Source of the DNA: Candidatus Moraniibacteriota bacterium
GTDB lineage: Bacteria; Patescibacteriota; Minisyncoccia; Moranbacterales; UBA1568
NCBI GenBank assembly: GCA_013334575.1
Contig: JAAXXG010000001.1
Coordinates: 143,637-207,636 of the forward strand
DNA length: 64,000 nt
Reading direction: 5' to 3'
This document shows, one piece after another, positions 1 through 64,000 of this stretch. The position numbers and the translations under genes are program-made. How positions within the stretch are numbered: the stretch's first letter is position 1; the number at the start of each line of letters is the position of its first letter. The notes beneath the pieces are model-generated. The model did not search any database. It saw only the letters and a program-made list of their open reading frames with translations, and was not told the DNA's origin.

Positions 1-420
1 AATACTGGCATTATCCCTCAGGCGCCATTCCTTCCATTCCCACCAGTTACCCGATTCAATATCTTTTTCAAGCTGGTCCCTTCCCACCACGAGCGTCTTC
101 AGTACCGTTTCCAGACTCGGAAACGCAAGTGAAAATTGATAGGGAACCTCACCCAACCCGAAAGTCGACTTCCAGTCCCAGTTAACAGGAATCGACAGTG
201 CGCCCTCCTTCGTCCCGATGGGGTCATCGACAAACACCTCGAGTCCCAACGCCTCCGCGACTCCCAGCTCGTTGAACTTCGGATTCCCAGCATCATCCGT
301 CAGAATGCGCTCGATGATGACGCTCTGTGGGCAACCGGGTCTCGTGCCGAACACGATACCGTACGGATTTCCTGTCTTGAATTGAGCAGTAAATCCCAAT
401 CGAACATCTAAACCTCTCAT
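1..420 (-). CDS. Hypothetical protein, N-terminal 140 aa only; the gene runs off the window start
   Basis: Reverse-strand ATG at ~418-420 is preceded by a strong RBS (AAAGGAGGGAAA-ATG). The frame stays open to position 1 and translates MRGLDVRLGFTAQFKTGNPYGIVFG... with no family recognised. It is missing from the ORF track because it has no stop inside the window. Confidence 0.5.
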   Translation of the reverse strand, partial: MRGLDVRLGFTAQFKTGNPYGIVFGTRPGCPQSVIIERILTDDAGNPKFNELGVAEALGLEVFVDDPIGTKEGALSIPVNWDWKSTFGLGEVPYQFSLAFPSLETVLKTLVVGRDQLEKDIESGNWWEWKEWRLRDNASI

Positions 421-484
421 TTTCCCTCCTTTGGCCGCCAGTACGGACAATCTTTGTTCTGAATAGTTAAAATACACTGCGAAG

Positions 485-512
485 ATTATAACAGTATTCT
501 GGTATCTGTCAA
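485..512 (-). promoter_or_regulatory. Sigma70-like promoter for the partial gene at 1-420
   Basis: On the minus strand the sequence reads TTGACA (507-512), a 16-nt spacer, then TGT-TATAAT (485-490, extended -10). The transcription start would be near 478, giving a ~57-nt leader ending in the AGGAGG RBS. Confidence 0.45.
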
Positions 513-557
513 GAATTCTCGAATGAAAGCGACGATGGATATCTGAAACCGAACGGA

Positions 558-2108
558 CTATGCTCCTTCACTTTCAGTGCCCCACCGGAATACCAGCACG
601 TCGCCGCGGAGCAGCGGGTCGCTCTCGCGGACCATGTTCCGATACATGAAGTCCTCGGCCGCGCGGGACACGTAGTCCGTGTCATTGTCGGACATGACGA
701 CCCAGCCGGACGGATACTTCGCCATGAGGTTGGATAGTTCCTCTATGGAAAGTTTCGTTGTGGAAAGCTCGCCGCCGAAATCGTAGACCGGGAGACGCAT
801 TCCCGACCAGTAGTAATTGCGGAAATTTCGCGTCACGAGCGCGTCGCCCTCGATGGCATGCTTGCGGACATAGGCGAAGACTTTTCGATAGTTCGCCGTC
901 GATGCGGTATTCGTCCGATGATACGTATTGTTTTCCTGGAAGAAGTACTCCCACCGCGGAACGAAGACCGCGAGCGCGACGACTGCGGCACAGGCGGCGT
1001 ATTTCCATCTCGCCCCGAGGGATTCCTTCACGAATCGGACGACCTCGTAACCGCCGGCAGCGACCAGGATCATCAAAAACGGGAGTGCGAAGAAGATATA
1101 CTGCTCCCCTTCGTTGCGGCGCCAGAACCAGACCGCCATCACGAGCGGGACGAGGAACGAGACCGAGAGCCAGATCGCCTCACGCCCTTTTCCGGACCGC
1201 TTCGCGAGCGACCAGGCGCCGAGAACCGCAAGCGCGATGGCGAGCACCGGCTGCGTATAATCGCGGACCACGTACCCGAGGTATGAATAGTGATTGTCGA
1301 AAAAGACGAGCGTGCCGAGGGCATAGCGGACCTTTTCCGGAACGGCGACAAAGGCCACTGCCACTCCGAAAATGCCGAACGCGACGGTCACGCCGTATCT
1401 GTTCCGCACACCTTCCCCTTTTCGCCAGGCAAGAACCGCCATGACGAGAACATAGGCTCCGAACACCGGAACGATATTCGCCGTCAACTGGTGCGTCATC
1501 GCCGAGAGAACCCCGAACACAAGCATCGGGACGAGATAGGCGAGATTGAGTCCCGTCCGCTCCCGCACGGCACGCACCGGCCGCAGTTTCCCCTTGTATT
1601 CACGCTCATAAAACAGATAGAGCAGGGTCGAGAACGCGAGAAAGACCGGAAGGAACATCGAGTACATCCGCAACCGCCGATCGAACTCGAGTCCGGAAAC
1701 GGATACGGCGAACAGGAACGCCGCGAAGAGTCCCACCGTCCGCCGCCCGGAAAAAATCCATCCCGCCAGGAACACGAGCAGCACGGTCAGAACGCCCCAG
1801 ACGGCCGAAACGGTCCGTGCCGCCGCCTCTGTCGGCGGCAGGAACCGGAAGAGCTGCGCGACCTGCCACTTATAAACGCTCGCGCGTTCGTCGCGGGCAT
1901 CGTTCCCGTTCACGACCGCAGGCTTCCCGTCGTTGAAGTCCCACGCCTTCCACTCCCCTGTCTGGAAATATCCGTACGAGGAATTGATATCAAGGAACTC
2001 GTCCGCGACGAACGGATTGTTTCCGAGCCCCCAGAACCGGAGCACTGCCCCGAGAACGAGTATCGCGAAGAGCGCCTGATACTTCCCGTCCGTGAATATC
2101 CGTTTCAT
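558..2108 (-). CDS. GT-C fold membrane glycosyltransferase (ArnT/PMT_2-like, GT39/GT83)
   Basis: 516-aa polytopic membrane protein. The N-terminus has the RFWGLG...FVADEF...D motif typical of undecaprenyl/dolichyl-phosphate-sugar dependent GT-C transferases, with a soluble C-terminal domain. Confidence 0.75.
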   Translation of the reverse strand: MKRIFTDGKYQALFAILVLGAVLRFWGLGNNPFVADEFLDINSSYGYFQTGEWKAWDFNDGKPAVVNGNDARDERASVYKWQVAQLFRFLPPTEAAARTVSAVWGVLTVLLVFLAGWIFSGRRTVGLFAAFLFAVSVSGLEFDRRLRMYSMFLPVFLAFSTLLYLFYEREYKGKLRPVRAVRERTGLNLAYLVPMLVFGVLSAMTHQLTANIVPVFGAYVLVMAVLAWRKGEGVRNRYGVTVAFGIFGVAVAFVAVPEKVRYALGTLVFFDNHYSYLGYVVRDYTQPVLAIALAVLGAWSLAKRSGKGREAIWLSVSFLVPLVMAVWFWRRNEGEQYIFFALPFLMILVAAGGYEVVRFVKESLGARWKYAACAAVVALAVFVPRWEYFFQENNTYHRTNTASTANYRKVFAYVRKHAIEGDALVTRNFRNYYWSGMRLPVYDFGGELSTTKLSIEELSNLMAKYPSGWVVMSDNDTDYVSRAAEDFMYRNMVRESDPLLRGDVLVFRWGTESEGA

Positions 2109-2117
2109 AGGTTTCGG

Positions 2118-3923
2118 TTATCGGTCTTCTTCCCCGTCGGAATCGGCTTCATCATCCCACGACCCGGCATGACGCTGCCACCATCCGTTCCAGGTATATC
2201 GTTCGTTCGTCTTCGAGACCAGCGAATCGTTCGGTTTCGCATCGTCGTCGAAGACCTGCCGCTTCGCGGTGACCGCCTCCGTTTTCGGACGGAATTCTAT
2301 CATGATCAGCGTTCCGAATTCCCTCTTTCCGACAACGTCATAGGTCTTCAGATACTTCCTCATGCCGTCTTCGAGATCCGACTTCGAGCGGAGGATAAGG
2401 ACGTATATCCCTTCCTCGTAGGTTCCGGCAAGACCGAATACGTCGTTTCGGACACCGGAACGGTCCAGAAGGTATTTTATCGCACGACGATACTGAGGCT
2501 CGCTGTACATGTAAACGGGATATCCCGACTCGTCGGAACGGCTTTTCAGATATTTCACGATGTCGAGCTGCTGCGAGTACGTCACCCTGACCAACTCCTT
2601 AAGGATCCGGTCCGTCGGACTTTTCACGTTCTCGGTCGCTGCCCGCGAAAGCTGATCGAACCTGAGCGATAGGTACCAGAGATTCGAGACGGAAAACGTG
2701 ACGACAACGAGTGAAAACATGAGGAAAGATACCCGTTTCCAAGGCAGGATCCGCGTGGCTTCCTCATAGAGGAATCCGAGCAGCAAGAAGGGTATGGGAG
2801 CGGTCACAAGGAAAAAGCGCGGCGCGAAATCGTACGCGAGCGGCAAGAAGACCACGAACGGGACGAGAAACCAGATTCCCGAAAGGAGCAGCAAATCGGA
2901 TTTCCGCCGTTCCTTCTCACGCCACCAGAGACCGAGCAGGGAAGCGAGGCTCAGCAGCAGAAACGACAGGGAGCCCGCCCCGTACGGCCACCCCTTCTGA
3001 CACCGGGCATCACAGACGGCGTACGGACCGGATTCGCCTCGTCGGAAATCCGGAAAATCACCCCCTTCGTATCCGGTCGTCACGACCAGGTATCCCAGTC
3101 CGTATTCCGTCACGTCTTTCACGAGCTTCGCTCCGACCGAATGTGTCTCTTTTCCCGACTTCTCCGTTACTGCCGCCAAAAAGGCCTTTGAGTTCGCGGC
3201 TCCCGTCGCCACTTCGTTGAGGACGACCGGCACATACAAGACAAGCGCCACGAAGACGGCGGCGGCCCACGTCTTCCAGGAGAATCTAGGCCGCCTTATG
3301 ATCAGGAACACCACAAAAACAAGCGGGAGGGTCAGGAACGCGAGAAAATGGAGATGGGTCGAGAATCCGATCGAAAACGCCGCGAGTACGAACCATCCTC
3401 CGCGATGCCGTCCGTCCGGTTCGACGGATCGCAGAAGGGAATAGAATCCGAGCAGTGCGAAGAACGGGATCGGATTCGGATTCCAGGCGAACCGACCATA
3501 CATGACCAGAAACGCCGAGACGGAAAAGAGGAATGCGAGGAGAACGGATACCCGCGACGAGAAGTATCGCCGCGCGACGAGAAAGAAAAGGATGACGGAC
3601 GCAACGGAGAGGATCGGGATCACGGTCGCGACGCCGACCGGATCCTGCCCGAACAGGAGACCGCTCAGATACTCGAGGTAATAGAATCCGGGGCCCAGCC
3701 GAAGCGAGGTCCCGCCAGCCTTCATCCCGAGCAGGGTCAGCTCGCCGGGCCCTCCGACAAAGGCGTCGTCCACGACGCGCATGTCACGGGACTGATCGAG
3801 CTCGAAATGAAGCCAATCCGAAAAATGGTACAGACGAAGGAACGCGCCGAAAACAGTCACCAAAAAGAGGGCGAGAATCAACGCCTGCCGCCCTCCGAAA
3901 AAGGCTTTCTTTTCCCGGGTCAT
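2118..3923 (-). CDS. GT-C fold membrane glycosyltransferase paralog (ArnT/PMT-like)
   Basis: 601 aa with an N-terminal multi-TM region carrying 'HFELDQSRD' (DE/DxD-like loop-1 motif) and a C-terminal periplasmic-type domain. It lies 9 nt downstream of the 558-2108 stop, so the two are probably co-transcribed. Confidence 0.75.
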   Translation of the reverse strand: MTREKKAFFGGRQALILALFLVTVFGAFLRLYHFSDWLHFELDQSRDMRVVDDAFVGGPGELTLLGMKAGGTSLRLGPGFYYLEYLSGLLFGQDPVGVATVIPILSVASVILFFLVARRYFSSRVSVLLAFLFSVSAFLVMYGRFAWNPNPIPFFALLGFYSLLRSVEPDGRHRGGWFVLAAFSIGFSTHLHFLAFLTLPLVFVVFLIIRRPRFSWKTWAAAVFVALVLYVPVVLNEVATGAANSKAFLAAVTEKSGKETHSVGAKLVKDVTEYGLGYLVVTTGYEGGDFPDFRRGESGPYAVCDARCQKGWPYGAGSLSFLLLSLASLLGLWWREKERRKSDLLLLSGIWFLVPFVVFLPLAYDFAPRFFLVTAPIPFLLLGFLYEEATRILPWKRVSFLMFSLVVVTFSVSNLWYLSLRFDQLSRAATENVKSPTDRILKELVRVTYSQQLDIVKYLKSRSDESGYPVYMYSEPQYRRAIKYLLDRSGVRNDVFGLAGTYEEGIYVLILRSKSDLEDGMRKYLKTYDVVGKREFGTLIMIEFRPKTEAVTAKRQVFDDDAKPNDSLVSKTNERYTWNGWWQRHAGSWDDEADSDGEEDR

Positions 3924-3950
3924 CGTGATAGAGTGATGAGGATTCCGAAA

Positions 3951-3999
3951 GGCCGTTTTCGGCCGCCTGTCGGCTGAATTGTAGCCATTTTTCGAAAAA
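3951..3999. promoter_or_regulatory. Divergent-promoter region with a small hairpin (GGCCGttttCGGCC, 3951-3964) and a perfect 12-bp palindrome TTTTTCGAAAAA (3988-3999)
   Basis: An 88-nt spacer separates two divergently transcribed GT-C genes. The palindrome sits 12 nt upstream of the ATG at 4012. Seen directly in sequence. Confidence 0.25.
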
Positions 4000-4011
4000 C
4001 GAGCAACCGCT

Positions 4012-6279
4012 ATGACGCTATCGCAACGCGTTCCCGACCGAAAAACGACCGCCCTCGCCGTCGCTTCCCTTTTCTTCGCCGCGACCTCGTTCCTCTTCGT
4101 TCTCCGGTACTTCCCGGGAGTGCCCGCCCTCTCGTTCGCCGTCCCGAAAACCGCCTACCTGATCTCCCTTTCGGTTTCCGGACTTCTGCTGTTCGGCACG
4201 GTGTTTTTCTTTCACCCGTTCCGAAAAGTCGGCGAGTGGCTTCCCGCCCTGCTTCGATCGTTCGGTCTTCCGGCCATCTTCGCCGCTGTCGCATGGATCT
4301 CGAACGATGCGGTTCCCGACATCATAAGGATAGCCGTATCGTCCTACGGACTCGTCGCGATCCTCTGGTCCGTCCGTATACTCGCGAACCGCTACCGGGA
4401 AGATCTTCACGCTCCCCGGACGGACGAACCTTCCGTCGCCGGATGGATCCGAAAACAGGGGTGGAAACGCCTGCTTGCCGTCGCGGTCCTTTCCGCGGTC
4501 TTCTGCGTCACGGCGCTCCGCGATCTCGGACGGTTCGCGGCCGTCGACGAGGCACTCTGGCTCTACGGACGCATCCCGAAGTACTGGAACGCGCTCGGAT
4601 CGTTCGAGCCTTCCAAGACGAGCATCAGCGACAAGCCCGGCATCTCCGTCGCCCTGGCGACCGGCCCCTCGCTTCTGGCCGTTCCGGATCCCGTCGAATG
4701 GAAGGACTATCAGGGTGAGTCTCATGATATCGCCTGGTTCTTCTTCGTATTCCGGCTCCCGATCGTCGTTCTCGCGACCATTCTTCTTCCGCTCTTCTAT
4801 TACGTACTCGAGCGCCTCGTCCGGAAGACCGAGGCGATGTTCGCATTCGCGTTCATCGCGCTTTCCCCGGTGACCATAGGGATGACCAAGATCATCAACC
4901 CGGACTCCCTGCTGTGGATCTTCGTTCCGATGTCGCTCTTCTCGTACCTCGCCTACGTGAAACGTCGTCACGTCCGCTACCTCTTCCTCTCCGGGATCCT
5001 GCTCGGCCTCGCTCTCCTCACGAAGTACGTCGCGAATTTCCTCTTCGTCTTCGTGCTCGGGGCCATCTTCGTCGAATACGTCATTCGCAAAGAAGAAGAG
5101 CCGTTCCTTCCGTACCTGCGCCGTTCCCTCCTCGCCTATCTCGTCTGGACCGCGACCGCCCTCACGACGTTCTTCATCCTCTTCCCCGCAACCTGGGTAA
5201 AACCGAACAAGATACTCAACGCGACCATTTTCTCGCAGGCATTCGGAAACATAACCCCGCTCTTCATCGGACTGTTCGCCGTCATCCTCGCCGACACGCT
5301 CCTGAACCGCTCAAGGATCACCGAGACCGTCACCTCGTTCTTCCGGAACAGATCGTCGGCCGTCACGGCGTTCATAGGATTCCTCTTCGTCGCGCTCGTC
5401 GCCTTCGTCTGCATGGATGTCCTGCTCGGCATGCGTCCGTTCGACTTCATGGAGATCCTCGCGTCGCCGAAGACATCCTTCCATGCGGATAGCATCACGA
5501 GCTCCTACGTCTCGAACGCGTATCCGCTCGTTTTCGGCATCACGCCGACGGTCTTTCTCCTCCTGCTCGCCGCACCGTTCGTCTCGTCCCGGAAACGCCA
5601 CCGGGGATCGTCCGCGCAGAAAACGGTAGTCCTCGGATTCCTCTTCATACTCCTCTACTACCTCGGAACGACCCTGAACGAAGTCGCCGCCATCACCCGT
5701 TATCAGATCGTCCTCTATCCGGTTGCCGCCTCGATCGCCGGAATCACCCTCGGGCTCATCATCAAGGATCTCAAGGACGCGCTCCCGGAACGGCTTATGC
5801 GTTTCCGGGCGGCCGTCTTCGCCGGATTCCTCGTCATCGTCACCGTCTCCGGAATCTACTCGCTCGTCCGGACACCGTTCCCGCTCAGCTATGCTTCCTC
5901 GTTCCTTCCGCAGCCGTACAGCCTCGACGTAAAGGATATGGGTCCCGGAAGCTACCTTGCCGCGCAATACCTCAATTCCCTCCCCGACTCGTACAAGACC
6001 ACCATCTGGAGCGATAAGGACGGGGTCTGCAAGTTCTACGCCGGATTCTGCAAATCGGGGTTCTCCTGGGACGCGTACGAGCATGCCGACTTCTCCTATG
6101 TCGTCGTTTCCTCCGGTCGGGAAAGCCGCACCGTAAAGCGAGTGAATACCGCCCTCAGCGGACTGCGGCAGAACACCATCAGGTTCGACGAATACTACGG
6201 AAAGGCGGACCCTATCTGGGAACTCTACATCAACGGACGCCAGTCCCACTATGTCAGGATCTACCGGTTCGAACGCTGA
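4012..6279 (+). CDS. Large GT-C-like membrane glycosyltransferase (PMT_2 family-like), paralog of 6251-8143
   Basis: 755 aa and highly hydrophobic. It carries 'DEALWLYGRIP...DKPGISVALATGP' and C-terminal 'DGVCKFYAGFC', both mirrored in the next ORF (DEHYWVEERI...DKPGVSLALVSGP...YGVCEFFRGNC). Confidence 0.7.
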   Translation: MTLSQRVPDRKTTALAVASLFFAATSFLFVLRYFPGVPALSFAVPKTAYLISLSVSGLLLFGTVFFFHPFRKVGEWLPALLRSFGLPAIFAAVAWISNDAVPDIIRIAVSSYGLVAILWSVRILANRYREDLHAPRTDEPSVAGWIRKQGWKRLLAVAVLSAVFCVTALRDLGRFAAVDEALWLYGRIPKYWNALGSFEPSKTSISDKPGISVALATGPSLLAVPDPVEWKDYQGESHDIAWFFFVFRLPIVVLATILLPLFYYVLERLVRKTEAMFAFAFIALSPVTIGMTKIINPDSLLWIFVPMSLFSYLAYVKRRHVRYLFLSGILLGLALLTKYVANFLFVFVLGAIFVEYVIRKEEEPFLPYLRRSLLAYLVWTATALTTFFILFPATWVKPNKILNATIFSQAFGNITPLFIGLFAVILADTLLNRSRITETVTSFFRNRSSAVTAFIGFLFVALVAFVCMDVLLGMRPFDFMEILASPKTSFHADSITSSYVSNAYPLVFGITPTVFLLLLAAPFVSSRKRHRGSSAQKTVVLGFLFILLYYLGTTLNEVAAITRYQIVLYPVAASIAGITLGLIIKDLKDALPERLMRFRAAVFAGFLVIVTVSGIYSLVRTPFPLSYASSFLPQPYSLDVKDMGPGSYLAAQYLNSLPDSYKTTIWSDKDGVCKFYAGFCKSGFSWDAYEHADFSYVVVSSGRESRTVKRVNTALSGLRQNTIRFDEYYGKADPIWELYINGRQSHYVRIYRFER

Positions 6280-8143
6280 TCGGCCTATGACCTTCCCGCC
6301 CGTCTCCGATCGCGTCAGGACGGCGATACTCGCCTGTATGATCGCACTCTCGCACCTGGGCCTTGGGCTTCCGCATATCGGGTCCTTCCTGACGGCGGAC
6401 GAACACTACTGGGTCGAGGAACGGATACGGAACTATTTCGACGCCTGGACGGACCACCGATGGAAGAAAACGCTCATAAATGACAAGCCCGGCGTCTCGC
6501 TCGCGCTTGTCTCCGGACCGGTGCTCCTTTTTCATTCCGGGAACGCACTCGATTGCCGCATCGACGAAGGCCGTACCACCGGCTGCGACCCGGATACGAC
6601 TTCCCGGCTTTACGCCTCGTTCCGGATCCCGATTCTCGTCGCGAACGCCTTGCTGCTCGTCGCGATATTCTTCGCGATCCGCGCCTTCGCGGGAACGGCC
6701 GTCGCCTTCACGGCGGCGATGCTTTCTGCCGTCTCCCCGCACCTCGTCGGCATGTCGCAGATCGTCAATCCCGATTCCCTGCTCTGGTCTTCCGGATCAC
6801 TCGCGATCTTCGCGATGACCGCGTATCTGACGACCCTCAGGAAGCGACATCTCGTAGCGGCGACTCTCTCGTTATCGCTCGCGCTTCTCTCGAAATACGT
6901 CGCGCTCGTCATCGTTCTTTTTCTCCCGATACTGCTCCTCGGAATCCATCTGTCCGACGAAGATCCCGGAAGAACCGCCCGACGGTTCCCGAGACTCCTC
7001 GGAACGGTTCTCGCCTCGTCCGCCCCTCTCGCGATATTCGTCCTTGCGGCTCCGGGAGTCCTCTCGTCCGGCGAGCGCATCGTCGCATTCCTCTCCGCCG
7101 ATACCGGAAACATCCTGCTTCCCTGGAGCGTCTTCGCGACACTCCTTGCCGCCGCGGCCGCGATCATGTTCGCACGAATCCCCAAACGCGTCATCGAAGG
7201 AATCGGATTTGCGCTCCGCTGGCTATTGGCGGCAACAGGAATCATCCTCGTTATATCCGTCATGACACTCATGGTCGCCCGATTGGTCGATCCGACCTGG
7301 GACGACGAGATCTTTCGTCGCATTCCGTTCGACCTCAAGGATATCTCCGACGCAAGATACTATACGGACCGGCGCCTATCCCCGACAGACATCGCGGCCA
7401 TGGAGCTCTCACCGTTCGCCTACTCGCTTCCGGTCGCCGTGCTGATTCTCGGTACAGCCGCCCTGTTTAACCGTTCCTTGCGGGTCATACGTGACAGAAC
7501 GTCCGTCATTCCCCTTCTCATGGCACTCTTCATCGCGATAGAACTGGCCGCCTTCGCCGGATCAGGCATACAGGCCACTCCGCGATACCTCCTCCTGACC
7601 CTTCCCATATTCATTTACCTCGCCGCCGACGCGTCCGTCCGGATCGGAAGAACGCTGCACGGCCATCTTCCGGTACGACCGCGTTCCTTCACTCTCCCGG
7701 CTATCGTCGCACTTTCCGTCTTCGCCTCCGTTTCCGAGTCCGGAATCAACGCTCCGTTCCACGCGAATTTCGCCAACGCGCTCCTCCCGAAGGATGACCT
7801 TACGACCCACTCGTGGGGCTATGGCGGGTACGAGGCCGCACGGCACATCAACTCGCTTCCCGGCGCGGAACACCTCACGGTCTGGAGCGACTATTACGGG
7901 GTATGCGAGTTCTTCCGCGGAAACTGTCTCACGAACTACACCTTCGACCCCGAAACGACCAAGCCAGACTTGTACGTTCTGACACGCCGCGGCAGAATCC
8001 GGTACCTGTCGAGATACGACGATTGGGAACGGAAATCCGGACTGACCGCCTATCGGCATTACGATGACCCGAACCCCGCCTGGGAACTCGATATCGCCGG
8101 AAAGAAAGATAATTTCATCAAGGTTATCCGTTTGGATCAATAG
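6251..8143 (+). CDS. GT-C-like membrane glycosyltransferase paralog (tandem duplicate of 4012-6279)
   Basis: 630 aa with the same motif architecture as the upstream paralog. The ATG at 6251 overlaps the upstream gene by 29 nt. An alternative in-frame ATG at 6287 lies 7 nt after the upstream stop. Neither has a clear SD. Confidence 0.7.
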   Translation: MSGSTGSNADRPMTFPPVSDRVRTAILACMIALSHLGLGLPHIGSFLTADEHYWVEERIRNYFDAWTDHRWKKTLINDKPGVSLALVSGPVLLFHSGNALDCRIDEGRTTGCDPDTTSRLYASFRIPILVANALLLVAIFFAIRAFAGTAVAFTAAMLSAVSPHLVGMSQIVNPDSLLWSSGSLAIFAMTAYLTTLRKRHLVAATLSLSLALLSKYVALVIVLFLPILLLGIHLSDEDPGRTARRFPRLLGTVLASSAPLAIFVLAAPGVLSSGERIVAFLSADTGNILLPWSVFATLLAAAAAIMFARIPKRVIEGIGFALRWLLAATGIILVISVMTLMVARLVDPTWDDEIFRRIPFDLKDISDARYYTDRRLSPTDIAAMELSPFAYSLPVAVLILGTAALFNRSLRVIRDRTSVIPLLMALFIAIELAAFAGSGIQATPRYLLLTLPIFIYLAADASVRIGRTLHGHLPVRPRSFTLPAIVALSVFASVSESGINAPFHANFANALLPKDDLTTHSWGYGGYEAARHINSLPGAEHLTVWSDYYGVCEFFRGNCLTNYTFDPETTKPDLYVLTRRGRIRYLSRYDDWERKSGLTAYRHYDDPNPAWELDIAGKKDNFIKVIRLDQ

Positions 8144-8145
8144 AT

Positions 8146-9189
8146 ATGAAAGACAAAGAGCCTCGTAAAACGAGTCGGCAGTCGGTAACACGCGCTCCGA
8201 TCATCGTCATCGCCGGAGTCGTGCTCGTATCGCTTGCGTACTTCGCCTCGCGATACCTCCCCGTATCGGAAGCGCCGTCGTCTTCGACGGAGGAACCGCC
8301 TCTGCAGCTTCCCTCCGAATTCCGCATCGGCATAATCACCGACGTCCACGGACAGACCGGAAAGCAGTATTCCTTCCGGTTCATGGACCCGGACAAGGTC
8401 ATGCGCCCGCTCTACCGGTTCGAAGGATACATGCAGGACGTCTTCCGTCCGAACGTCATCGTACAGGACGGAGACCTCATCGAAGGATCGAACCGCCTCG
8501 GCGATAAGTCGGTTGCGGATTTCTCCTTCCTTCGCGACGAGCTGGACCGCTCCGCCGGCGCCCCGGTCCTCCACGTCATCGGCAATCATGATCGCCGCGG
8601 GTTCCACGACGATACGATCTGGAAATCGCTTACCGGAAACGATTCGACCTTCTATTTCCGCGACTACGACGATGTCCGCATCGTCATCCTCGATTACGAT
8701 GACGCGGACCGGAACGCGGACCTCGCCGACGATTCCGAGGGAAGCGTGTCATCGGGCGCGAAGTATACGATCTCCGAAAACCAACTCGACTGGCTCAAAC
8801 GGACACTCGAAGACGCGGGCCGACGCCGAATCGTCGTCTTCACGCACGTTCCGATCAACGAGAACGCGATCCTTCCCGGTAACCTCGTCAATCCTCCCGG
8901 CGAACGACAACGGCTCCGGGACCTTTTCGCGACTTACGGCGTCAAAGCGGTCGTTTCCGGCCACGCCGAGATATTCCGCTTCGAGGAAGACCGAGGTGTC
9001 AGATACTTCGCGCTTCCCGGATTCCATCGGAGCGAGGCGAAGAGCAAGCCTGAAAAATGGTACGGGACCTACTCCGCGCTGACGGTCGCGGACCGGGCAG
9101 AAATGTTGGTCCGATACGAAAAGGAATTCGGCGGAGCGTACGATGAGGTCCGGGTACCGTCGGAAGCGTTCGACGCACTTCCAAAGTAA
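8146..9189 (+). CDS. Calcineurin-like metallophosphoesterase
   Basis: Shows the 'GIITDVHG', 'GNHD' and 'GHAE' metallophosphatase signature blocks plus an N-terminal TM/signal segment. It starts 3 nt after the stop of the preceding GT-C gene. Confidence 0.8.
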   Translation: MKDKEPRKTSRQSVTRAPIIVIAGVVLVSLAYFASRYLPVSEAPSSSTEEPPLQLPSEFRIGIITDVHGQTGKQYSFRFMDPDKVMRPLYRFEGYMQDVFRPNVIVQDGDLIEGSNRLGDKSVADFSFLRDELDRSAGAPVLHVIGNHDRRGFHDDTIWKSLTGNDSTFYFRDYDDVRIVILDYDDADRNADLADDSEGSVSSGAKYTISENQLDWLKRTLEDAGRRRIVVFTHVPINENAILPGNLVNPPGERQRLRDLFATYGVKAVVSGHAEIFRFEEDRGVRYFALPGFHRSEAKSKPEKWYGTYSALTVADRAEMLVRYEKEFGGAYDEVRVPSEAFDALPK

Positions 9190-9201
9190 TCTCCTTCCAT
9201 C

Positions 9202-10152
9202 CTATCCGATATCGTATTCCCGCTTCTCCCGGAAGAACGCAGGGGCTCCCGCGAGGCTGACAGCGACCTGGAGGAACCGCCCCAGGAGCGCGACGGCGAG
9301 TGCCGCCTCCGGACGGACGCCGATAAGCGGGAAGAACGTATAATAGGCCCATTCCTTGAGACCGATGTTATTGATGGACACCGGCAGACTGGACACGAGA
9401 CTGATCAGGAAGACGACCGCAAGATATGGCAGGACCGGGACATGCACGCCGAGCGCATAGAAGAGCATCAGATTGAAGAACCCGACCCCGACCAAGGCGA
9501 ACACGACTGAAAGGATGAAGTTCTCCCGCAGGAACGACCATTTCGCATATCCGCCGACCTCGCCGAAGAATCGCTTCAACTTCCCGGGAATCCGCTCGAG
9601 GAGACCCCGGAAGCGCGGGTGCGCGTAGAGAGAGATGAGTGCGGCGTCGAATACGAGGAAGGCGACGAGCGCGGCGGCGAACCCCGCGAACAGCGGCTGG
9701 GAGAAGATCTGCCGGAATCCGAGCGTTCCGACGACGAGATACAGCGCGATGGTCGCCCAGAGCCCGATAAAGCGGGTGAACATGACGGTCGATATCGCCG
9801 CGGCGTACCGTTGTTCGGTCTTGCCGAGGATATAGCTCTGATACGCGTCCCCGCCGAAGAACGACGGCAGGAAATTGTTCAGGAAAAGCCCCGCGAAATA
9901 GAATTCCGTCGCCGACCGGAAGCTCATGCGGAATTTCTTGTACTGCGCGGCGCGCCACCACCGCTCGATGCACATGAACAGTCCGGCGACATACAGGACG
10001 AGCGCCCCCGCGAGGAACGGGAGCGATGCGGAGCGGACCTCGTCCCATATCTTCTGCCAGTCCACCTTGGCGACAAGCAGTCCGACCAACACTGCGGCCA
10101 TCGTCGACTTCAGCACGAATAAAATCTTTTTCCTGAGAGGCTTCTTTTCCAT
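9202..10152 (-). CDS. Lysylphosphatidylglycerol-synthase-TM-like (flippase-like, UPF0104) membrane protein
   Basis: 316-aa polytopic membrane protein with an N-terminus 'KKILFVLKSTMAAVLVGLLV...DWQKIW' typical of the LPG_synthase_TM / flippase-like family that often accompanies glycosyltransferases. Confidence 0.6.
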   Translation of the reverse strand: MEKKPLRKKILFVLKSTMAAVLVGLLVAKVDWQKIWDEVRSASLPFLAGALVLYVAGLFMCIERWWRAAQYKKFRMSFRSATEFYFAGLFLNNFLPSFFGGDAYQSYILGKTEQRYAAAISTVMFTRFIGLWATIALYLVVGTLGFRQIFSQPLFAGFAAALVAFLVFDAALISLYAHPRFRGLLERIPGKLKRFFGEVGGYAKWSFLRENFILSVVFALVGVGFFNLMLFYALGVHVPVLPYLAVVFLISLVSSLPVSINNIGLKEWAYYTFFPLIGVRPEAALAVALLGRFLQVAVSLAGAPAFFREKREYDIG

Positions 10153-10255
10153 GGCTTTGCCGGGTGAGTGCCCCGGTGTTACGATATCTTCACGGTGTAT
10201 GGTAGCAGGAAGTACGGTAATCAGGAAAATATAACCCCCTAACCTCGGAAAACAT

Positions 10256-10633
10256 ATGCGGATCTATATCAGCCACTCCCGATCCTTCGATTTTGATAAC
10301 GAGCTCTATTCCCCCATCAGAAAGCACTTCTCCGACAACGCTCACGAGTTCGTTCTGCCGCACGAAAACGGCTCCGATGACGATACGAAATCGGTCATCG
10401 CGACCTGCGACCTCGTTTTGGCCGAGGTATCCTTTCCGGCGATCGGAGTCGGCATAGAACTCGGCCGCGCCGAAGCCGCCGGTATACGGATCGTCTGCGT
10501 TTACAGGACAGGAACTATGCCTTCGCCATCGTTACGACGAATAACCGATGAGATCCGGGAATACGATTCCGAAGCAGCCCTCCTGCGAATCATCGACAAA
10601 GGAATCGAAGACATTGAGACGGTCAATGATTAA
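10256..10633 (+). CDS. Nucleoside 2-deoxyribosyltransferase-like protein
   Basis: 125 aa. 'MRIYISHS' and 'CDLVLAEVSFPAIGVGIELGRAEAAGIRIVCVY' match the Rossmann-like nucleoside deoxyribosyltransferase pattern (ADLV...G.D.GTA.EIGYA.A.GKP). Confidence 0.45.
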   Translation: MRIYISHSRSFDFDNELYSPIRKHFSDNAHEFVLPHENGSDDDTKSVIATCDLVLAEVSFPAIGVGIELGRAEAAGIRIVCVYRTGTMPSPSLRRITDEIREYDSEAALLRIIDKGIEDIETVND

Positions 10634-10655
10634 TCAAACCGCATCAACAAAGACT

Positions 10656-11099
10656 ATGGCCCTCGTCTACGAATCGGACAATTTTATTCTCGAATCCCAT
10701 GAAACCCCGGAAATCGACCGACTGGAAGGCGGACACCTGAAAATTTCCCCGAAGACGCCCGTCGAGGACCGTTCCTGCCTCACGCCACGGCAGGCGATCG
10801 GACTCATGCGGCTCACCGTCGTCGCCGGACTCGCGCTCAAGGCAGCCATGAAGGAAATCGGCGTCGATATCGGCCGGATCAACTACCAGGACAACGGCAA
10901 CTGGAAGCCCTCGCTTCACGTACACCTGTACGGCCGTGCGAAGGGTGCCGTCATGCAGAAGTTCGGCGATCCGTTCGTTCCGGGTCACAAGCCCGAATAC
11001 GCCCCACTGACCGAAGACGACCTCCGTCGCGTTCGGGAACATATCGACCGATTTCTTACTGAAGATCGTTTTTCGGACGAATCATGGGGACTTACGTGA
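10656..11099 (+). CDS. HIT-family (histidine triad) nucleotide hydrolase/transferase
   Basis: 'MALVYESDNFILESHE' is a HIT N-terminus and 'SLHVHLYG' is the H-x-H-x-H triad. The tool ORF starts further upstream at 10548. An alternative ATG exists at 10626. Confidence 0.7.
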   Translation: MALVYESDNFILESHETPEIDRLEGGHLKISPKTPVEDRSCLTPRQAIGLMRLTVVAGLALKAAMKEIGVDIGRINYQDNGNWKPSLHVHLYGRAKGAVMQKFGDPFVPGHKPEYAPLTEDDLRRVREHIDRFLTEDRFSDESWGLT

Positions 11100-11117
11100 C
11101 ATAAAAGCGTCTTCTTC

Positions 11118-11627
11118 TCATGATTCCTGATCACGAAGAAACATCCTTACATAGAGTTCCATGCCGGAAAGGAACGCATCGGGATGTTCCTCAAAAGCGG
11201 TCCGAAGTTCCGCCGGCGAATACCACTCGACCCGTTCCACCTCGTCCTCCTGAAGATGGAACGCTCCGGCGGGAAGATCGATAACGGCCGCGTACCACTG
11301 AAGGAAATACTCATATTTGCCCTGACGGCGAATCTTATCCCGTCGTTCGAACGGCACGTCGACAATTCCGAGTTCCTCCATCGCCTCCTTTTCGATGTTC
11401 GAATCGTATGTCTCGCCCTCGTCATTCGTCCCGGCGACTGCCGGACCCCATTTCCCCGGACTATGCTTCTTCGAGAAAGAGCGTTGAGCGAGGAGGATGT
11501 TCCCTTTCGAGTCGGTGACCCACAAGGCGGATACGCGGTATATATCACCGGAAAGCAGCGTCCCGCGGTCCTTGAACCCGATTATCCGGTCCTCTTCATC
11601 TACGATGATGATACGGGGCTTCGTCAT
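11118..11627 (-). CDS. NUDIX hydrolase
   Basis: Nudix box 'GTNDEGETYDSNIEKEAMEELGI' (GX5EX7REUXEEXGU). The start was chosen at MTKPRIIIV, 16 nt downstream of the GT4 stop. Confidence 0.8.
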   Translation of the reverse strand: MTKPRIIIVDEEDRIIGFKDRGTLLSGDIYRVSALWVTDSKGNILLAQRSFSKKHSPGKWGPAVAGTNDEGETYDSNIEKEAMEELGIVDVPFERRDKIRRQGKYEYFLQWYAAVIDLPAGAFHLQEDEVERVEWYSPAELRTAFEEHPDAFLSGMELYVRMFLRDQES

Positions 11628-11643
11628 ATATACACCGAATATC

Positions 11644-12795
11644 TCATTCGACAGACCGGTACAGGTCCGCATACCGCGAGGCTACGGACGACCAGCTCAT
11701 GGTCTCGGCGTGAGCACGACTCGCCTCTCCCATTCGGGCCCGAAGCGCCGGATCGGCGACAAGCCGCCCCAGCTTCTCGGCAAGATCCTCCGGCGATTCC
11801 ATCGCGACGAAAAACCCGTTTTCCCCGTCCCGAACGAGCTCCTCGGTCCCACCGGTGACCGTCGCGACGATCGGTAGCCCCGAAGCGATCGCCTCGAGCA
11901 CGGTATTGCTCATGCCTTCGTTCAAGGACGGCAGGCAGAAAACGTCCGAATCACGATACACCTGCGGCAATCCGTCGTGAGGAACCCGCCCCAGGAATCG
12001 GACGACATCGGATACTCCCTCGGTCACGGCGAGCGCCTTAAGCGATTCCTCTTCGTCCCCGCCGCCGGCGATCAGAAGCTCGAGACCCCGGTCCGGATAC
12101 GCTTCGCGAAGCGACCGCATCGCCCGTATAAGGAAGCGGATGCCCTTGCGGGGAGTCAGCCGCGAGACGGCAAGAATACGGAACCCATCCGACGACGTCC
12201 GACTTTCCGGTTTGAACTGTCCGGTATCGACGCCGTTCGGAATGACCGGGATATCGAGATTCGGACTCGTCTTTCCCGCAAGTTCACGGAGTCCTTCGCT
12301 ATTGCTGACGACCGCGGCGGCCCGGTTCCAGATAAGCCGTACGATAGGACGGACGAACGCATAGATGACGGGAAACCGCTCGCTATACCCCGGAACGTCC
12401 GCACCACGAAGCGAAACGACGTACGGAAGACGGAACTCAGCCCGAAGCAGGAGAGCCTGAAATCCGCCCGGGATCGTAAAAAAGGCGTGAATCAGGTCGA
12501 AGCCGCCCTCTTTCCGTATGAGCTTCCGCGCAAAAAGATACCCCTTCACCGTATAGGAAAGCAGGTTCGCGCGACTCTGATGATGGAGATCCGACGGATT
12601 CTTGCCGATCGGAATGCGATGCACGATGACGCGGTCTCCGATCTCCTCGCGGGCATACCCGTTTCCGATCGCCGAGGTGACGAGATGCACCTCGAGACCC
12701 TCTGTCCGCGCGTACTCGCAGAGGAGGTATTCCGTCGCGTTCGCGGCGCCTCCCCCGAGTGGGGGATATTCGTAGTTGAGAAAGAGGATTTTCAT
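11644..12795 (-). CDS. GT4-family glycosyltransferase (GT-B fold)
   Basis: 'MKILFLNYEYPPLGGGAANA' N-terminus and a C-terminal EX7E-type region (GGTEELVRDGENGF). The start ATG at 12795 lies 1 nt from the ugd stop, which suggests translational coupling. Confidence 0.8.
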   Translation of the reverse strand: MKILFLNYEYPPLGGGAANATEYLLCEYARTEGLEVHLVTSAIGNGYAREEIGDRVIVHRIPIGKNPSDLHHQSRANLLSYTVKGYLFARKLIRKEGGFDLIHAFFTIPGGFQALLLRAEFRLPYVVSLRGADVPGYSERFPVIYAFVRPIVRLIWNRAAAVVSNSEGLRELAGKTSPNLDIPVIPNGVDTGQFKPESRTSSDGFRILAVSRLTPRKGIRFLIRAMRSLREAYPDRGLELLIAGGGDEEESLKALAVTEGVSDVVRFLGRVPHDGLPQVYRDSDVFCLPSLNEGMSNTVLEAIASGLPIVATVTGGTEELVRDGENGFFVAMESPEDLAEKLGRLVADPALRARMGEASRAHAETMSWSSVASRYADLYRSVE

Positions 12796-12796
12796 A

Positions 12797-14122
12797 TCAT
12801 CGTCCGATCGAACGGTACTCGATACCGAGATCTGCCATCCTCTTCGGTTCGTACAGCAACCGACCGTCGAAGATGACCGGCTCTCGGAGCGCCTCCCGTA
12901 TCCGGTCGAAATCCGGCGTCCGGAATTCCTTCCATTCGGTGACGAGCAGCATCGCATCGGCGCCTTCGAGCGCCTCGTACTTGTCGTCGAAATACGCGAT
13001 CGACGGATTATCGCCGAAGTAATCCGGCGTTTTCGCCATATGCATGGCCTCGGGATCGTACGCCCGGACGGTCGCCCCCTTCGCGATCAGATCGTTCACG
13101 ACCGGAATCGCTGGCGATTCCCGCATATCGTCGGTCCCGGCCTTGAACGCCAGTCCCCATACCGCGAACACTTTTCCGGAAAGATCGTCTCCGAAACGGT
13201 CCGCTACCATGCCTCCCAGAACGTGTTTCTGCCGTTCGTTGGTGTCGAGCGTCTCCCGGAGCATACGGGCGTCGTACCCCAGGTCCTCGGCGGTCCTGAT
13301 AAGCGCCTTCACGTCCTTCGGAAAGCAGGAGCCGCCGAAGCCCGCGCTCGCGTACAGGAACGCTTCGCCGATCCGCGGATCCGCCCCCATGGCCTTGCGC
13401 ACGTTCTCATAGTCGGCACCCGCCTTCGAACAGATATTCGCGAGCTCGTTCGCCGCCGAGATCTTCACCGCCAGGAAGCAGTTCGAGGCGTACTTCACGA
13501 TCTCGGCCGTCTTCGCGTCCATGGCGAAGAAACGGCCCTCCCGCCGCATGAACGGCCCATACAGCTCGCGCATCGTCTCGAGCGGCTTCGGATCATCCGA
13601 CCCGACCACGACCCGACTCGGTTCGAGGAAGTCCTTGACCGCCGTCCCCTGAGCCAGGAACTCGGGATTGCTGACGACCGAAAACGGGATATCCTCCCCG
13701 CGCTCCGCAAGCTTCGCCGCTATCCGTCCGGAAACGAGCGCCGCGGTCCCGACCGGTACCGTCGACTTGTCGACCACGATGAGTTCGTGATCCATGCATG
13801 ATCCGATACCGTCCGCCACGGCGAGCACATGGGAAAGATCGGCGCTCCCGTCCTCGCTCGGCGGCGTTCCGACCGCGATGAACAAGATATCGCTCCCGCG
13901 GACGGCGCCGTCGAAATCGGTCGTGAACGAAAGCGTTCCGTTCTTCAGGTTCTTCACCACCAGTTCATCGAGCCCTTTCTCGTGAAGTGGCGCCTTTCCC
14001 GATTCGAACTGAGCGATCTTGCGCTCGTCCTTATCGACGCAGACGACCGTATTCCCCATTTCCGCAAAACACGCCCCGGTCACCGACCCGACATATCCCG
14101 TCCCGATTACCGCGATTTTCAT
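12797..14122 (-). CDS. ugd: UDP-glucose 6-dehydrogenase
   Basis: 'MKIAVIGTGYVGSVTGACFAEMG' NAD-binding N-terminus with the catalytic-region 'GFGGSCFPKDV' motif. About 442 aa, typical for UDP-glucose/GDP-mannose dehydrogenases. Confidence 0.9.
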   Translation of the reverse strand: MKIAVIGTGYVGSVTGACFAEMGNTVVCVDKDERKIAQFESGKAPLHEKGLDELVVKNLKNGTLSFTTDFDGAVRGSDILFIAVGTPPSEDGSADLSHVLAVADGIGSCMDHELIVVDKSTVPVGTAALVSGRIAAKLAERGEDIPFSVVSNPEFLAQGTAVKDFLEPSRVVVGSDDPKPLETMRELYGPFMRREGRFFAMDAKTAEIVKYASNCFLAVKISAANELANICSKAGADYENVRKAMGADPRIGEAFLYASAGFGGSCFPKDVKALIRTAEDLGYDARMLRETLDTNERQKHVLGGMVADRFGDDLSGKVFAVWGLAFKAGTDDMRESPAIPVVNDLIAKGATVRAYDPEAMHMAKTPDYFGDNPSIAYFDDKYEALEGADAMLLVTEWKEFRTPDFDRIREALREPVIFDGRLLYEPKRMADLGIEYRSIGR

Positions 14123-14133
14123 AACGCCGTTTC

Positions 14134-15075
14134 CTACGATTCGACGACCTCCCGGACCGAGTAGTTCATCCGTCCCCGCTGCCGGTAATAGGTCTTGACC
14201 GCGATATCGACGAGAATGCCGAACACGAAGAGCTGCACGCCGACAAGAACGAGCAGCGTCCCGACAAGCGGCCAGATACGCTCGGAAAGCGACGCGCCGA
14301 AGAACGCCTTGTCGACGAACATCCATAGGAGAACGAGCGACCCCAGGGCGATAGACAGGAGTCCGGCACCGCCGAAGAGATGGATCGCCCGATACGAGTA
14401 CTTCCGCCAGAACCACAACGACAGCATGTCGACGAAACCCTTGATACTCCGCTTCCAGTTGTACTTGGTCACACCGTGCACGCGCGGATGATGCGAGACC
14501 TTGACCTCGGTCACGCGGAACCCGTCAAGCAGGAGCATCGCCGGAATGAACCGGTGCATCTCTCCGAAGAGGTCCACGCCGTCGAAGCACTCGCGACGGA
14601 ACGCCTTGAGGCTGCAGCCGGAATCGTGGATTCCGTCCTTTACGAGCAGCCCCCGCAGGAAATTCGCCGTCCGCGAGAAGATCCTTTTCATGAGCGGGTC
14701 GTTGCGTTTGTGCCGCCAGCCCGACACGACATCGTACCCCTCCTCGATCTTCGCGAGCAGAAGCGGTACGTCCGCGGGGTCGTTCTGCAGATCTCCGTCG
14801 AGCGTGACGATGATATCGCCCGTCGCGGCCTTGATGCCGGCATCGAACGCCGCCGTCTGACCGAAGTTCCGACGGAACCGGATCAGCCGGAGCGGCGAAA
14901 GCCCCTCGCAATCGACGACGGTTCCGTCCGTCGAACCGTCATCGACGAAGACGATCTCGTACGGCTTCCCGATACCATCGAACGCCTCCTTGATCCTCCG
15001 GTGCAGTTCCTTCGCATTGCCCTCCTCGTTGTACAGCGGAACCACCGCCGACAGAAAGGGTTTCCGATCTTCCAT
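14134..15075 (-). CDS. GT2 polyprenol-phosphate glycosyltransferase (DPM1/GtrB/ArnC-like)
   Basis: 'SAVVPLYNEEGNA...YEIVFVDDGSTDGT' GT-A N-terminus with a DxD, plus C-terminal TM helices as in GtrB/ArnC. Confidence 0.8.
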   Translation of the reverse strand: MEDRKPFLSAVVPLYNEEGNAKELHRRIKEAFDGIGKPYEIVFVDDGSTDGTVVDCEGLSPLRLIRFRRNFGQTAAFDAGIKAATGDIIVTLDGDLQNDPADVPLLLAKIEEGYDVVSGWRHKRNDPLMKRIFSRTANFLRGLLVKDGIHDSGCSLKAFRRECFDGVDLFGEMHRFIPAMLLLDGFRVTEVKVSHHPRVHGVTKYNWKRSIKGFVDMLSLWFWRKYSYRAIHLFGGAGLLSIALGSLVLLWMFVDKAFFGASLSERIWPLVGTLLVLVGVQLFVFGILVDIAVKTYYRQRGRMNYSVREVVES

Positions 15076-15461
15076 AGTCTGTTCAACTGACTGATAAACG
15101 CGGCTCGGACCGGCGGACCGCCTTTGCCGTTTCTCTCCCTATTCTAGGATGTTTCAGCTCCAGCGGCAACCGGAATATCCGCAAACGGAACCTTGACATA
15201 TTCCTATAATTCATCATATCATAAAGGCAGTCGAATCTGATCCTGGCAACAGGGGGAGGGCGGCAATCGCAACCATATGACGCGGCTATCACGCCATATG
15301 ATACCTGCGACCGGCATTGGGATACCGCATCGCGAGATGATTCCCTCATCCGAGGGAAATCCGGTAGGCCGCTACTCCGGCTCATCGGAACCGATCGCGG
15401 CGATCGATAACTCGGTCGCCTCCGGCTCTCGAAGATGAGCCACGCCCCCTCTCAATGTAAA

Positions 15462-15543
15462 CGCCGCCACGAAGGGAGTATCCGATATCATGAACCCATG
15501 AGATCAGCATACTCTTCCTTCCGGCGGCGTTCTTTTATTTTCC
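15462..15543 (+). promoter_or_regulatory. Long imperfect hairpin (~26 bp of pairing, outer stem CGCCGCC/GGCGGCG) followed by a U-rich tract (TTCTTTTATTTT)
   Basis: Nested complementarity read directly: CGCCGCC...GAAGGGAGTAT...GATATCATG-aaccc-CATGAGATC...ATACTCTTCC...GGCGGCG then the T-run. It lies in the 585-bp divergent intergenic region, ~120 nt upstream of the 15661 start. Confidence 0.35.
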
Positions 15544-15660
15544 GAACCCACAAGCGAAAGAAATCCGGTGCCCTCCGCGTATCCCTATAGGACGCTTTCC
15601 GTTCATGGCACGTCGCTGTTATACTGAAAGCATCCGTCTGTCAGGTCGTACGCCGCAGCC

Positions 15661-16410
15661 ATGAAACATCCGCACATCTCCGTCGTTATCCCCTGCTACA
15701 AGGAGGCCGAGGTCATTGAGCGGAACACCCTTTCCGTCCATGGGTTTCTTTCATCGCGGTTCGAACGCTTCGAGATCGTCGTGGTGACCGACGGCAGTCC
15801 TGACGGCACCGCCGAAGTCATCGAACGCATGATCCTCGACCGACCGGAACTCGGACTCGTCCATATCCGTTTCGACACGAACCGTGGCAAGGGGGCCGCG
15901 GTGCGGGCCGGCATACTCGGGTCCCGCTACGATCCGGTCCTGTTCGCAGACGCGGATCTTACCATACCGATCGGAGAACTCGATGAGTTCATGTCCGCCA
16001 TCTCGCAGTCCGACCTGGCGATCGCATCGCGGCTCGCGCCGGGATCCCGCTTCGAGGAACCGGCCCCATGGTACCGCGTTCTCATGGCCCGCGGATTCCA
16101 TCTGCTGCAGATACTCATCCTCGGAAACTTCGAATTCTCCGATACGCAATGCGGCTTCAAGCTCCTTCGCCGAAGCGCCGCGCTCGACCTGTTCCGCGAC
16201 CTTACCGTGGACCGGTTCGCCTTCGACGCCGAACTCCTGTTTCTCGCCCGTCGCCGCGACTACCGCGTCGCCATCCTGCCGGTCACGGTGAAGCGCGACC
16301 CGCGCAATACGAACGTCCGCATCGTCCGCGACCCGCTCGAGATGCTCTTCTCCCTGCTCCGTATCCGGTGGAATTCCCTGACAGGAAAGTACGACCGCTC
16401 TGCCAATTGA
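15661..16410 (+). CDS. GT2 glycosyltransferase (dolichyl/polyprenyl-phosphate beta-glycosyltransferase-like)
   Basis: 'ISVVIPCYKEAEV...FEIVVVTDGSPDGT' with a DAD-type motif 'LFADADL'. No C-terminal TM. Confidence 0.8.
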   Translation: MKHPHISVVIPCYKEAEVIERNTLSVHGFLSSRFERFEIVVVTDGSPDGTAEVIERMILDRPELGLVHIRFDTNRGKGAAVRAGILGSRYDPVLFADADLTIPIGELDEFMSAISQSDLAIASRLAPGSRFEEPAPWYRVLMARGFHLLQILILGNFEFSDTQCGFKLLRRSAALDLFRDLTVDRFAFDAELLFLARRRDYRVAILPVTVKRDPRNTNVRIVRDPLEMLFSLLRIRWNSLTGKYDRSAN

Positions 16411-16450
16411 CGGCATCCGAACCTGTCCATCAGACCTTTCCATGAAAAAA

Positions 16451-16480
16451 GGCCGCGTTTTAAGACACGGCCTTTCATAC
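16451..16480. terminator. Weak bidirectional hairpin between convergent genes
   Basis: AAAAAA-GGCCG-(12 nt)-CGGCC-TTTCATACTTTT. The stem is short and the loop large. Confidence 0.3.
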
Positions 16481-16494
16481 TTTTCGCTTCGCGG

Positions 16495-16953
16495 TTATCG
16501 TTTGGAGCCGCTGTTCGCTTGCGCCTCACGATGCCGCTGAACATGTTTTTCCTCTTGCGATCGGATGGCTTTCCGACGGAGCTCACCCGCTTCACGTCTA
16601 TATTCTTCAGCCGTGAGCTCTTTCCAATCGCCGCTTTTTGGTTCCAAACGGATGAATCGGTCGGAGCCTGCGAGGAGGTATTTCTGAAAATTTTTAAGCT
16701 CCTTGCTACTCATTCGCGCTATGAACATCGTCGCGTCGACTTCGTTGGCACATACGCTCATACGCATTCGCCTGGATTTCTCGACGTCCCGTCCTGCGGA
16801 CGGAACGGCCTTCTCCCATTCCGAGAGGATGAAATCGAACATCGCAAGCACGAACGGAGCGCCTCCCCCCTTGTAGTCACTCCGGAAACGAACCCATCCC
16901 GAATCGGGACTTACTTCGATGGTAACAGCTATGATCCGGCTTTTTTCCTTCAT
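16495..16953 (-). CDS. Hypothetical protein with a basic C-terminal tail
   Basis: The tool ORF begins at a GTG. The likely ATG at ~16953 (MKEKSRIIAV) is preceded by GGGAG with a 5-nt spacing. GC is lower than the surroundings. No family recognised. Confidence 0.5.
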   Translation of the reverse strand: MKEKSRIIAVTIEVSPDSGWVRFRSDYKGGGAPFVLAMFDFILSEWEKAVPSAGRDVEKSRRMRMSVCANEVDATMFIARMSSKELKNFQKYLLAGSDRFIRLEPKSGDWKELTAEEYRREAGELRRKAIRSQEEKHVQRHREAQANSGSKR

Positions 16954-17102
16954 GGTCACTCCCTTTCCGGAACGCGTTCCGGCGTTTTGATTACTTGATA
17001 TTTTTCCTTAAGACACTGTAACGAACAAAAAACTATTATACATTGAAAGATTGATCGAGTCAAGTTCGATAACCGAAAGCAACCACCATAGACATTAAAT
17101 AT

Positions 17103-17129
17103 TGACTATTCTCATTAATAATGTATAAT
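17103..17129 (+). promoter_or_regulatory. Promoter candidate for the lipoprotein gene
   Basis: TTGACT (17103-08), 15-nt spacer, TG-TATAAT (17122-29) in an AT-rich stretch ~48 nt upstream of the ATG at 17177. Confidence 0.4.
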
Positions 17130-17176
17130 ATTTTTGTTCTTCCCTTCCTTCTTTACCAACTTCAACCGCAACGGTC

Positions 17177-17662
17177 ATGCGCAAACACCTGCTTACCCTC
17201 GCCCTTTCTCTTCTCATCATCGGTTGCACGAAGAACACCGACCACTCCCTGCCGGAACGCCCGCTCCAAAGCGTCGTGCTCCCCGCCGACGACTCACCTG
17301 TCACGGATACGGTTACCCCGTCCGGACCCGTCCACGCCTTCAGAGCGGAACAGGATCACTTCAACATACCGGTTATCGGTAGGACCTATAAATCCAATTC
17401 AGGAATGGTCTTCGAAGTGTTCTGCCCGACCCCGACATTCCTGTCCGAATCCGCGGCTATCGAAATACTTCGGAAGCAGTTTCGAAACGAAGGAACGGAT
17501 TTTAGTCATGTTGAAAGATATACGCTGGAATACTCTAAGATTCGGATACCATTCAGCGATGAAATGCTCAAGGATGTCGAGGGAGGAGTCCGCTACAGGA
17601 ATGCCGTCGTGATCCGCGTAATCATACCCCACGCCACGTCGGATATGATTACGAGAAAATGA
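17177..17662 (+). CDS. Putative lipoprotein
   Basis: Signal peptide plus a lipobox-like 'LLIIGC'. 161 aa. No family recognised. Confidence 0.55.
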   Translation: MRKHLLTLALSLLIIGCTKNTDHSLPERPLQSVVLPADDSPVTDTVTPSGPVHAFRAEQDHFNIPVIGRTYKSNSGMVFEVFCPTPTFLSESAAIEILRKQFRNEGTDFSHVERYTLEYSKIRIPFSDEMLKDVEGGVRYRNAVVIRVIIPHATSDMITRK

Positions 17663-17683
17663 CTTCTCGCGAACAAGAGAAAA

Positions 17684-17710
17684 CCCGGAGCCGCACAAGC
17701 GCGCTCCGGG
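17684..17710. terminator. Bidirectional intrinsic terminator
   Basis: CCCGGAGC-(11 nt)-GCTCCGGG, an 8-bp GC stem. A U-rich tract follows on the minus strand (TTTTCTCTTGTT) and a weaker T-rich run on the plus strand. Confidence 0.55.
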
Positions 17711-17739
17711 TATTCGTATTGGGAACCGATTCACTCCCG

Positions 17740-18630
17740 TTACCGCAGGTTCGCCGAAGAGAACTCTTCGAGTGTCATTCCGGTCACCTCGAGAAAATAC
17801 GTCGGCATACCGTCGGCGACGTCGCGGGCCGTATCAAACGGTATCTCTGCCGGCTGACCCTCCGCCTCCATCTTTCTGACCAAACCCTGTAGCGTCGAGG
17901 CCAGATTACGCTGCGGGCACCCGCTCTCGATCGACCCCGCAACGAAAACGATGGTATCGAACGGATTACCGATATCCGCGGAGAGATAAAGGGCGACGCC
18001 CTGTTCAAAGCCGCACGGCACCCGCATCGCGGCGATCTCCATATCGCGATCGCGATAGGCGTGCTGCAATACGGTGAACGCCGATGAGATCTCCCTCGCT
18101 ATCGACGGAGAGGGTTCCTCCGTAGCGATCCCATCCGGCATTCGTGTCAGGACGACCGGGTACGGCAACGACGAGAGAAAGCCCATCCCTTCCGGAAGCG
18201 TATCCGTTCCCGCCTCGTATTCCCCTTGTTTATAGCGTTCCCAGAGTTTTCCACCGAGACGGCATGTGACGCTCGAGGTCCATCGCGGTATCTGCAGACG
18301 CCGGCGTATGGACGCCGTTTGGGCGTACTGCTCGACGACGGCCGGATCGAGATATTTCTCCAGTCCTCGACGACCGTACGCGACGATATCGGTCTTGATG
18401 CCGGTCTCTTCGAGGACGTGATGGTGATATATGGAAAGCGCATGCATATATTCCGCCTTTCCCGGGATATCGACATGAGACCGCATTGGATGCAGGCATC
18501 TCAGTCCATCCGACTGGATGACGAGCACCAAGTCCGGATAATCATTCAACGAATAGACCTGATGATGCCCGTTGCTGCGAGAATGTTCCGCACCGTCGAT
18601 ATGGGGATGATGGGTACGACCGTTCATCAT
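17740..18630 (-). CDS. Hypothetical His-rich (probable metal-binding) protein
   Basis: The start was chosen at MMNGRTHHPHIDGAEH, preceded by a perfect SD (AAAGGAGG, 6 nt, ATG). The tool ORF extends 82 aa further upstream without support. His clusters 'HHPH', 'NGHH' and 'IYHHHVLEE' are present. No confident family. Confidence 0.55.
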   Translation of the reverse strand: MMNGRTHHPHIDGAEHSRSNGHHQVYSLNDYPDLVLVIQSDGLRCLHPMRSHVDIPGKAEYMHALSIYHHHVLEETGIKTDIVAYGRRGLEKYLDPAVVEQYAQTASIRRRLQIPRWTSSVTCRLGGKLWERYKQGEYEAGTDTLPEGMGFLSSLPYPVVLTRMPDGIATEEPSPSIAREISSAFTVLQHAYRDRDMEIAAMRVPCGFEQGVALYLSADIGNPFDTIVFVAGSIESGCPQRNLASTLQGLVRKMEAEGQPAEIPFDTARDVADGMPTYFLEVTGMTLEEFSSANLR

Positions 18631-18799
18631 GTCTGCCTCCTTTGCAGGTTTGATGGAAAAAGATGAGTGATGGATGGAAAGAACACGGCGGATACGGTAC
18701 GCCGATTCCGAAAAAATGTCAACGACGAACCGAAAAAAAAATAAGGCACCCCGTCGATCGTTCGGGGCGCCGATAGTTTTCGAAAGAACACGCGGGACA

Positions 18800-19483
18800 T
18801 CAGGACGCGGCAGCTGCGGCGCAGGTCGCGCACGATGCATGCCGATCTCCGGAACAGATTCTTCCGGTAATGTCATCGACCCTCATGCGATACCATGCGA
18901 CGGTCCTGCACGTCGGATTCGTGATGCCATCCACGAATCCGGACTCGCAAAGCCAGTGAATGACCGCATTGACGGTTTTCAGTCCGGTCATACTGCGAAG
19001 AGACCCGGCAAACTCATCATGTCCGACCATCAGAAGGCCGTCATCGTCCGGTTCGGACAAAGCAGCCTCACGCGGCCACCAGAGAAACAGTCGGAGCAGG
19101 AAACGCCTGACGAAGGCTTGATCCTCCCGCCAGTCGGGACCGAAATGCCCCACGACTTCCGGAACGTCTTCCCTCCGAACAAAAATCAGGGAAGACCTCC
19201 CGGCGGACCCCGACCCACCGCAGCAGCAGTGCCCACCGTTCCGGTCGCTCTCCAGAATGGATCGCGTCAGGTCGGCATGCAACGTCGGCGAGACGGCGTT
19301 TCCGCTTGTGGGAACGAGATAGACGGGATAGGCGACCGGATAGCCGCTTACCACGACCGAGAACCGGAGCGCCATATCCGTCTTGGCCGGCTGCCGTGAG
19401 GACAACGTACAGACGCCGCCCAAGACCTCGTGATGAACAAGGAGACATCTGACCGCTCCACGGATGATGCCGAGGGGCGACAT
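18800..19483 (-). CDS. Hypothetical Cys/His-rich protein (motif GGHCCCGGSGS)
   Basis: Start at MSPLGIIRG (or MTRRGDMSPL, 7 codons earlier). Upstream of the His-rich protein on the same strand. GC3-rich codon usage supports a coding region. No family recognised. Confidence 0.45.
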   Translation of the reverse strand: MSPLGIIRGAVRCLLVHHEVLGGVCTLSSRQPAKTDMALRFSVVVSGYPVAYPVYLVPTSGNAVSPTLHADLTRSILESDRNGGHCCCGGSGSAGRSSLIFVRREDVPEVVGHFGPDWREDQAFVRRFLLRLFLWWPREAALSEPDDDGLLMVGHDEFAGSLRSMTGLKTVNAVIHWLCESGFVDGITNPTCRTVAWYRMRVDDITGRICSGDRHASCATCAAAAAS

Positions 19484-19668
19484 GTCGCCCCGACGTGTCA
19501 TACACGTAACAACAACCATGATACTAATGTTGAAGATTTGAAACGAACAAGAGAACAGACTCCGGGACATCCGAAGCCCGTTTATGATAAACCATTCTAT
19601 CCCATGCGTCAATATTCGATTCGCCCTCTACATAAACCAAATCGCCGAAAAATGACTGAAACTGGCAC

Positions 19669-19697
19669 TTGACAGAAATTATATAAGGGTGTATACT
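19669..19697 (+). promoter_or_regulatory. Near-consensus sigma70 promoter (TTGACA, 17 nt, TATACT)
   Basis: TTGACA at 19669-74, an exactly 17-nt spacer, TATACT at 19692-97, in an AT-rich intergenic region. Confidence 0.5.
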
Positions 19698-19703
19698 TTT
19701 TGT

Positions 19704-19773
19704 AGGTGTGTGTTCTTTCTTCGGATGGTTGTGTTGGGATGGGTGTCGCTCTCGCAGTGACACCCGTTTTTTT
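19704..19773 (+). ncRNA. Candidate ~70-nt small RNA (promoter to intrinsic terminator, no ORF)
   Basis: Predicted TSS ~19704. The transcript ends in the terminator GGGTGTC-(11 nt)-GACACCC plus 7 Ts. No start-competent ORF fits. The nearest protein-coding genes are both on the opposite strand. Confidence 0.4.
19741..19773 (+). terminator. Rho-independent terminator
   Basis: 7-bp perfect stem GGGTGTC/GACACCC with an 11-nt loop, followed by TTTTTTT. Confidence 0.7.
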
Positions 19774-19874
19774 ATGAAAACGTCCCCATCCGCGTACTCC
19801 GCCGTACACGGCCCATCATCCGACCCTCGGCATCCGTCCGAAACGGAAAGCCCGCCAAGTACCCCCCAACCGAT

Positions 19875-21281
19875 TTATTCCTCCTTCCGGACATACAGAT
19901 CCGGGAATACCGATGACTTCGAATAGTGTTCCGCAATGCTCGGGTTCTTCACCTTCACGAACGAGCTCGAGACGACCTTCGGCCGCTTCTCGTCGATCAG
20001 TCCGTAGATATCGTAATCATAGGGTCGGACAAGGCGATAGGAAGACAGGATGCCCGTCTTCGGTTTCACGGAAAACCAGAAATAGTCGACATCCCTTCGG
20101 AACAGGTTGAACTGTGCGTCACCGTCGTAGACAAGGTCGTCCGGTCCGGTCACGGAAAGGACGTATGACACCTTGTCGAGTTGTCCCCGGTTATCCTCCC
20201 ACAAATCGAAGAAGAAATATCCGGCGACCGGCAGAGATGCGAGCAGCATCACGGCGACAAACCGACGGTTCAGTCGCCGAGAACGGACGAGCGCCGCGGC
20301 CGCGACCATCGCTATCCACGGCATCGCGGCAAGGTAGTACTGCGGAAATGGCGTCCTGGTCACGAAGACGGTCGCCAGAAGTCCCGCCGCGAAAAACAGC
20401 GCGATATCCGGCTTCCGATTTCGGACGGCATGGACCGAACCGAACAGGAACAGGATCCACAGAAGCGGATTCTGCTCGATTGACCGAAGCAGGTACTTGT
20501 AGATCGGAAACGAATTGAGCAGGAGGGTGTTCAGCTGCCAGTTCGAAAAGAAATATTCCCGCCAGCCGAACGCCGAGGAAACGTACGCGACGAATCCCAA
20601 GAGAAGGATTACGAACGTTCCCGCGTAGAAGAGAATGTCACGCCACGCTGTCTTGCGCTTCCACAGACGGTACAGCAGCAGGAGGCCGATCAGGAACGCC
20701 GCGAATACCGCCTTCTGCAGGAACAGGAACGCCGCGAACAACGCGGCCGAACTCCCAACGAGCTTCGCGGCGGACGGCGTCCGAAAATGAGAAAGAAGCA
20801 ACGAGACCGAAATGAGTTCGAACAGGACGAGCGGAATATCCGGACGGACCTCGATTACCTTGGTCAGAAAGGTGACCGACGTCGTCAGGAAGAAGACCGA
20901 AAAGAGCGCCGTCTCACGGTCAAAGAGGGAACGCGCGATCCGATATGTCAGCAGGACGATGCCGACTGTTGCCGCAAGCGACAGGAGCCGCGCCACGATG
21001 ACGGCCGGAATGCCGGGACCGAACAGAGCGATCACCGGCGCAAGCACGTAATACGGCAAAAAATGATGCGTCTGGAGGAAATCGACGTATATCCGCTCCC
21101 CGGAAAGTATCTTCCAGGCGGAATGGATCGCCTCGAACTCGTCATGATTGAAGGCATGAAACAGTGATGATGCCACCCCCAGCAGTCCGAAAACGACGAT
21201 ACCGAATACGGCGACCGCCTTCGGTCCGTCCATTTTCCCTAATTCCATCCGAAATGGTTTCATAGGCCCGACATTCTTCAT
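19875..21281 (-). CDS. GT-C fold membrane glycosyltransferase (ArnT-like)
   Basis: 468 aa, polytopic. 'HAFNHDEFEA' is the loop-1 DE motif of ArnT/PMT-type transferases. Confidence 0.75.
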   Translation of the reverse strand: MKNVGPMKPFRMELGKMDGPKAVAVFGIVVFGLLGVASSLFHAFNHDEFEAIHSAWKILSGERIYVDFLQTHHFLPYYVLAPVIALFGPGIPAVIVARLLSLAATVGIVLLTYRIARSLFDRETALFSVFFLTTSVTFLTKVIEVRPDIPLVLFELISVSLLLSHFRTPSAAKLVGSSAALFAAFLFLQKAVFAAFLIGLLLLYRLWKRKTAWRDILFYAGTFVILLLGFVAYVSSAFGWREYFFSNWQLNTLLLNSFPIYKYLLRSIEQNPLLWILFLFGSVHAVRNRKPDIALFFAAGLLATVFVTRTPFPQYYLAAMPWIAMVAAAALVRSRRLNRRFVAVMLLASLPVAGYFFFDLWEDNRGQLDKVSYVLSVTGPDDLVYDGDAQFNLFRRDVDYFWFSVKPKTGILSSYRLVRPYDYDIYGLIDEKRPKVVSSSFVKVKNPSIAEHYSKSSVFPDLYVRKEE

Positions 21282-21384
21282 TCCGTTCGCACGTTCATGA
21301 TATCACGATATCCGCCTCCCGAGAGGAGCTCGACTCGCCCCTCCGAAAATGCTATTATTTCCCGGAAGATATCGGGATTCCCTC

Positions 21385-22380
21385 ATGAACGTCCTCGTCA
21401 CCGGCGGCGCCGGCTACATCGGCTCCCATACCGTCCGAAAGCTTCGCGATGCCGGGTACGACATCGCGATTTTCGACAACCTTTCGTCCGGACACCGCGA
21501 GGCCGTCCGGGACTTCGAATTGATCGAAGGCGACCTGGCGGACCGCGATGCGCTCCATCGGTTGTTCGCGGAACGAAAATTCGACGCGGTCATCCATTTC
21601 GCCGGCAGCATCGAAGCCGGCGAGTCCATGACCGATCCGTCGCGTTTCTTCCGGAACAACGTAACGAACGGCCTCAATCTTCTCGACGCGATGCTCGCGC
21701 ACGACGTGAAACGGATCGTCTTTTCCTCGACCGCCGCGGTATACGGCGAACCCGCCTCGATGCCGATCACCGAAGAGGCTCCCAAGGAGCCGACCAACGT
21801 CTACGGCCTGACCAAGCTCATGTTCGAACGGATCCTCGAGTCATACGACCGGGCATACGGACTGAAATCGGTATCGCTCCGGTATTTCAACGCCGCCGGA
21901 GCCGATCCGTCCGGAGATATCGGCGAAGCGCATCCTCGCGAAACGCACCTCATCCCGATCCTCCTCGAAACGGCACTCGGGCGGCGCGACGGCATCCGCA
22001 TTTTCGGCACCGACTATCCGACGCCGGACGGGACCGGTGTCCGCGACTACGTCCACGTATCGGACCTCGCAGACGCGCACGTCCTGGCACTCGATTTCCT
22101 GGAACGGGAAAACCGTTCCGATGCGTTCAACCTGGGGAACGGATCCGGCATATCCGTACGCGGGGCGATCGACGCCGTTCGACGCGTCACCGAAACGGAC
22201 TTTCCCGTCATCCAGGAAGCGCGTCGCGCCGGCGACCCCGCCGAACTCTACGCGAGCTCCGAAAAGGCGACCCGCGTCCTGGGATGGAAGCCGGCTCATC
22301 CGTCGATCGAGGATATGGTCCGGACCGCATGGAACTGGCACCGGTCGCATCCGGACGGCTTCGTAACCGAACGCGCATGA
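21385..22380 (+). CDS. galE: UDP-glucose 4-epimerase
   Basis: 'MNVLVTGGAGYIGSH' Rossmann N-terminus and the YxxxK catalytic 'YGLTKLMFE'. About 331 aa. Confidence 0.9.
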   Translation: MNVLVTGGAGYIGSHTVRKLRDAGYDIAIFDNLSSGHREAVRDFELIEGDLADRDALHRLFAERKFDAVIHFAGSIEAGESMTDPSRFFRNNVTNGLNLLDAMLAHDVKRIVFSSTAAVYGEPASMPITEEAPKEPTNVYGLTKLMFERILESYDRAYGLKSVSLRYFNAAGADPSGDIGEAHPRETHLIPILLETALGRRDGIRIFGTDYPTPDGTGVRDYVHVSDLADAHVLALDFLERENRSDAFNLGNGSGISVRGAIDAVRRVTETDFPVIQEARRAGDPAELYASSEKATRVLGWKPAHPSIEDMVRTAWNWHRSHPDGFVTERA

Positions 22381-22796
22381 AAGACGTCATAGCCGGGATC
22401 CTGCTTCGCCGCACCGACAAGACCGCCGTGCAGCTGTTGCGCTACCTCTTCGTCGGCGGATTCTCCACGGTCGTAGACATGAGCGCCTTCTATGCCATAC
22501 AACGCCTCTTCGGCGCCCATTACCTCGTCGCGCAGACCGTCGGCTTCATGCTCGGCATCACGGCAAACTATCTGCTCTCGATCGCCTGGGTCTTCCGGAC
22601 GACCGACGACCGGGGAAAGGAGATGGCCCTTTTCCTCCTCGTCGGAATAGGTGGACTCCTTCTCAGCTCTCTCCTTCTTTTTCTCCTCGTCGAAGTCGCG
22701 CATTTCTCCGCGTTCCGCAATATGGCAGCCAAGGCAGTCACGGTCATGATCGTCCTCGGCTGGAATTTCGGCATGCGAAAGAGATTCGTCTTCTAA
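22377..22796 (+). CDS. GtrA-family membrane protein (polysaccharide synthesis flippase-associated)
   Basis: 139 aa with 4 TM helices. 'LRYLFVGGFSTVVDMSAFYA' is the GtrA signature. The ATGA start/stop overlap with galE suggests translational coupling. Confidence 0.8.
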   Translation: MKDVIAGILLRRTDKTAVQLLRYLFVGGFSTVVDMSAFYAIQRLFGAHYLVAQTVGFMLGITANYLLSIAWVFRTTDDRGKEMALFLLVGIGGLLLSSLLLFLLVEVAHFSAFRNMAAKAVTVMIVLGWNFGMRKRFVF

Positions 22797-22808
22797 TAGA
22801 CCACCACT

Positions 22809-24221
22809 ATGGAACACGTCGACACCGTCATTTTCGGAGCCGGACCCGCCGGACTCGCCGCGGCCGGTCGCCTCGTCGGCAAAGGAAAATCCGTCATCGT
22901 CGTCGAGAAGGAAGCGCTCGTCGGCGGCATCAGCAAGACGCTCGAATACAAGGGGTACCGCTTCGACCTCGGCGGTCACCGGTTCTTCACCAAGGCGAAG
23001 GAAGTGAACGAACTCTGGGACCGGACCCTCGGGGACGACTTCATCGAACGTCCGCGACTCTCCCGCATCTACTACCGCAACCGGTTCTTCGACTATCCCG
23101 TCCGCATCCAGAACGTTCTCCGGAATCTCGGAATGGTCGAATCCGCCCTCATATCCTTCGACTACCTCCGCACCAAGCTCATGCCGCATCCGGAAGAGCG
23201 TACCTTCGAACAGTGGGTATCGAACCGCTTCGGACGCCGACTGTTCAATCATTTCTTCAAGTCATATACCGAAAAACTCTGGGGCATCCCCTGCTCCGAG
23301 ATCCAGGCCGAATGGGCGGCGCAACGCATCAAAGGACTGTCGTTCACGAGCGCCATCAGGTCGGCTCTCTTTCCGGACAAGACCGGAAAGATCAAGACGC
23401 TCATCGACAAGTTCCGGTATCCGAAACTCGGACCGGGCATGATGTACGAACGCATGGCGGATGACATCCGCAAGGCCGGCGGAACGATCCTCCCGGAAAC
23501 CGCCGTCATGCAGGTCCATCACGAGAACGGAACCGTGCGAAGCGTCGTCGTCCGCGACCGGAACGGCTCCGAACGGGAAATCTCCGCCGACCGGTTCATC
23601 TCTTCCATGCCGATCACCGAACTCGTAACGGCGCTCTCCCCGGCGGCTCCGGAACATGTCCTCGAAGCCTCCCGCGGCCTCACATACCGCAGCTTCATCA
23701 CCGCGAGCGTCATCCTCGATACCGAGCGTTCGTTCCCGGACACCTGGATCTACGTGCATTCCCCGGAAGTCAGACTCGGGCGCATACAGAACTTCAAGGC
23801 CTGGAGCCCCTACATGGTCGCCGACCCGTCCAAGACCGCTCTCGGGCTCGAATACTTCTGCACCGAAGGCGACGACCTCTGGACCATGGACGACCAGGAC
23901 CTCCTTTCGCTCGCCATGCGCGAACTTGAGGCGATCGGACTCGGCAAGGCGCCCCAGTTCGTCGACGGGTTCGTGGCACGCGTCCCGAAGGCGTATCCCG
24001 TCTACGACGCCGCGTACCCGGAGCGCCTCCGCGTCGTCCGCGAATACCTGTCGACCTTCCGGAACCTGCAACCCGTCGGCCGATACGGCATGTTCAAATA
24101 TAACAACATGGACCATTCCATCCTCACCGGACTCCTCGCCGCCGAGAACGTCCTTGGCGCAAACCACGACATCTGGGAAATAAACGCCGACCAGGAGTAC
24201 CACGAGGAACACAAGAACTAA
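22809..24221 (+). CDS. FAD-dependent oxidoreductase (amine-oxidase/HemY-like fold)
   Basis: 'DTVIFGAGPAGLAAA...VVEKEALVGG' dinucleotide-binding N-terminus. 470 aa. Confidence 0.75.
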   Translation: MEHVDTVIFGAGPAGLAAAGRLVGKGKSVIVVEKEALVGGISKTLEYKGYRFDLGGHRFFTKAKEVNELWDRTLGDDFIERPRLSRIYYRNRFFDYPVRIQNVLRNLGMVESALISFDYLRTKLMPHPEERTFEQWVSNRFGRRLFNHFFKSYTEKLWGIPCSEIQAEWAAQRIKGLSFTSAIRSALFPDKTGKIKTLIDKFRYPKLGPGMMYERMADDIRKAGGTILPETAVMQVHHENGTVRSVVVRDRNGSEREISADRFISSMPITELVTALSPAAPEHVLEASRGLTYRSFITASVILDTERSFPDTWIYVHSPEVRLGRIQNFKAWSPYMVADPSKTALGLEYFCTEGDDLWTMDDQDLLSLAMRELEAIGLGKAPQFVDGFVARVPKAYPVYDAAYPERLRVVREYLSTFRNLQPVGRYGMFKYNNMDHSILTGLLAAENVLGANHDIWEINADQEYHEEHKN

Positions 24222-24234
24222 AGATCCGAAACCT

Positions 24235-26016
24235 ATGCATGCCGCACGCGAACGGATTATCCGCCTGTACGGTTGCATTTCGGAGACGCTCGGACGGATC
24301 CGTCCGGAATTCCTATTCCTGACCCTCGTAGTACCGCTTTCCCTGGCGACGGCCTTCCTGACGCCGCCGCTGCAGGCACCCGATGAGACCCGGCATCTGT
24401 TCCGATCCTGGGGTATCGCAACCGGACAGGTTTTCTGCAGTCCTGGTTCAACGGTATCCGTACCGAAAAACCTTTTTACATTCGCGGAAACGTTCGAAAA
24501 GGGAGTTTCGGACGACGGACTTTTCCGATATTCGATGCTTTCGGACTGGAACCGCTCCGCATCGCTTTCCGGTCCGGAAACCCAGGTCTACACCCAGTTC
24601 TGCTCGTATAACCCGATCACGCACCTCCCGCAGGCCATCGGGATGTTCCTTGCGAATTCGGTCCACGGCTCGGTCGTCTCGACCTATTACGGCGCCTCGT
24701 TCGGAAATGCGATCGTCGCGATTTTCCTGATCTTCCTTGCCATCCGTCTCGTGCCCTTCGGAAAGACCTACTTTCTCCTTGCAGGACTGGCAAGCGGCAT
24801 CATCGGCATCGCGACCACCGTAAACGGCGACGCGCTCTCCATCGGAGGCCTGCTGTTCCTTGCGGCGCTTTTTCTCCGCATGTCGGACGGCAGAACGCTT
24901 GGAAGATACGACCTTCCGGTACTGCTCGCGGCATCGCTCCTGTTCATCCATGCCAAACCGGCATACATCGGATTCACAATGCTCGCGTTCCTGATACCCT
25001 CCCGCGCGTTTCCGTCCAAACGTTCATTTCTCTTTTTTCTCGCGACCTTTTTCGCCGCAAACATCCTCCTGGCGACAGTACTCGCCTCGTATGCCGATAC
25101 CGGATCCTACCTCCGACCCGAGGGAGTCGATCCGGCCGCGCAGGCCACCTTCATACGATCGCATCCCCTCCCGACGGCCGCCCTCATCGCAGAGGAAACC
25201 GTCACGAACCTGCCGCGATATATCGGAGCTAAGACTGGCCGATCCCTTCCCTATTACGCGGCCTTCGCGTTCGTCGTCCTGATGCTCGGCCTCGACGGCA
25301 TCCGTCCTTCCCGGCGCACCCGGATCGCACTCCCGCTGATCGTCTTCGGAACGGCCGCCCTCATCGAACTCTTGGAATACCTGTTTTGGAACGAGCCCGG
25401 CGCATCGAATATCCGCGGCATCCAATCCCGCTATTACTACGGCCTCCTCCCACTCCTTTTCCTCGCGGCCCACGCACCGTTTCGGCGCCTCGGCAGCATC
25501 TCGTTCCCGAACGGGCAGCGAATCATCGCGGTCACCGGCATCACGATTACGGTAGCAGCATCGTCACTCATCGGACTCGACGCGAAATACCACAAGACCC
25601 ATCTCGCCATAATACCGAACGGAACACCGGTTTCCATTGACCTCGGCGAATGCGCCATTAAGACGGACGACCTGTCGATCAGGCAGGACGGATCGGTCGA
25701 GACCCTCGCCGACGGTAACTACGCGGAACTCGACGCCTCGGGTCTCTCCGGCCTATCCTTCGAGACGACCGGAACGGGCGCTATCGGACTCCGCTACCGG
25801 TTCCGCGGGGACGAGAAATTCCCGAAGAAACCGGCCGACGACATACGCTCGACAAAACGCGTCTCCGTCGACCTCGATACGCTCGCCCAGCGGGAGGGTC
25901 GTCCCGTGGACCGGATTCGGATCACGTTTTCCGACAGGCCCGAAGCGTTTTCTGTAAACGGACTCACCGCCTATTACGCCGATTCATCCACATCCTACAC
26001 CTGCGGAAACAGGTGA
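24235..26016 (+). CDS. DUF2142-like integral membrane protein (putative GT-C glycosyltransferase)
   Basis: 593 aa, polytopic, with the N-terminal 'LQAPDETRH' (PDE motif) typical of DUF2142 proteins. Confidence 0.6.
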   Translation: MHAARERIIRLYGCISETLGRIRPEFLFLTLVVPLSLATAFLTPPLQAPDETRHLFRSWGIATGQVFCSPGSTVSVPKNLFTFAETFEKGVSDDGLFRYSMLSDWNRSASLSGPETQVYTQFCSYNPITHLPQAIGMFLANSVHGSVVSTYYGASFGNAIVAIFLIFLAIRLVPFGKTYFLLAGLASGIIGIATTVNGDALSIGGLLFLAALFLRMSDGRTLGRYDLPVLLAASLLFIHAKPAYIGFTMLAFLIPSRAFPSKRSFLFFLATFFAANILLATVLASYADTGSYLRPEGVDPAAQATFIRSHPLPTAALIAEETVTNLPRYIGAKTGRSLPYYAAFAFVVLMLGLDGIRPSRRTRIALPLIVFGTAALIELLEYLFWNEPGASNIRGIQSRYYYGLLPLLFLAAHAPFRRLGSISFPNGQRIIAVTGITITVAASSLIGLDAKYHKTHLAIIPNGTPVSIDLGECAIKTDDLSIRQDGSVETLADGNYAELDASGLSGLSFETTGTGAIGLRYRFRGDEKFPKKPADDIRSTKRVSVDLDTLAQREGRPVDRIRITFSDRPEAFSVNGLTAYYADSSTSYTCGNR

Positions 26017-26032
26017 CGGATACGAAACGAAA

Positions 26033-26076
26033 GCCGACCTCGTCATGTGACGGGCCGGCTTTTTTCTTTTTTTTCG
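26033..26076. terminator. Bidirectional terminator between convergent genes
   Basis: AGCCGaCC-(12 nt)-GGgCCGGCT imperfect stem, followed by a long T-run (TTTTTTCTTTTTTTT). Confidence 0.45.
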
Positions 26077-26088
26077 GAAGAACGGAAA

Positions 26089-26565
26089 TCAGTGATCATA
26101 GCAACAGTCGCAGAACGGACCACTCGGGCAGCCCAAACTTCCGAGTCCCGAAACCGGAACCGTTGCCATAAGCTCCTTGACGGCATCCGGCAACAGGTGA
26201 AGCGCCGCATCGATATCCCCGTCCGTACAGACCTCGCGCACCTCCTTCAGCGGAAGGACTCCCCAGGTTACGAAATAGGCGGTACAGATTCGGGCAAAAG
26301 GCGTCCCGTAGCCCCACCGATACTGATCCCCCGCCTCGTTCAACAGCTTCAGGTGGATCAACCGCTCCAGATCCTCCGCCGTTATGGTTCCGACATCAAG
26401 GAATTCCCTGAGCCTCTGTTGGAAATATAAACCGGAAAGCAGGGTGCGGATCCTTCCCGTCGCTTTATCGTAAAGAAAAGCCACTGCCGACGAAAAACCT
26501 CTCAACTCCGACGGGAGCTCTTCCATAAAGATCGGATTCCTGAAATACGGCTTCTTGTTTTCCAT
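26089..26565 (-). CDS. Hypothetical protein with a Cys-rich C-terminus (CPSGPFCDCCYDH)
   Basis: 158-aa ORF at the left edge of the low-GC cassette. No family recognised. Confidence 0.45.
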   Translation of the reverse strand: MENKKPYFRNPIFMEELPSELRGFSSAVAFLYDKATGRIRTLLSGLYFQQRLREFLDVGTITAEDLERLIHLKLLNEAGDQYRWGYGTPFARICTAYFVTWGVLPLKEVREVCTDGDIDAALHLLPDAVKELMATVPVSGLGSLGCPSGPFCDCCYDH

Positions 26566-26844
26566 GGTCCACCTGCCTTTTCCGTATGATGTTTATAAAA
26601 AGTACCGCCACTACCGTACCAGAAAAAGACCGAACTGTAAAGGATGTCACCGTTCCGACAAGAGCCAACTCCATCATATGGCAAGTCGGTTTTTTTTTCG
26701 AATCATCAGAATATAAAAAGAAAAATTTGATACCATCAACGAATGAAGCAGGTATCCATAAGAATCGACATTATTCTGGAATACTCCCACGCAAAAATAA
26801 GCCCGATTCGGCTTCAAGAAATTTTTAAAAATATCAAATTTCCC

Positions 26845-26873
26845 TTGATTTAAAGGTCTATACAGCATATATT
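26845..26873 (+). promoter_or_regulatory. Promoter candidate for gmd
   Basis: TTGATT (26845-50), 17-nt spacer, TATATT (26868-73) in a 340-nt AT-rich region upstream of the ATG at 26908. Confidence 0.35.
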
Positions 26874-26907
26874 AGATAAGAAGCTGTAATAACCTGTTTC
26901 TACGATA

Positions 26908-27957
26908 ATGAAAGCCCTCATTACAGGTATAACCGGTCAAGACGGTTCGTATCTCGCAGAACTCCTACTCAAAAAAGGGTACGAGGTTCACGGCATCATA
27001 CGCCGATCAAGTTCGTTCAACACCGACCGAATCGACCATCTCTACCAAGACCCTCACATTCACGGTGTCAAACTGTTTCTCCATTATGGAGATTTGGCAG
27101 ATAGCAGCAACATCAGCCGACTAATCGAGAAAATTCAGCCGGACGAGATCTATAACCTCGGCGCACAGAGCCATGTCCGGGTCAGTTTCGACGTTCCAGA
27201 ATATACAGCCGACACAGACGGGATCGGCACCCTTCGCATCCTCGACGCCATAAAGGAGGCTAAGCTCAAAACGAAATTCTACCAGGCATCAAGCAGCGAA
27301 CTCTACGGCAAAGTAGTGGAGACGCCTCAGACTGAAAAGACGCCGTTTTACCCGCGTTCTCCGTATGCGGTCGCAAAGCTCTACGCGTACTGGATTACCG
27401 TAAACTACCGTGAAAGTTACGGGATATTCGCATGCAACGGAATCCTATTCAATCACGAATCCCCTCGTCGCGGAGAGACTTTCGTCACCAGGAAGATCAC
27501 ACGAGGTTTTGCTCGTATACTTTCCGGAAAGGAAGATTGCCTGTACATGGGAAATCTGGAGGCAAAACGCGATTGGGGCCACGCCCGAGACTACGTCGAA
27601 GGAATGTGGCTAATGCTACAGCAAGAAAAGCCGGACGATTATATCCTCGCTACCGGCGAAACACACTCGGTTAGAGAATTCATCGAAGAATGCGCAAAAG
27701 TTGCCGGGATCGATCTCTTTTGGAAAGGAAAAGGCCTTGAAGAAATCGGCGTCGATCGGAACACAAAAAAAACAATCATCCGTATTGATCCAAAATACTT
27801 CCGCCCCGCTGAAGTAGATCTTCTTCTTGGAAATCCTGCTAAGGCAAAGCGACTCCTAAAATGGAAACCAAGAGTGACATTCAAGGCTCTCGCCAAAGAA
27901 ATGATGCGAGCCGACATGGAAAATGAAGGGATACCGTGGATCAAAGACACCGTATAA
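26908..27957 (+). CDS. gmd: GDP-mannose 4,6-dehydratase
   Basis: '[21 protein letters not shown]' together with '[20 protein letters not shown]' and 'NHESPRRGE', the canonical Gmd signature blocks. Confidence 0.95.
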
Positions 27958-27958
27958 T

Positions 27959-28888
27959 ATGAGAAAGGATTCGAAAATCTATGTTGCGGGACATCGCGGT
28001 CTAGTTGGATCCGCGATTACGCGAAAGTTGCAATCCGAGGGATTCGCGAATCTACTGTTTCGTTCAATAGATGAGCTGAATCTGATGGACACGGTCGCGG
28101 TCAATGATTTTTTTAGGTCCGAAAAACCGGAATATGTATTTCTGGCAGCAGCCAAGGTCGGTGGCATCCTAGCCAACGATACCTATCCTGCAGATTTTAT
28201 CTATCAGAATCTCGCCATCCAGAACAACGTTATCCATGCGGCGTACGAACACAATGCAAAAAAACTGCTCTTTCTCGGAAGTTCCTGCATCTATCCACGA
28301 GACTGTCCTCAACCGATCCGAGAAGACTCTCTCCTCACCGGCCCGCTCGAGAAGACTAACGAAGCATACGCAATAGCCAAAATTGCGGGAATCAAGACGT
28401 GTCAGGCGTTTAATAAACAGTTCGGAACAAGATTCATTTCTGTCATGCCGACGAACCTCTACGGACCGAATGACAATTTCGACCTCGAGAGCTCACACGT
28501 CCTCCCGGCCCTCATCAGGAAGTTTCATGACGCCAAACTCTCTGGAGCGAGCGAGGTTGTCATGTGGGGAACAGGCTCACCGAAGCGCGAATTCCTTCAC
28601 GTGGATGACCTTGCGGATGCATGCATCTTCCTCATGAACACGTACGACGAGTCCGAAATTGTGAACATCGGAACAGGAGAAGACGTTACTATAAGACAGT
28701 TAGTAGAACTAATACGTGATATCGTCGGATTCAAAGGACAGGTCGTCAACGATACGACCAAACCGGACGGAACACCAAGAAAACTCCTCGACGTATCATA
28801 CCTCCACTCGCTAGGATGGAAACACTCCGTCACACTGAAGGAAGGCATCCAAAAAACATACGAATGGTATCTCACCTCAAGAAAATAA
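27959..28888 (+). CDS. fcl: GDP-L-fucose synthase (GDP-4-keto-6-deoxymannose 3,5-epimerase/4-reductase)
   Basis: '[15 protein letters not shown]', 'YAIAKIAGI' and 'NLYGPNDNF'. Starts 2 nt after the gmd stop. Confidence 0.9.
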
Positions 28889-29845
28889 CTTCCTAAACCG
28901 ATGTTTGATTCGTCCAATCAGCTCCCATCCTCCGGATTTTCTGATCCTATCAAGCTCCACCAGTAACGCGGTATTCCGATTTTGGAAATCCGAAACGTCA
29001 CCGTCATCCTTCACGGTCGGAATTTCAGACCGAACGGATCGCTTCAGAAATCGGTCTTTCCTCGTAAGTATCCATGCCAATCGATAGGCTTGACTCAGGA
29101 TTTTCCATTCCCACGACCCGTACACCGTATCCAATTCGGTCTGAAGTTGCTCGCCGTACTTCCGAAGTAACCCGATATCGGTCACGCTCCAGAATGACGA
29201 GCGGTTCGACAGATTCAGCTGATAAAACCGGGATTCCTCATCGGACTCATCCCCGCTCTCGTACCAAGGCAGGTGTCTCGCGACATAAGGAAAACCGGTG
29301 CGGATAGACTTCCACCATCGCTTCTCGCTCGGACGGATACCCGGGCGATACAAAGCGAACGTCGTGTCGATAGGTGCGTCATAAAGCCCCGTTTCTATCT
29401 CATTCGTCCAAAAGCAGCTCTCCCAGTCCGTCACGGAACGCTTGAAAACGTATGCGTCTGGCAAGTCATCGATCCGCAGTCCGAAACCGACCTTCGTGAC
29501 ATCCGGATATCGGTCGAGAACATCGGAAAAGTACGATATGGCATCGAGCGGGCAGAGCGCATCAGGAACGACATCACAGTCGGTAACGACATACCTTTCC
29601 CGGTCGATGACATCGGAAAAGGCGTTACTCTCCCAGACGACCAGATGACCGAAGTTCCTGTCCATGCGGTGCACGGTATGTCCGCACGAGTAAAGATACG
29701 AAAGGAGTGGCGGATAAGTCGATGCATTGTCGACGATGCGGATATCCGTATATCCGGAAGCTTCCAGCCACGAGACAAGCGCCCGAAGATACTTCAGGCG
29801 ATTGAATGAAACGATGAAGACCGGAATATCGTGATACGGTTTCAT
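28877..29845 (-). CDS. Glycosyltransferase (GT-A-like, family not assigned)
   Basis: '[20 protein letters not shown]' nucleotide-sugar transferase-like N-terminus plus a DxD-like 'TDCDVVPD'. 322 aa, low GC. Confidence 0.55.
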
Positions 29846-30564
29846 GAAACCAGCCTGCTTTTTGCGTACGCCCGAAAATCGCCAATTAACCTACCCGGAA
29901 GACCGACCTCCCGCCGAGCCCTCGCATTCTCGATCATTCGCCTCCAAGGATGCGAAGAGCTTGCGCCGTCCATCACGAAATTCGAGAACACCCTATCAGA
30001 AACGGCGACCGAGACTCTTCCATCGTGGAACGCCCTTAGACAGAACAGATAGTCGGCAGCGATCGGAAAACGCTCGTCATACGGACCGAAACGGTCATGC
30101 AGATCCTTTCGGTACAGGAGGGAGGGGTGTTGCATTGGTAGCATGGGCAGATCAGAGGGAGACGACCATACGACCGACGACGTGCGACGGTCACGACTCC
30201 AGACACTCGTTTTTCCGTATATCGCACCGACACCCGGACACTCATCCAAGAGCGTAGTCGCAACAGAAATGGTCTCGGGGTCCAACCAGTCACCCGCGCC
30301 GATGACATTCACGTATTCCCCGGTCGCCATACGGATACCCTTGTTCATCGCGTCGTAGATACCGTGATCCGGTTCGGAAACCCACAGAAGACGACCCGAG
30401 AACCTCGGCTCGTACGACCTGATCACATCCACGGTTCCGTCAGTCGATCCCCCGTCGACGATCACGATTTCGAACGCCTCGCTATCCTGCGCCAGAAACC
30501 CGTCAAGAGTGACTGGAAGCAGCCCCGAGGAGTTCCTAGTGCAAATAACGCAAGAAATCTTCAT
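29842..30564 (-). CDS. GT2 glycosyltransferase
   Basis: 'ISCVICTRN...FEIVIVDGGSTDGT...DAMNKGI' with 'GAGDWL'. A 4-nt overlap with the downstream gene. Confidence 0.85.
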   Translation of the reverse strand: MKISCVICTRNSSGLLPVTLDGFLAQDSEAFEIVIVDGGSTDGTVDVIRSYEPRFSGRLLWVSEPDHGIYDAMNKGIRMATGEYVNVIGAGDWLDPETISVATTLLDECPGVGAIYGKTSVWSRDRRTSSVVWSSPSDLPMLPMQHPSLLYRKDLHDRFGPYDERFPIAADYLFCLRAFHDGRVSVAVSDRVFSNFVMDGASSSHPWRRMIENARARREVGLPGRLIGDFRAYAKSRLVS

Positions 30565-30565
30565 A

Positions 30566-31573
30566 CTAAATTTTCTTTTCCCTTCTCAAAGCATAGTAAA
30601 CTTTTCGGACTGGTTGCCGAAGCCAAGAATGCAAAATTTTCGTGTAATATTTTTTCAAAAATTTTTTTGGGGAAAAAATGACAAAACCTATGTTCAAGCT
30701 AATTCTAGAAAAATTTTTTCGCACTGCGGGTAAAAACTCATACAAAAAATATGCCTGAACAATTGAACATCCATGAACATGACTCAAAATACCAAGGGGT
30801 AATCGCTTCGTCGCTCGAATTCTTCTACACGTATCAATATCAGTTACAGAAATCGTATTATAATACTTATATAATACTTTTGCCGCTTCTTCATCCCCCT
30901 CATATATCAGCTCGGTGGACATTCCGGAAAGACGATATGTTGTAAATATCCGATCAACAAAAACGCTGTCGTATTTCCGAATAACGAGACGTAAAATTAA
31001 ATCCAAATCACCCATAATTAATAAACTATCATCAAACATCCCCTCCCGAAGCAAAACATCCCTTCGAGTAAACATCGTCTGATGATTAAAGGGTGATGCG
31101 GAGAAAAATACGCTGCTGAGATCCGGATATACTACCCACTGACAAGATTTTTTTTGATCTAAAATTTTTGCCGGAGCATAAGAAAATGCTGCTCCCGATC
31201 TCTCGAGCGCTTCAACCGACCACTCAACTCCATGCAAATCGTGCCAATAATCATCTGAATTAAGAAAAACAACATACTTTCCGCGAGCATGCATAATCCC
31301 CTTATTCATCGCGTCATATATGCCTCTATCAGGCTCTGAGATATACCTTAGCCTCTTATACTTCCTGACACATGACGCAAGAAGGTCCGCCGTTCCATCG
31401 TTCGAAGCGCCATCAATAACAATATGTTCTATATTCTGGTACGTTTGCAGATGCACCGATTCAACGCTCTGTAAAAACGTCTCCTTTCTGTTATTCCTAA
31501 TCAGGTTAAAAGTAACCGTCACAACGGTTACTAATGGCAGATTCTCATGATCAATGCGCCTGTCTTTTTGCAT
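30566..31573 (-). CDS. GT2 glycosyltransferase
   Basis: 'VTVVTVTFN...HIVIDGASNDGT...DAMNKGI...NSDD'. Start uncertain, either 31573 or 31633. ~37% GC. Confidence 0.8.
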   Translation of the reverse strand: MQKDRRIDHENLPLVTVVTVTFNLIRNNRKETFLQSVESVHLQTYQNIEHIVIDGASNDGTADLLASCVRKYKRLRYISEPDRGIYDAMNKGIMHARGKYVVFLNSDDYWHDLHGVEWSVEALERSGAAFSYAPAKILDQKKSCQWVVYPDLSSVFFSASPFNHQTMFTRRDVLLREGMFDDSLLIMGDLDLILRLVIRKYDSVFVDRIFTTYRLSGMSTELIYEGDEEAAKVLYKYYNTISVTDIDTCRRIRATKRLPLGILSHVHGCSIVQAYFLYEFLPAVRKNFSRISLNIGFVIFSPKKFLKKYYTKILHSWLRQPVRKVYYALRREKKI

Positions 31574-32834
31574 AAACTTCACGATAGAGATCTGCGTATT
31601 TCTCGAGACACTTCTTTTGTGTAAATTTCTCAAGAAATCTATCTCGAGCCGCTATAGACGCCCTTCTTCTAAGGGCTTCGTCGGCCAAAAACAGATTGAT
31701 ACCTCTCATGAAATCATCAAAGTCTAAATACTTTGCAAGATATCCGGAATTCATATGATCAATCTCTTCCGGAACACCTCCAACATGGAAACTAACAACC
31801 GGAAGAGCGCAGGCCATCGCCTCTAAAACAACGAAAGGCAAATTATCGGCCATGGTTGGAAATATAAATAAGTCCGCAGCAGAATAATACTCAACCAGGC
31901 GTGCCTTATCATAGACGTATCCGCGAGTCATCACGTTCGGATAATCCAGTTCCCCATCATGACCGACGACCAAAAACAAGACGTCCTCCAGACATGTCAT
32001 CTTCTCGATCGCGCGTAAAACATATCCGCCCCCCTTCTGCGGATTATGTACAGATCCATCAGCAAGAAACAGTAAAATCTTTTTGTCCAGAGGAAGGCCT
32101 AATCGTTTCCGCGCGGCCCGCTTATCAATGGGACGCCAAACCTCTTCATCAATTCCATTGTAAATCAGACGGATATCTTTCGCCCCAAGCATACTTCTTG
32201 AAACACGCTCTTTCAACCATTGTGACGGCACGACGACCGTAAAATCTGACTCGTCATAAATTGTTTTTTTCAGTCTCCATAGATAGCCAGTCGAATCTCT
32301 CCTGAGACTCGGATAGTATGATAAAGCCGGACATGACCCACACCCACTGTGCCATCGTTCGCATGAGAATGAGTAAGCGCAGTGACCAGTAAAGCTTTGT
32401 TCGTCATGCAGCGTCCATATCGTTGGCTTTCTAGATGTTAACAACGGAAGCACCTTTGGATTGATATAATCCCCATGAAGATTATGCAAATGAAGTACGT
32501 CTGCTTCTTGAAAAAAATCGTGCGCCAAAAGATTGTCACTATCATGATGTAAGTCCAGCAATCCAAACCATCGATAATAATTTTTTCGCACTACCTGCCA
32601 CCACGAATGATTCTTCCTAAGAACGGCTACCTTTGCATCATCGAGAACTTTCGATTCTGCGCATATCATATATGTAAGAAACCCAAGGCGCCGCATTCCA
32701 ACGCAAAGCATATCGTAAGCCGCACGAGCCGCCCCACCATGTCCTGCAATAGTATTAACAATCAGCACTCCCTTTGGGTTCGAGGTCGCTGAATTATTGC
32801 TGGCATCAAAAATGGAATTTCGAAACTCATCCAT
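31551..32834 (-). CDS. GT4 glycosyltransferase (GT-B)
   Basis: The C-terminal 'GGVPEEIDHMNSGYL' E-x7-E region and 'LPVVS' are typical of GT4. Confidence 0.85.
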   Translation of the reverse strand: MDEFRNSIFDASNNSATSNPKGVLIVNTIAGHGGAARAAYDMLCVGMRRLGFLTYMICAESKVLDDAKVAVLRKNHSWWQVVRKNYYRWFGLLDLHHDSDNLLAHDFFQEADVLHLHNLHGDYINPKVLPLLTSRKPTIWTLHDEQSFTGHCAYSFSCERWHSGCGSCPALSYYPSLRRDSTGYLWRLKKTIYDESDFTVVVPSQWLKERVSRSMLGAKDIRLIYNGIDEEVWRPIDKRAARKRLGLPLDKKILLFLADGSVHNPQKGGGYVLRAIEKMTCLEDVLFLVVGHDGELDYPNVMTRGYVYDKARLVEYYSAADLFIFPTMADNLPFVVLEAMACALPVVSFHVGGVPEEIDHMNSGYLAKYLDFDDFMRGINLFLADEALRRRASIAARDRFLEKFTQKKCLEKYADLYREVYAKRQAH

Positions 32835-32886
32835 AGAAAATCACTCGCTATCCGAACAACCGGCTGGCTAAAAAATCATCTGATTA

Positions 32887-33780
32887 CTACGTAGATTTTA
32901 ACCATTTAGTCACGGATACGCATATTCGCCGAAAAAGAGTCTTTTTTTTCAGGCCGAAGGTATTCTCGTATGTCCATTCGACCTCCTTCATATTTAACTC
33001 AAGCCTCCTAGGATGTAAAATCTCCCCCATCTCATAAGTAGGTAAATTAAGATGAGGATCGTCGCCAGAATAATGAACGCCGTAAACGCCAATATTTGAA
33101 ACAAGATTCTTTGAAGGATTTATACAGAGCCCTTTTTCCTTAAGGATTGCGTAAGTCCATTGGTAATCCCAGACATTATCTTGCTCCTTTTCCATTTTTT
33201 GAAAGATATCTGACCAATATTTGGCGACTTCCTGCCGAGCAAAAGCCTCTTTATAGTTCAATTCTTTATGGTCTTTTATGTGATACTCAAACGATTGCCA
33301 CCGGTCAGCCCATGTCGCCCACCCCCAACAGTGCTCAATCTGCGCAAAATAATAGCTCGCACTACTTCGAAATTTCTTATTAAAATTATTACCGGAGATA
33401 TGCCATACCCGCTTCTCATCGGAATAATAATCAAGCAATGTCTCGCAGAACCTAAAGAAGTCTTCGTGAGGCAGGCAATCATCCTCTAGGATTATTCCGT
33501 CTTTTTCATGCTCAAAAAACCAAGATATACCGCCAGAAACCGCCTTTCCACATCCAAGATTTTTATCGCGAAATAAGGTATGAACTTCACATTCCCAATC
33601 GATACCATCTATAACAAGCTTTCTAACCCGTTCAACAAGCTCCTTCTCGCCTTCTATATTTTCTCGAGCGCCGTCGGATGCGACATACATGCGCGACGGA
33701 CGGACGGCGCGAATAGCCTGAAGCACTTTTAAAGTTGTCTCTGGCCGATTGAAAATGACTAATAAAACCGCTTTTTTCAT
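32887..33780 (-). CDS. Putative nucleotide-diphospho-sugar transferase (GT-A-like)
   Basis: 'KAVLLVIFNRPETTLKVLQAI...DGARE' N-terminus and 'EDDCLPHEDFF'. Low GC. Family assignment is tentative. Confidence 0.5.
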   Translation of the reverse strand: MKKAVLLVIFNRPETTLKVLQAIRAVRPSRMYVASDGARENIEGEKELVERVRKLVIDGIDWECEVHTLFRDKNLGCGKAVSGGISWFFEHEKDGIILEDDCLPHEDFFRFCETLLDYYSDEKRVWHISGNNFNKKFRSSASYYFAQIEHCWGWATWADRWQSFEYHIKDHKELNYKEAFARQEVAKYWSDIFQKMEKEQDNVWDYQWTYAILKEKGLCINPSKNLVSNIGVYGVHYSGDDPHLNLPTYEMGEILHPRRLELNMKEVEWTYENTFGLKKKTLFRRICVSVTKWLKST

Positions 33781-34580
33781 AATTGCCCTCTCCCAAATAT
33801 CAAAGTCCTCCTTGTTCGAGCAAGAACGCTATAGCCACGCTCCCTCAAAAAATTATACTCCTCCGTTTCTTCATATTCCATAATATCTCTATCAACAATA
33901 TCGAGAGCTTCTACAAGCAAAAAGTCCGGTCTATAAAGATCCCAATCAAGCGATTGTAATATTACATAGTCTAACCCTTCAACATCCAGGTTCATGAAGT
34001 CTATTTTTTTTCCTTCTGGCACGTACTGCTTAAGCAACTCATTAATATTCAATGTTCGAATAGACTCCTTACCTAGAAGCTCCCACCCCTCACGAATTCG
34101 CAACTCGCTTATCTCTTGATTAAAAGAGTTTAGAGCTGGCTCGCGAAAGCTATAATATTGCAACACTCCTCCTACTTCAGAAATACCGGCTTCGATGTTT
34201 ATATCGTGCACCCTTTTTCTATTGAAAAGCTCCATAGATCCTGGAAGGGCATCTATATTGATCCCGCTCCATCCGCGTTCATAATAATACTGCGTATTCG
34301 AATACCTATAAGGATGAAAAGCTCCTATATCAACATAGAATCCTTTGTACCCTGGAAGTGACTCATAAAATGCCGCTAAAACTATATCTTCCCCATCTTG
34401 CGAATACGATCTCCTAGAGTATCGAAAACGCTCGGACTCGTCCAGGTTTTCTACGCTTTTTTTTATCTCATTAAAATCTGCGATGGCTTCCTTCATCTCG
34501 ACTATCGCATCATTAACCGAAAAAAGCTTCTCCTCTAATCCGCGAAAATAATCTGGAATTCGTTTTAAGGGATTCTTCAT
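33777..34580 (-). CDS. FkbM-family SAM-dependent methyltransferase
   Basis: 'YSQDGEDIVLAAFY...GFYVDIGAFHP' is the FkbM signature. It lies adjacent to wzt, as terminal-capping methyltransferases do in ABC-transporter-dependent O-polysaccharide pathways. Confidence 0.8.
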   Translation of the reverse strand: MKNPLKRIPDYFRGLEEKLFSVNDAIVEMKEAIADFNEIKKSVENLDESERFRYSRRSYSQDGEDIVLAAFYESLPGYKGFYVDIGAFHPYRYSNTQYYYERGWSGINIDALPGSMELFNRKRVHDINIEAGISEVGGVLQYYSFREPALNSFNQEISELRIREGWELLGKESIRTLNINELLKQYVPEGKKIDFMNLDVEGLDYVILQSLDWDLYRPDFLLVEALDIVDRDIMEYEETEEYNFLRERGYSVLARTRRTLIFGRGQL

Positions 34581-35836
34581 ACTCTTTCTTTGAACTCTTT
34601 TACTGCCATCTCGTAATCAAAATCTATCGGACTCCAATTCACACGGTCGCTAAAGACCTGAATTTTTGCAATTGATTCTCTTGCGTCAAGAACTTCGAAC
34701 TTCGCGTGTGACTTTACATCCGCAGTTGCAACATAGACATTATACGAACCAGGCGCAAGAAGCATCTCACCGGATATGGTACATTCCAATGCAGTACCCT
34801 TGGCAACCTCTCCATATCTTAGAGGTTTCCTTGAATATAAGCTGTGAGCGCCATAAACGTCCCTCCCGAAATTATCTTTAAACATCAGTTCGAAAGTTGG
34901 ATTCGAAACACTCGAAAGATACTTGATAATGATTTTTACGTAGAATTTTTTTCCTGTCTCTAAGACGAAGGTCTGATCATGCGAGCTATTTTCAAATACA
35001 CAGGACTGAATTATAGCTCTCTTGCTGCCCGCATCAGAATGAAGATCGACTTTCTCCTGTTCCATGATCTGCACTTTCATCCGCCTCTCTTCTTCGGACA
35101 TGTTTATGTCCATGTACCTGTAAATAGCCTGTTTTGAATCTCCGATAAATTCCATTTTTCCTCCATTTAAAAGCATCACTCTATCACAATACTCGCCAAC
35201 AGTCTGAATATCATGAGAAACAAGCACAACTGTTTTCCCTTTTTTCTTGTATAATTCGAACTCATTAATGCATTTCGCCTGGAAGTTGGAGTCGCCGACG
35301 GCGAGGACCTCGTCCATGAGAAGGATGTCGCGGTTCGCGTGGATGGAGACCGAGAACGCGAGGCGGACCTGCATGCCGCTCGAATAGTTCTTGAGCTTCT
35401 GGTCGATGAACCGGCCGAGTTCGGAGAATTCGACGATCGAGTCGAACTTTTCGTCGATCTGTTTCTTGGTCATGCCGAGGACGGTCGCGTTGAGGTAGAT
35501 ATTGTCGCGGCCGGAGAGTTCCGGATTGAACCCGATGCCGAGCTCGAGGAAGGGCGAGATGAGACCGTTCGTACGGACCGTTCCCTTGTCCGCCTCGTAG
35601 ATGCCGGCGAGGATCTTGAGGAGGGTCGACTTGCCGCTGCCGTTGCGGCCGATGACGCCGAAGAACTCCCCCTTCTTCACCTCGAAGGAGACGTCGTCGA
35701 GCGCCTTGAACTCCTCGAAGGTGCGCTTTCCCTTGAGCGCGCCCACGAACGCTCCGCGTATCGAAGACACCTTCTCGTGCGGAATGCGGAAGGTCTTGGA
35801 GACGTTCTTGACGCTTATGGCGATATCCTGGTCCAT
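34577..35836 (-). CDS. wzt: O-antigen/teichoic-type polysaccharide ABC exporter ATP-binding protein with a C-terminal carbohydrate-binding extension
   Basis: Walker A 'GRNGSGKST', signature 'YSSGMQVRL' and Walker B 'ILLMDEVLAVGD', followed by a ~170-aa C-terminal beta-rich domain. GC composition switches from high (5' 560 nt) to low (3' 700 nt) inside the gene. Confidence 0.85.
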   Translation of the reverse strand: MDQDIAISVKNVSKTFRIPHEKVSSIRGAFVGALKGKRTFEEFKALDDVSFEVKKGEFFGVIGRNGSGKSTLLKILAGIYEADKGTVRTNGLISPFLELGIGFNPELSGRDNIYLNATVLGMTKKQIDEKFDSIVEFSELGRFIDQKLKNYSSGMQVRLAFSVSIHANRDILLMDEVLAVGDSNFQAKCINEFELYKKKGKTVVLVSHDIQTVGEYCDRVMLLNGGKMEFIGDSKQAIYRYMDINMSEEERRMKVQIMEQEKVDLHSDAGSKRAIIQSCVFENSSHDQTFVLETGKKFYVKIIIKYLSSVSNPTFELMFKDNFGRDVYGAHSLYSRKPLRYGEVAKGTALECTISGEMLLAPGSYNVYVATADVKSHAKFEVLDARESIAKIQVFSDRVNWSPIDFDYEMAVKEFKERV

Positions 35837-35962
35837 TCCCCTATTCTACCCCATTCCGAACGTTCTTCCCAGTCAGACGGACAGTTGACAAAATATCGGG
35901 AAAAAGCCATATTAAGGAGCTGTTTCAAAACATTCATCAATCTATCCCGCAAGGAGGCTTCT

Positions 35963-36631
35963 ATATCGCTTCAACCACCGAAGGACTTACCCCGCATCCA
36001 AAAACTTTCCCACCGTCGTCTGGACATCGGTAAGCCCATCATCCTCTGGACGAAAAAGGATCCCTATTATGGAAACGGGGTCGGATTCCGCTACGCAATC
36101 GCTGACGCCGATCCGAAAACCGGAACGCCCGCCACCTGCCGAATCGTACTCGCATCCAATCATCCGGACCTCGTTCTCGGCAAGGCGTATGCAGCGACCG
36201 TCGAAGCCGTAAAGTGGCCCGATAAGCCATGCTGGATGCGTCGATACGATAGACCCTCAGTCGAGATCTCCTACCTGTCGGTCTTCGATGTGACCCCGGT
36301 GCCGATCTACGAAACCATCCGGATCTTCGAGACCGAAGCAGCCGTCTATACCTGGACCGACGGTTATCTCATCTCGGAGCACCGGATCCCGATCACGAAC
36401 CGACGGAAGGATTTCCGTTATGACAACCGGGTGGTCAGGACGATCGAGTATTCCGACTCGTATGGCACCTTCCGCCGGGACGAACTACCGCCGGATACGG
36501 ATATGTCGACATACGGACCAGAGGATTTCGATGCTCTTCCGGAACTGACCGACGGGCAGCATCGCACTCTTGGAAACTTCTTCGTCACCCCGAGAAACTT
36601 TGTTCTGAGAAACGGAAAGCCGCCGGCGTAA
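35963..36631 (+). CDS. Hypothetical protein; start codon uncertain
   Basis: High GC3 coding signal from ~35990 to the stop at 36631. There is no in-frame ATG. Candidate starts are ATA at 35963 (SD AAGGAGG 5 nt upstream) or TTG at 35885. The tool ORF (from 35339) runs antisense through wzt and is not believed. Confidence 0.4.
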   Translation: MSLQPPKDLPRIQKLSHRRLDIGKPIILWTKKDPYYGNGVGFRYAIADADPKTGTPATCRIVLASNHPDLVLGKAYAATVEAVKWPDKPCWMRRYDRPSVEISYLSVFDVTPVPIYETIRIFETEAAVYTWTDGYLISEHRIPITNRRKDFRYDNRVVRTIEYSDSYGTFRRDELPPDTDMSTYGPEDFDALPELTDGQHRTLGNFFVTPRNFVLRNGKPPA

Positions 36632-36647
36632 ATCGCGGGCGGCTTTT
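36619..36647 (+). terminator. Intrinsic terminator
   Basis: GCCGCCGGCG-(5 nt)-CGCGGGCGGC then TTTT. The stop codon sits in the loop. Confidence 0.45.
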
Positions 36648-36755
36648 GACATTCCGAAACTTCCGCAAGAACAGGCGACTCGGCATCCGACCTATCGCGA
36701 CGTTCGGATATTTCCCGATACGATCACTCCGGAAAGAGCTCCGAGGCTTGTGGGT

Positions 36756-37364
36756 CTAATTACAGTACGCGACGCACGTCCCCGTAAGGTACGCGCCGAC
36801 TTCCCGGACGATCACATCCCGAACATCCGGAAACAGCGCGAAGAAGGTTCCGATCGGATCGAACGATATCGCGTCGGTCATCGGCGGACCGAGGGAACCC
36901 GTATTCAATTCGACGGCTCCCGGAACGACCAGCGGAGCGATCGACAGATCGGCCTTTCCCGGAACATCGGAACGGACGGTCTGAACGGCGAATCGGTATC
37001 CGAGGTACGTGCCGGAACGAAGTCCGCGAAACACGCCATCGAACTCGTCCGGGGTCAGACACGTCGTCGGCTCGGATACGCCGGCACAGCGTACGGTCAT
37101 CGCGGCAACGACGAAGAAATGCGTCGACTCAGGCATATCAAGGGCATACCTGCCCAGATGCGACAAGGTCCCCAAAATCGCATACTTCAAGAAATCGACG
37201 GGATTGTCGAGTCCTGAGTCAGACTCGCCACTCGGCAGGATAGACAAAGACGGCAACGTATGCGACTCGTCGATCACGTGTGTATACGCCCCATCCCTGA
37301 AACAGGCTCGGATGGCCGCCTCGACCGGGCCGATGGGATACGGAAGAAGAAAAGTGAGGTTCAT
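36756..37364 (-). CDS. Hypothetical protein
   Basis: ~200-aa ORF with coding-like GC3. Start taken as MNLTFLLPY. No family recognised. Confidence 0.4.
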   Translation of the reverse strand: MNLTFLLPYPIGPVEAAIRACFRDGAYTHVIDESHTLPSLSILPSGESDSGLDNPVDFLKYAILGTLSHLGRYALDMPESTHFFVVAAMTVRCAGVSEPTTCLTPDEFDGVFRGLRSGTYLGYRFAVQTVRSDVPGKADLSIAPLVVPGAVELNTGSLGPPMTDAISFDPIGTFFALFPDVRDVIVREVGAYLTGTCVAYCN

Positions 37365-37508
37365 GACCGGTGGGTTTTGAATTGATGTGAAGGCACTGCC
37401 TCCAGCATCCCGCATCCGGACGATTTGTCAATACGACACACGCCATCGGATACGAAAAAGGAGGCCCCGGTGATTCCAGAAGCCCCCTCTTATAAGCTTA
37501 ATCGCCTG

Positions 37509-38246
37509 TCACGACAGCGCGGATTCCGCGACTTCAGGCAACTGATCCTCGACAGCCTCAGTCGGTATCGCAATCACGTGCGATTTCAAAAGACCGTAAC
37601 AGCTGAAAATTTCATCCAACGAACCCCTCAGCTCGTTTAACAGACGGAAATCGCCATCCGATCCAGCAGCATACGACGAAAGACGGATCACATCGAGAGG
37701 TGCCGACCGGAAGTGCTCCATCCGGATAGACGAAAGATCCGATGGCTCGATAGTCTTGACGGTCGTTTCGAACGTCAATATATCGAAATGACATTTAGCC
37801 GCACCGGCCGGAAGTATCGCAAGGCCGACATTCACGACGCAAGTCTTCCCGGAAAGCATCTGGATGAGCGAGACGGCTTCCTCCGAATTCGGAAAAAATA
37901 CCGACTCCATAAACAGTCCAGTCCCCTTGACCATGATACGTACCGAGGTACCCACCAGCACTTCTTCCGGGCAATCCTCTCCCTTGTTCCTACGGCTCTT
38001 TGCCAGTCTGTGCACTGCCGCTTCCGCGCGACGTTTCATGCCATTGAGTCGACAATCCTTTGCGTCGACCCGTCTTGTTTTCTCGGGATATTTTGAACCA
38101 CTAACCTGACATCCGTACGAGGAAAGAAGGCTCGAGACAAAACCGGACACCTCGCCTCCGACATGAAACGGGGTCTTTACCCTGATTTCCAAAAGCTCCG
38201 CCGTACCAGTACCGCCTCCTGGTATCATTTCTTTTTGTTGCGACAT
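37509..38246 (-). CDS. Hypothetical protein
   Basis: ~245 aa (MSQQKEMIPGGGTGTAELLEIR...). The AT-rich upstream region places a TTATAT -10-like element 3 nt before the ATG, so the transcript may be leaderless. No family recognised. Confidence 0.4.
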   Translation of the reverse strand: MSQQKEMIPGGGTGTAELLEIRVKTPFHVGGEVSGFVSSLLSSYGCQVSGSKYPEKTRRVDAKDCRLNGMKRRAEAAVHRLAKSRRNKGEDCPEEVLVGTSVRIMVKGTGLFMESVFFPNSEEAVSLIQMLSGKTCVVNVGLAILPAGAAKCHFDILTFETTVKTIEPSDLSSIRMEHFRSAPLDVIRLSSYAAGSDGDFRLLNELRGSLDEIFSCYGLLKSHVIAIPTEAVEDQLPEVAESALS

Positions 38247-38425
38247 ACGATATAAATCTAGATTTTTAAAGAAGAAAGAACAAAAACACCTCGCGAACAT
38301 ACCACGCGCCGACATCGGCGTCAACCATCCCCGACCGTGTCCGGTTGACGGGATCCGCCCGTCGTCGTATGGTAGAAGGCTCTTTCACAGGCAGTATCAA
38401 CCACAACCCCAAAAAGGAGTACCTC

Positions 38426-39124
38426 ATGGAACGCGGTTTCAGTGCGGAACAGCGAAGCGTATACGAACTCGATCGGACACTCGAGCTCGAAGTGAGACGA
38501 CAACTCGGGAGATACCGGGTTCCCGAAACAGCCAAGACCCGTCACTTACGGAATTTTCCGAACGACCCTGAAATCACCTATTCCGATTCTGTCCTTGTTC
38601 CGCTCATCACGGACGGAAGGAACCGTATCGTGCCGTTGGCAGCCGGGTTCGATTCCGACCCACTGATCGAGACCCAGGGACCGTCGCTCCACATTCCGAT
38701 ACTCGATCTGCGCGGACTGAAGAGGAAAATCGGAGCGGTCTGCATCGGCACGGTAAGAAAGATCATCATTTCAACACGAGAGATACGCCAACCGGAATCG
38801 CTTCAGATCATCGAGTACATTCTGCAAGATGTCCAACCGACCGGCAGCGGATTGATCACCGGATTTTTCCGGCGTGATTCCGATCTGATACAAGAAGAGC
38901 GGCAGCTTTTCAGCCATGGGATACATCTTCTGACTTTCGTCCGCCAATACCTGACAGACGGGATTCCGTCACACGCGCTCGACCGCCTTCCTCAATGGGA
39001 CGACGCCCGCCAACGGGTACGGCAGATACACTGCACGCGACTTCCGGACTTTTCCGACAAGTCCGTCCGCAGACGGGTACTGGATCAGGTAAACGGGAAA
39101 GAACCCACCCTGGTTCCGGTATGA
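38426..39124 (+). CDS. Hypothetical protein
   Basis: Start at MERGFSAEQ with SD AAAAGGAG 6 nt upstream. 232 aa. No family recognised. Confidence 0.5.
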   Translation: MERGFSAEQRSVYELDRTLELEVRRQLGRYRVPETAKTRHLRNFPNDPEITYSDSVLVPLITDGRNRIVPLAAGFDSDPLIETQGPSLHIPILDLRGLKRKIGAVCIGTVRKIIISTREIRQPESLQIIEYILQDVQPTGSGLITGFFRRDSDLIQEERQLFSHGIHLLTFVRQYLTDGIPSHALDRLPQWDDARQRVRQIHCTRLPDFSDKSVRRRVLDQVNGKEPTLVPV

Positions 39125-39244
39125 TATGAACCGAAAAAGCAAGGGGCCTGACCGCGTTCAGGCCCCTTTCGCCGTTTCCAGGCCTCGTTTATGCTATACT
39201 TCCGGCAGGATAGGCCGTTCATCCGACAGATTTCCCACACCGTT

Positions 39245-40663
39245 ATGCGCTTCTACAATACCCTCACCCGCTCCAAGGAAGAGTTCGAGCCGCTCCATCC
39301 CGGCAAGGTCGGCATGTACACCTGCGGACCGACCGTATACGACTACGCCCACATCGGCAACCTCCGCGCCTTCGTCTTCTCGGACACGGTCCGCCGCCTC
39401 CTCGAGCACGACGGATACGAGGTGCGACTCATCGAGAACGTGACCGACGTCGGCCACCTGACCGAGGACGACCTCGCGCAGGGCGACTCGGGCGAGGACA
39501 AGGTCGAGAAAAAGGCTCGCGCCGAGAAGAAAACTCCCGAGGAGATCGCCCGCTTCTACGAGGACGCCTTCCATGCGGACAGCGACGCGATGAACATCCT
39601 TCCCGCACATTTCTACCCGCGCGCGACCGCGCATATCGGGCACATGATCCGCATGATCGAGACCCTCGTCGCGCGAGGGCACGCCTACGAGGTAAACGGC
39701 AACGTCTTCTACGACGTAACCTCGTTCCCCGACTATGGAAAGCTCTCCGGCAACACCCTGGAACAGCTGCGGATCGGGGCGCGCCTCGAAGAACATCCCG
39801 ACAAGCGTAATCCGTGGGACTTCGCACTCTGGCTCCGGGCCCCGAAGGAACACCTCATGAAATGGCCCTCCCCGTGGAGCGAAGGCTATCCCGGCTGGCA
39901 CATCGAGTGTTCTGCCATGAGCCAGGAATACCTCGGCGACACGCTCGACATCCATACCGGCGGCGAGGACCACATCTTCCCCCACCACGAGGCCGAGATC
40001 GCCCAGTCCGAGGGCGCGACGGGAAAGCCGTTCTCCCGCTTCTTCCTGCACGAGCGGCATATCCTCGTCGACGGACAGAAGATGTCCAAATCCAAGGGCA
40101 ACTTCTATGTGCTTCAGGACGTCACGGAGCGCGGCTATTCGCCCATGGACCTCCGGCTACTCTATCTGTCCGCGCATTACCGGAGCCAGATGAACTTCAC
40201 CTGGGATTCGCTCTCCCAGGCGAGAAAGAACCGGGAAACGCTTACGACTCTTCGCGACCGTCTCGCCGCGGCCCCGGCCGTTTCGGGCGAGGACATCGCC
40301 GCGGACGACCGCGAGGCATTCCTTGCCTCCATGCGCGACGACCTCAATACCCCGCTCGCACTGGCCTCGCTTCTCTCGTTCGCGAAGAAGACGAATGTCG
40401 CGCTCGATGCGAACCGCACGTTCGATATCGACGCCGCACGGAACTTCCTCGACGAGGCACTCCGGCTCTTCGGTCTCCGACTCGAATCCGCCGCTCTCTC
40501 CGTTCCGGATTCCGACGAGATCCGCGACCTGATCGCGCGACGGGAAGAGGCCCGGCGCAACCGCGACTTCGCGCTCGCCGATTCGCTCCGCGACGAGCTC
40601 GCCGCCCGCGGTGTCTCGGTCCGCGACTCGGTCCTCGCCAAGGACCTACCGCAAGGCCGATGA
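39245..40663 (+). CDS. cysS: Cysteinyl-tRNA synthetase
   Basis: 'CGPTVYDYAHIGN' (HIGH-class motif), 'KMSKSKGN' and the zinc-binding Cys ligands. The start was trimmed to MRFYNTLTR. Confidence 0.95.
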   Translation: MRFYNTLTRSKEEFEPLHPGKVGMYTCGPTVYDYAHIGNLRAFVFSDTVRRLLEHDGYEVRLIENVTDVGHLTEDDLAQGDSGEDKVEKKARAEKKTPEEIARFYEDAFHADSDAMNILPAHFYPRATAHIGHMIRMIETLVARGHAYEVNGNVFYDVTSFPDYGKLSGNTLEQLRIGARLEEHPDKRNPWDFALWLRAPKEHLMKWPSPWSEGYPGWHIECSAMSQEYLGDTLDIHTGGEDHIFPHHEAEIAQSEGATGKPFSRFFLHERHILVDGQKMSKSKGNFYVLQDVTERGYSPMDLRLLYLSAHYRSQMNFTWDSLSQARKNRETLTTLRDRLAAAPAVSGEDIAADDREAFLASMRDDLNTPLALASLLSFAKKTNVALDANRTFDIDAARNFLDEALRLFGLRLESAALSVPDSDEIRDLIARREEARRNRDFALADSLRDELAARGVSVRDSVLAKDLPQGR

Positions 40664-40678
40664 CGGAAAATGAAGAAT

Positions 40679-40714
40679 CCCCGACGCGCCGTGTCGGGGA
40701 TTTCCGCTTTTTTT
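40679..40714. terminator. Intrinsic terminator after cysS (bidirectional)
   Basis: CCCCGAC-(7 nt)-GTCGGGG perfect 7-bp stem followed by TTTCCGCTTTTTTT. Confidence 0.7.
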
Positions 40715-40719
40715 GCCTT

Positions 40720-41247
40720 TCATGATAGGGGTTGCCCCGTAATCCGATACAGGGTGAACCGCTCGACCGACTCCGCCCAGCCGTGACGTATGACCGGTAC
40801 GCCATACGGTCCGACCGACACGACCCCAAGCTGTCCGCCGTCCACCGAGACCAGGTGAAGCGTGTCCAGAACCGATGCGTCATCATATCGATACGACCCG
40901 ATGACGACCGGCTCGATCCTGGAATCGACCGCTTTCCGGAAAAGGCTCCGGTAATACCGGAGGGCGCCAGTGCCGAGCGACGAGATAAGCTCCGGCCACG
41001 GCTTCGTCACGAGCGATGAATTCGACGGGGCGATACGAGGATTCAGACGGCAGACCAGCCGATCGATATCGACCAGCACGTCTACCACGTCCGAAAATTT
41101 CAGAACGACGTTCGGGCATCGGTATTCGGCGCCAACAGGCGGCGCCAAGAGCATGGATCGGATCGGGACCGATGTCGCATCTTCCGGAATATGGTGACCA
41201 AACCGTTCCCGAAGGTCGTAATACTCCGGAATACGTACGATTCGCAT
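40720..41247 (-). CDS. Hypothetical protein
   Basis: 175-aa ORF with no recognisable motifs. Confidence 0.4.
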   Translation of the reverse strand: MRIVRIPEYYDLRERFGHHIPEDATSVPIRSMLLAPPVGAEYRCPNVVLKFSDVVDVLVDIDRLVCRLNPRIAPSNSSLVTKPWPELISSLGTGALRYYRSLFRKAVDSRIEPVVIGSYRYDDASVLDTLHLVSVDGGQLGVVSVGPYGVPVIRHGWAESVERFTLYRITGQPLS

Positions 41248-41392
41248 GATAACCTCCTGATTGTTAATGTTCTCGAAGAAGATACTGTGGTCATTGTGAC
41301 TGTTCCCGCGGACACGTCAAGCCGCGACGGAACACCATCGGAACGAAACGACAAGTAGCCGGAATCGAAACAGCTTCCGGTCTTCGTGGAAC

Positions 41393-41425
41393 AAAAAAAG
41401 CACCCTCGAGAAGTTCTCCCGAGGG
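41393..41425 (-). terminator. Intrinsic terminator after the 41448-41918 gene
   Basis: On the minus strand CCCTCG-(10 nt)-CGAGGG followed by 7 U (the A7 run at 41393-99 on the plus strand). Confidence 0.5.
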
Positions 41426-41447
41426 GCTTTATATTTTCGACGAACCG

Positions 41448-41918
41448 CTACCTTGCCTGGTCTGGCAACAGTGCCGAGAGCACTCCGTTAACAAGTTCAA
41501 TACTCCTGATAGCCGTCACTTTGACGGTCTCACCAACTGCTTGAAAGACCTTTTCAAGACTCCCATCCGGATAGATTTCAATTGTTCGCTCACCAACAAA
41601 CTCTCTGTAGATATAATCTCGAAGCGCAATCACATCCCTCACCACAGGTCCCTGAATGAAACTATCCTCAAAACCTAACAAACCAGCCTTGCCCTTCTCG
41701 AACATGTGCAATTCCGCAACAGCACTCCTCATTGTTAGTCGAATAAAACAACCTTCAGATAGTTTTCGTATACGTTCAGTGCCAGATACAGACATGAGTG
41801 TTCCTTCTTCGATTTTAACACTAACAATATGACCCGGGTATAAACAGATGGTATCAAATCCGGTCGTCATGTTTATGTTTTTGACCAGATTTCCATTGAA
41901 GATGATTCCGATTTTCAT
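41448..41918 (-). CDS. Hypothetical small protein (beta-rich, possibly cupin-like)
   Basis: 156 aa, low GC. dUTPase/dCTP-deaminase motifs are absent, so that call was not made. Confidence 0.4.
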   Translation of the reverse strand: MKIGIIFNGNLVKNINMTTGFDTICLYPGHIVSVKIEEGTLMSVSGTERIRKLSEGCFIRLTMRSAVAELHMFEKGKAGLLGFEDSFIQGPVVRDVIALRDYIYREFVGERTIEIYPDGSLEKVFQAVGETVKVTAIRSIELVNGVLSALLPDQAR

Positions 41919-42125
41919 AGTTGTCTCCTTTTTTCCGTCCGGAGTGATCCCCGGATCGGTGAGGATTCGTTGGTAAGGTACTTACCGCGCCAGCATGAAG
42001 CCTATCTCCATGTGACTCTATATTTTATCACCTTTTTTAATTTGTGTCAATGTCAGAATATTGTCTCCAAAAGGCGGGTCCGGCCCGTTTCACTTTCCAG
42101 GATTCCATAGTAGAATGGGAGGACT

Positions 42126-43487
42126 ATGGCGAATCAGGATCACCTCCGCATCCCCCCTCATAACCTCGAAGCCGAGCAGTCGGTCCTCGGGGCGCTCATG
42201 CTGGACAAGGACGCGATCATCAAGGTCGCCGATCTCGTGCGGCCGGGCGACTTCTACCGAAGCGACCACAACGCGATCTACGAGACGATGCTCGAACTGT
42301 ACGAGGACCGCGAGCCGATCGACGTCCTTTCGCTCGCCAACCGGCTCGAGGAAAAGGGAAAGCTCGACGCCGTCGGCGGATCCGGCTACCTGGCCTCGCT
42401 CGTCAACGTCGTCCCCTCGGCGAGCAACGTCGCCCACTACGCCAAGGTCGTCCAGAAGAAATCGCTCCTGCGCCGGCTCATCTCCGCCGCGTCCGAGATC
42501 GTCGAGATGGGTTTCAACGAGGAAGAGGACGTCCAGAAAGTGCTCGACGACGCCGAGCAGCGGCTCTTTTCCGTCTCGCAGAAGTACATCAAGCAGGACT
42601 TCATGCCGATCCGATCGATCCTCGAGGAGGCGTTCGACCGCATCGACGAGCTCCACAAGAGCGACAAGAACTTCCGTGGAGTCCCGACCGGATTCACGGA
42701 CCTCGACAAACTCCTTTCCGGTCTTCAGAATTCCGACCTCATCATCCTCGCGGCGCGACCCTCGACCGGAAAGACCAGCTTCGCGCTCGATATCGCCCGA
42801 CAGGTCGGCTCCCTCGCCAAGGTGCCGGTCGGCATCTTCTCGCTCGAAATGTCCGCCGATCAGCTGGTCGACCGCATGATCGCATCGCAGGCCGGCGTCG
42901 ACTTGTGGCGCCTGCGTACGGGCAATCTCTCGACCGAAGGCGACGGCAACGATTTCCAGCGCATCGGCGAGGCGATCGGCATCCTCTCCGAGGCACCGAT
43001 CTTCATCGACGACACGAGTTCGGCCAACATCATGGAGATGCGAACCATGGCACGGCGCCTCCAGTCGGAACACAAGCTCGGACTCATCATCATCGACTAT
43101 CTCCAGCTCATGGAAGGCCGCTCCCGCGGCGGCGACAACCGCGTCCAGGAGATTTCCGAGATATCCCGCGGACTCAAGCAGCTCGCCAAGGAGCTCAACG
43201 TACCGATCATCGCGCTCTCCCAGCTCTCCCGCGCGGTGGAATCACGACCCGACGGCATCCCGAAGCTCTCGGACCTCCGCGAATCGGGTTCCATCGAACA
43301 GGACGCCGACATCGTTCTCTTCCTGTACCGCGAGGACCGCGTGAAACCCGATACCCCGAACAAGGGCATCGCCGACGTCATCATCGCCAAGCACCGCAAC
43401 GGCCCCGTCGGAAAGATCTCGCTGTTCTTCGACGACCATTCCGCCGCCTTCAAGAACCTCGAACGCGTCCACGCACCGGAAGCCTGA
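42126..43487 (+). CDS. dnaB: Replicative DNA helicase
   Basis: 'NLEAEQSVLGALML' N-terminal domain, Walker A 'ARPSTGKTSFAL', 'IIIDYLQLM' and 'SQLSRAVESR', all classic DnaB blocks. Confidence 0.95.
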   Translation: MANQDHLRIPPHNLEAEQSVLGALMLDKDAIIKVADLVRPGDFYRSDHNAIYETMLELYEDREPIDVLSLANRLEEKGKLDAVGGSGYLASLVNVVPSASNVAHYAKVVQKKSLLRRLISAASEIVEMGFNEEEDVQKVLDDAEQRLFSVSQKYIKQDFMPIRSILEEAFDRIDELHKSDKNFRGVPTGFTDLDKLLSGLQNSDLIILAARPSTGKTSFALDIARQVGSLAKVPVGIFSLEMSADQLVDRMIASQAGVDLWRLRTGNLSTEGDGNDFQRIGEAIGILSEAPIFIDDTSSANIMEMRTMARRLQSEHKLGLIIIDYLQLMEGRSRGGDNRVQEISEISRGLKQLAKELNVPIIALSQLSRAVESRPDGIPKLSDLRESGSIEQDADIVLFLYREDRVKPDTPNKGIADVIIAKHRNGPVGKISLFFDDHSAAFKNLERVHAPEA

Positions 43488-43521
43488 CCGCGGCCAGACG
43501 CGGGACAGGTGCCGAGTCCCT

Positions 43522-44115
43522 ATGCGTTACCCGAAACCGTTCCAAAACCTGATCGCACACTTCTCCGCCCTGCCCTCGGTCGGACCGAAGATGGCCGAAC
43601 GCATCGTGCTCCACCTGTTCAAGCAGGAGCACGAGCGACTTCTGTCGTTCGCGGAAAGCCTGGAGGCGCTACAGGACCTCTCGCTCTGCACGCGCTGCTT
43701 CCACATCGCCGAAGGTCCCCTCTGCGACGTCTGCTCCGATCCGAAGCGGGACCCTTCGGTCCTCTGCGTCGTCGAGGAGCCGATGGATGTGATCGCGATC
43801 GAGCGCTCCGGCGGCTACCAGGGCCTCTACCACGTCCTGGGAGGCGTTATGCGGACCGGACAGGGCGACGATCCTTCGCTCCGTATCCCCGAGCTTCTTT
43901 CCCGGATCGCAACGGAAGACGTGAAGGAAGTCATCCTCGCGCTCAATCCGACGACCGAGGGCGACCTCACGACGCTGTACCTACGAAAAAAGCTTGAACC
44001 GCTCGGCGTGACTGTCTCACGACCCGCCCGCGGACTCTCGACCGGCGGCGACATCGAATACGCCGACGAGGCGACGCTTACCTCGGCCCTGCGGAACCGG
44101 GAGAAGCTCGGCTGA
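43522..44115 (+). CDS. recR: Recombination protein RecR
   Basis: 'LIAHFSALPSVGPKMAERI' HhH, C4 zinc finger 'CTRCFHIAEGPLCDVC' and a Toprim region 'LCVVEEPMDVIAIE'. Confidence 0.95.
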   Translation: MRYPKPFQNLIAHFSALPSVGPKMAERIVLHLFKQEHERLLSFAESLEALQDLSLCTRCFHIAEGPLCDVCSDPKRDPSVLCVVEEPMDVIAIERSGGYQGLYHVLGGVMRTGQGDDPSLRIPELLSRIATEDVKEVILALNPTTEGDLTTLYLRKKLEPLGVTVSRPARGLSTGGDIEYADEATLTSALRNREKLG

Positions 44116-44243
44116 ACCGCACCCCTCTTCACGAACGGATCCCTCTCGGCGACCGTTGACTTTTTTGTGGATTCCCCTACTATCAAGCCGTATCAGAAAC
44201 GATCATTTTTCCTTTACAACCGAACCTATACAGGAGCCCTGCC

Positions 44244-44834
44244 ATGTCAATGAAATACCCCGAAGCTCACGGTTTCGTACAAACCGCAGCATACGAGGGC
44301 TTATACACACTCTTGTCGATATCGTTCGATCCGGACAGGGATGGTTGTATCCTCACCTGTGACGACCTTTCGACCGGATTCCTGAAGCTCTTCGTTCTTC
44401 CCGCAACGAAGGATCTTCGTACGTTATGGGTGACCGCCTTCGGATACTGCCCCAACCTCTCACTTCACGTCGAGAACCGGCAGCAACATACCACGTTTCG
44501 GGTCACTCACGGAAAATCCGCGGGTACGGCCGCATCGATCGCACTCGAGGCCGAAACCGTAAAAAAAGGGACCTACGAGATCGACGGTAACAAGGCTATG
44601 CCGATAGATCCAGGTCACCCTCACCGGGTCATCGGAGTCGTGACACGACACAAACTGGAGCGCCCTCCCGGACTGGTCCTGATGTCGGATACAAAACGAC
44701 CCATGCTTACGTACGTCCAATCGACGCTCTCGCAAACGCAGGAATGGACCGACACGATCACCGCGCCACTTTCCCACGTTCTCCGATTTCACCCACGCGG
44801 CAGATCGTATCAGCCGTTCCTGGCAAAACCCTGA
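44244..44834 (+). CDS. Hypothetical protein
   Basis: 196-aa ORF. A possible promoter lies upstream (TTGACT, 16 nt, TACTAT at 44146-73). Confidence 0.45.
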   Translation: MSMKYPEAHGFVQTAAYEGLYTLLSISFDPDRDGCILTCDDLSTGFLKLFVLPATKDLRTLWVTAFGYCPNLSLHVENRQQHTTFRVTHGKSAGTAASIALEAETVKKGTYEIDGNKAMPIDPGHPHRVIGVVTRHKLERPPGLVLMSDTKRPMLTYVQSTLSQTQEWTDTITAPLSHVLRFHPRGRSYQPFLAKP

Positions 44835-44847
44835 AATTACCCAAAAA

Positions 44848-44882
44848 AGACTGCCCCGTGAGCACACGCAGGCAGTCTTTTC
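44848..44882. terminator. Bidirectional intrinsic terminator
   Basis: AGACTGCC-(15 nt)-GGCAGTCT perfect 8-bp stem, A-run upstream and T-run downstream. Confidence 0.55.
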
Positions 44883-44907
44883 GATTCCGACAGTAACCGT
44901 GTCGGCC

Positions 44908-45519
44908 CTATCGATCGTTCCCGTCGCCCCGGAAATACCACACAAGCAGCGTCGCGAAGAATCCGAAGAACAGCCCGAGGCCGATACCGAGCGGAAGCAG
45001 AAGTCTCGTGGGAAGCCGAGCGTCCCGTACGACAGGCCCGTCGGCGAGAACCGCGAACCAGTCTTCCGCATCCGGCTGCTCGTTGAGGCGGCGGGTCTCG
45101 CGGTTCAGCACGTCCGGAACGGCCGTCGACATGCTTCCGAATCCGTCCCGTTCCCGGGCGCGATAGGTGACGGCGATCATCTGCGAAGAGAGCCGTTTCG
45201 CCTCGAGGGAATCCGTTACGGATACGGATACGCCCGCCGCCTCGCGAATTTCCGAACGGACCGACGGAGCACCGAGCCAGCGGACCACCGTATCGGCGAA
45301 CCGCTCATCCGCCTGGAGACGGTAGAACTGGTCGTAGGTATAGTCGTCGGTCTTCTGCGACCCGGTCCGGGTCACGTTCAAGGTCAGGCTCTGTTCGAAC
45401 CGCATCGGCTGGAAACGGAGGACGAGGAGCGACAAAAGCATACATCCGGCCAAAACACCCAGAAAGACCCGTCGGTAACGGATAAAGATACGGCAGAAAT
45501 CACGGAATTCCATACGCAT
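44908..45519 (-). CDS. Wzz/polysaccharide co-polymerase (chain-length determinant)-like protein
   Basis: Real start at MRMEFRDF; the tool ORF N-terminus overlaps the upstream GT4 in another frame. TM1 is followed by a periplasmic domain and a C-terminal 'PTRLLLPLGIGLGLFFGFF' Pro-rich TM2, typical of PCP proteins. Confidence 0.6.
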   Translation of the reverse strand: MRMEFRDFCRIFIRYRRVFLGVLAGCMLLSLLVLRFQPMRFEQSLTLNVTRTGSQKTDDYTYDQFYRLQADERFADTVVRWLGAPSVRSEIREAAGVSVSVTDSLEAKRLSSQMIAVTYRARERDGFGSMSTAVPDVLNRETRRLNEQPDAEDWFAVLADGPVVRDARLPTRLLLPLGIGLGLFFGFFATLLVWYFRGDGNDR

Positions 45520-45526
45520 AAAATCG

Positions 45527-46639
45527 TTAACGGGTATGCATGCCGGAACGCTTCTCCTCGAGCGCCCGTTCGACGAGTTCGCGGATCTCTCGCACGAAAC
45601 GCTCCGTATCGTACGGCAACGCGCACTCCCGGATCCGTTCGGGATCGAATCGGGAATCGTCGAAGTCCGAGACCGCCGCCATGATCGCCTCCGGTGTCTG
45701 TTCGTCGAAGAAGACGCCGGAAACACCGTCCTCGATCCGCTCCTCGATGTCCCCTCCGCGATACGCGATGACAGGGCGTCCCGAAGCAAGCGCCTCCATG
45801 GCGACGATACCGAAATCCTCCTCCTGCGGGAAAACGAACGCCCGACACCCGGCATACAGGCGCGCGAGCTCATCGTCCGGAACACGCCCCAGAAACTCGA
45901 CGTTCGGTCCGGCGATCCGCTTAAGCCTCGACAATTCCGGCCCACGGCCCGCGACCTTGAGCGGAAGACCGATCCGGGTAAACGCCTCGACGGCGATATC
46001 GAACCGCTTGTACGCGATAAGCCGTCCGACCATGAGAAAATAGTCGCCGCGCTCCGATCCGATACGGAAACGGTCCGTATCGACCGGCGGCGGGACGACA
46101 CGGGAGTCGCGACCGTAGTATTTGCGGATACGGCGGGCGACGAACCCGGAATTGGAGAGAACGATATCGGGGCGGTCGGCACTCGCCCTGTCCCAGAGCC
46201 GCAGCGGATTCATGAAGAGCGGCACCGCGCTCCGGATCATCCGGGGAAACCCGAAATCCTCGGCATACTTCTGGCAATCGTCCCACGCGTACCGCATGGG
46301 CGTGTGGATATACGAGATATGAAGCGTCTTCGGACCGGAAAGGGCCCCCTTGGCGAAGCTGGCCGAATCCGAAAGGATGACATCGAATCCTGAAAAGTCG
46401 AACTGTTCGATCGCGGGCGGCATAAGAAGAGGGAAGAGCCGATGCGCACGACGAACCCAGGGAAACCGCTGCAGATACGACGTGTACACCCGCGCGTCGT
46501 CGAACAGACCGTGCACCGCCTCGCGGTCATGGATGAGGGTATAGATCGGCGCGTCCGGAAACGCCTTTCGGAACGCCTGGAGCACCTGCTCCGCGCCTCC
46601 GTACTGTACCAGATAGTCGTGAACCAGGGCGATCTTCAT
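45527..46639 (-). CDS. GT4 glycosyltransferase
   Basis: 'MKIALVHDYLVQYGGAEQV' and 'GRLIAYKRFD...EDFGIVAMEALASGRPVIA'. Confidence 0.85.
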   Translation of the reverse strand: MKIALVHDYLVQYGGAEQVLQAFRKAFPDAPIYTLIHDREAVHGLFDDARVYTSYLQRFPWVRRAHRLFPLLMPPAIEQFDFSGFDVILSDSASFAKGALSGPKTLHISYIHTPMRYAWDDCQKYAEDFGFPRMIRSAVPLFMNPLRLWDRASADRPDIVLSNSGFVARRIRKYYGRDSRVVPPPVDTDRFRIGSERGDYFLMVGRLIAYKRFDIAVEAFTRIGLPLKVAGRGPELSRLKRIAGPNVEFLGRVPDDELARLYAGCRAFVFPQEEDFGIVAMEALASGRPVIAYRGGDIEERIEDGVSGVFFDEQTPEAIMAAVSDFDDSRFDPERIRECALPYDTERFVREIRELVERALEEKRSGMHTR

Positions 46640-46749
46640 GCCGTTTCGAAAAGCTTTCGGTTCCCCATTATAGCAGAAAAGGCGCAAAAAAGCAGAAAGG
46701 TGCCCGGAACATTGTCCGAACACCCTTCGTAAGATGAGCTCTCCACCGC

Positions 46750-47289
46750 TCAGCGAACCGTATCGTCAAGAAGCCGCTCGCGGAAGTATTCAAAGCTTCG
46801 TGGCCGTCCGAGACAGCAGATATGTATGACCCGCAATCTCGCTCTCTTACCCGACAGGAACGCACAGACCGCATCCCAGAGCGCGCCACACGACGACCCG
46901 TCCGCGCCATACGTATCCGGCAGCACCACCGATTCCGATCCATGCTTATCGGCGACGTCGAGCGCCATCATGTAGCAGAGCATAAGCTTCATGCCGACAT
47001 CGTGCCCTTCGTTCGGAAAGAACGCCGGGATGACGGTGACTTTACCGACCCGTTCGCTCCCGAACACGGTCGGCGTCCGATAGGTCTTGTCACGATCATC
47101 ATATCTCGGATCGGACACTTCCATAACCCGGACTCCGTCCGGAACGAGCAGTGAACAGGAACAATCCGGAACTTGCGGGCCGGAAACGTCTCCAAGATGA
47201 CAGCGGACTTCGATCGGCCCTCTTGTCGTGAATAGCCGGACGGAAACGGAGCTCCGGTCAACCGTAATGATCTGTTTACTATATGCCAC
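46750..47289 (-). CDS. Hypothetical protein (possibly macro/PARG-like; weak)
   Basis: 179-aa ORF with only a weak resemblance to a macro-like fold. Not a confident call. Confidence 0.35.
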   Translation of the reverse strand: MAYSKQIITVDRSSVSVRLFTTRGPIEVRCHLGDVSGPQVPDCSCSLLVPDGVRVMEVSDPRYDDRDKTYRTPTVFGSERVGKVTVIPAFFPNEGHDVGMKLMLCYMMALDVADKHGSESVVLPDTYGADGSSCGALWDAVCAFLSGKRARLRVIHICCLGRPRSFEYFRERLLDDTVR

Positions 47290-47452
47290 GAAATACCTCC
47301 TGATTGATTGTATTGCTTCGATGAAAAGAACAGGAAGAACCCGAAGAGTATACCTTACGACAGGCTCCGGGTCAATACGGAAAGGAATAACGGAACAATT
47401 CGGGACGATAATCCGGTCCTGAGACCCCGAAAGACGAATGAAAAACGGATCG

Positions 47453-47812
47453 CTACTCGTTCCGGTCCCCGCCGAGAAGCCCGAGAATCCCTTTCACGAC
47501 CGAGCTGACGAGCGACATGACGAGCGACCCGAAAAGCGCCGCGCCGAACCCGTCCACCGAGAATCCCTGAATGACCCCGCCGAGCCACGCGAAGAGGATC
47601 GCGTTTATCACGAAGACGAAGAGCCCGAACGAGAGGATGGTGACCGGCAGCGTGAGCACGACGAGCACCGGCCGGACGACAAGTCCGAGTATCCCCCATA
47701 CCGCCGCGAGCAGGATGGCCGTACCGAAACCGGCCACGTGCACCCCGGGCACGAACCGCGCCGCCACGAAGAATCCCACCGCGACCGCAAACCACCGGAA
47801 GACGAGTTTCAT
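47453..47812 (-). CDS. YvlD/DUF360-family small membrane protein (phage-holin-4-like)
   Basis: Start at MKLVFRWFAVAV. 119 aa with 4 TM helices. 'GFGTAILLAAVWGILGLVVRPVL' is typical of this family. Confidence 0.5.
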   Translation of the reverse strand: MKLVFRWFAVAVGFFVAARFVPGVHVAGFGTAILLAAVWGILGLVVRPVLVVLTLPVTILSFGLFVFVINAILFAWLGGVIQGFSVDGFGAALFGSLVMSLVSSVVKGILGLLGGDRNE

Positions 47813-47944
47813 AGCTGTATCGTTACGTATCTCTCCTGCGGACAGGATATCATTTCCTCCGCGACACACAAGGACTCGAGGAATAAGAAAACTCCGCCAC
47901 ACGCTTCCGTGGACGGAGTTTTATCACACCAGGTCGGTTCCCGG

Positions 47945-48379
47945 CTACACAGGATTGCCTGTCGCGAAAAATATGGTCAATCGCCACTCATTCGTATCAG
48001 CATTATCCCCCCTCTCTTCGACCGAAAAAATCTTTCCGCTCGGCGCGAAAGTAAATTTAACGTCTTTTGCGATATCAAATCTTCCAGAATCTGGATCTGG
48101 CCTCGCGACAAACTCAAAATGATCGGACTGTATCATTTTGGAATCCGGAATGACGGAATATGAAAGGTTGATAATAATGCGCACGCGCTGATCATCAAGA
48201 ATCTCCGAGTTGACGTGATCCCACTCGGGAAGGAAGCGTCTGTCTTGATAGAATTTCGGCGGCAAAGAAGAAATGGGAGAATACCTCACTATGATAACCG
48301 TTTTACCTGAAAGTACGTCTTCGATACGCTGCACGATTTCATTCGTGGGATCAACCCCTAAGACATATAACTTGCTCAC
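47945..48379 (-). CDS. Hypothetical protein, probable GTG start
   Basis: There is no in-frame ATG. A GTG is preceded by a perfect SD (GCGGAGG, 4 nt, GTG). Low GC. 144 aa. Confidence 0.4.
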   Translation of the reverse strand: MSKLYVLGVDPTNEIVQRIEDVLSGKTVIIVRYSPISSLPPKFYQDRRFLPEWDHVNSEILDDQRVRIIINLSYSVIPDSKMIQSDHFEFVARPDPDSGRFDIAKDVKFTFAPSGKIFSVEERGDNADTNEWRLTIFFATGNPV

Positions 48380-48521
48380 AGAACCTCCGCTTTTGATTTT
48401 GAATGAATTTCCACCAAAAAAACATATCTTGACCGCCGATTCCGACGATCGACACAGTATGCCGGAAAACGGCTTCCCGGTCAACTTTTCCAGGTGGGAA
48501 TCGCGACGGATGCCGCAGCGG

Positions 48522-49067
48522 CTACGAACCCCGCTCGGCGAGCGAATACCGGCAACCGCAGTAGTCCTGACGGTAGATCCCGCGTTCACAGACCATTTTT
48601 CGGGCCGCCTCCTGCCGTCCGCCCTTCTTCCAGTCCTCGGCCAGGAATCGGACGCCGACTTTGGCGGCCGCCGCGTCGCCGATCGGAGAGATGACATCGT
48701 CGCGCTTGTTTCGTCCGGAAGTCAGTGTCGTCGCGAAAACCGGAAACCCGCGATCCGCCGCAATCTCGGCCGAGCGGAACAGTCGGCTCCGAAAACAGAC
48801 CGGGCAGCGCCTTCCGCCTTCCGGCTCGCTCTCCAGCCCCCGAATCGCCTCGCCCCAGGCATCCGGCTCATAATCGGCATCGATCATGGGAATGTCCCAC
48901 TCCCCGCAGACGCGGACGACTTCACGTTTCCGCTTCAGGTATTCCTCTTCGGGAAAGATATTCGGATTGTAAAACAGCACCGAAAGGTCGTACGACTTCC
49001 GAAGCTCGTCGATCACCGCGATTCCGCACGGCGCGCAGCAGGTATGGAGCAGGAGTCGTTCGGTCAT
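48522..49067 (-). CDS. queH: Epoxyqueuosine reductase QueH (DUF208)
   Basis: 'LLLHTCCAPCG' and downstream 'CPVC' / 'CGC' cysteine motifs. Start at MTERLLLH. Confidence 0.85.
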   Translation of the reverse strand: MTERLLLHTCCAPCGIAVIDELRKSYDLSVLFYNPNIFPEEEYLKRKREVVRVCGEWDIPMIDADYEPDAWGEAIRGLESEPEGGRRCPVCFRSRLFRSAEIAADRGFPVFATTLTSGRNKRDDVISPIGDAAAAKVGVRFLAEDWKKGGRQEAARKMVCERGIYRQDYCGCRYSLAERGS

Positions 49068-49147
49068 ACTATCGATCCGTACGAACGCAAAGAAAGGACC
49101 TCGCCCGGCCCTTACATGAACCGGGAATCTTGTCGAGAGTCCGAATG

Positions 49148-50569
49148 TCAGTTCTTCCGCCGCGCAAGAAGCGCCCCCACGGTCCGGAGACAGATGCCCA
49201 TATCGAGCCACAGCGACCAGTTCTCGATATAGTAGACGTCCAGCCGGTACTCGTCCTCGAAGGCCAGATCGGAACGCCCGGAAACCTGCGCCATGCCGGT
49301 CAGGCCAGGCTTGATCGTAAGGAGACGGCGATGGTATTCACGGTACTTCTCGACCTCGCGTTTCTGGTGCGGCCGCGGACCGACAAGGCTCATCTCGCCG
49401 CGGAACACGTTGAAGAACTGCGGGAACTCGTCTATCGAATACTTCTCGATGAACGCGCCGACGCGGGTCTTGCGCGGATCATCCTTGATCTTGTAGAGCG
49501 GCCCCTTGCGGACGCTTCGCTCCTCGATCAGCCGTTTCTCGAAGGCGAGCGCCTCCTCGAAATCGGGATTCTCCTTTGTCACGCAGTACTTCCACCGCAT
49601 GTATCGGAACTTGTATACGAAGAACTTCCTGCCGTTTTCGCCGATACGCTCGTTCTTGTACACGATCGGACCGGATCCGTCCTCGAGCTTGATGAGTGCC
49701 GCGACGACGGCCATGACGGGCGACAGAAGAACGATCGCTACCGACGACGCGACGATGTCGAAGATCCGCTTCAGCACCCTCCCCCAGCCGTCAAGCGGCG
49801 TGTGGAGGAACTCGATGAGCGGCTCGCCGTTCATGATGCGCATGGCGAAACGCGACGTCTGCAGCGTCGTCGGGAAATACTTGAACGCGATATTGTGGAT
49901 CTCACAGTAGTCGAGGATCTTCTCCTGCTCGTCGTCGGTGATGGACTGGTCGCACACGATGATCTCGTCGATCCCCTTCTCCTGCCGGATGGCGTCGATG
50001 CGCGAGAGACTGGCCGTCTCCATGATATCCACCGCGCGGTAGCCGAGCTCGGGATGCTTGGTGAACAGCTTGGCAAAGCGGCGCGGTCGTCCGTTGCCGC
50101 CCACGAGCAGCACCCGGTAGACGCCCACACCCTTGGCGACCAGATAGTGCCGCTGGAGAAGCCGCAAGAGAAAGCGGGCAAGCGAGACATAGACCGTCGC
50201 CGCGAACCAGCCGACCACGATGATGAAGCGCGACGAGAACCAGTCGCGCTGAAGGAAGACCGCGATGATGATGATCACGATCCCGAGGGAAGTGGCCTTG
50301 AAAACCTGGAACGACTCGCGCCAGAACGAGCGCGACGTACGGATGACGTACAGCCCCTCTATCGCGTAAGTCAACAGGAAAATCGGACCGACCATGAGCA
50401 TCAGGCTGATCGACCGCTCGAAGGAGACCGAATAGACCTTGGGATTGATAAGATGCGAGATCTGCGGCAGCAGGTCTCGCAGAAGGAATACCGAGATTCC
50501 CGCGAGGACGATCATCAGATAGTCCACCGGGACCTGCACCGCGCTGAAGGCGATTTCGGATCGTTTCAT
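49148..50569 (-). CDS. Undecaprenyl-phosphate sugar phosphotransferase (WbaP/WcaJ-type initiating polyprenyl glycosylphosphotransferase)
   Basis: N-terminal TM bundle, central Rossmann-like domain and the C-terminal bacterial sugar transferase domain 'LVGPRPH...KPGLTGMAQVSGR'. Confidence 0.9.
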   Translation of the reverse strand: MKRSEIAFSAVQVPVDYLMIVLAGISVFLLRDLLPQISHLINPKVYSVSFERSISLMLMVGPIFLLTYAIEGLYVIRTSRSFWRESFQVFKATSLGIVIIIIAVFLQRDWFSSRFIIVVGWFAATVYVSLARFLLRLLQRHYLVAKGVGVYRVLLVGGNGRPRRFAKLFTKHPELGYRAVDIMETASLSRIDAIRQEKGIDEIIVCDQSITDDEQEKILDYCEIHNIAFKYFPTTLQTSRFAMRIMNGEPLIEFLHTPLDGWGRVLKRIFDIVASSVAIVLLSPVMAVVAALIKLEDGSGPIVYKNERIGENGRKFFVYKFRYMRWKYCVTKENPDFEEALAFEKRLIEERSVRKGPLYKIKDDPRKTRVGAFIEKYSIDEFPQFFNVFRGEMSLVGPRPHQKREVEKYREYHRRLLTIKPGLTGMAQVSGRSDLAFEDEYRLDVYYIENWSLWLDMGICLRTVGALLARRKN

Positions 50570-50602
50570 ACCGTATTGGGAGGAAATTCGCGTCCTCGCG
50601 TT

Positions 50603-50952
50603 CCCGAGACGGGCTCGTAAGCCGGATTCTGTTCAAACCATCATTTGTCTGGGACCGCCGTTACCGGCGGACTCGAGCGGCACTCCCAGGATCGCTCCCG
50701 GGCACGGCCTTGCACACGGGTAAGGATTTAGCCGTTTCACCCCGCACGTCACCGTGCGGACTCGCCCGACTCCTTACGGGGCCGGGCGCCTCGTCCTTTC
50801 GGACGAAGGCGTCTCTGTTCGCACCTCGCGCCTCGCGGCGGACGGGCGTTACCCGCTACCTGTTCCCCGGGGATCGCTCCCCGGATCGTGTGTCCGGACT
50901 TTCCTCCCCGGCTACCCAAGAGGGCGCCGAGGCGATGGTCCGGCCCGTTTCA
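50603..50952 (-). ncRNA. rnpB: RNase P RNA, bacterial type A
   Basis: The minus strand carries GAGGAAAGUCCGGAC (CR-I), GGUAACGCC (CR-II), GGGGUGAAACGG (CR-III), AGACAAAUGAUGG and ACAGAAUCCGGCUUA (CR-V). The P1 stem is ACGGGC/GCCCGU. Ends are approximate to ±10 nt. Confidence 0.9.
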
Positions 50953-51029
50953 GGAACGCAAACACGCGAAAAAACCCTCCTCTTACCCCTCTATGGTATC
51001 ACGGACCCCGCAAAAAGTCAATATTTGGC

Positions 51030-51422
51030 TCATCTGAGCCGTTTCCACGGTTTCGCCTCCCAAGCGAACATCCCGAAACTGATGACCACGAACGCTACGC
51101 TCATCCAGAGTGAAACCTGCTCCTTCGTCGGATCCATCGAGAAGAAACCGTGGCGATATGCCGGCGTAACAAGAACAAGAAGCCAAGTCGCGGGAAACCA
51201 AATACCTGAAAAAATACTCCACTTCCGGAAAAGAGCATCAGAAAAAATAAAAAGGAACGGGAAAACCACAATAACCGAAAGCAACGAATGAAATAATGTT
51301 CTTGCGGCCGGAATACTATCGCCACCCATGCATCGTTCTATACTTTTGCTGCACGGAAACAATAAAACGAATATTAAGGCAACAATAACTACGGCAAAAA
51401 ATTGCAGTCTATAACCTTTCAT
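51030..51422 (-). CDS. Small multi-TM membrane protein, paralog A
   Basis: 130 aa with 3-4 TM helices. The C-terminal 49 aa are near-identical to paralog B. AT-rich. Confidence 0.5.
   Translation of the reverse strand: MKGYRLQFFAVVIVALIFVLLFPCSKSIERCMGGDSIPAARTLFHSLLSVIVVFPFLFIFSDALFRKWSIFSGIWFPATWLLVLVTPAYRHGFFSMDPTKEQVSLWMSVAFVVISFGMFAWEAKPWKRLR
51041..51188. repeat. 148-bp direct repeat, copy 1 (copy 2 at 51491-51638, 1 mismatch)
   Basis: The sequence gtttccacggtttcgcctcccaagcgaac...gaagccaagt occurs twice, 450 bp apart, differing by a single C/T. Each copy encodes the conserved C-terminal region of a small membrane protein. Confidence 0.9.
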
Positions 51423-51479
51423 ACTTTTATTCTTTCATAAAGATACCTTCGAATCTTGAAGGGAATAATTACTTCTTCC

Positions 51480-51896
51480 TCACCGAAGTTGTTTCCACGG
51501 TTTCGCCTCCCAAGCGAACATCCCGAAACTGATGACCACGAACGCTACGCTCATCCAGAGTGAAACCTGCTCCTTCGTCGGATCCATCGAGAAGAAACTG
51601 TGGCGATATGCCGGCGTAACAAGAACAAGAAGCCAAGTAAATACGAACCAAACACCCGCATATATACCCCACTTCTTGTAAGTCTTATCACTTACGAAAT
51701 ACGAAACAAAAGAAACGGGGAAAAGAGCTTTCGAAAACATTACGAGCGGATAAATCACATTAAACCGAAGATTATCAAAGGGACATTCTCCTATACCATC
51801 TGGAAAACAAATTCTCCAATCATAAAATATCCCCATGATAACAATAGCCGCGCTTGAGAGAAAAACGACCGCTCTAATGATTTTCATATCTCTCAT
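51480..51896 (-). CDS. Small multi-TM membrane protein, paralog B
   Basis: Start at MRDMKIIRAV (alternatively MKII at 51887). The tool ORF starts at an upstream GTG that overlaps the preceding gene. It begins 11 nt after the stop of the large hydrolase gene. Confidence 0.5.
   Translation of the reverse strand: MRDMKIIRAVVFLSSAAIVIMGIFYDWRICFPDGIGECPFDNLRFNVIYPLVMFSKALFPVSFVSYFVSDKTYKKWGIYAGVWFVFTWLLVLVTPAYRHSFFSMDPTKEQVSLWMSVAFVVISFGMFAWEAKPWKQLR
51491..51638. repeat. 148-bp direct repeat, copy 2
   Basis: See copy 1. Confidence 0.9.
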
Positions 51897-51907
51897 ACGT
51901 TTTATCT

Positions 51908-54900
51908 TCAATATATCACATTCGCCTTTCCCTTCTCCGTCTCGAATTTCGGAATAATCAGACCCGGTATCCACTCCACCGAAGGATACCCGGCGCCACG
52001 GTTCCCAGGAATGGGATACCGAATCAAAAGCGTCCGATCAACCAACGGTAGATAGGACGAGGCTAACCGTTGAGAGCCACTTTGAAGTTCAGACGTCAAG
52101 AATACATGCCGATTCCGGACGGGACCAAGAAACCAGTCATACCTTGCACTGCAAGAAACGACCGAAGAAGGCGATCCATCATACGTGACGGATAATGACC
52201 CGATATCCGACGATCCGACACGATCCGTCCGATCGAACGAAACGGACGTCTCATGACCGGCCTCATCACGAATCAACGCTGAGACACGGACCATTCCTTT
52301 CTTTCTGAAGACGGGTTTCTCCGTCGTTTCAACGGAAACGGCATCCACGCCGCTTACCGCGACACCTCCAACGGAAGCGTCAAAGCCGATTCTCGCCTCC
52401 GGGGCGACCTTGTCGATCCGCACCTCGAAATACCGCTCGTTTTCGACGTTTCCCGCCATATCAGTCGCGCGGAAACGGATACTCGTCGCCCCCTCGCGAT
52501 CTACCGAAAACGGACCGGCATATTTATTCCACTCCGCCGCGTCTCCAAGGACGTATTCGATCCTATCGACACCACTTCCATCCGCTCCGTCATCCGCAGA
52601 CAGCGCGACCGATACGGATCCGACATACCACCCGTTTTTCCCAGCCTTTCCCGAGACGCTCGCGGTCGATATCGGAGACGCTCCATCGGGTGGCAGAGTC
52701 GCCGAACCGTCAAGTATCGGCTCGACGATATATTCACCACCCGCGGAGGTCGTGTCATAATCCGCACGAAGCGCCGATAGTTCCTTTAGCCCTTCTGCCG
52801 ACACCGAAAGCTCGACCGCCGTCTCCGGCCCAACCGGAAGCGCTTCAAACGTAACATTGGAACGAACCGTCTCGGTACCGTCGGACGCTTCGTCAACCTC
52901 ATCCAGTCGAAGCGTATATGCACCTTCCGCATAGCCGGAAAGATGAATCTTCACCGGATATCCGGCGGGGAACGAGAGATACTTCCGACCACCGAGATCC
53001 AGATAGGTACTGCCCGGAATTCCGACCTCGACATCCGAATACCGCGCCCCGTCAGCTCCGATTATCGGAGCGCCAACAGGTCCGGTATGGTTCCCTTCGG
53101 CATCTTCCAGACTGATGTCGAGTGGAGAATGAAGAGAAACTCGAATTTTTGGTTTCGCGTTATCATAGTCAGTTGGACGATCTGTCTCGATGTACTCCGG
53201 AAGATGGCTTTCATCATCTTTTCTAAGAATTATTTTCTTTATTAATTCGCGAATTGTTAATCCTTCAAGAAGTTTTCCGTGATTTATATTGGAGGTACTT
53301 GCATCATTGTAGTCATACAAATTTAGCCAATACCGCTTCACATTCCCATCTGAATCGCTCATCAGAAGCGCGCTCGGTGTTGTCACGACCGCGTCGCCGT
53401 CAACGGTGAACTCGGGTTCATATACGGGAGTCGCTCGTTCCGACTTCCAGCAGGAAGGAATTTTCCCATTCGAAACCGGCCGGCACACCGATTCATATTC
53501 CTCGGCATACCGAACCCCGCGAACCGTATCCAACCCCCATCCGGCAATCTGGATGACTTCTACACCGGCCGGAGGCGTCCAGGAATCCAAATCGTCATGC
53601 ATGGCCTGCGAAAGGTCCAGCAACCTGCCATTAAGAACGTTCTCAGCCTCGACGTCGTTCGGATCCGGCTTACTCCGTCCGTCCTTCGTACCGGAAAGGA
53701 ATGATTCAAGATCTCCCCGGCTTTCGATTTCCTTTCCGTACGAATGCAGATAATCAGCATATCTTGTCCACTCCGAATCGAACCGAACGAGAGGTTGTCG
53801 GGTCCGGCCGAAATATTCCGAGGAGGGAAGAAGCCCGTACGCTCCCGGCATATTCTCGGCCAGCGTTCTCGCATCGGACCGCGTCGCAAGCAGACCGCCC
53901 AGGATGGACTCGTCGTATCCGTACAGGAGCGAGAGGATCGATATCGGGGTCCCCATCTGCGGAGTACCGACAAGAATCACGCGGTCGACGATCCCGGCAT
54001 CTCCCTGCTCTTCCAACTGCTTCACGAGCGCTTTCGCGACCAGTCCGCCGTTCGAATGGGCGACGATCGTCACCTTCCCCGTCTTCGAGATATCGGCCAG
54101 TTCACGTATCCGATCAAGTAGTCGCCGTTCACCCTCCCGGTATGGCGTACTTTCAGAAACAACATCCTCGACGTCCATCCTCCAATCGTACGCGAACGGG
54201 ACGTATCCGGTTATCGTCCCGACGTCCTGCATGCCTTGCAGGTCGGACAGGAACGACTCATAGTATCGGTCCGGACCGACCGAATCCAGGACGTCGTCGG
54301 TATACACGTCATGAACACTGCGTCCGTCGGAATTGAGCGCGAGATCGTCAAGGTCGTTCCCGAAAAGGGTCGGCGGCCACAACTGATCTTCGCCTGAACC
54401 GCTCCTCGTATAGAGACGACTCGCCTTGATACCCGGAAGGAAGAGGACGTTCGACGCCATGTCGGACCGTTCCTGAACGTTCTTATCACGATTGAATCCG
54501 ACGAGCCGATGAGGCCCGGATATCCGCTCACCGCCACCCTGCGGATACCTGTCACCCGACGGGCCGGAGGAAGAACCGAACCAGTCGTTCTCCAGGGAAA
54601 TACGGCCGGAATAATCTGCTTCCCCATCGTATTCGATGAGGGAAACAAGCGCGGTTTTGTCGGAATCTCCTTCGAAATCGGAATCCTTGATCCGAATAAG
54701 ATCCGTAGAATCCCACTCGTCGGAAAACCACATGGATACACGGACTCCGGCATAGGCTACGTTGTTGCGAAACACGGAATGCTCGATGAGCAGTTTTCCA
54801 TTCCGATACTCGATTGCCGGCGCAATGAATGCCTCATCTTCCGCAGCAATCGCCATGTGACCCAGCCAGGAGCGGAATCCGCCCGTATCGACAGCGTACG

Positions 54901-55435
54901 ACGGGCAGTGTCCGGCATACGGCTTCCTATCGGAGCCCATGCCATCGAAAATGACGTTTCTGAGAATCGATGCCTCGTCATTCTCTTCCTGATAACCGAA
55001 GAACCCGATCGTCCCGGGCGGAAACACCCGATAGCATTCCTCGTCATACTCACCCGCCCCGTTCGGTGGCAGCTTGATATACGAGGGAGCCGGTACGAAT
55101 ATCACAGGCTCGGAATCGGTTCCCTGCGCATCGATCCGACCGCTGAACACCTTAAGCTCGCCGATTTCGACCTTCGTACCCTTCTCGATTGTCAGCGTCG
55201 CGCCGTTTACGACGGCGACAGGCTTCGTAAGATCAGTCTGACGAAAAGAGCCTGTCCAAGTGGTATCGGAATCTATCACTTCATAATCCTCATAGTTCTG
55301 CCACAGATCCTCATCCTCAGCTGAAACATTTCCCACGAAAACCGAACGCAACGAAGGCGCTATCAAAGCAAGGCACAAAAAAATCACCGCACTCCCGGTG
55401 ATAGAGAAAAAATATCGACGAAGCATATCAGTCAT
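51908..55435 (-). CDS. Large secreted multidomain protein with an alpha/beta-hydrolase (lipase/esterase-like) domain and Ig-like (Big_3-type) domains
   Basis: ~1,176 aa. Signal peptide 'MLRRYFFSITGSAVIFLCLALIA', nucleophile-elbow 'TIVAHSNGGLVA' (GxSxG-like), an Ig-like repeat 'VDRIEYVLGDAAEWNKY...RATDMAGN' and a beta-helix-like N-terminal region. The true start may be ATG at 55435/55426 rather than the tool's GTG at 55441. Confidence 0.7.
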   Translation of the reverse strand: MTDMLRRYFFSITGSAVIFLCLALIAPSLRSVFVGNVSAEDEDLWQNYEDYEVIDSDTTWTGSFRQTDLTKPVAVVNGATLTIEKGTKVEIGELKVFSGRIDAQGTDSEPVIFVPAPSYIKLPPNGAGEYDEECYRVFPPGTIGFFGYQEENDEASILRNVIFDGMGSDRKPYAGHCPSYAVDTGGFRSWLGHMAIAAEDEAFIAPAIEYRNGKLLIEHSVFRNNVAYAGVRVSMWFSDEWDSTDLIRIKDSDFEGDSDKTALVSLIEYDGEADYSGRISLENDWFGSSSGPSGDRYPQGGGERISGPHRLVGFNRDKNVQERSDMASNVLFLPGIKASRLYTRSGSGEDQLWPPTLFGNDLDDLALNSDGRSVHDVYTDDVLDSVGPDRYYESFLSDLQGMQDVGTITGYVPFAYDWRMDVEDVVSESTPYREGERRLLDRIRELADISKTGKVTIVAHSNGGLVAKALVKQLEEQGDAGIVDRVILVGTPQMGTPISILSLLYGYDESILGGLLATRSDARTLAENMPGAYGLLPSSEYFGRTRQPLVRFDSEWTRYADYLHSYGKEIESRGDLESFLSGTKDGRSKPDPNDVEAENVLNGRLLDLSQAMHDDLDSWTPPAGVEVIQIAGWGLDTVRGVRYAEEYESVCRPVSNGKIPSCWKSERATPVYEPEFTVDGDAVVTTPSALLMSDSDGNVKRYWLNLYDYNDASTSNINHGKLLEGLTIRELIKKIILRKDDESHLPEYIETDRPTDYDNAKPKIRVSLHSPLDISLEDAEGNHTGPVGAPIIGADGARYSDVEVGIPGSTYLDLGGRKYLSFPAGYPVKIHLSGYAEGAYTLRLDEVDEASDGTETVRSNVTFEALPVGPETAVELSVSAEGLKELSALRADYDTTSAGGEYIVEPILDGSATLPPDGASPISTASVSGKAGKNGWYVGSVSVALSADDGADGSGVDRIEYVLGDAAEWNKYAGPFSVDREGATSIRFRATDMAGNVENERYFEVRIDKVAPEARIGFDASVGGVAVSGVDAVSVETTEKPVFRKKGMVRVSALIRDEAGHETSVSFDRTDRVGSSDIGSLSVTYDGSPSSVVSCSARYDWFLGPVRNRHVFLTSELQSGSQRLASSYLPLVDRTLLIRYPIPGNRGAGYPSVEWIPGLIIPKFETEKGKANVIY

Positions 55436-55835
55436 ACTCACTGTTTATGCCATAACTCCATTTCAAAGATATCATGCGACTCACAAAGAGAAAAGTTACA
55501 TCTGGCATCCTTCGGAAATGACACCGCCCGGGAGGGATACTCTCGGGCGGGAATCGGCAGGATTTGCCGGTTTTCGGAAAAGCGGGTTCGGACGCGGTCA
55601 GCAGGACGGCTCAACCGACGAACGAGACCGAGGAAAGGAGAAAGAGAAAGGCAAGAATGAATCCCTTCTTTTCCCATATAAAACGAAGTGTCTTTCGAAC
55701 CGCGATCGGCTCCGGATTGGCAGCGAACGGAGAGAGGCTGACTGCATTCACAGTAAACACCGTCTCGCCGGCCATGACAAGGCGGGGAAGAAAAGACGGG
55801 TTGTATATTCCGATAATGTAGAGGGTGGGATGGAA

Positions 55836-56456
55836 TCAGACGGATCCATACAGATCAAGCGCCTGACCGATACGATCGGAGAGTTCGGGGAACTCTTCGG
55901 CGAAAAAGTGCCCCCTGCCGTCGAGAACGACCGCTTCGGCACCGGAGAGTGCTCGGGCATACTTCCCAAGCTCCGCGACCGGCACCACGGGGTCGTCGGA
56001 CGAATGGAAGAGGATGATCCGATCCGTCTGACGCGCGAGATCTTCGAGATCGTCCGGAAGCCGAAAATCGCCCAGCGGCCCGTCCGCCTCATCGTCGAAC
56101 GGAGCCGAAACGAGAGCGAGCAGCCCGACCCGGACGGGTAGCGGATGTACCGCCAGATACTTCGCAAGAAAGATCCCCCCGAGACTCGACCCGACCAGAA
56201 TGACGCCGTCCCGGAAGAGCGGAACGTGCCGATCGAACCAGGCCTCCCACTCCGCATACCGGGCATCGATCTTGTTCGGCATCTCTGGCATAAGGATATC
56301 CGCCCGCCCGAAGTACCTTCGGGCGATATTTTCGCGCCAGGACGTCCGTCCGTCCGGATTCCAGAACGGGTCGCGAAACTGCCGCTTCTCCCTGAGGTAC
56401 GCCGGCACCTCGCCCCGGTCGGCGAACACCTCGCCGCCATGGACGAACATGATCAT
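55836..56456 (-). CDS. Alpha/beta hydrolase (YdeN/RBBP9-like serine hydrolase)
   Basis: 'MIMFVHGGE' and nucleophile 'LVGSSLGG'. ~206 aa after trimming the non-coding AT-rich tool N-terminus. Confidence 0.65.
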   Translation of the reverse strand: MIMFVHGGEVFADRGEVPAYLREKRQFRDPFWNPDGRTSWRENIARRYFGRADILMPEMPNKIDARYAEWEAWFDRHVPLFRDGVILVGSSLGGIFLAKYLAVHPLPVRVGLLALVSAPFDDEADGPLGDFRLPDDLEDLARQTDRIILFHSSDDPVVPVAELGKYARALSGAEAVVLDGRGHFFAEEFPELSDRIGQALDLYGSV

Positions 56457-56527
56457 CCCCTTCTTCCCTTCCATACGGAATCCGATAAAAAATCCCCCAC
56501 CCGAAACAAATCGTTCATACCATTCGT

Positions 56528-56557
56528 CGCATACTACCATATAATATTATATGGTAG
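56528..56557. promoter_or_regulatory. 30-bp perfect palindrome overlapping a putative -10 (operator candidate)
   Basis: ATACTACCATATAAT|ATTATATGGTAGTAT, 15-bp arms with no spacer, 72-100 nt upstream of the YdeN-like start. On the minus strand it reads TTCATA, 16 nt, TATAAT. Confidence 0.4.
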
Positions 56558-56815
56558 TATTTCATACTATGAATTGTCTTCGGATACTGCGGCATTGCAA
56601 GGAAATACGCCTTGTCCGATCGGCCCCCTTTCCGCATCGGTTCTGATTCCCACATCGGTTCTGGGGCTCACGCGGAACCAGAGTCAGGAATGACGAGATA
56701 GAGAGACTTTCGAACATTCGACGGCAGCGGACCGCCGGGAGTAGCCGAGGAAGGCTACGAAGAAGAAAGACGCGTCCGTTACGGCGCGCCTTCCTTGTTT
56801 CCGTTTCCCGCGGCG

Positions 56816-57277
56816 TTACGCGGCATACCCGTCGCATTCCGGTCGACACATGTCAGGACCGTTGATGACCGAGAGAAAGTCGACGTTCGCGTTCCGTTCA
56901 TTTAAAAGAGCCCTGAGGATTCTCCTGATTTCGTTCGGACTTACCTGACGAACCGTCCGGTCGGATTGTCGGCGAAAATTGAATTTTCCATCGACCATAT
57001 CGAAGGAATAGGTTTCCGGTGCGCCTCCGGACGAATCGTGTTCGCCGATCCTTATAACGATCTCGAACCGTTCGAACTGATCGGGAGCGTTCCCGATGAT
57101 CAACGGACACAGGATACACCTCATATCACCGCTTTTAACCTCGCGACGTTCCTTTCCGGTCTTCCCGAGCAAGCCCTTCGAGTAGAGAAATCCGCCTGCC
57201 CCTTCCCTCACGACATGTTCAACGACACCATCCTTATCGGTTAGGCGTATACCCACATCGACAAACAGTATATTCAC
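56816..57277 (-). CDS. Hypothetical protein (GTG start)
   Basis: GTG at 57277 is preceded by AAGGAGG with a 5-nt spacing. 153 aa. No family recognised. Confidence 0.45.
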   Translation of the reverse strand: MNILFVDVGIRLTDKDGVVEHVVREGAGGFLYSKGLLGKTGKERREVKSGDMRCILCPLIIGNAPDQFERFEIVIRIGEHDSSGGAPETYSFDMVDGKFNFRRQSDRTVRQVSPNEIRRILRALLNERNANVDFLSVINGPDMCRPECDGYAA

Positions 57278-57326
57278 GTCTCCCTCCTTGGATACATTGT
57301 TAATTGAAATCGTCCTCTAATGGAAC

Positions 57327-57355
57327 ATGATACCAGCCGCCGGAAGGAGGGTCAA
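57327..57355 (-). promoter_or_regulatory. Promoter for the 56816-57277 gene
   Basis: On the minus strand TTGACC (57350-55), an exactly 17-nt spacer, TATCAT (57327-32). TSS ~43 nt upstream of the GTG start. Confidence 0.45.
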
Positions 57356-57504
57356 AAGAAACCGGACACGATAACCGGCGGTTCCGGTTACTAGTCCCCT
57401 TTGAATCCATACCGAGAAAGAACCGGCGTTATCAGCATTCGCGCGGCCGCATACGGTTCAGGATTCCAAAAACAGCCGGGATCTCTCAATCAGCGAACCG
57501 AGGG

Positions 57505-58725
57505 TCAGCAAAAGACGATCCGAACGAAGCCGCGTTTCCCGACTTTGAGCACCTTGCCGTCGTGGAGCTCCTTCGTCAGGACGAGCGTCCCGACTTCGGC
57601 GCGATCGCCATCGATCGACACGCCGCCCTGGGAAATCTTACTCCGTGCCTCAGTCTTGCTTTTCGCGAGGCCGATCCGCGCGATGAACGATTCGAGATTC
57701 TCGTTCGCCCCGTATGTCGGACACCACTCCGGAATCTCCGACGGAATCTCGCGCTTCGAGAACGCCGTCACGAAATATTCCTCCGCGGCCGCGGCCGCCC
57801 CTTCGCCGTGGTACATGCGGACGATCTCCTTCGCGAGCCGCATCTTGGCGTCGCGCGGATTCAGGCTGCCGTCTTTCATGCCGGACTCCATGACCGTCAC
57901 ATCCGCCATCGGTACCCGGGTCGCATGCACGAGGTACGTGACGATCTCCTCATCCGGGATACTCATAAGTTTCCCGAGCATGTCATTGGGCTCGTCGGAA
58001 AGGTTTACGGTGTTTCCCCAGCTCGAACTCATCTTCCGGCCGTCGGTTCCGGGGATAAGGTTCACGGTCAAGACATCCTGCGGTTCCTGGTCGTATCTCG
58101 CCTGGAGCGTCCGGCCGGCGAGGATATTGAATCGCTGGTCGGTGCCGCCAACTTCGACATCAGCCCGTACCTGTACGCTGTCGTACCCCTGCATAAGCGG
58201 ATACAGCACTTCGCGGAGCGAGACCCGCCTCCCCGCGTCGAGCCGCTTCCGGATGTTCTCGCGGGAAATGAACTCGTGAAGAGAGAATGCGTCCGCTTGC
58301 TCGCCGATCTCCTGATACCCGAGATCCCGCAGCCACTCGGCGTTGAAATGCCGCTCGGAAGATTCCATGTCGAGCACCTTGCCGGCCTGCTCGAAGTACG
58401 AACCCATGTTGAACTCGACCGTCGCCTGGTCGAGCATCGGCCGCTCGGATTCCTTGTCGCTGGTATCGCCGATAAGTCCGGTAAAGTTACCGACTATGAA
58501 TACGACCTGACAGCCGAGTTCCTGAAAATCGCGCAATTTGAGAAGCGCGACCGAGCGACCCAGGTGGATATTCGGACTCGTCGGGTCGATACCGAGCTTC
58601 ACACGGAGCCGTTCCCCGGCAAGCAGGCGGCTACGCAGATGGTCGAGACCGATCACCTCGGCGACGCCTCGCGTCAGCAGTTCGTCGATCTTCCGTTCCC
58701 GTTCGTCCATAAAATTCGATATCAT
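57505..58725 (-). CDS. tyrS: Tyrosyl-tRNA synthetase
   Basis: 'GIDPTSPNIHLGRSVAL' (HIGH-like), 'KMSSSWGN' (KMSKS) and a C-terminal S4 domain. The start is ambiguous between 58710, 58725 and the GTG at 58755. Confidence 0.9.
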   Translation of the reverse strand: MISNFMDERERKIDELLTRGVAEVIGLDHLRSRLLAGERLRVKLGIDPTSPNIHLGRSVALLKLRDFQELGCQVVFIVGNFTGLIGDTSDKESERPMLDQATVEFNMGSYFEQAGKVLDMESSERHFNAEWLRDLGYQEIGEQADAFSLHEFISRENIRKRLDAGRRVSLREVLYPLMQGYDSVQVRADVEVGGTDQRFNILAGRTLQARYDQEPQDVLTVNLIPGTDGRKMSSSWGNTVNLSDEPNDMLGKLMSIPDEEIVTYLVHATRVPMADVTVMESGMKDGSLNPRDAKMRLAKEIVRMYHGEGAAAAAEEYFVTAFSKREIPSEIPEWCPTYGANENLESFIARIGLAKSKTEARSKISQGGVSIDGDRAEVGTLVLTKELHDGKVLKVGKRGFVRIVFC

Positions 58726-58853
58726 CCCTGTTATTTTCCGAACCAATTGTATCACGCGAACAAGGATACCCGACCTTGCAGGAACGAAAAGCGGGATTCC
58801 GACTTCAAAAGACCCTGCGTCGCGCTTCCGGCCAGAACTCGGAAACCGAAACC

Positions 58854-59168
58854 CTATTTGATCCCGTACTTACGCTTCATGAGTCGATACTGGTCGTCGG
58901 AGATCATCCGTGCCCTTCGCATCTCCTCGAGCTGCGCCGTTATCTGCCCCTTGTTCTTCTCGAGTTCTTTGGGCTTCATCTTCGACATCGCCTTCTCGGC
59001 CGCCTTTTTCTGCTCCTCCGGACTCATCTTGAGGAACTGCTCCATCGCTAGCCGCTCGTGCCACTTGAGCGTCTTGGGATCCGGCGCACCGGGAATCTCG
59101 GCCAACTTCTCCTCGAAGGTCCTGTCATCTTTTTCGTCGTCCTTCTTCCTGAAAGGATTCTTCAGCAT
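58854..59168 (-). CDS. Hypothetical small Lys/Glu-rich helical protein
   Basis: Start at MLKNPFRKKDDE. ~104 aa. No family recognised. Confidence 0.35.
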   Translation of the reverse strand: MLKNPFRKKDDEKDDRTFEEKLAEIPGAPDPKTLKWHERLAMEQFLKMSPEEQKKAAEKAMSKMKPKELEKNKGQITAQLEEMRRARMISDDQYRLMKRKYGIK

Positions 59169-59222
59169 ACGGATTCTCGGGATACGGATAAAACAAACAT
59201 CGCAACACACCCCTCTTCGAGG

Positions 59223-60119
59223 TTACTTCGTCCGCATTCGATAGCGGGTCACCAAAAGGGCCGACGCGACGAAAATCGAGGAATAGGTCCCGAATCCGAC
59301 GCCGATCAGGAGCGCGACCGCGAACCAGCGGACACCCTCGCCGCCGATCGCCGCGATGACCGCGAGCACGATGAGCACGGTCAGCGAGGTGTTGATGGAG
59401 CGGGACATCGTCTCGTTGACCGATCGGTTGACGACAGTCTCGAAATCCGCTTTCCGCTGCGACCGAAGCAGGTTCTCGCGGATGCGGTCATAAACCACAA
59501 TCGTATCGTTCACCGAATAACCGAGGATGGTCAGAAGCGCGGCAATGAACGGAACGCCGACCTCGACCCCGTACACCTTGCCAAGCACAGCAAAGAAGCC
59601 GGTCGTGATGAGCAGGTCATGTGCCAGGGCGATGACCGCTCCCCAGCCGTATTCCCACGACCCGATCGGATGGGACACCTTCCGGAAGGCAAATGCGATA
59701 TAGGCCGCAATGGCAAGCACTGAGAGTAATGTCCCCCAGACGGCGTTCTTACGGATATCGCCGGACACGGATGCGCCGATGAAGTCCGTTCGGACGACCG
59801 TCAGCCCAGCATCGACCCCGCGCAACGCCTCGAGCACCCTGCCGTTTGCGGAATCGTCGGAGGCAAGGAACCGGATGATCATCCCGTTCTCGCCCGTCAC
59901 CTGGACGGTCAGACTACGAAGGTCGAGCGGACGAAGCGCATCCTGTACCTCGGAGACGGTCGGGATGGGATCCTTCGCGAAGCGGGTTTCGATCAGGGTA
60001 CCGCCCTGGAAATCGAGTCCGAGCCGGAGCCCGAACGTGGCGAGCGCGATTATCGAAAGGACCGCCAGCGTCCCCGAAAACCAGTAGGTATATTTCCTGG
60101 CGCCGATGATGTTGAGCAT
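59223..60119 (-). CDS. secF: Protein translocase subunit SecF
   Basis: 'LGLDFQGGTLIE' and 'ILGYSVNDTIVVYDRIREN', the SecF signature. Start at MLNIIGARKY, 19 nt after the secD stop. Confidence 0.9.
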   Translation of the reverse strand: MLNIIGARKYTYWFSGTLAVLSIIALATFGLRLGLDFQGGTLIETRFAKDPIPTVSEVQDALRPLDLRSLTVQVTGENGMIIRFLASDDSANGRVLEALRGVDAGLTVVRTDFIGASVSGDIRKNAVWGTLLSVLAIAAYIAFAFRKVSHPIGSWEYGWGAVIALAHDLLITTGFFAVLGKVYGVEVGVPFIAALLTILGYSVNDTIVVYDRIRENLLRSQRKADFETVVNRSVNETMSRSINTSLTVLIVLAVIAAIGGEGVRWFAVALLIGVGFGTYSSIFVASALLVTRYRMRTK

Positions 60120-60138
60120 ACGTCGTTGGTCCCGTGGG

Positions 60139-61842
60139 TTATTTCCGTCCCTCCCGTTCCTCATCCGAAAGCCGTTTCGGAATGACGAGAATCGCCTTCC
60201 GCGTCTCGGCCCACGCACCCACCACGAATCGGAGCCATGTATGCACGAGGACGACCGCGGTGAAGAGTGACAAAAGGACGCCAAGCGCGAGGATGACCGC
60301 GAACCCCTTCACGAAACCGGTGCCGAGCATGGTCAGGATGACCGTCGTGATAAGGGTCGAGACGTGCCCGTCACGAATACTCGGCCAGGCCCGACGAAAG
60401 CCTTCCTCGAGCGCCTTCGCGACCGACTTCCCATACGCCAGCTCCTCGCGGGCACGCTCGAAGATAAGCACGTTCGCGTCCACGGCGATCCCGATCGACA
60501 GAATGAAACCCGCGATGCCGGAAAGCGTGAGCGTGATGGGGAACGGCGTGTAGCCGGACAACCGGAAAATCGCGAGCAACATCGCCGAGTAGACGAGGAG
60601 AGCGAACACGGCGCCAAGACCCAGGAACCGGTAATAGAAAACCATGAAGATGGAAACCGCCAACAGGCCGATGAGGCCGGCGAAGACGCTCTGTCGCAGC
60701 GCGCTCTCGCCGAGAGAGGCGTCGATCGATTGCTGCCCCACAAGCGTGATCGGGACCGGAAGTGCCCCCTCGTTCAACCGTCCGACGAGCGTCTTCACCT
60801 CGTCGAGCGTGAAGTTGCCCGTAATCTGTGCCTTTCCTCCGAAGATCTCGTCCTGCACGGTCGGCGCGCTTACCACTTCGCCATCGAGGAAGATCGCGAT
60901 CGGCTTGCCGATATTCCGCTTGGTTATCTCGGCAAAGAGCTGTGAGCCCTCGGTGTCGAACTGCAGTGACACTTGCGGCATACCGAAGCCCTGCCCCTGA
61001 TAATCGACCGCCGCGCTCTTGAGATTCTTCCCGGACAGTCCGGTCGCCTTGTATCTGACCGAATCCGGCAGCATGTCCGCCGATTCCTTGGGGAAGAGGA
61101 TGTGTGCCACATCCACCTCGCGGTCATCGCCCTCGCCCCGCTCGGCAAGCTTCTTGATGATATGCCATCCGTACGGACTTTCGACGAGTTCTGGATATAC
61201 GGCTCCCGACTTGAAATCGTCCTTGAAGACGATATCATCGAATGCCTGGACGTAGGAACCCTTCTTGGCGAATCCGAGATCTCCGCCCTGCCCCTTCGAA
61301 CCGGGATCCTGACTGTACTGCTCGGCAAGTGCCGCGAAATCCTCGCCCTTCCGCGCGCGGTCCAGAACGTCTTCCGCCTGCTTCTTCGCGTCGGCGTTCG
61401 CTGCATCTATCTTGGCAGGAAGCGAGTCGTCCTGCTCGCGAAACTCGAGATACGGCGTCTCTTTGAGCATCTTCTTCGCCTCCTCGATATCCTTCACGCC
61501 GGGAAGCTCGACAATGATGCGATCCTCGGAACCGGACCTCGACAGCTGGATCACCGACTCGCCGACGCCGAACGCGTTCACGCGGCGCTCCACGACCGCC
61601 TTGGCAGCCTCGAGCGCCTCCTGTTTCTTTCCGGCCGGAACCTCGGAGGTATCCGCCGCGTATTCAAGATGGATACCGCCTTGCAGGTCGAGTCCAAGAT
61701 TGATCTTCAAAGACCGCTCGACCGCGGCAGCATCGATACCGGGAAGATACGAAAGTACCTTCGGGTACGCGATAACCCCCGAAACGAGCGCGAGCGCGAG
61801 AACGCCGGCGAACTGCCAGCGGATTTTGTCCTTCTGTTTCAT
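60139..61842 (-). CDS. secD: Protein translocase subunit SecD with an inserted parvulin-type PPIase domain
   Basis: The SecD TM core 'VDANVLIFERARE' and 'GLDLQGG' are present. Residues ~170-270 carry the PpiC signature 'EDFAALAEQYSQDPGSKGQGGDLGF...VQAFDDIVF...SPYGWHIIKKL' inside the periplasmic P1 domain. Confidence 0.9.
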   Translation of the reverse strand: MKQKDKIRWQFAGVLALALVSGVIAYPKVLSYLPGIDAAAVERSLKINLGLDLQGGIHLEYAADTSEVPAGKKQEALEAAKAVVERRVNAFGVGESVIQLSRSGSEDRIIVELPGVKDIEEAKKMLKETPYLEFREQDDSLPAKIDAANADAKKQAEDVLDRARKGEDFAALAEQYSQDPGSKGQGGDLGFAKKGSYVQAFDDIVFKDDFKSGAVYPELVESPYGWHIIKKLAERGEGDDREVDVAHILFPKESADMLPDSVRYKATGLSGKNLKSAAVDYQGQGFGMPQVSLQFDTEGSQLFAEITKRNIGKPIAIFLDGEVVSAPTVQDEIFGGKAQITGNFTLDEVKTLVGRLNEGALPVPITLVGQQSIDASLGESALRQSVFAGLIGLLAVSIFMVFYYRFLGLGAVFALLVYSAMLLAIFRLSGYTPFPITLTLSGIAGFILSIGIAVDANVLIFERAREELAYGKSVAKALEEGFRRAWPSIRDGHVSTLITTVILTMLGTGFVKGFAVILALGVLLSLFTAVVLVHTWLRFVVGAWAETRKAILVIPKRLSDEEREGRK

Positions 61843-62054
61843 GGCAGGAATGCTAATAACGGCAGTATATCGGCATTTTTCCTTCTTGGGAAGGGTTGAC
61901 AGATATATATTTTATAATCCTTATATCATATCGGCCAAATCATCCGGAATCTAATTAACATGATGAGGTCCAAAATATACGCGTTAAATCCAAAAAAAAG
62001 AAGCGTTCTTTAAAAGAGCGCCCACTCAGGAAAAACTCAGTGCGAAATCGCACG

Positions 62055-62085
62055 AAAAAACTTCCCGCTGTGCAGGTGCGGCTTT
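62055..62085 (-). terminator. Terminator candidate after the ABC-F gene
   Basis: On the minus strand CCGC-(9 nt)-GCGG followed by GAAGTTTTTT. A second hairpin GTGCGA-aat-TCGCAC at 62040-54 has a weaker U tract. Confidence 0.35.
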
Positions 62086-62103
62086 TTTACGTTTTTCCAG
62101 GTA

Positions 62104-63762
62104 TCACACTTTCCGTGTCTCCTTCTCGAGATATTCGAGATAGCCTTTCTCGACAGATACCTTCCCCGCTTCGACGGAGCGGACCTGGTCGAATTCGAGC
62201 GTCGAGAGAAATGCCCGATCGTGCGAGACGAGGATGACCGTCCCCGGAAACAGCCGAAGCGCGTCGGCCAGAGCCTCCACCGCCTCGAGATCAAGATGAT
62301 TCGTCGGTTCGTCGAGCACGAGTACCGGGACCTTCTTCGCCGTAAGGAAAGCAAGCGAAAGCCGCATGCGTTCACCGGGAGAGAGTTCACCCATCGGAAA
62401 GGAAAGCTCGTCCGTAGTGAGAAGGAATTTCCCGAGGAACCGGGAAACCTCCGCCGGCTCGGTAATCGGCGTCGACCCGACAAACCATTCGATCGCGGTC
62501 AGGTCCTTCGGTATCCGGTCGTTCTCCTGTGACAGGATCCCGAACGATACCCCTTCGCCGACCTCGCGTGTCCCGGAACGCAGCGGAAGTTCTCCGGTAA
62601 CCATCCTGAGTACCGTCGACTTACCGGCGCCGTTGCGACCGAACAGGCCGACATGCGACCCGTACGGGATATCCATATCGACCGGACCCGCGACAAACCC
62701 GTCGTATCCTGCCGTCGCACCCGAGAGCGCGATACCGCGGTCCTCCCCGGAGTCCGCCTCGAAAAAGATGGCGAGCGGATCGCGGATCGCCGAGACCTTC
62801 ACGCGCCGGACCTTCTCGGCACGGGTCGTCAACGCCTTAGCCGCCGCGCCGAACTTCCGCTCCGCGCGATCACGATGATACCCCTGCGACATGCGGTCCT
62901 TGTCCGGCATCTTCTGTTCGCCGCCGATCCGCGCCCACTCCCGCTTCTCGTCCGCGGTCTCATACAGTCTCACCCGTTCATCCTCCATCCGCGACTGCTC
63001 CTCCCGAAGTCGACGGAGTTCCTCCGCCTTCTCCTTGAAATAGGTCGAGTAGTTCCCGGACCACATACGCGTCGTCCGGAAGTGCCAGTCGATCTCGAGC
63101 ACCTTCTCGACGACCGCGTCGAGGAACATGCGGTCGTGCGACGCGACGATGACCGCCGAAGCGCTCTCCCGCAGGTACGACTCAAGCCAAAGAATACCGG
63201 GGAGATCGAGATCGTTCGTCGGTTCGTCGAGCAGCAGGAGGTCTGCCTCGGACAGGAGCGCCGCCGCGAGCGCGGCACGCCGACGTTCGCCGCCACTCAT
63301 TTCCGACAGGGTCCGATCAGGGGGCATATGCCCCAGTCCCACCCCTTCTATCGCCCGTTCCGCCTTGCGATCGAAGGTATATCCTTCCATCCGGTCGTAC
63401 CGCTCGCGCAGCTCACCATACCGCTCGAGATTTACGGGATCGTCGAGATGCGGTTCGAGACGCGACATCTCGGACTCGAGCTCCGCGATACCCGAAGCGC
63501 GACGCAGATAGCCGGAAAGCGTATCGTCGGTCGCGTCCTGCGGGAGTTCCTGTGGCAGGTACGAGACGGTCATCCGCCGTTCGCGAACCACCTCGCCACG
63601 GTCTTCCTTCTCCTCGCCCGCGAGTATCCGCAGAAGCGTCGACTTCCCGACACCGTTGCACCCTACGAGCGCGATTCTCTGCCCCCGGGCGACCGAAAAG
63701 TCCGCCCCGAGAAGAACCCGGACGGGACCGTACCGCTTGAAGATGTTTCGGACAGTAAGCAT
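62104..63762 (-). CDS. ABC-F family ATPase (tandem ABC domains, no TM; translation-associated)
   Basis: Two Walker A motifs 'GCNGVGKST' and 'GRNGAGKST', two signature motifs 'LSGGERRR' and 'LSPGERMR', and an inter-domain linker. Start trimmed to MLTVRNIFKRY. Confidence 0.9.
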   Translation of the reverse strand: MLTVRNIFKRYGPVRVLLGADFSVARGQRIALVGCNGVGKSTLLRILAGEEKEDRGEVVRERRMTVSYLPQELPQDATDDTLSGYLRRASGIAELESEMSRLEPHLDDPVNLERYGELRERYDRMEGYTFDRKAERAIEGVGLGHMPPDRTLSEMSGGERRRAALAAALLSEADLLLLDEPTNDLDLPGILWLESYLRESASAVIVASHDRMFLDAVVEKVLEIDWHFRTTRMWSGNYSTYFKEKAEELRRLREEQSRMEDERVRLYETADEKREWARIGGEQKMPDKDRMSQGYHRDRAERKFGAAAKALTTRAEKVRRVKVSAIRDPLAIFFEADSGEDRGIALSGATAGYDGFVAGPVDMDIPYGSHVGLFGRNGAGKSTVLRMVTGELPLRSGTREVGEGVSFGILSQENDRIPKDLTAIEWFVGSTPITEPAEVSRFLGKFLLTTDELSFPMGELSPGERMRLSLAFLTAKKVPVLVLDEPTNHLDLEAVEALADALRLFPGTVILVSHDRAFLSTLEFDQVRSVEAGKVSVEKGYLEYLEKETRKV

Positions 63763-63864
63763 GGCTTCCGGATAAAAAAAGATGCGCTCCGCATCGTGCG
63801 ACAGACCGAAAACAGCCAGTCCGTCACACCCCACCAGTCACTGATCGCACGTCGTCGAATCAGA

Positions 63865-64000
63865 CTATCGGAGTCCGGCCTCGATCTCCGGCCAACGGGC
63901 CTCAAGGTCGGCCTCGACGGTCGAAAGATCCTCGTTCACATCGAACCCGCCTTCGCCGAGCCGTTCCTGAACGAGCTCCTGAACGAGCTCGCGATACTCG
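63865..64000 (-). CDS. C-terminal fragment of an unknown protein; the gene starts beyond the window end
   Basis: The reverse frame is open to the window end and terminates with TAG at 63865-67 (…EADLEARWPEIEAGLR*). Confidence 0.35.
   Translation of the reverse strand, partial: EYRELVQELVQERLGEGGFDVNEDLSTVEADLEARWPEIEAGLR

Follow-up and report, generated by a model that had tools for sequence, protein, structure and literature searches.

The LCAT/LPLA2 family of alpha/beta hydrolases (Pfam PF02450), represented by human lysosomal phospholipase A2 (LPLA2; 4X90/4X97) and by LCAT (5TXF), is characterized by an A-H-S-x-G nucleophile elbow, catalytic residues in the order Ser, Asp, His and a D-G-D motif at the acid. 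These features recur in an enzyme encoded by the DNA analysed here, a stretch of 64,000 nucleotides from a Candidatus Moraniibacteriota bacterium referred to below as the window. The enzyme exceeds the cut-off of the family HMM, carries a predicted Ser-Asp-His triad with its serine in the elbow and shares the fold over most of the chain, although identity to LCAT and LPLA2 is only 15-19%. Unlike them, it is a bacterial surface protein of ~1,170 residues in which the hydrolase core lies between beta-helix and Ig-like domains; it is always paired with the gene for a partner with four transmembrane (TM) helices, and it has no known activator of the ApoA-I type.

In the Tle/Tli pairs, a lipase gene is likewise followed by a small cognate gene, which is sometimes present in several copies. 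The Tli proteins known so far are either soluble or lipoproteins and offer a large surface for binding. Tli4, for example, is soluble and located in the periplasm; the partner described here spans the membrane four times and has no soluble domain. Tle4 of Pseudomonas aeruginosa (PDB 4R1D) has the FxPGI oxyanion loop and HSxGGL nucleophile motifs in common with the module hydrolase (profile E 0.0086), and the similarity in fold is real but weaker than that of LPLA2. With 16 bits, the Tle3 HMM (PF24322) stays below its cut-off of 27, and the match covers only the stretch around the nucleophile elbow. In contrast to Tle/Tli loci, the module has neither a T6SS nor a dedicated secretion apparatus, its enzyme bears a Sec signal, and it is lineage-wide rather than patchy.

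In the lipA-lif operons of Pseudomonas and Burkholderia, Lif combines a single TM helix with a large helical domain in the periplasm, which wraps around the lipase. The module partner is instead a compact four-helix membrane bundle and matches no foldase family. OmpL47 of Leptospira is related to the large protein through one domain only, the remainder being unrelated, and the equivalog model for full-length OmpL47 gives 48.6 bits where its cut-off demands 250. No description of the enzyme-partner pair was found in literature searches for Moranbacteria or Patescibacteria with LCAT, PF02450 or lipase. We propose, with a probability of about one half, that the locus represents a conserved operon module of the Moranbacteria (Patescibacteria/CPR), made up of a Sec-exported multi-domain surface enzyme and at least one dedicated small membrane partner.

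The exported enzyme and its hydrolase core

The features of the locus are collected in Table 1. The large gene has three candidate starts, GTG at 55441 and ATG at 55435 or 55426; as its nearest relative begins at the ATG that corresponds to codon 6 of the ORF, the protein may be 1,172 residues long. No database record of its exact sequence was found, while its relatives number more than 1,000, nearly all labelled Moranbacteria. A basic n-region, a hydrophobic core and the motif VSA/ED can be read from the N-terminal sequence, and cleavage is predicted at this last site. The AF2 model (mean pLDDT 86) places a helix at residues 4-34, in the leader, and relatives across the family have clear, classical signal peptides of the AXA type.

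Table 1. Features of the enzyme-partner locus, in window coordinates
Feature	Position	Strand	Details
Gene for multi-domain exported protein	51908..55441	minus	ORF list, 1,177 codons from GTG
N-terminal Sec signal/hydrophobic leader, residues 1-41	55319..55441	minus	sequence reading
Right-handed beta-helix domain, ~residues 54-316	54494..55282	minus	
LCAT/LPLA2-like alpha/beta-hydrolase domain with cap, ~residues 330-740	53222..54454	minus	
Ser463 codon, predicted nucleophile in A-H-S-N-G-G	54053..54055	minus	Ser in 218/218 aligned relatives
Asp683 codon, predicted triad acid in V-D-G-D-A-V-V	53393..53395	minus	Asp in 217/217 aligned relatives
His721 codon, predicted triad base	53279..53281	minus	His in 216/216 aligned relatives
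Allelic mosaic segment, residues ~707-766 (His721 loop and next helix)	53146..53327	minus	
C-terminal stalk of beta-sandwich (Ig-like) domains, residues ~765-1177	51911..53149	minus	
OmpL47-type domain within stalk, residues 939-1009	52415..52627	minus	NCBIfam NF047446
Proximal partner gene, 138 aa	51480..51896	minus	ATG 11 nt after large-gene stop
Homogenised 148-nt segment, proximal copy	51491..51638	minus	one mismatch to 51041-51188
Spacer between the two partner genes, 57 nt	51423..51479	minus	
Distal partner gene, 130 aa	51030..51422	minus	N-half type C, PCxxSIERCxGGxS loop
Homogenised 148-nt segment, distal copy	51041..51188	minus	one mismatch to 51491-51638

The hydrolase is the central and best-conserved part of the protein, and the N- and C-terminal regions vary among aligned homologs. 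PF02450 is the sole Pfam family to exceed its cut-off (42.6 bits against 21, E 6e-11, residues 400-690), and it is precomputed on nearly all of at least 120 homologs. In the AF2 model, the predicted nucleophile lies between a strand (457-462) and a helix (465-478), with the elbow itself, AHSNGG, occupying residues 461-466. Searches of PDB sequences with the protein or its profile gave only weak matches around this elbow. On comparison of structures, however, LPLA2 was the best match of the hydrolase by a wide margin, and 325 of 376 residues could be aligned, so the similarity extends past the hydrolase core. The core is thus of the LCAT/lysosomal phospholipase A2 type, with a predicted Ser463-Asp683-His721 triad that is invariant in the relatives aligned.

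The C-terminal stalk is all-beta in the AF2 model and matches SiiE, S-layer and FN3/Ig modules in Foldseek; its OmpL47-type domain exceeds the cut-off of 40 bits with a score of 71 (E 7e-20), and its C-terminal tail motif is kept in relatives. Once the signal is cleaved most of the enzymes lack any anchor, and only five of 89 have a C-terminal TM anchor of their own.

Domains of the beta-helix and Ig-like kinds are characteristic of adhesins and of enzymes active on polysaccharides, and it could be supposed that the protein is an esterase or acyltransferase acting on a wall polymer, lipoprotein or polyester from an adhesin-like scaffold, with the partner merely co-transcribed. This supposition is hard to square with the LPLA2 match and with LCAT alone exceeding its Pfam cut-off, and the constant adjacency of the partner described below also speaks against it; we consider it very unlikely.

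An earlier note on this DNA had recognized a large Sec-secreted protein with an AHSNGG elbow in an alpha/beta hydrolase, together with Ig-like and beta-helix-like domains. This description stands, with some ambiguity as to the start, and the triad whose integrity it had left to be checked is predicted to be intact. Its statement that nothing ties the sequence to a named family fails, because PF02450 is above cut-off.

The membrane partners and their linkage to the enzyme

Both partner proteins of the window have four predicted TM helices, joined in the models by loops of 6-17 residues. TM1 and TM2 are connected by a conserved Cys-Cys loop, and the loop that links TM3 to TM4 carries the conserved motif P-x-Y...P-T-K-E-x-V-S-x-W. 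The proximal partner (137 bits against the partner-family HMM) has an N-half of type A with an ICFPxGxGEC loop, and this half is closest to the single-copy partner of a distant locus, L008. An alternative start, the ATG at 51887, would give 135 residues and a gap of 20 nt, and is used in the annotation of a sister genome. The distal partner scores 127 bits, and its AF2 model (pLDDT 89) contains the four helices and a short loop helix. Beyond the three paralogs in the sister genome, a word-based search with one partner retrieved nothing; the family was revealed by an exhaustive profile search, in which it forms 248 clusters at 50% identity. Partner proteins have no match above threshold in Pfam, NCBIfam or PADLOC, foldase and holin families included. 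Sub-threshold matches to DUF202, YoqO and MSC_0624 are typical of hydrophobic sequence and were rejected as compositional.

In related genomes, a partner lies on the same strand directly 3' of the enzyme gene in 71 of the 88 loci fetched through either the enzyme or a first look-up with the small protein. In 16 of the 17 loci in which no partner was called, the sequence stops no more than 108 nt from the enzyme gene. The remaining one, L059, was rejected as an unlinked exception, since a divergent four-TM ORF with the Cys loop begins 32 nt downstream. The gap between the two genes has a median of 17 nt and is at most 45 nt in 75 of 79 cases. In the reciprocal direction, an enzyme gene lies upstream of the partner in 14 of 16 metagenome loci, and the other two loci start at the partner; these loci were obtained with a 9-sequence partner alignment, an 83-sequence alignment being too diverse for the scan. 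Thus, the partner gene is directly downstream of the enzyme in every testable locus (~85 besides the window), and among the loci examined a partner unlinked to an enzyme was never found. The flanking genes differ beyond the nearest clade, within which synteny with SecDF and TyrRS is retained. Enzyme and partner therefore form a conserved module in variable surroundings, and adjacency without exception in ~85 loci of differing neighbourhoods argues for a functional tie.

The module is also widespread in its lineage. Among species-representative genomes there are at least 583 genomic matches, almost all of which carry the label Moranbacteria or Parcubacteria. This is not the patchy, horizontally mobile distribution of polymorphic toxins. 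Viral contigs gave no relative of the module, and a phage-borne origin was dropped for this reason. A scan for promoters and terminators inside the module gave nothing beyond the shuffled expectation.

The divergent 5' halves of the partner genes have a GC content of 0.37-0.39, whereas the repeat reaches 0.53 and the large gene 0.545. Recent horizontal transfer and a by-product of gene conversion in arrays were both rejected as the origin of this AT-richness, because the deficit, which includes third codon positions, is family-wide and as strong in single-copy partner genes.

The order of lipase followed by membrane protein and the tight coupling of the genes recall lipA-lif, and the partner might accordingly be a helper that releases, folds or activates the enzyme, with no lipid-handling or protective role. 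The general lack of an anchor on the enzyme would suit a helper of this kind, and fused double partner units (P0250, P0207) hint at holin-like oligomers. Yet the modelled partner offers no soluble domain for steric chaperoning and belongs to no known foldase or holin family, whilst the enzyme carries its own Sec signal. Such a helper would, in addition, leave both the conserved disulfide-type loop and the existence of several N-half types unexplained, and it is in our view highly improbable. Nor can anchoring alone be the partner's role, since the five enzymes with their own TM anchor all keep a partner gene.

Tandem arrays and copy number

The repeat shared by the two partner genes, 148 nt with one mismatch, cannot have arisen by chance. 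It encodes the end of TM3, the outer loop TPAYRH.FFSMDPTKEQ, TM4 and the tail, and its lone mismatch is non-synonymous (Gly/Ser). The number of partner copies per locus ranges from one to five, with a single copy in 69 of 81 loci. Within arrays, the paralogs of one locus are 13-43% identical in their N-halves and 53-99% in their C-halves. The N-halves are more similar to those of distant genomes (41-63%) than to their own paralogs, and N-half types are common to genomes whose enzymes are only 40-50% identical. As the C-halves are homogenised genome by genome and the N-halves are of old shared types, gene conversion is supported. Arrays of two to five copies have arisen through tandem duplication, with gene conversion keeping the C-halves alike within a genome.

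It might be objected that the near-identical repeat and the two-copy layout are products of assembly. Among relatives, contigs are frequently interrupted at or shortly after the enzyme gene, or exactly at the start of the repeated half (L002/L003/L009, L105), and the window is possibly a collapsed form of a three-copy array seen in a strain that is 98-99% identical (L001). The repeat, however, keeps the reading frame of two uninterrupted ORFs whose 5' halves differ, and the same mosaic of similar C-halves and divergent N-halves recurs in independent assemblies and lineages (L001, L020, L053, L056, L074, L085, L089). Because collapse could alter copy number but not create the mosaic pattern, an artefact is extremely improbable.

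Partner copy number shifts between strains by repeat-mediated recombination. The window, with two copies, differs from L001, with three, by a clean 572-bp indel, both ends of which lie inside repeated sequence, and in L001 the 57-nt spacer is present twice, flanking the third (middle) paralog. The enzymes of these strains also differ. The mosaic segment around His721 shares only ~35% identity with the allele present in L001 and L105, compared with ~98% in the flanking regions of the protein alignment, and blastn of the window against L001 leaves a gap at this position.

Most of what the earlier note said of the partners was borne out, including gaps of 11 and ~57 nt, a direct repeat of exactly 148 bp with a single mismatch, and paralogs that are partly homogenised, in their 3' halves. 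Its description of AT-rich multi-TM proteins stands for the helices, of which there are four in each, but the AT-richness is limited to the 5' halves and does not extend to the repeat. The comparisons that it had suggested showed a copy number that varies among related genomes and partners that stay linked to the enzyme; the profile and structure searches placed the hydrolase and left the partners without a known family.

The same note had likened the locus to a polymorphic effector/immunity locus of the Tle/Tli type. An exported lipase would then attack the membranes of competitors or hosts and the partners would protect the producer and its kin, additional N-halves neutralising variant lipases. 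Several observations fit: the linkage is strict and the genes abut, the arrays hold two to five paralogs with variable halves, and it is in the same near-identical strains that partner copy number differs and that the allelic mosaic surrounds the catalytic His loop. Moreover, a variable T6SS region in Pantoea has been reported to include a PF02450 protein (PMC3942780). Nevertheless, neither the large protein nor its neighbours include secretion-system, VgrG/PAAR/LXG or trafficking domains, and no T6SS link (VgrG, Hcp, PAAR or adaptor) was found among the genes called within ~10 kb on each side of the window's counterpart and six further loci. The layout of polymorphic toxins, in which a constant N-terminal trafficking region precedes a variable C-terminal toxin and orphan cassettes follow, is absent; the hydrolase is a conserved core, not a swappable C-terminal module, and the arrays consist of partner genes only, with no orphan toxin fragments between the paralogs. 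The sub-threshold Tle3 score, the short partner loops (set against the binding surface of known Tli) and a variable half that does not track the enzyme also count against it, as does the prevalence of single partners in a lineage-wide pair. Since the pair is lineage-wide, has a Sec signal and lacks features of secretion systems and polymorphic toxins, it is not a Tle/Tli cassette, and an effector/immunity role in the wider sense is rather unlikely. A better fit is the alternative offered in the note, in which the hydrolase has a membrane subunit.

Proposed function and significance

The enzyme of the proposed surface module is probably a phospholipase or acyltransferase that acts on the lipids of neighbouring cells. 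The beta-helix would bind envelope glycans of a neighbouring (host) cell, and the hydrolase, working at the membrane interface as a phospholipase A or transacylase, would free lysolipids and fatty acids from foreign membranes or transfer acyl chains. By the positive-inside rule, both conserved partner loops are predicted to face outwards. Through them the partner could dock the enzyme on the producer membrane, import its products or shield the cell's own membrane, and it may have a role in self-protection. Against this explanation, the loops are very short for a docking site, and tandem arrays with variable halves and strain-level changes in copy number also match the appearance of immunity-gene arrays.

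CPR bacteria are reported to lack lipid synthesis, lysolipids are enriched in cells of CPR size, and the mechanisms of lipid uptake are unidentified (PMC11665869, PMC7242380). Field data indicate that lysolipids are taken from neighbours (PMC7242380). The enzyme-partner pair is thus a plausible tool for lipid capture from other cells. It could be imagined that in these lipid auxotrophs a surface transacylase of the LCAT-like kind removes lysolipids or acyl chains from host membranes and passes them to the four-TM partners, which would serve in acceptance or insertion; the constant C-half would couple to the enzyme, while the choice of lipid or host would depend on the exchangeable N-half (types A, B, C and others). 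In this detailed form the idea is tentative and distinctly unlikely.

The partner family is new to Pfam, NCBIfam and PADLOC, and the pair is undescribed in the literature searched. The module provides a clean natural case of concerted evolution of half a gene, in which constant C-halves are joined to old, shared N-half types. Should it prove to be no more than a lytic enzyme with self-protection, its effector/guard architecture would still be new for ultra-small monoderm bacteria. The CPR/Patescibacteria account for a substantial part of the diversity of bacteria, and the majority reportedly cannot synthesize membrane lipids of their own. In an exported, lineage-wide enzyme of the LPLA2/LCAT type and its obligatory partner, they present a clonable candidate for lipid uptake or for attack on host membranes.

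Gene layout and the exported hydrolase

In the list of open reading frames of the window, the minus strand of the region carries three genes that all run in the same direction. The large gene is followed after 11 nt (or 20 nt, from the alternative start) by a proximal small gene, and this after 57 nt by a distal one. The small genes have a 148-nt stretch in common (51041-51188 and 51491-51638) with one mismatch, which is non-synonymous, and 5' of it they can hardly be aligned with each other. An earlier note, made from the sequence alone, had described this three-gene array, its gaps and its repeat correctly. The same note had called the small genes AT-rich, which applies to their divergent 5' halves (GC 0.37-0.39) but not to the repeat (0.53); the GC content of the large gene is 0.545.

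Features of the enzyme-partner module and of neighbouring DNA in the window
Feature	Coordinates	Strand	Remarks
Large ORF (enzyme)	51908..55441	-	1,177 codons
Mosaic segment, residues ~707-766	53146..53327	-	
Proximal small gene	51480..51896	-	138 aa, or 135 aa from ATG at 51887
Distal small gene	51030..51422	-	130 aa
Promoter-like TTGACT-17-TACCAT	51021..50993	-	just upstream of RNase P RNA
RNase P RNA, bacterial class A, RF00010	50602..50951	-	102 bits, full length; 78 nt downstream of distal small gene
Cytoplasmic serine hydrolase, PF06821	55836..56540	-	no signal peptide; just upstream of enzyme gene
Small membrane protein, Phage_holin_4_2 (PF04020)	47453..47902	-	few genes downstream of module, likewise in L001
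GDP-mannose 4,6-dehydratase	26908-27957		low-GC glycan cluster
Epimerase/reductase	27923-28888		low-GC glycan cluster
Wzt-type ABC ATPase	34577-35836		low-GC glycan cluster

Elsewhere in the window, a surface-glycan cluster occupies a low-GC block (~26000..36000; 0.40-0.49 versus ~0.58), which also encodes two GT2 and one GT1 glycosyltransferases and an FkbM methyltransferase.

Residues 400-690 of the large protein match the LCAT family in Pfam (PF02450, 42.6 bits; cut-off 21), while all other alpha/beta-hydrolase Pfam models, Tle3 included, score under their own cut-offs. NCBIfam places an OmpL47-type domain at residues 939-1009. An AlphaFold2 model built from 50 homologs (mean pLDDT 86) begins with a leader helix; short strands then stack into a ladder (54-316), the alpha/beta domain spans 330-740, and the domains from there to the C-terminus are all-beta. 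The top Foldseek match in the PDB is lysosomal phospholipase A2 (LPLA2; E 4e-13, TM 0.71), with LCAT next (TM 0.65). H462, S463, G465, G466, D683 and H721 are invariant in a 50-sequence alignment, and Ser, Asp and His occupy the triad positions in every sequence aligned there from a set of 220; the triad, whose absence would have refuted the idea of the earlier note, is thus intact. Relatives have classical signal peptides; of 89 complete ones just 5 carry a C-terminal TM anchor, the usual ending being a conserved beta-strand tail. The large protein is an exported serine hydrolase of the LPLA2/LCAT fold, of predicted activity, carried on a beta-helix/Ig-like scaffold. It is a new bacterial architecture within a known fold family.

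A four-TM partner linked to the enzyme

The small genes encode four-TM proteins, for which there is no Pfam, NCBIfam or PADLOC model. An exhaustive profile search recovered 248 cluster representatives of this partner family at E <= 1e-3, nearly all of 120-150 aa. In the family alignment both termini are conserved as basic, the TM1-TM2 loop holds two Cys (each at least 90% conserved), F-x-x-D-x-x-F-x-x-W lies after TM2, the TM3-TM4 loop reads P-x-Y...P-T/D-K-E-x-V-S-x-W, and TM4 carries an invariant Ser. The positive-inside rule would place the two conserved loops on the outside. Two matches, P0250 (294 aa) and P0207 (265 aa), fuse two partner-like four-TM units in a single ORF, a hint that partners form dimers or oligomers, unless stop codons were missed.

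An enzyme-led scan gave 88 loci: 80 from species-representative genomes, these being the best of the 583 out of 599 pattern matches confirmed as relatives (29-54% identity), and eight from exact-protein look-ups. A few record titles name Bdellovibrionales, Micavibrio, Saccharibacteria or Fimivivens, taxon labels being as recorded. A partner HMM match lies directly after the enzyme gene, on the same strand, at 71 of the 88. At 16 of the other 17 the contig ends no more than 108 nt past the enzyme gene, and at the remaining locus, L059, the enzyme gene is followed after 32 nt by a divergent ORF with four TM helices and a Cys loop. A PF04020 gene (4142..4489) directly follows the partner gene in L059. 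When metagenome contigs were scanned reciprocally from the partner, the enzyme gene was directly upstream in 14 of 16, and the other two start at the partner gene. The gap between the pair has a median of 17 nt (<=45 nt in 75 of 79). Neither scan (88 and 16 loci) returned an unlinked small gene; the four-TM partner is obligatorily linked to the enzyme. SecDF, TyrRS and the cytoplasmic Ser_hydrolase are common flanks only in the nearest clade, and the conserved unit is therefore the pair itself. The PF06821 gene is syntenic only in L001, L002, L008, L011 and L012. The viral contigs searched contained no relative.

Copy number, raised in the earlier note as possibly variable, does vary among related genomes: one partner at 69 loci, two at eight, three at three and five at one. 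The five in L089 (4520..6726) are tandem paralogs after one enzyme gene, with overlapping or abutting start and stop codons; the L089 enzyme carries a C-terminal TM anchor of its own.

Concerted evolution of partner arrays

In every array (window/L001, L020, L053, L056, L074, L085, L089) the paralogs diverge strongly over TM1, the Cys loop and TM2, which make up the N-half, and are alike in the C-half, with within-locus identities of 13-43% (N-half) and 53-99% (C-half). Each N-half finds its closer match in the partner of a distant genome (41-63%), not in its array neighbours. The C-halves resemble their neighbours far more than distant genomes, most weakly in L020 (53-60% within the locus), where one copy has a better match outside (68%). 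No fewer than three types of N-half turn up in different lineages; A and C occur in the window, and A, B and C in L001. It follows that the duplications are old and that the 3' halves have been repeatedly homogenised. The gene conversion first suspected from the window, where the repeat has no synonymous difference across 49 codons, is supported by this contrast in all arrays. In the window genes (5' halves 51189-51422 and 51639-51896) and 80 homologues from loci L001-L104, the GC content of the 5' half falls short of that of the 3' half and the enzyme gene by ~0.10, and by ~0.16 when third codon positions are counted alone; the deficit is equally strong in single-copy genes and in arrays.

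Candidatus Moranbacteria MAG GCA_013336155.1 encodes a protein 100% identical to the distal small one, and its matching contig, L001, aligns with the window at 98-99% identity across ~20 kb. L001 has three small paralogs (135, 144 and 130 aa) versus two in the window, and the alignment reduces this difference to a clean 572-bp indel. Both its ends lie inside sequence duplicated in L001, namely the homogenised 3' half plus spacer. Unequal recombination between the repeats would have this outcome, and so would assembly collapse. Contigs of relatives often stop right after the large gene or exactly at the start of the repeated half: L002, L003 and L009 end 14 nt after the enzyme gene, and L105 stops after 279 nt of the first small gene. 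Such breaks in independent assemblies of close relatives are consistent with repeat-induced fragmentation. The window's own copy number may therefore reflect collapse, and copy numbers in short-read MAGs may be underestimated. Duplication, conversion and repeat-mediated copy-number change have shaped the arrays.

The large protein is also mosaic. Residues ~707-766, which hold the loop of catalytic His721 and the next helix, are ~35% identical to the L001 and L105 alleles, between flanks at ~98%. The window allele is the nearer to the family consensus.

Possible roles of the module

The earlier note had likened the array to polymorphic lipase-effector/immunity loci, and had named a hydrolase with membrane anchor or activator subunits as the alternative. 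In an effector/immunity locus the small membrane proteins would protect the producer against an exported lipase. The partner arrays, the change of copy number between strains and the mosaic around the His loop do resemble features of an arms race, and Tle4 is the closest bacterial structure to the enzyme. This reading still deserves weight but is unlikely: the enzyme is exported via a Sec signal, no trafficking or secretion-system context was seen within the roughly 10 kb covered on each side, and the pair is lineage-wide with mostly one partner per enzyme. Furthermore, the hydrolase is central and conserved, the partner loops are tiny, and the N-half types do not track the enzyme.

CPR bacteria have been reported to be without lipid synthesis, CPR-size cells are enriched in lysolipids, and no mechanism of lipid uptake has been identified in CPR (PMC11665869; PMC7242380). 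It is this literature, rather than the present genome, that suggests lipid harvesting. The enzyme would work as a phospholipase A or transacylase at a membrane surface, with lipids from neighbouring cells as its substrates, and the partner would either dock the enzyme, receive its products or guard the producer's membrane. No description of the partner family or of the enzyme-partner pair was found in the databases or literature searched. The module supplies a candidate that can be put to the test on an unanswered question of CPR biology.

Follow-up and report, generated by a model that had tools for sequence, protein, structure and literature searches.

A parvulin domain, apparently circularly permuted, inserted in the P1 region of SecD from Moranbacteria and related CPR bacteria

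Background

According to the structures from Thermus thermophilus and Deinococcus radiodurans, the P1 head of SecDF captures the polypeptide chain leaving SecYEG and makes a swinging movement powered by protons flowing through the transmembrane (TM) bundle. It is an open question how the Sec channel passes secreted proteins on to folding factors outside the cytoplasm, and only in 2022-2026 have PpiD/YfgM, SurA and the PrsA-like dome of Mycoplasma been placed physically on SecYEG/SecDF. PpiD/YfgM has been found bound to SecYEG (PMC9643414), and SurA in contact with the holotranslocon (PMC9987972). A dome of PrsA-like PPIC proteins sits on SecDF/SecYEG in Mycoplasma pneumoniae, where substrate density touches a PPIC domain that is catalytically competent (10.1101/2025.04.25.650208); Mpn444 has been crosslinked to SecD and its PPIase activity measured (10.1101/2024.09.05.611430).

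Here we analyse a secD gene from a member of Candidatus Moraniibacteriota, located in a stretch of 64,000 nucleotides (the window), whose product carries a parvulin (PpiC-type PPIase) within P1. In the literature searched, where coverage of subscription journals was thin, we found neither a SecD-parvulin fusion nor any parvulin with a circular permutation described. The parts and their functional logic are familiar; undescribed in the literature searched are the covalent architecture, the permuted topology and the clade-wide distribution.

Results and discussion

SecD carries a parvulin between the P1 base and head

The secD reading frame is intact, its limits being exactly those given in Table 1. 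It matched the NCBIfam equivalog-domain model for secD, TIGR01129, at 377.2 bits (cutoff 244.4), and the neighbouring frame matched the secF model TIGR00966 at 279 bits (cutoff 160). The secF start lies 19 nt beyond the end of secD, when the likely ATG, chosen against the gene called in locus L081, is taken. Pfam domains follow each other along SecD as Sec_GG (residues 46-66), SecD_1st (78-139), Rotamase_3 (147-232), SecDF_P1_head (265-363) and SecD_SecF_C (370-531). The topology is that of a SecD, with TM1, a large extracytoplasmic P1 made up of base and head, and then five TM helices. Since TM1 spans about residues 9-30 and the hydropathy scan shows TM segments resuming from about residue 385, residues 31-380 including the insert are placed outside the cytoplasmic membrane, as in solved SecDF.

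Residue D455, invariant in 75 sequences, aligns with D340 of Thermus thermophilus SecDF, the conserved TM4 Asp which Tsukazaki and co-workers reportedly described in 2011 as a proton pathway residue. Foldseek searches with the full-length AF2 model returned only SecDF and RND matches, including 5xan and 3aqp. On this evidence the protein is a functional SecD partnered by SecF, which would serve PMF-stimulated export. Its nearest database protein, at 98% identity, is named just "protein translocase subunit SecD [Candidatus Moranbacteria]"; sequences of the fusion are thus already public, annotated simply as SecD.

Table 1. Location of secD, its domains and key residues, and of secF, in the window
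Feature	Position	Strand	Remarks
secD with embedded parvulin domain	60139..61842	-	ATG-to-stop ORF, 567 aa
TM1, residues 9-27	61762..61818	-	Hydropathy scan and translation; AF2 helix at 3-25
P1 base, N-terminal part (SecD_1st, residues 78-139)	61426..61611	-	PF21760; ends in conserved strand TPYLEFRE
Inserted parvulin (PpiC-type PPIase), residues 140-252	61087..61425	-	Apparent order α1-α2-α3-β2-α4-β3-β4-β1
D179 codon	61306..61308	-	Invariant, 75/75; in SQDPGS...GGDLGF motif aligning to SurA and PrsA
H227 codon (β4 His, GWHIIK)	61162..61164	-	71/75 sequences
H247 codon (putative β1 His, VAHILF)	61102..61104	-	71/75 sequences
Putative relocated β1 strand REVDVAHILFP, residues 241-251	61090..61122	-	Bears H247
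P1 head core, residues 265-363	60754..61050	-	PF22599
TM2-TM6 / SecD_SecF_C region, residues 370-531	60250..60735	-	Pfam
secF, 298 aa from ATG at 60119	59223..60119	-	TIGR00966

An initial annotation of this DNA had proposed that a parvulin is inserted in P1, and this was borne out, as both Rotamase profiles of Pfam match between SecD_1st (PF21760, E 1.5e-18, a segment also seen aligning to insert-free SecDs) and SecDF_P1_head (PF22599, E 1.8e-30, profile positions 17-114). PF13616 (Rotamase_3) matched residues 147-232 at E 4.8e-23 with 82.4 bits (gathering score 22.5), and PF00639 (Rotamase) residues 144-230 at E 4.2e-20 with 73.0 bits (gathering score 21.7), E-values that are far beyond chance. 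The same annotation had suggested structure prediction as a check for a discrete parvulin, and the insert indeed folds confidently on its own in AF2, as a four-stranded sheet packed by four helices; its best structural match is 8hm3. The full-length AF2 model has a pTM of 0.51 and does not place the parvulin reliably against the P1 head. Alignment with the SecDs of Escherichia coli and T. thermophilus, which the annotation had also recommended, places the parvulin in the variable linker between base and head.

The active site is retained and a foldase role is likely

Active-site residues were located by alignment to PrsA and the second parvulin (P2) of SurA, the active-type parvulins which the insert resembles most closely in sequence. 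The initial annotation had made its proposal depend on the catalytic His and Cys residues. Both His are present (H227 and H247), whereas the catalytic acid is not Cys but Asp, D179, at the position which we take to be that of Pin1 C113 and Par14 D74. Amongst 75 homologues, positions 227 and 247 are both His in 71, both Ile in two, Phe and Val in one and both Phe in one, and no mixed state was seen. The four sequences lacking His probably go back to no more than two or three separate events, and because these are so few the covariation of the two His is suggestive but not statistically strong. Mixed states do occur outside the Moranbacteria family, namely His/Glu in locus L007 and His/Gln-Glu in the protein P0128.

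Other residues of the site are kept as well: S177 in 74 of the 75 sequences, G187 and G225 in all of them and W226 in 73, along with the pocket residues L189 (71/75), F201 (70/75) and Y197, which is also present and conserved. Mean pairwise identity is 0.585 for the insert against 0.77-0.80 for the SecD core. The catalytic positions are thus sharply conserved within a faster-evolving domain, which points to selection acting on the parvulin chemistry of the insert.

We consider it likely that the SecD-borne parvulin is a translocon-tethered foldase and holdase. Placed in the base-to-head linker, the parvulin would be held within reach of the emerging chain, which makes such a tethered role the most likely one. 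An unfolded secretory chain leaving SecYEG would be captured by the mobile P1 head and then bound by the adjacent parvulin, which would catalyse prolyl cis/trans isomerisation of the captured chain and speed the release of secreted proteins; the fused domain would amount to a PrsA or PpiD that forms part of the translocon. PrsA plays this part as a lipoprotein, PpiD/YfgM and the Mycoplasma dome as separate Sec partners. The idea of a foldase fused to the translocon, already advanced in the initial annotation, is supported. What we observe is the architecture, the fold, the insertion site, the conserved active site and the distribution over a whole clade; that the domain is catalytic, that it acts on nascent secretory chains and that it may be coupled to the movement of the P1 head we infer.

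Some observations are contrary to an active foldase: four of the 75 relatives lack both His, Glu or Gln replaces the β1 His in some lineages (L007, P0128), and the first unit is degenerate in the tandem forms described below. Parvulin domains of Sec-associated chaperones can moreover be catalytically dead, as in PpiD and the first parvulin (P1) of SurA, and these are precedents for the main rival reading, namely that the insert is a silent docking or chaperone module which holds chains for the P1 head and isomerises nothing. We regard this as unlikely, since the Asp, both His and the hydrophobic pocket are intact here and in 71 of the 75 close relatives, far above the average conservation of the insert, and since the closest sequences are the active-type parvulins named above.

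It was also considered whether the fusion substitutes for a missing PrsA. This was rejected, as the contig of the 98%-identical relative has a separate PrsA-like parvulin gene; the fused domain is therefore not the sole candidate foldase, and it probably adds to free foldases without replacing them.

The strand order suggests a circular permutation

Canonical parvulins open with strand β1, which bears the first His ("xHILV"), and continue in the order β1-α1-α2-α3-β2-α4-β3-β4. The insert does not follow this order: it begins at α1, and a β1-like strand comes after β4. Its Pfam matches begin at profile position 10 (Rotamase) or 32 (Rotamase_3), which corresponds to helix α1, with no β1 ahead. 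The initial annotation had spoken of a full parvulin signature; the motifs DF..LA..YS.D, GGDLGF, QAFDD.VF and SPYGWHIIK are indeed found at residues 168-231, however the N-terminal β1 is absent there. After β4 ("GWHIIKKLAER") comes a conserved R-G-E-G-D turn (G236 in 74/75, G238 in 75/75) and then "REVDVAHILFPK".

Several lines of evidence place this last segment as β1. HMMER aligned it to β1 of SurA P2. When the strand was moved to the front of the insert, the Rotamase match extended over profile positions 1-94 and rose from 75.9 to 78.9 bits, and the Rotamase_3 match extended over 15-113 and rose from 87.0 to 92.5 bits, gains which are modest because the strand is short. In a doubled insert sequence the profile match ran from 4 to 113 across the junction. 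AF2 predicted a strand at residues 242-251 with pLDDT of about 95, forming a confident β4-β1 hairpin in both the full-length and the insert-only models. From secondary structure, profile matching and the covariation of the two His, strand 242-251 thus appears to take the place of β1, and the best reading of the insert, on sequence and model together, is a circularly permuted parvulin with the order α1-α2-α3-β2-α4-β3-β4-β1. The permutation had escaped the initial annotation. The SecD strand "LEFRE" that precedes the insert was also considered as a candidate for β1 and rejected, as it is conserved in all insert-free SecDs aligned and as the insert folds confidently without it in AF2.

An alternative is that REVDVAHILF is not the permuted β1 of this domain but the vestigial β1 of a lost second unit, or a part of the SecD head, so that the parvulin lacks a β1 altogether. 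In sister lineages with two units, the strand after the first unit doubles as β1 of the second, which is canonical (Rotamase profile 1-95), and 8hm3 shows the same pattern of β4, turn and RHILL followed by a weak second parvulin-like repeat. Against this, the strand pairs with β4 in the insert-only model and is strongly conserved, and within the Moranbacteria family its His and that of β4 covary perfectly. A SecD origin is further opposed by the insert-free SecDs aligned, amongst which no counterpart of the strand was found, and by the P1_head profile, which begins downstream of it. We therefore judge this alternative rather improbable. In so far as it invokes a lost second unit it also largely merges with the permutation reading, because duplication and deletion, with the first unit capturing a vestigial β1, is a classic route to circular permutation.

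The insertion site is a variable linker

The variable linker in which the parvulin sits is bounded by two conserved elements, the strand "TPxLEF(K/R)E", which ends the N-terminal part of the P1 base, and the segment "T.L(S/T)GxxL", which opens the head core. In insert-free SecDs from other CPR lineages, Chloroflexota and Cyanobacteria, aligned over the site, just 20-45 poorly conserved residues are found at this position. In insert-free CPR SecDs the match to the Pfam head profile begins at position 17-19, giving the same coverage as in the moranbacterial protein, so that the insert displaced nothing. The length of the linker varies elsewhere, with residues 118-161 of the T. thermophilus protein falling in it, and residue 321 of E. 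coli SecD aligns with residue 262 of the query. Judged from these alignments, the linker is a hotspot at which other SecDs carry extra sequence of unrelated kinds.

This location raises the question whether the insert serves the mechanics of SecDF, as a lever or latch on the swing of the P1 head, or anchorage to the wall or S-layer, with its foldase chemistry being vestigial. The base-to-head linker is a region that must move in the SecDF cycle, and unrelated sequence is accommodated there in other SecDs such as that of E. coli. Residues of the catalytic site are nonetheless conserved selectively whereas surface features are not, indicating retained parvulin chemistry, and we know of no precedent for parvulins as wall anchors. 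Such a purely mechanical or anchoring role seems very improbable to us, and the translocon-tethered foldase and holdase remains the preferred reading.

The fusion falls in one CPR clade amongst the SecDs sampled

The distribution of the insert, which the initial annotation had suggested surveying, was examined in 80 SecD loci from GTDB species representatives, scanned with HMMs of the insert and of the SecD sequence flanking it. Amongst the SecDs sampled, the insert is limited to one CPR clade. It was found in L001-L018, L026 (where the gene is split by a frameshift) and L061, labelled as Moranbacteria, Kerfeld-, Buchanan-, Komeili- or Uhrbacteria, Parcubacteria or Patescibacteria. A few insert-bearing loci have implausible labels (Lysobacteraceae, Binatia, Gammaproteobacteria, Bdellovibrionales); the oddly labelled MAGs are L003, L006, L009 and L016-18. 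Within the same 80 loci, the insert was absent from Saccharibacteria, Nomurabacteria, Gracilibacteria, Minisyncoccia and one Uhrbacteria locus, and from all Cyanobacteria, Chloroflexota, Gemmatimonadota, Desulfobacterota and other phyla sampled.

In a crude neighbour-joining tree without bootstrap, computed on the SecD core after the insert had been taken out, every insert-bearing SecD falls in one clade inside CPR, and the one insert-free member of that clade, L019, is nested within it. This is consistent with a single acquisition followed by occasional loss. The same combination of Rotamase and SecD domains occurs in all 120 homologues listed, at 64-98% identity, and the insert is therefore not an assembly artefact; with the reading frame intact and the architecture recurring in these many independent assemblies, in GTDB representatives and in 30 divergent cluster representatives, it is next to certain that the fusion stems neither from chimeric assembly or a frameshift error nor from a pseudogene.

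When the insert with short flanks was searched exhaustively against 1.84 billion cluster representatives, 30 of the best 150 matches were SecD fusions or their fragments. The other 120 were mostly canonical multi-parvulin or SurA/PpiD-like proteins, with an "xHILx" strand ahead of the first unit and nothing behind the last. Free-standing proteins with the same "α1...β4-β1" arrangement as the insert were also seen (P0217, P0227 and P0128). In the contig of the 98%-identical relative, a gene about 5 kb upstream of secD, adjoining one for an HtrA-like protease, encodes a PrsA-like protein of 358 aa which has this arrangement too. These proteins are candidate donors of the insert.

Many members from outside Moranbacteria, of about 670-730 aa, contain two parvulin units. 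The first begins at α1 and is usually degenerate; the second gives a full Rotamase match (1-95/97) and keeps both His, and an extra β1-like strand follows behind it. A permuted unit enclosing a canonical one, that is a nested arrangement, is a possible topology, as are two permuted units in line. The His pattern in seven of ten tandem cases leans slightly towards nesting, weakly because mixed His states occur elsewhere. Taken together, the single and tandem forms fit the textbook route of duplication and deletion to circular permutation.

A more far-reaching interpretation, which we offer as tentative, is that the permuted parvulin rides the PMF-driven P1 head, so that each swing would mechanically present the chain to an active isomerase, in an energy-coupled and covalently integrated machine for translocation and folding. 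In the two-unit relatives a canonical parvulin would then lie within the hairpin of a permuted unit, and that unit in turn within SecD (three levels of insertion), and the fusion would be Rosetta-stone evidence for direct hand-off of substrates from SecDF to parvulins across bacteria.

For specialists of the Sec pathway and of chaperones, the covalent insertion of an apparently active parvulin in P1 throughout a clade is independent evidence, of the gene-fusion type, for a link between SecDF and foldases. The fused SecD is a compact single-polypeptide system in which coupled translocation and folding can be studied structurally and biochemically. The apparent permutation, with its single and tandem variants, offers a worked example of how domains evolve through duplication and deletion inside a host loop, and the fusion is a lineage marker for part of the Patescibacteria.

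Comparison with known systems

The SecDF proteins of T. thermophilus (3AQP, 5YHF) and Deinococcus radiodurans (5XAN, 5XAP) have the same GG motif, P1 base, head core and RND-like TM bundle as the moranbacterial SecD. The conserved TM4 Asp (D340 in T. thermophilus, D455 here) and a SecF partner are likewise shared, although SecD and SecF are separate genes here, unlike in those two SecDFs. The remark in the initial annotation that the protein is unusual compared with model SecDs holds, as T. thermophilus has a linker of about 40 residues (118-161) where the parvulin of about 113 aa sits in the moranbacterial protein.

PrsA (Bacillus subtilis 4WO7/1ZK6, Bacillus anthracis 6VJ6) is the extracytoplasmic parvulin foldase of monoderm bacteria. 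It is a dimeric lipoprotein that has an N/C chaperone domain besides its canonical, β1-first parvulin, whereas the insert is anchored by SecD and its strand order is apparently permuted. The anchor is a polytopic SecD and not a lipoprotein, single-TM or soluble form. Pfam searches of SecD found no SurA_N or trigger-factor-like chaperone domain, the flanks of the parvulin being the P1 base and head; SecD may therefore work like PrsA but stands outside the PrsA family.

Amongst soluble relatives, the essential periplasmic PPIase of Bacteroides fragilis (8HM3/8HM4, the target of BfUbb) is a SurA-like chaperone of 427 aa, and 8HM3 may contain a degenerate second parvulin unit after its β4-turn-RHILL strand. 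The tandem parvulins of SurA (1M5Y), P1 and P2, resemble the tandem SecDs L009-L018 in having a degenerate unit followed by a catalytically intact one; both SurA units are canonical, however, whereas the SecD array opens at α1 and closes with the extra β1-like strand.

PpiD/YfgM at SecYEG (8ZHT, 2KGJ) and SurA at the holotranslocon are associated non-covalently, while the parvulin here is covalently part of SecD; the PpiD parvulin is without catalytic residues, whereas the SecD insert keeps them. The Mycoplasma pneumoniae dome (Mdp436/444/489, also known as Mpn444/436) shows the same coupling of translocation and folding in another genome-reduced, wall-less or monoderm lineage. There, separate large lipoproteins form a chamber, whereas the moranbacterial SecD carries one small, covalently inserted parvulin.

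Tandem and fused forms of SecD with a parvulin insert

At the SecD loci L009-L018 of relatives, the same SecD linker holds two parvulin units and the protein is 670-730 aa in length. The first unit is degenerate and begins at helix α1, while the second is a full canonical parvulin followed by an extra β1-like strand; these proteins may represent a parvulin nested in a permuted parvulin, which is itself nested in SecD. Fused SecDF architectures also bear the insert, as seen in the 1023-aa protein at L061, where it is double and diverged.

CPR-type SecD genes with the insert also occur in MAGs labelled as Bdellovibrionales, Lysobacteraceae, Candidatus Binatia or Gammaproteobacteria (L003, L006, L009 and L016-L018). 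Since these genes fall inside the CPR clade, mis-binning, mislabelling or horizontal transfer is suggested.

Genomic context

A 260-nt gap (window 61843-62103) separates secD from the ABC-F gene. Within it lie terminator-like hairpins at 62076-62040, and on the minus strand two sequences weakly resemble sigma-70 promoters (61938-61909 and 61892-61864). These features, which are consensus matches only, suggest that secDF forms a transcription unit of its own. Elsewhere in the window, the segment 26000-36000 has a GC content of 0.43-0.50, as against 0.56-0.61 in the rest, and its ORFs encode a surface-glycan cluster; it is probably a glycan island gained horizontally.

Features of the window and of related SecD loci
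Feature	Location	Strand	Remark
GDP-mannose 4,6-dehydratase	26908-27957	+	low-GC glycan cluster
Epimerase	27923-28888	+	low-GC glycan cluster
Two GT2 glycosyltransferases	29842-31633	-	low-GC glycan cluster
GT4/GT1	31551-32834	-	low-GC glycan cluster
FkbM methyltransferase	33777-34580	-	low-GC glycan cluster
Wzt-type ABC ATPase	34577-35836	-	low-GC glycan cluster
Very large ORF, 1177 aa	51908-55441	-	counterpart of 1137-aa LCAT/DUF7379-domain protein called in L081
ABC-F gene	62104-63762	-	upstream neighbour of secD
Two-unit SecD	L009:5317-7515		example
Two-unit SecD	L010:5896-7965		example
Two-unit SecD	L011:5833-7953		example
Fused SecDF	L061:5980-9048		Patescibacteria MAG
DivIC-like gene	within L081:4146-7088		upstream of ABC-F gene and secDF
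PrsA-like parvulin protein, 358 aa	within L081:4146-7088		upstream of ABC-F gene and secDF
HtrA-like protease	within L081:4146-7088		upstream of ABC-F gene and secDF; Trypsin_2 and PDZ

In the L081 contig, from a 98%-identical relative, the stretch 4146-7088 corresponds to DNA just past the 64000 end of the window, and its DivIC-like, PrsA-like and HtrA-like genes make up a neighbourhood for protein quality control in the envelope. Like the SecD insert, the PrsA-like protein is without the N-terminal β1; it contains "GFHILLVKDRKAESGKDLVQLAQIFVPK", with Gln at the β1 His position, and its layout looks permuted in the way that of the insert does.
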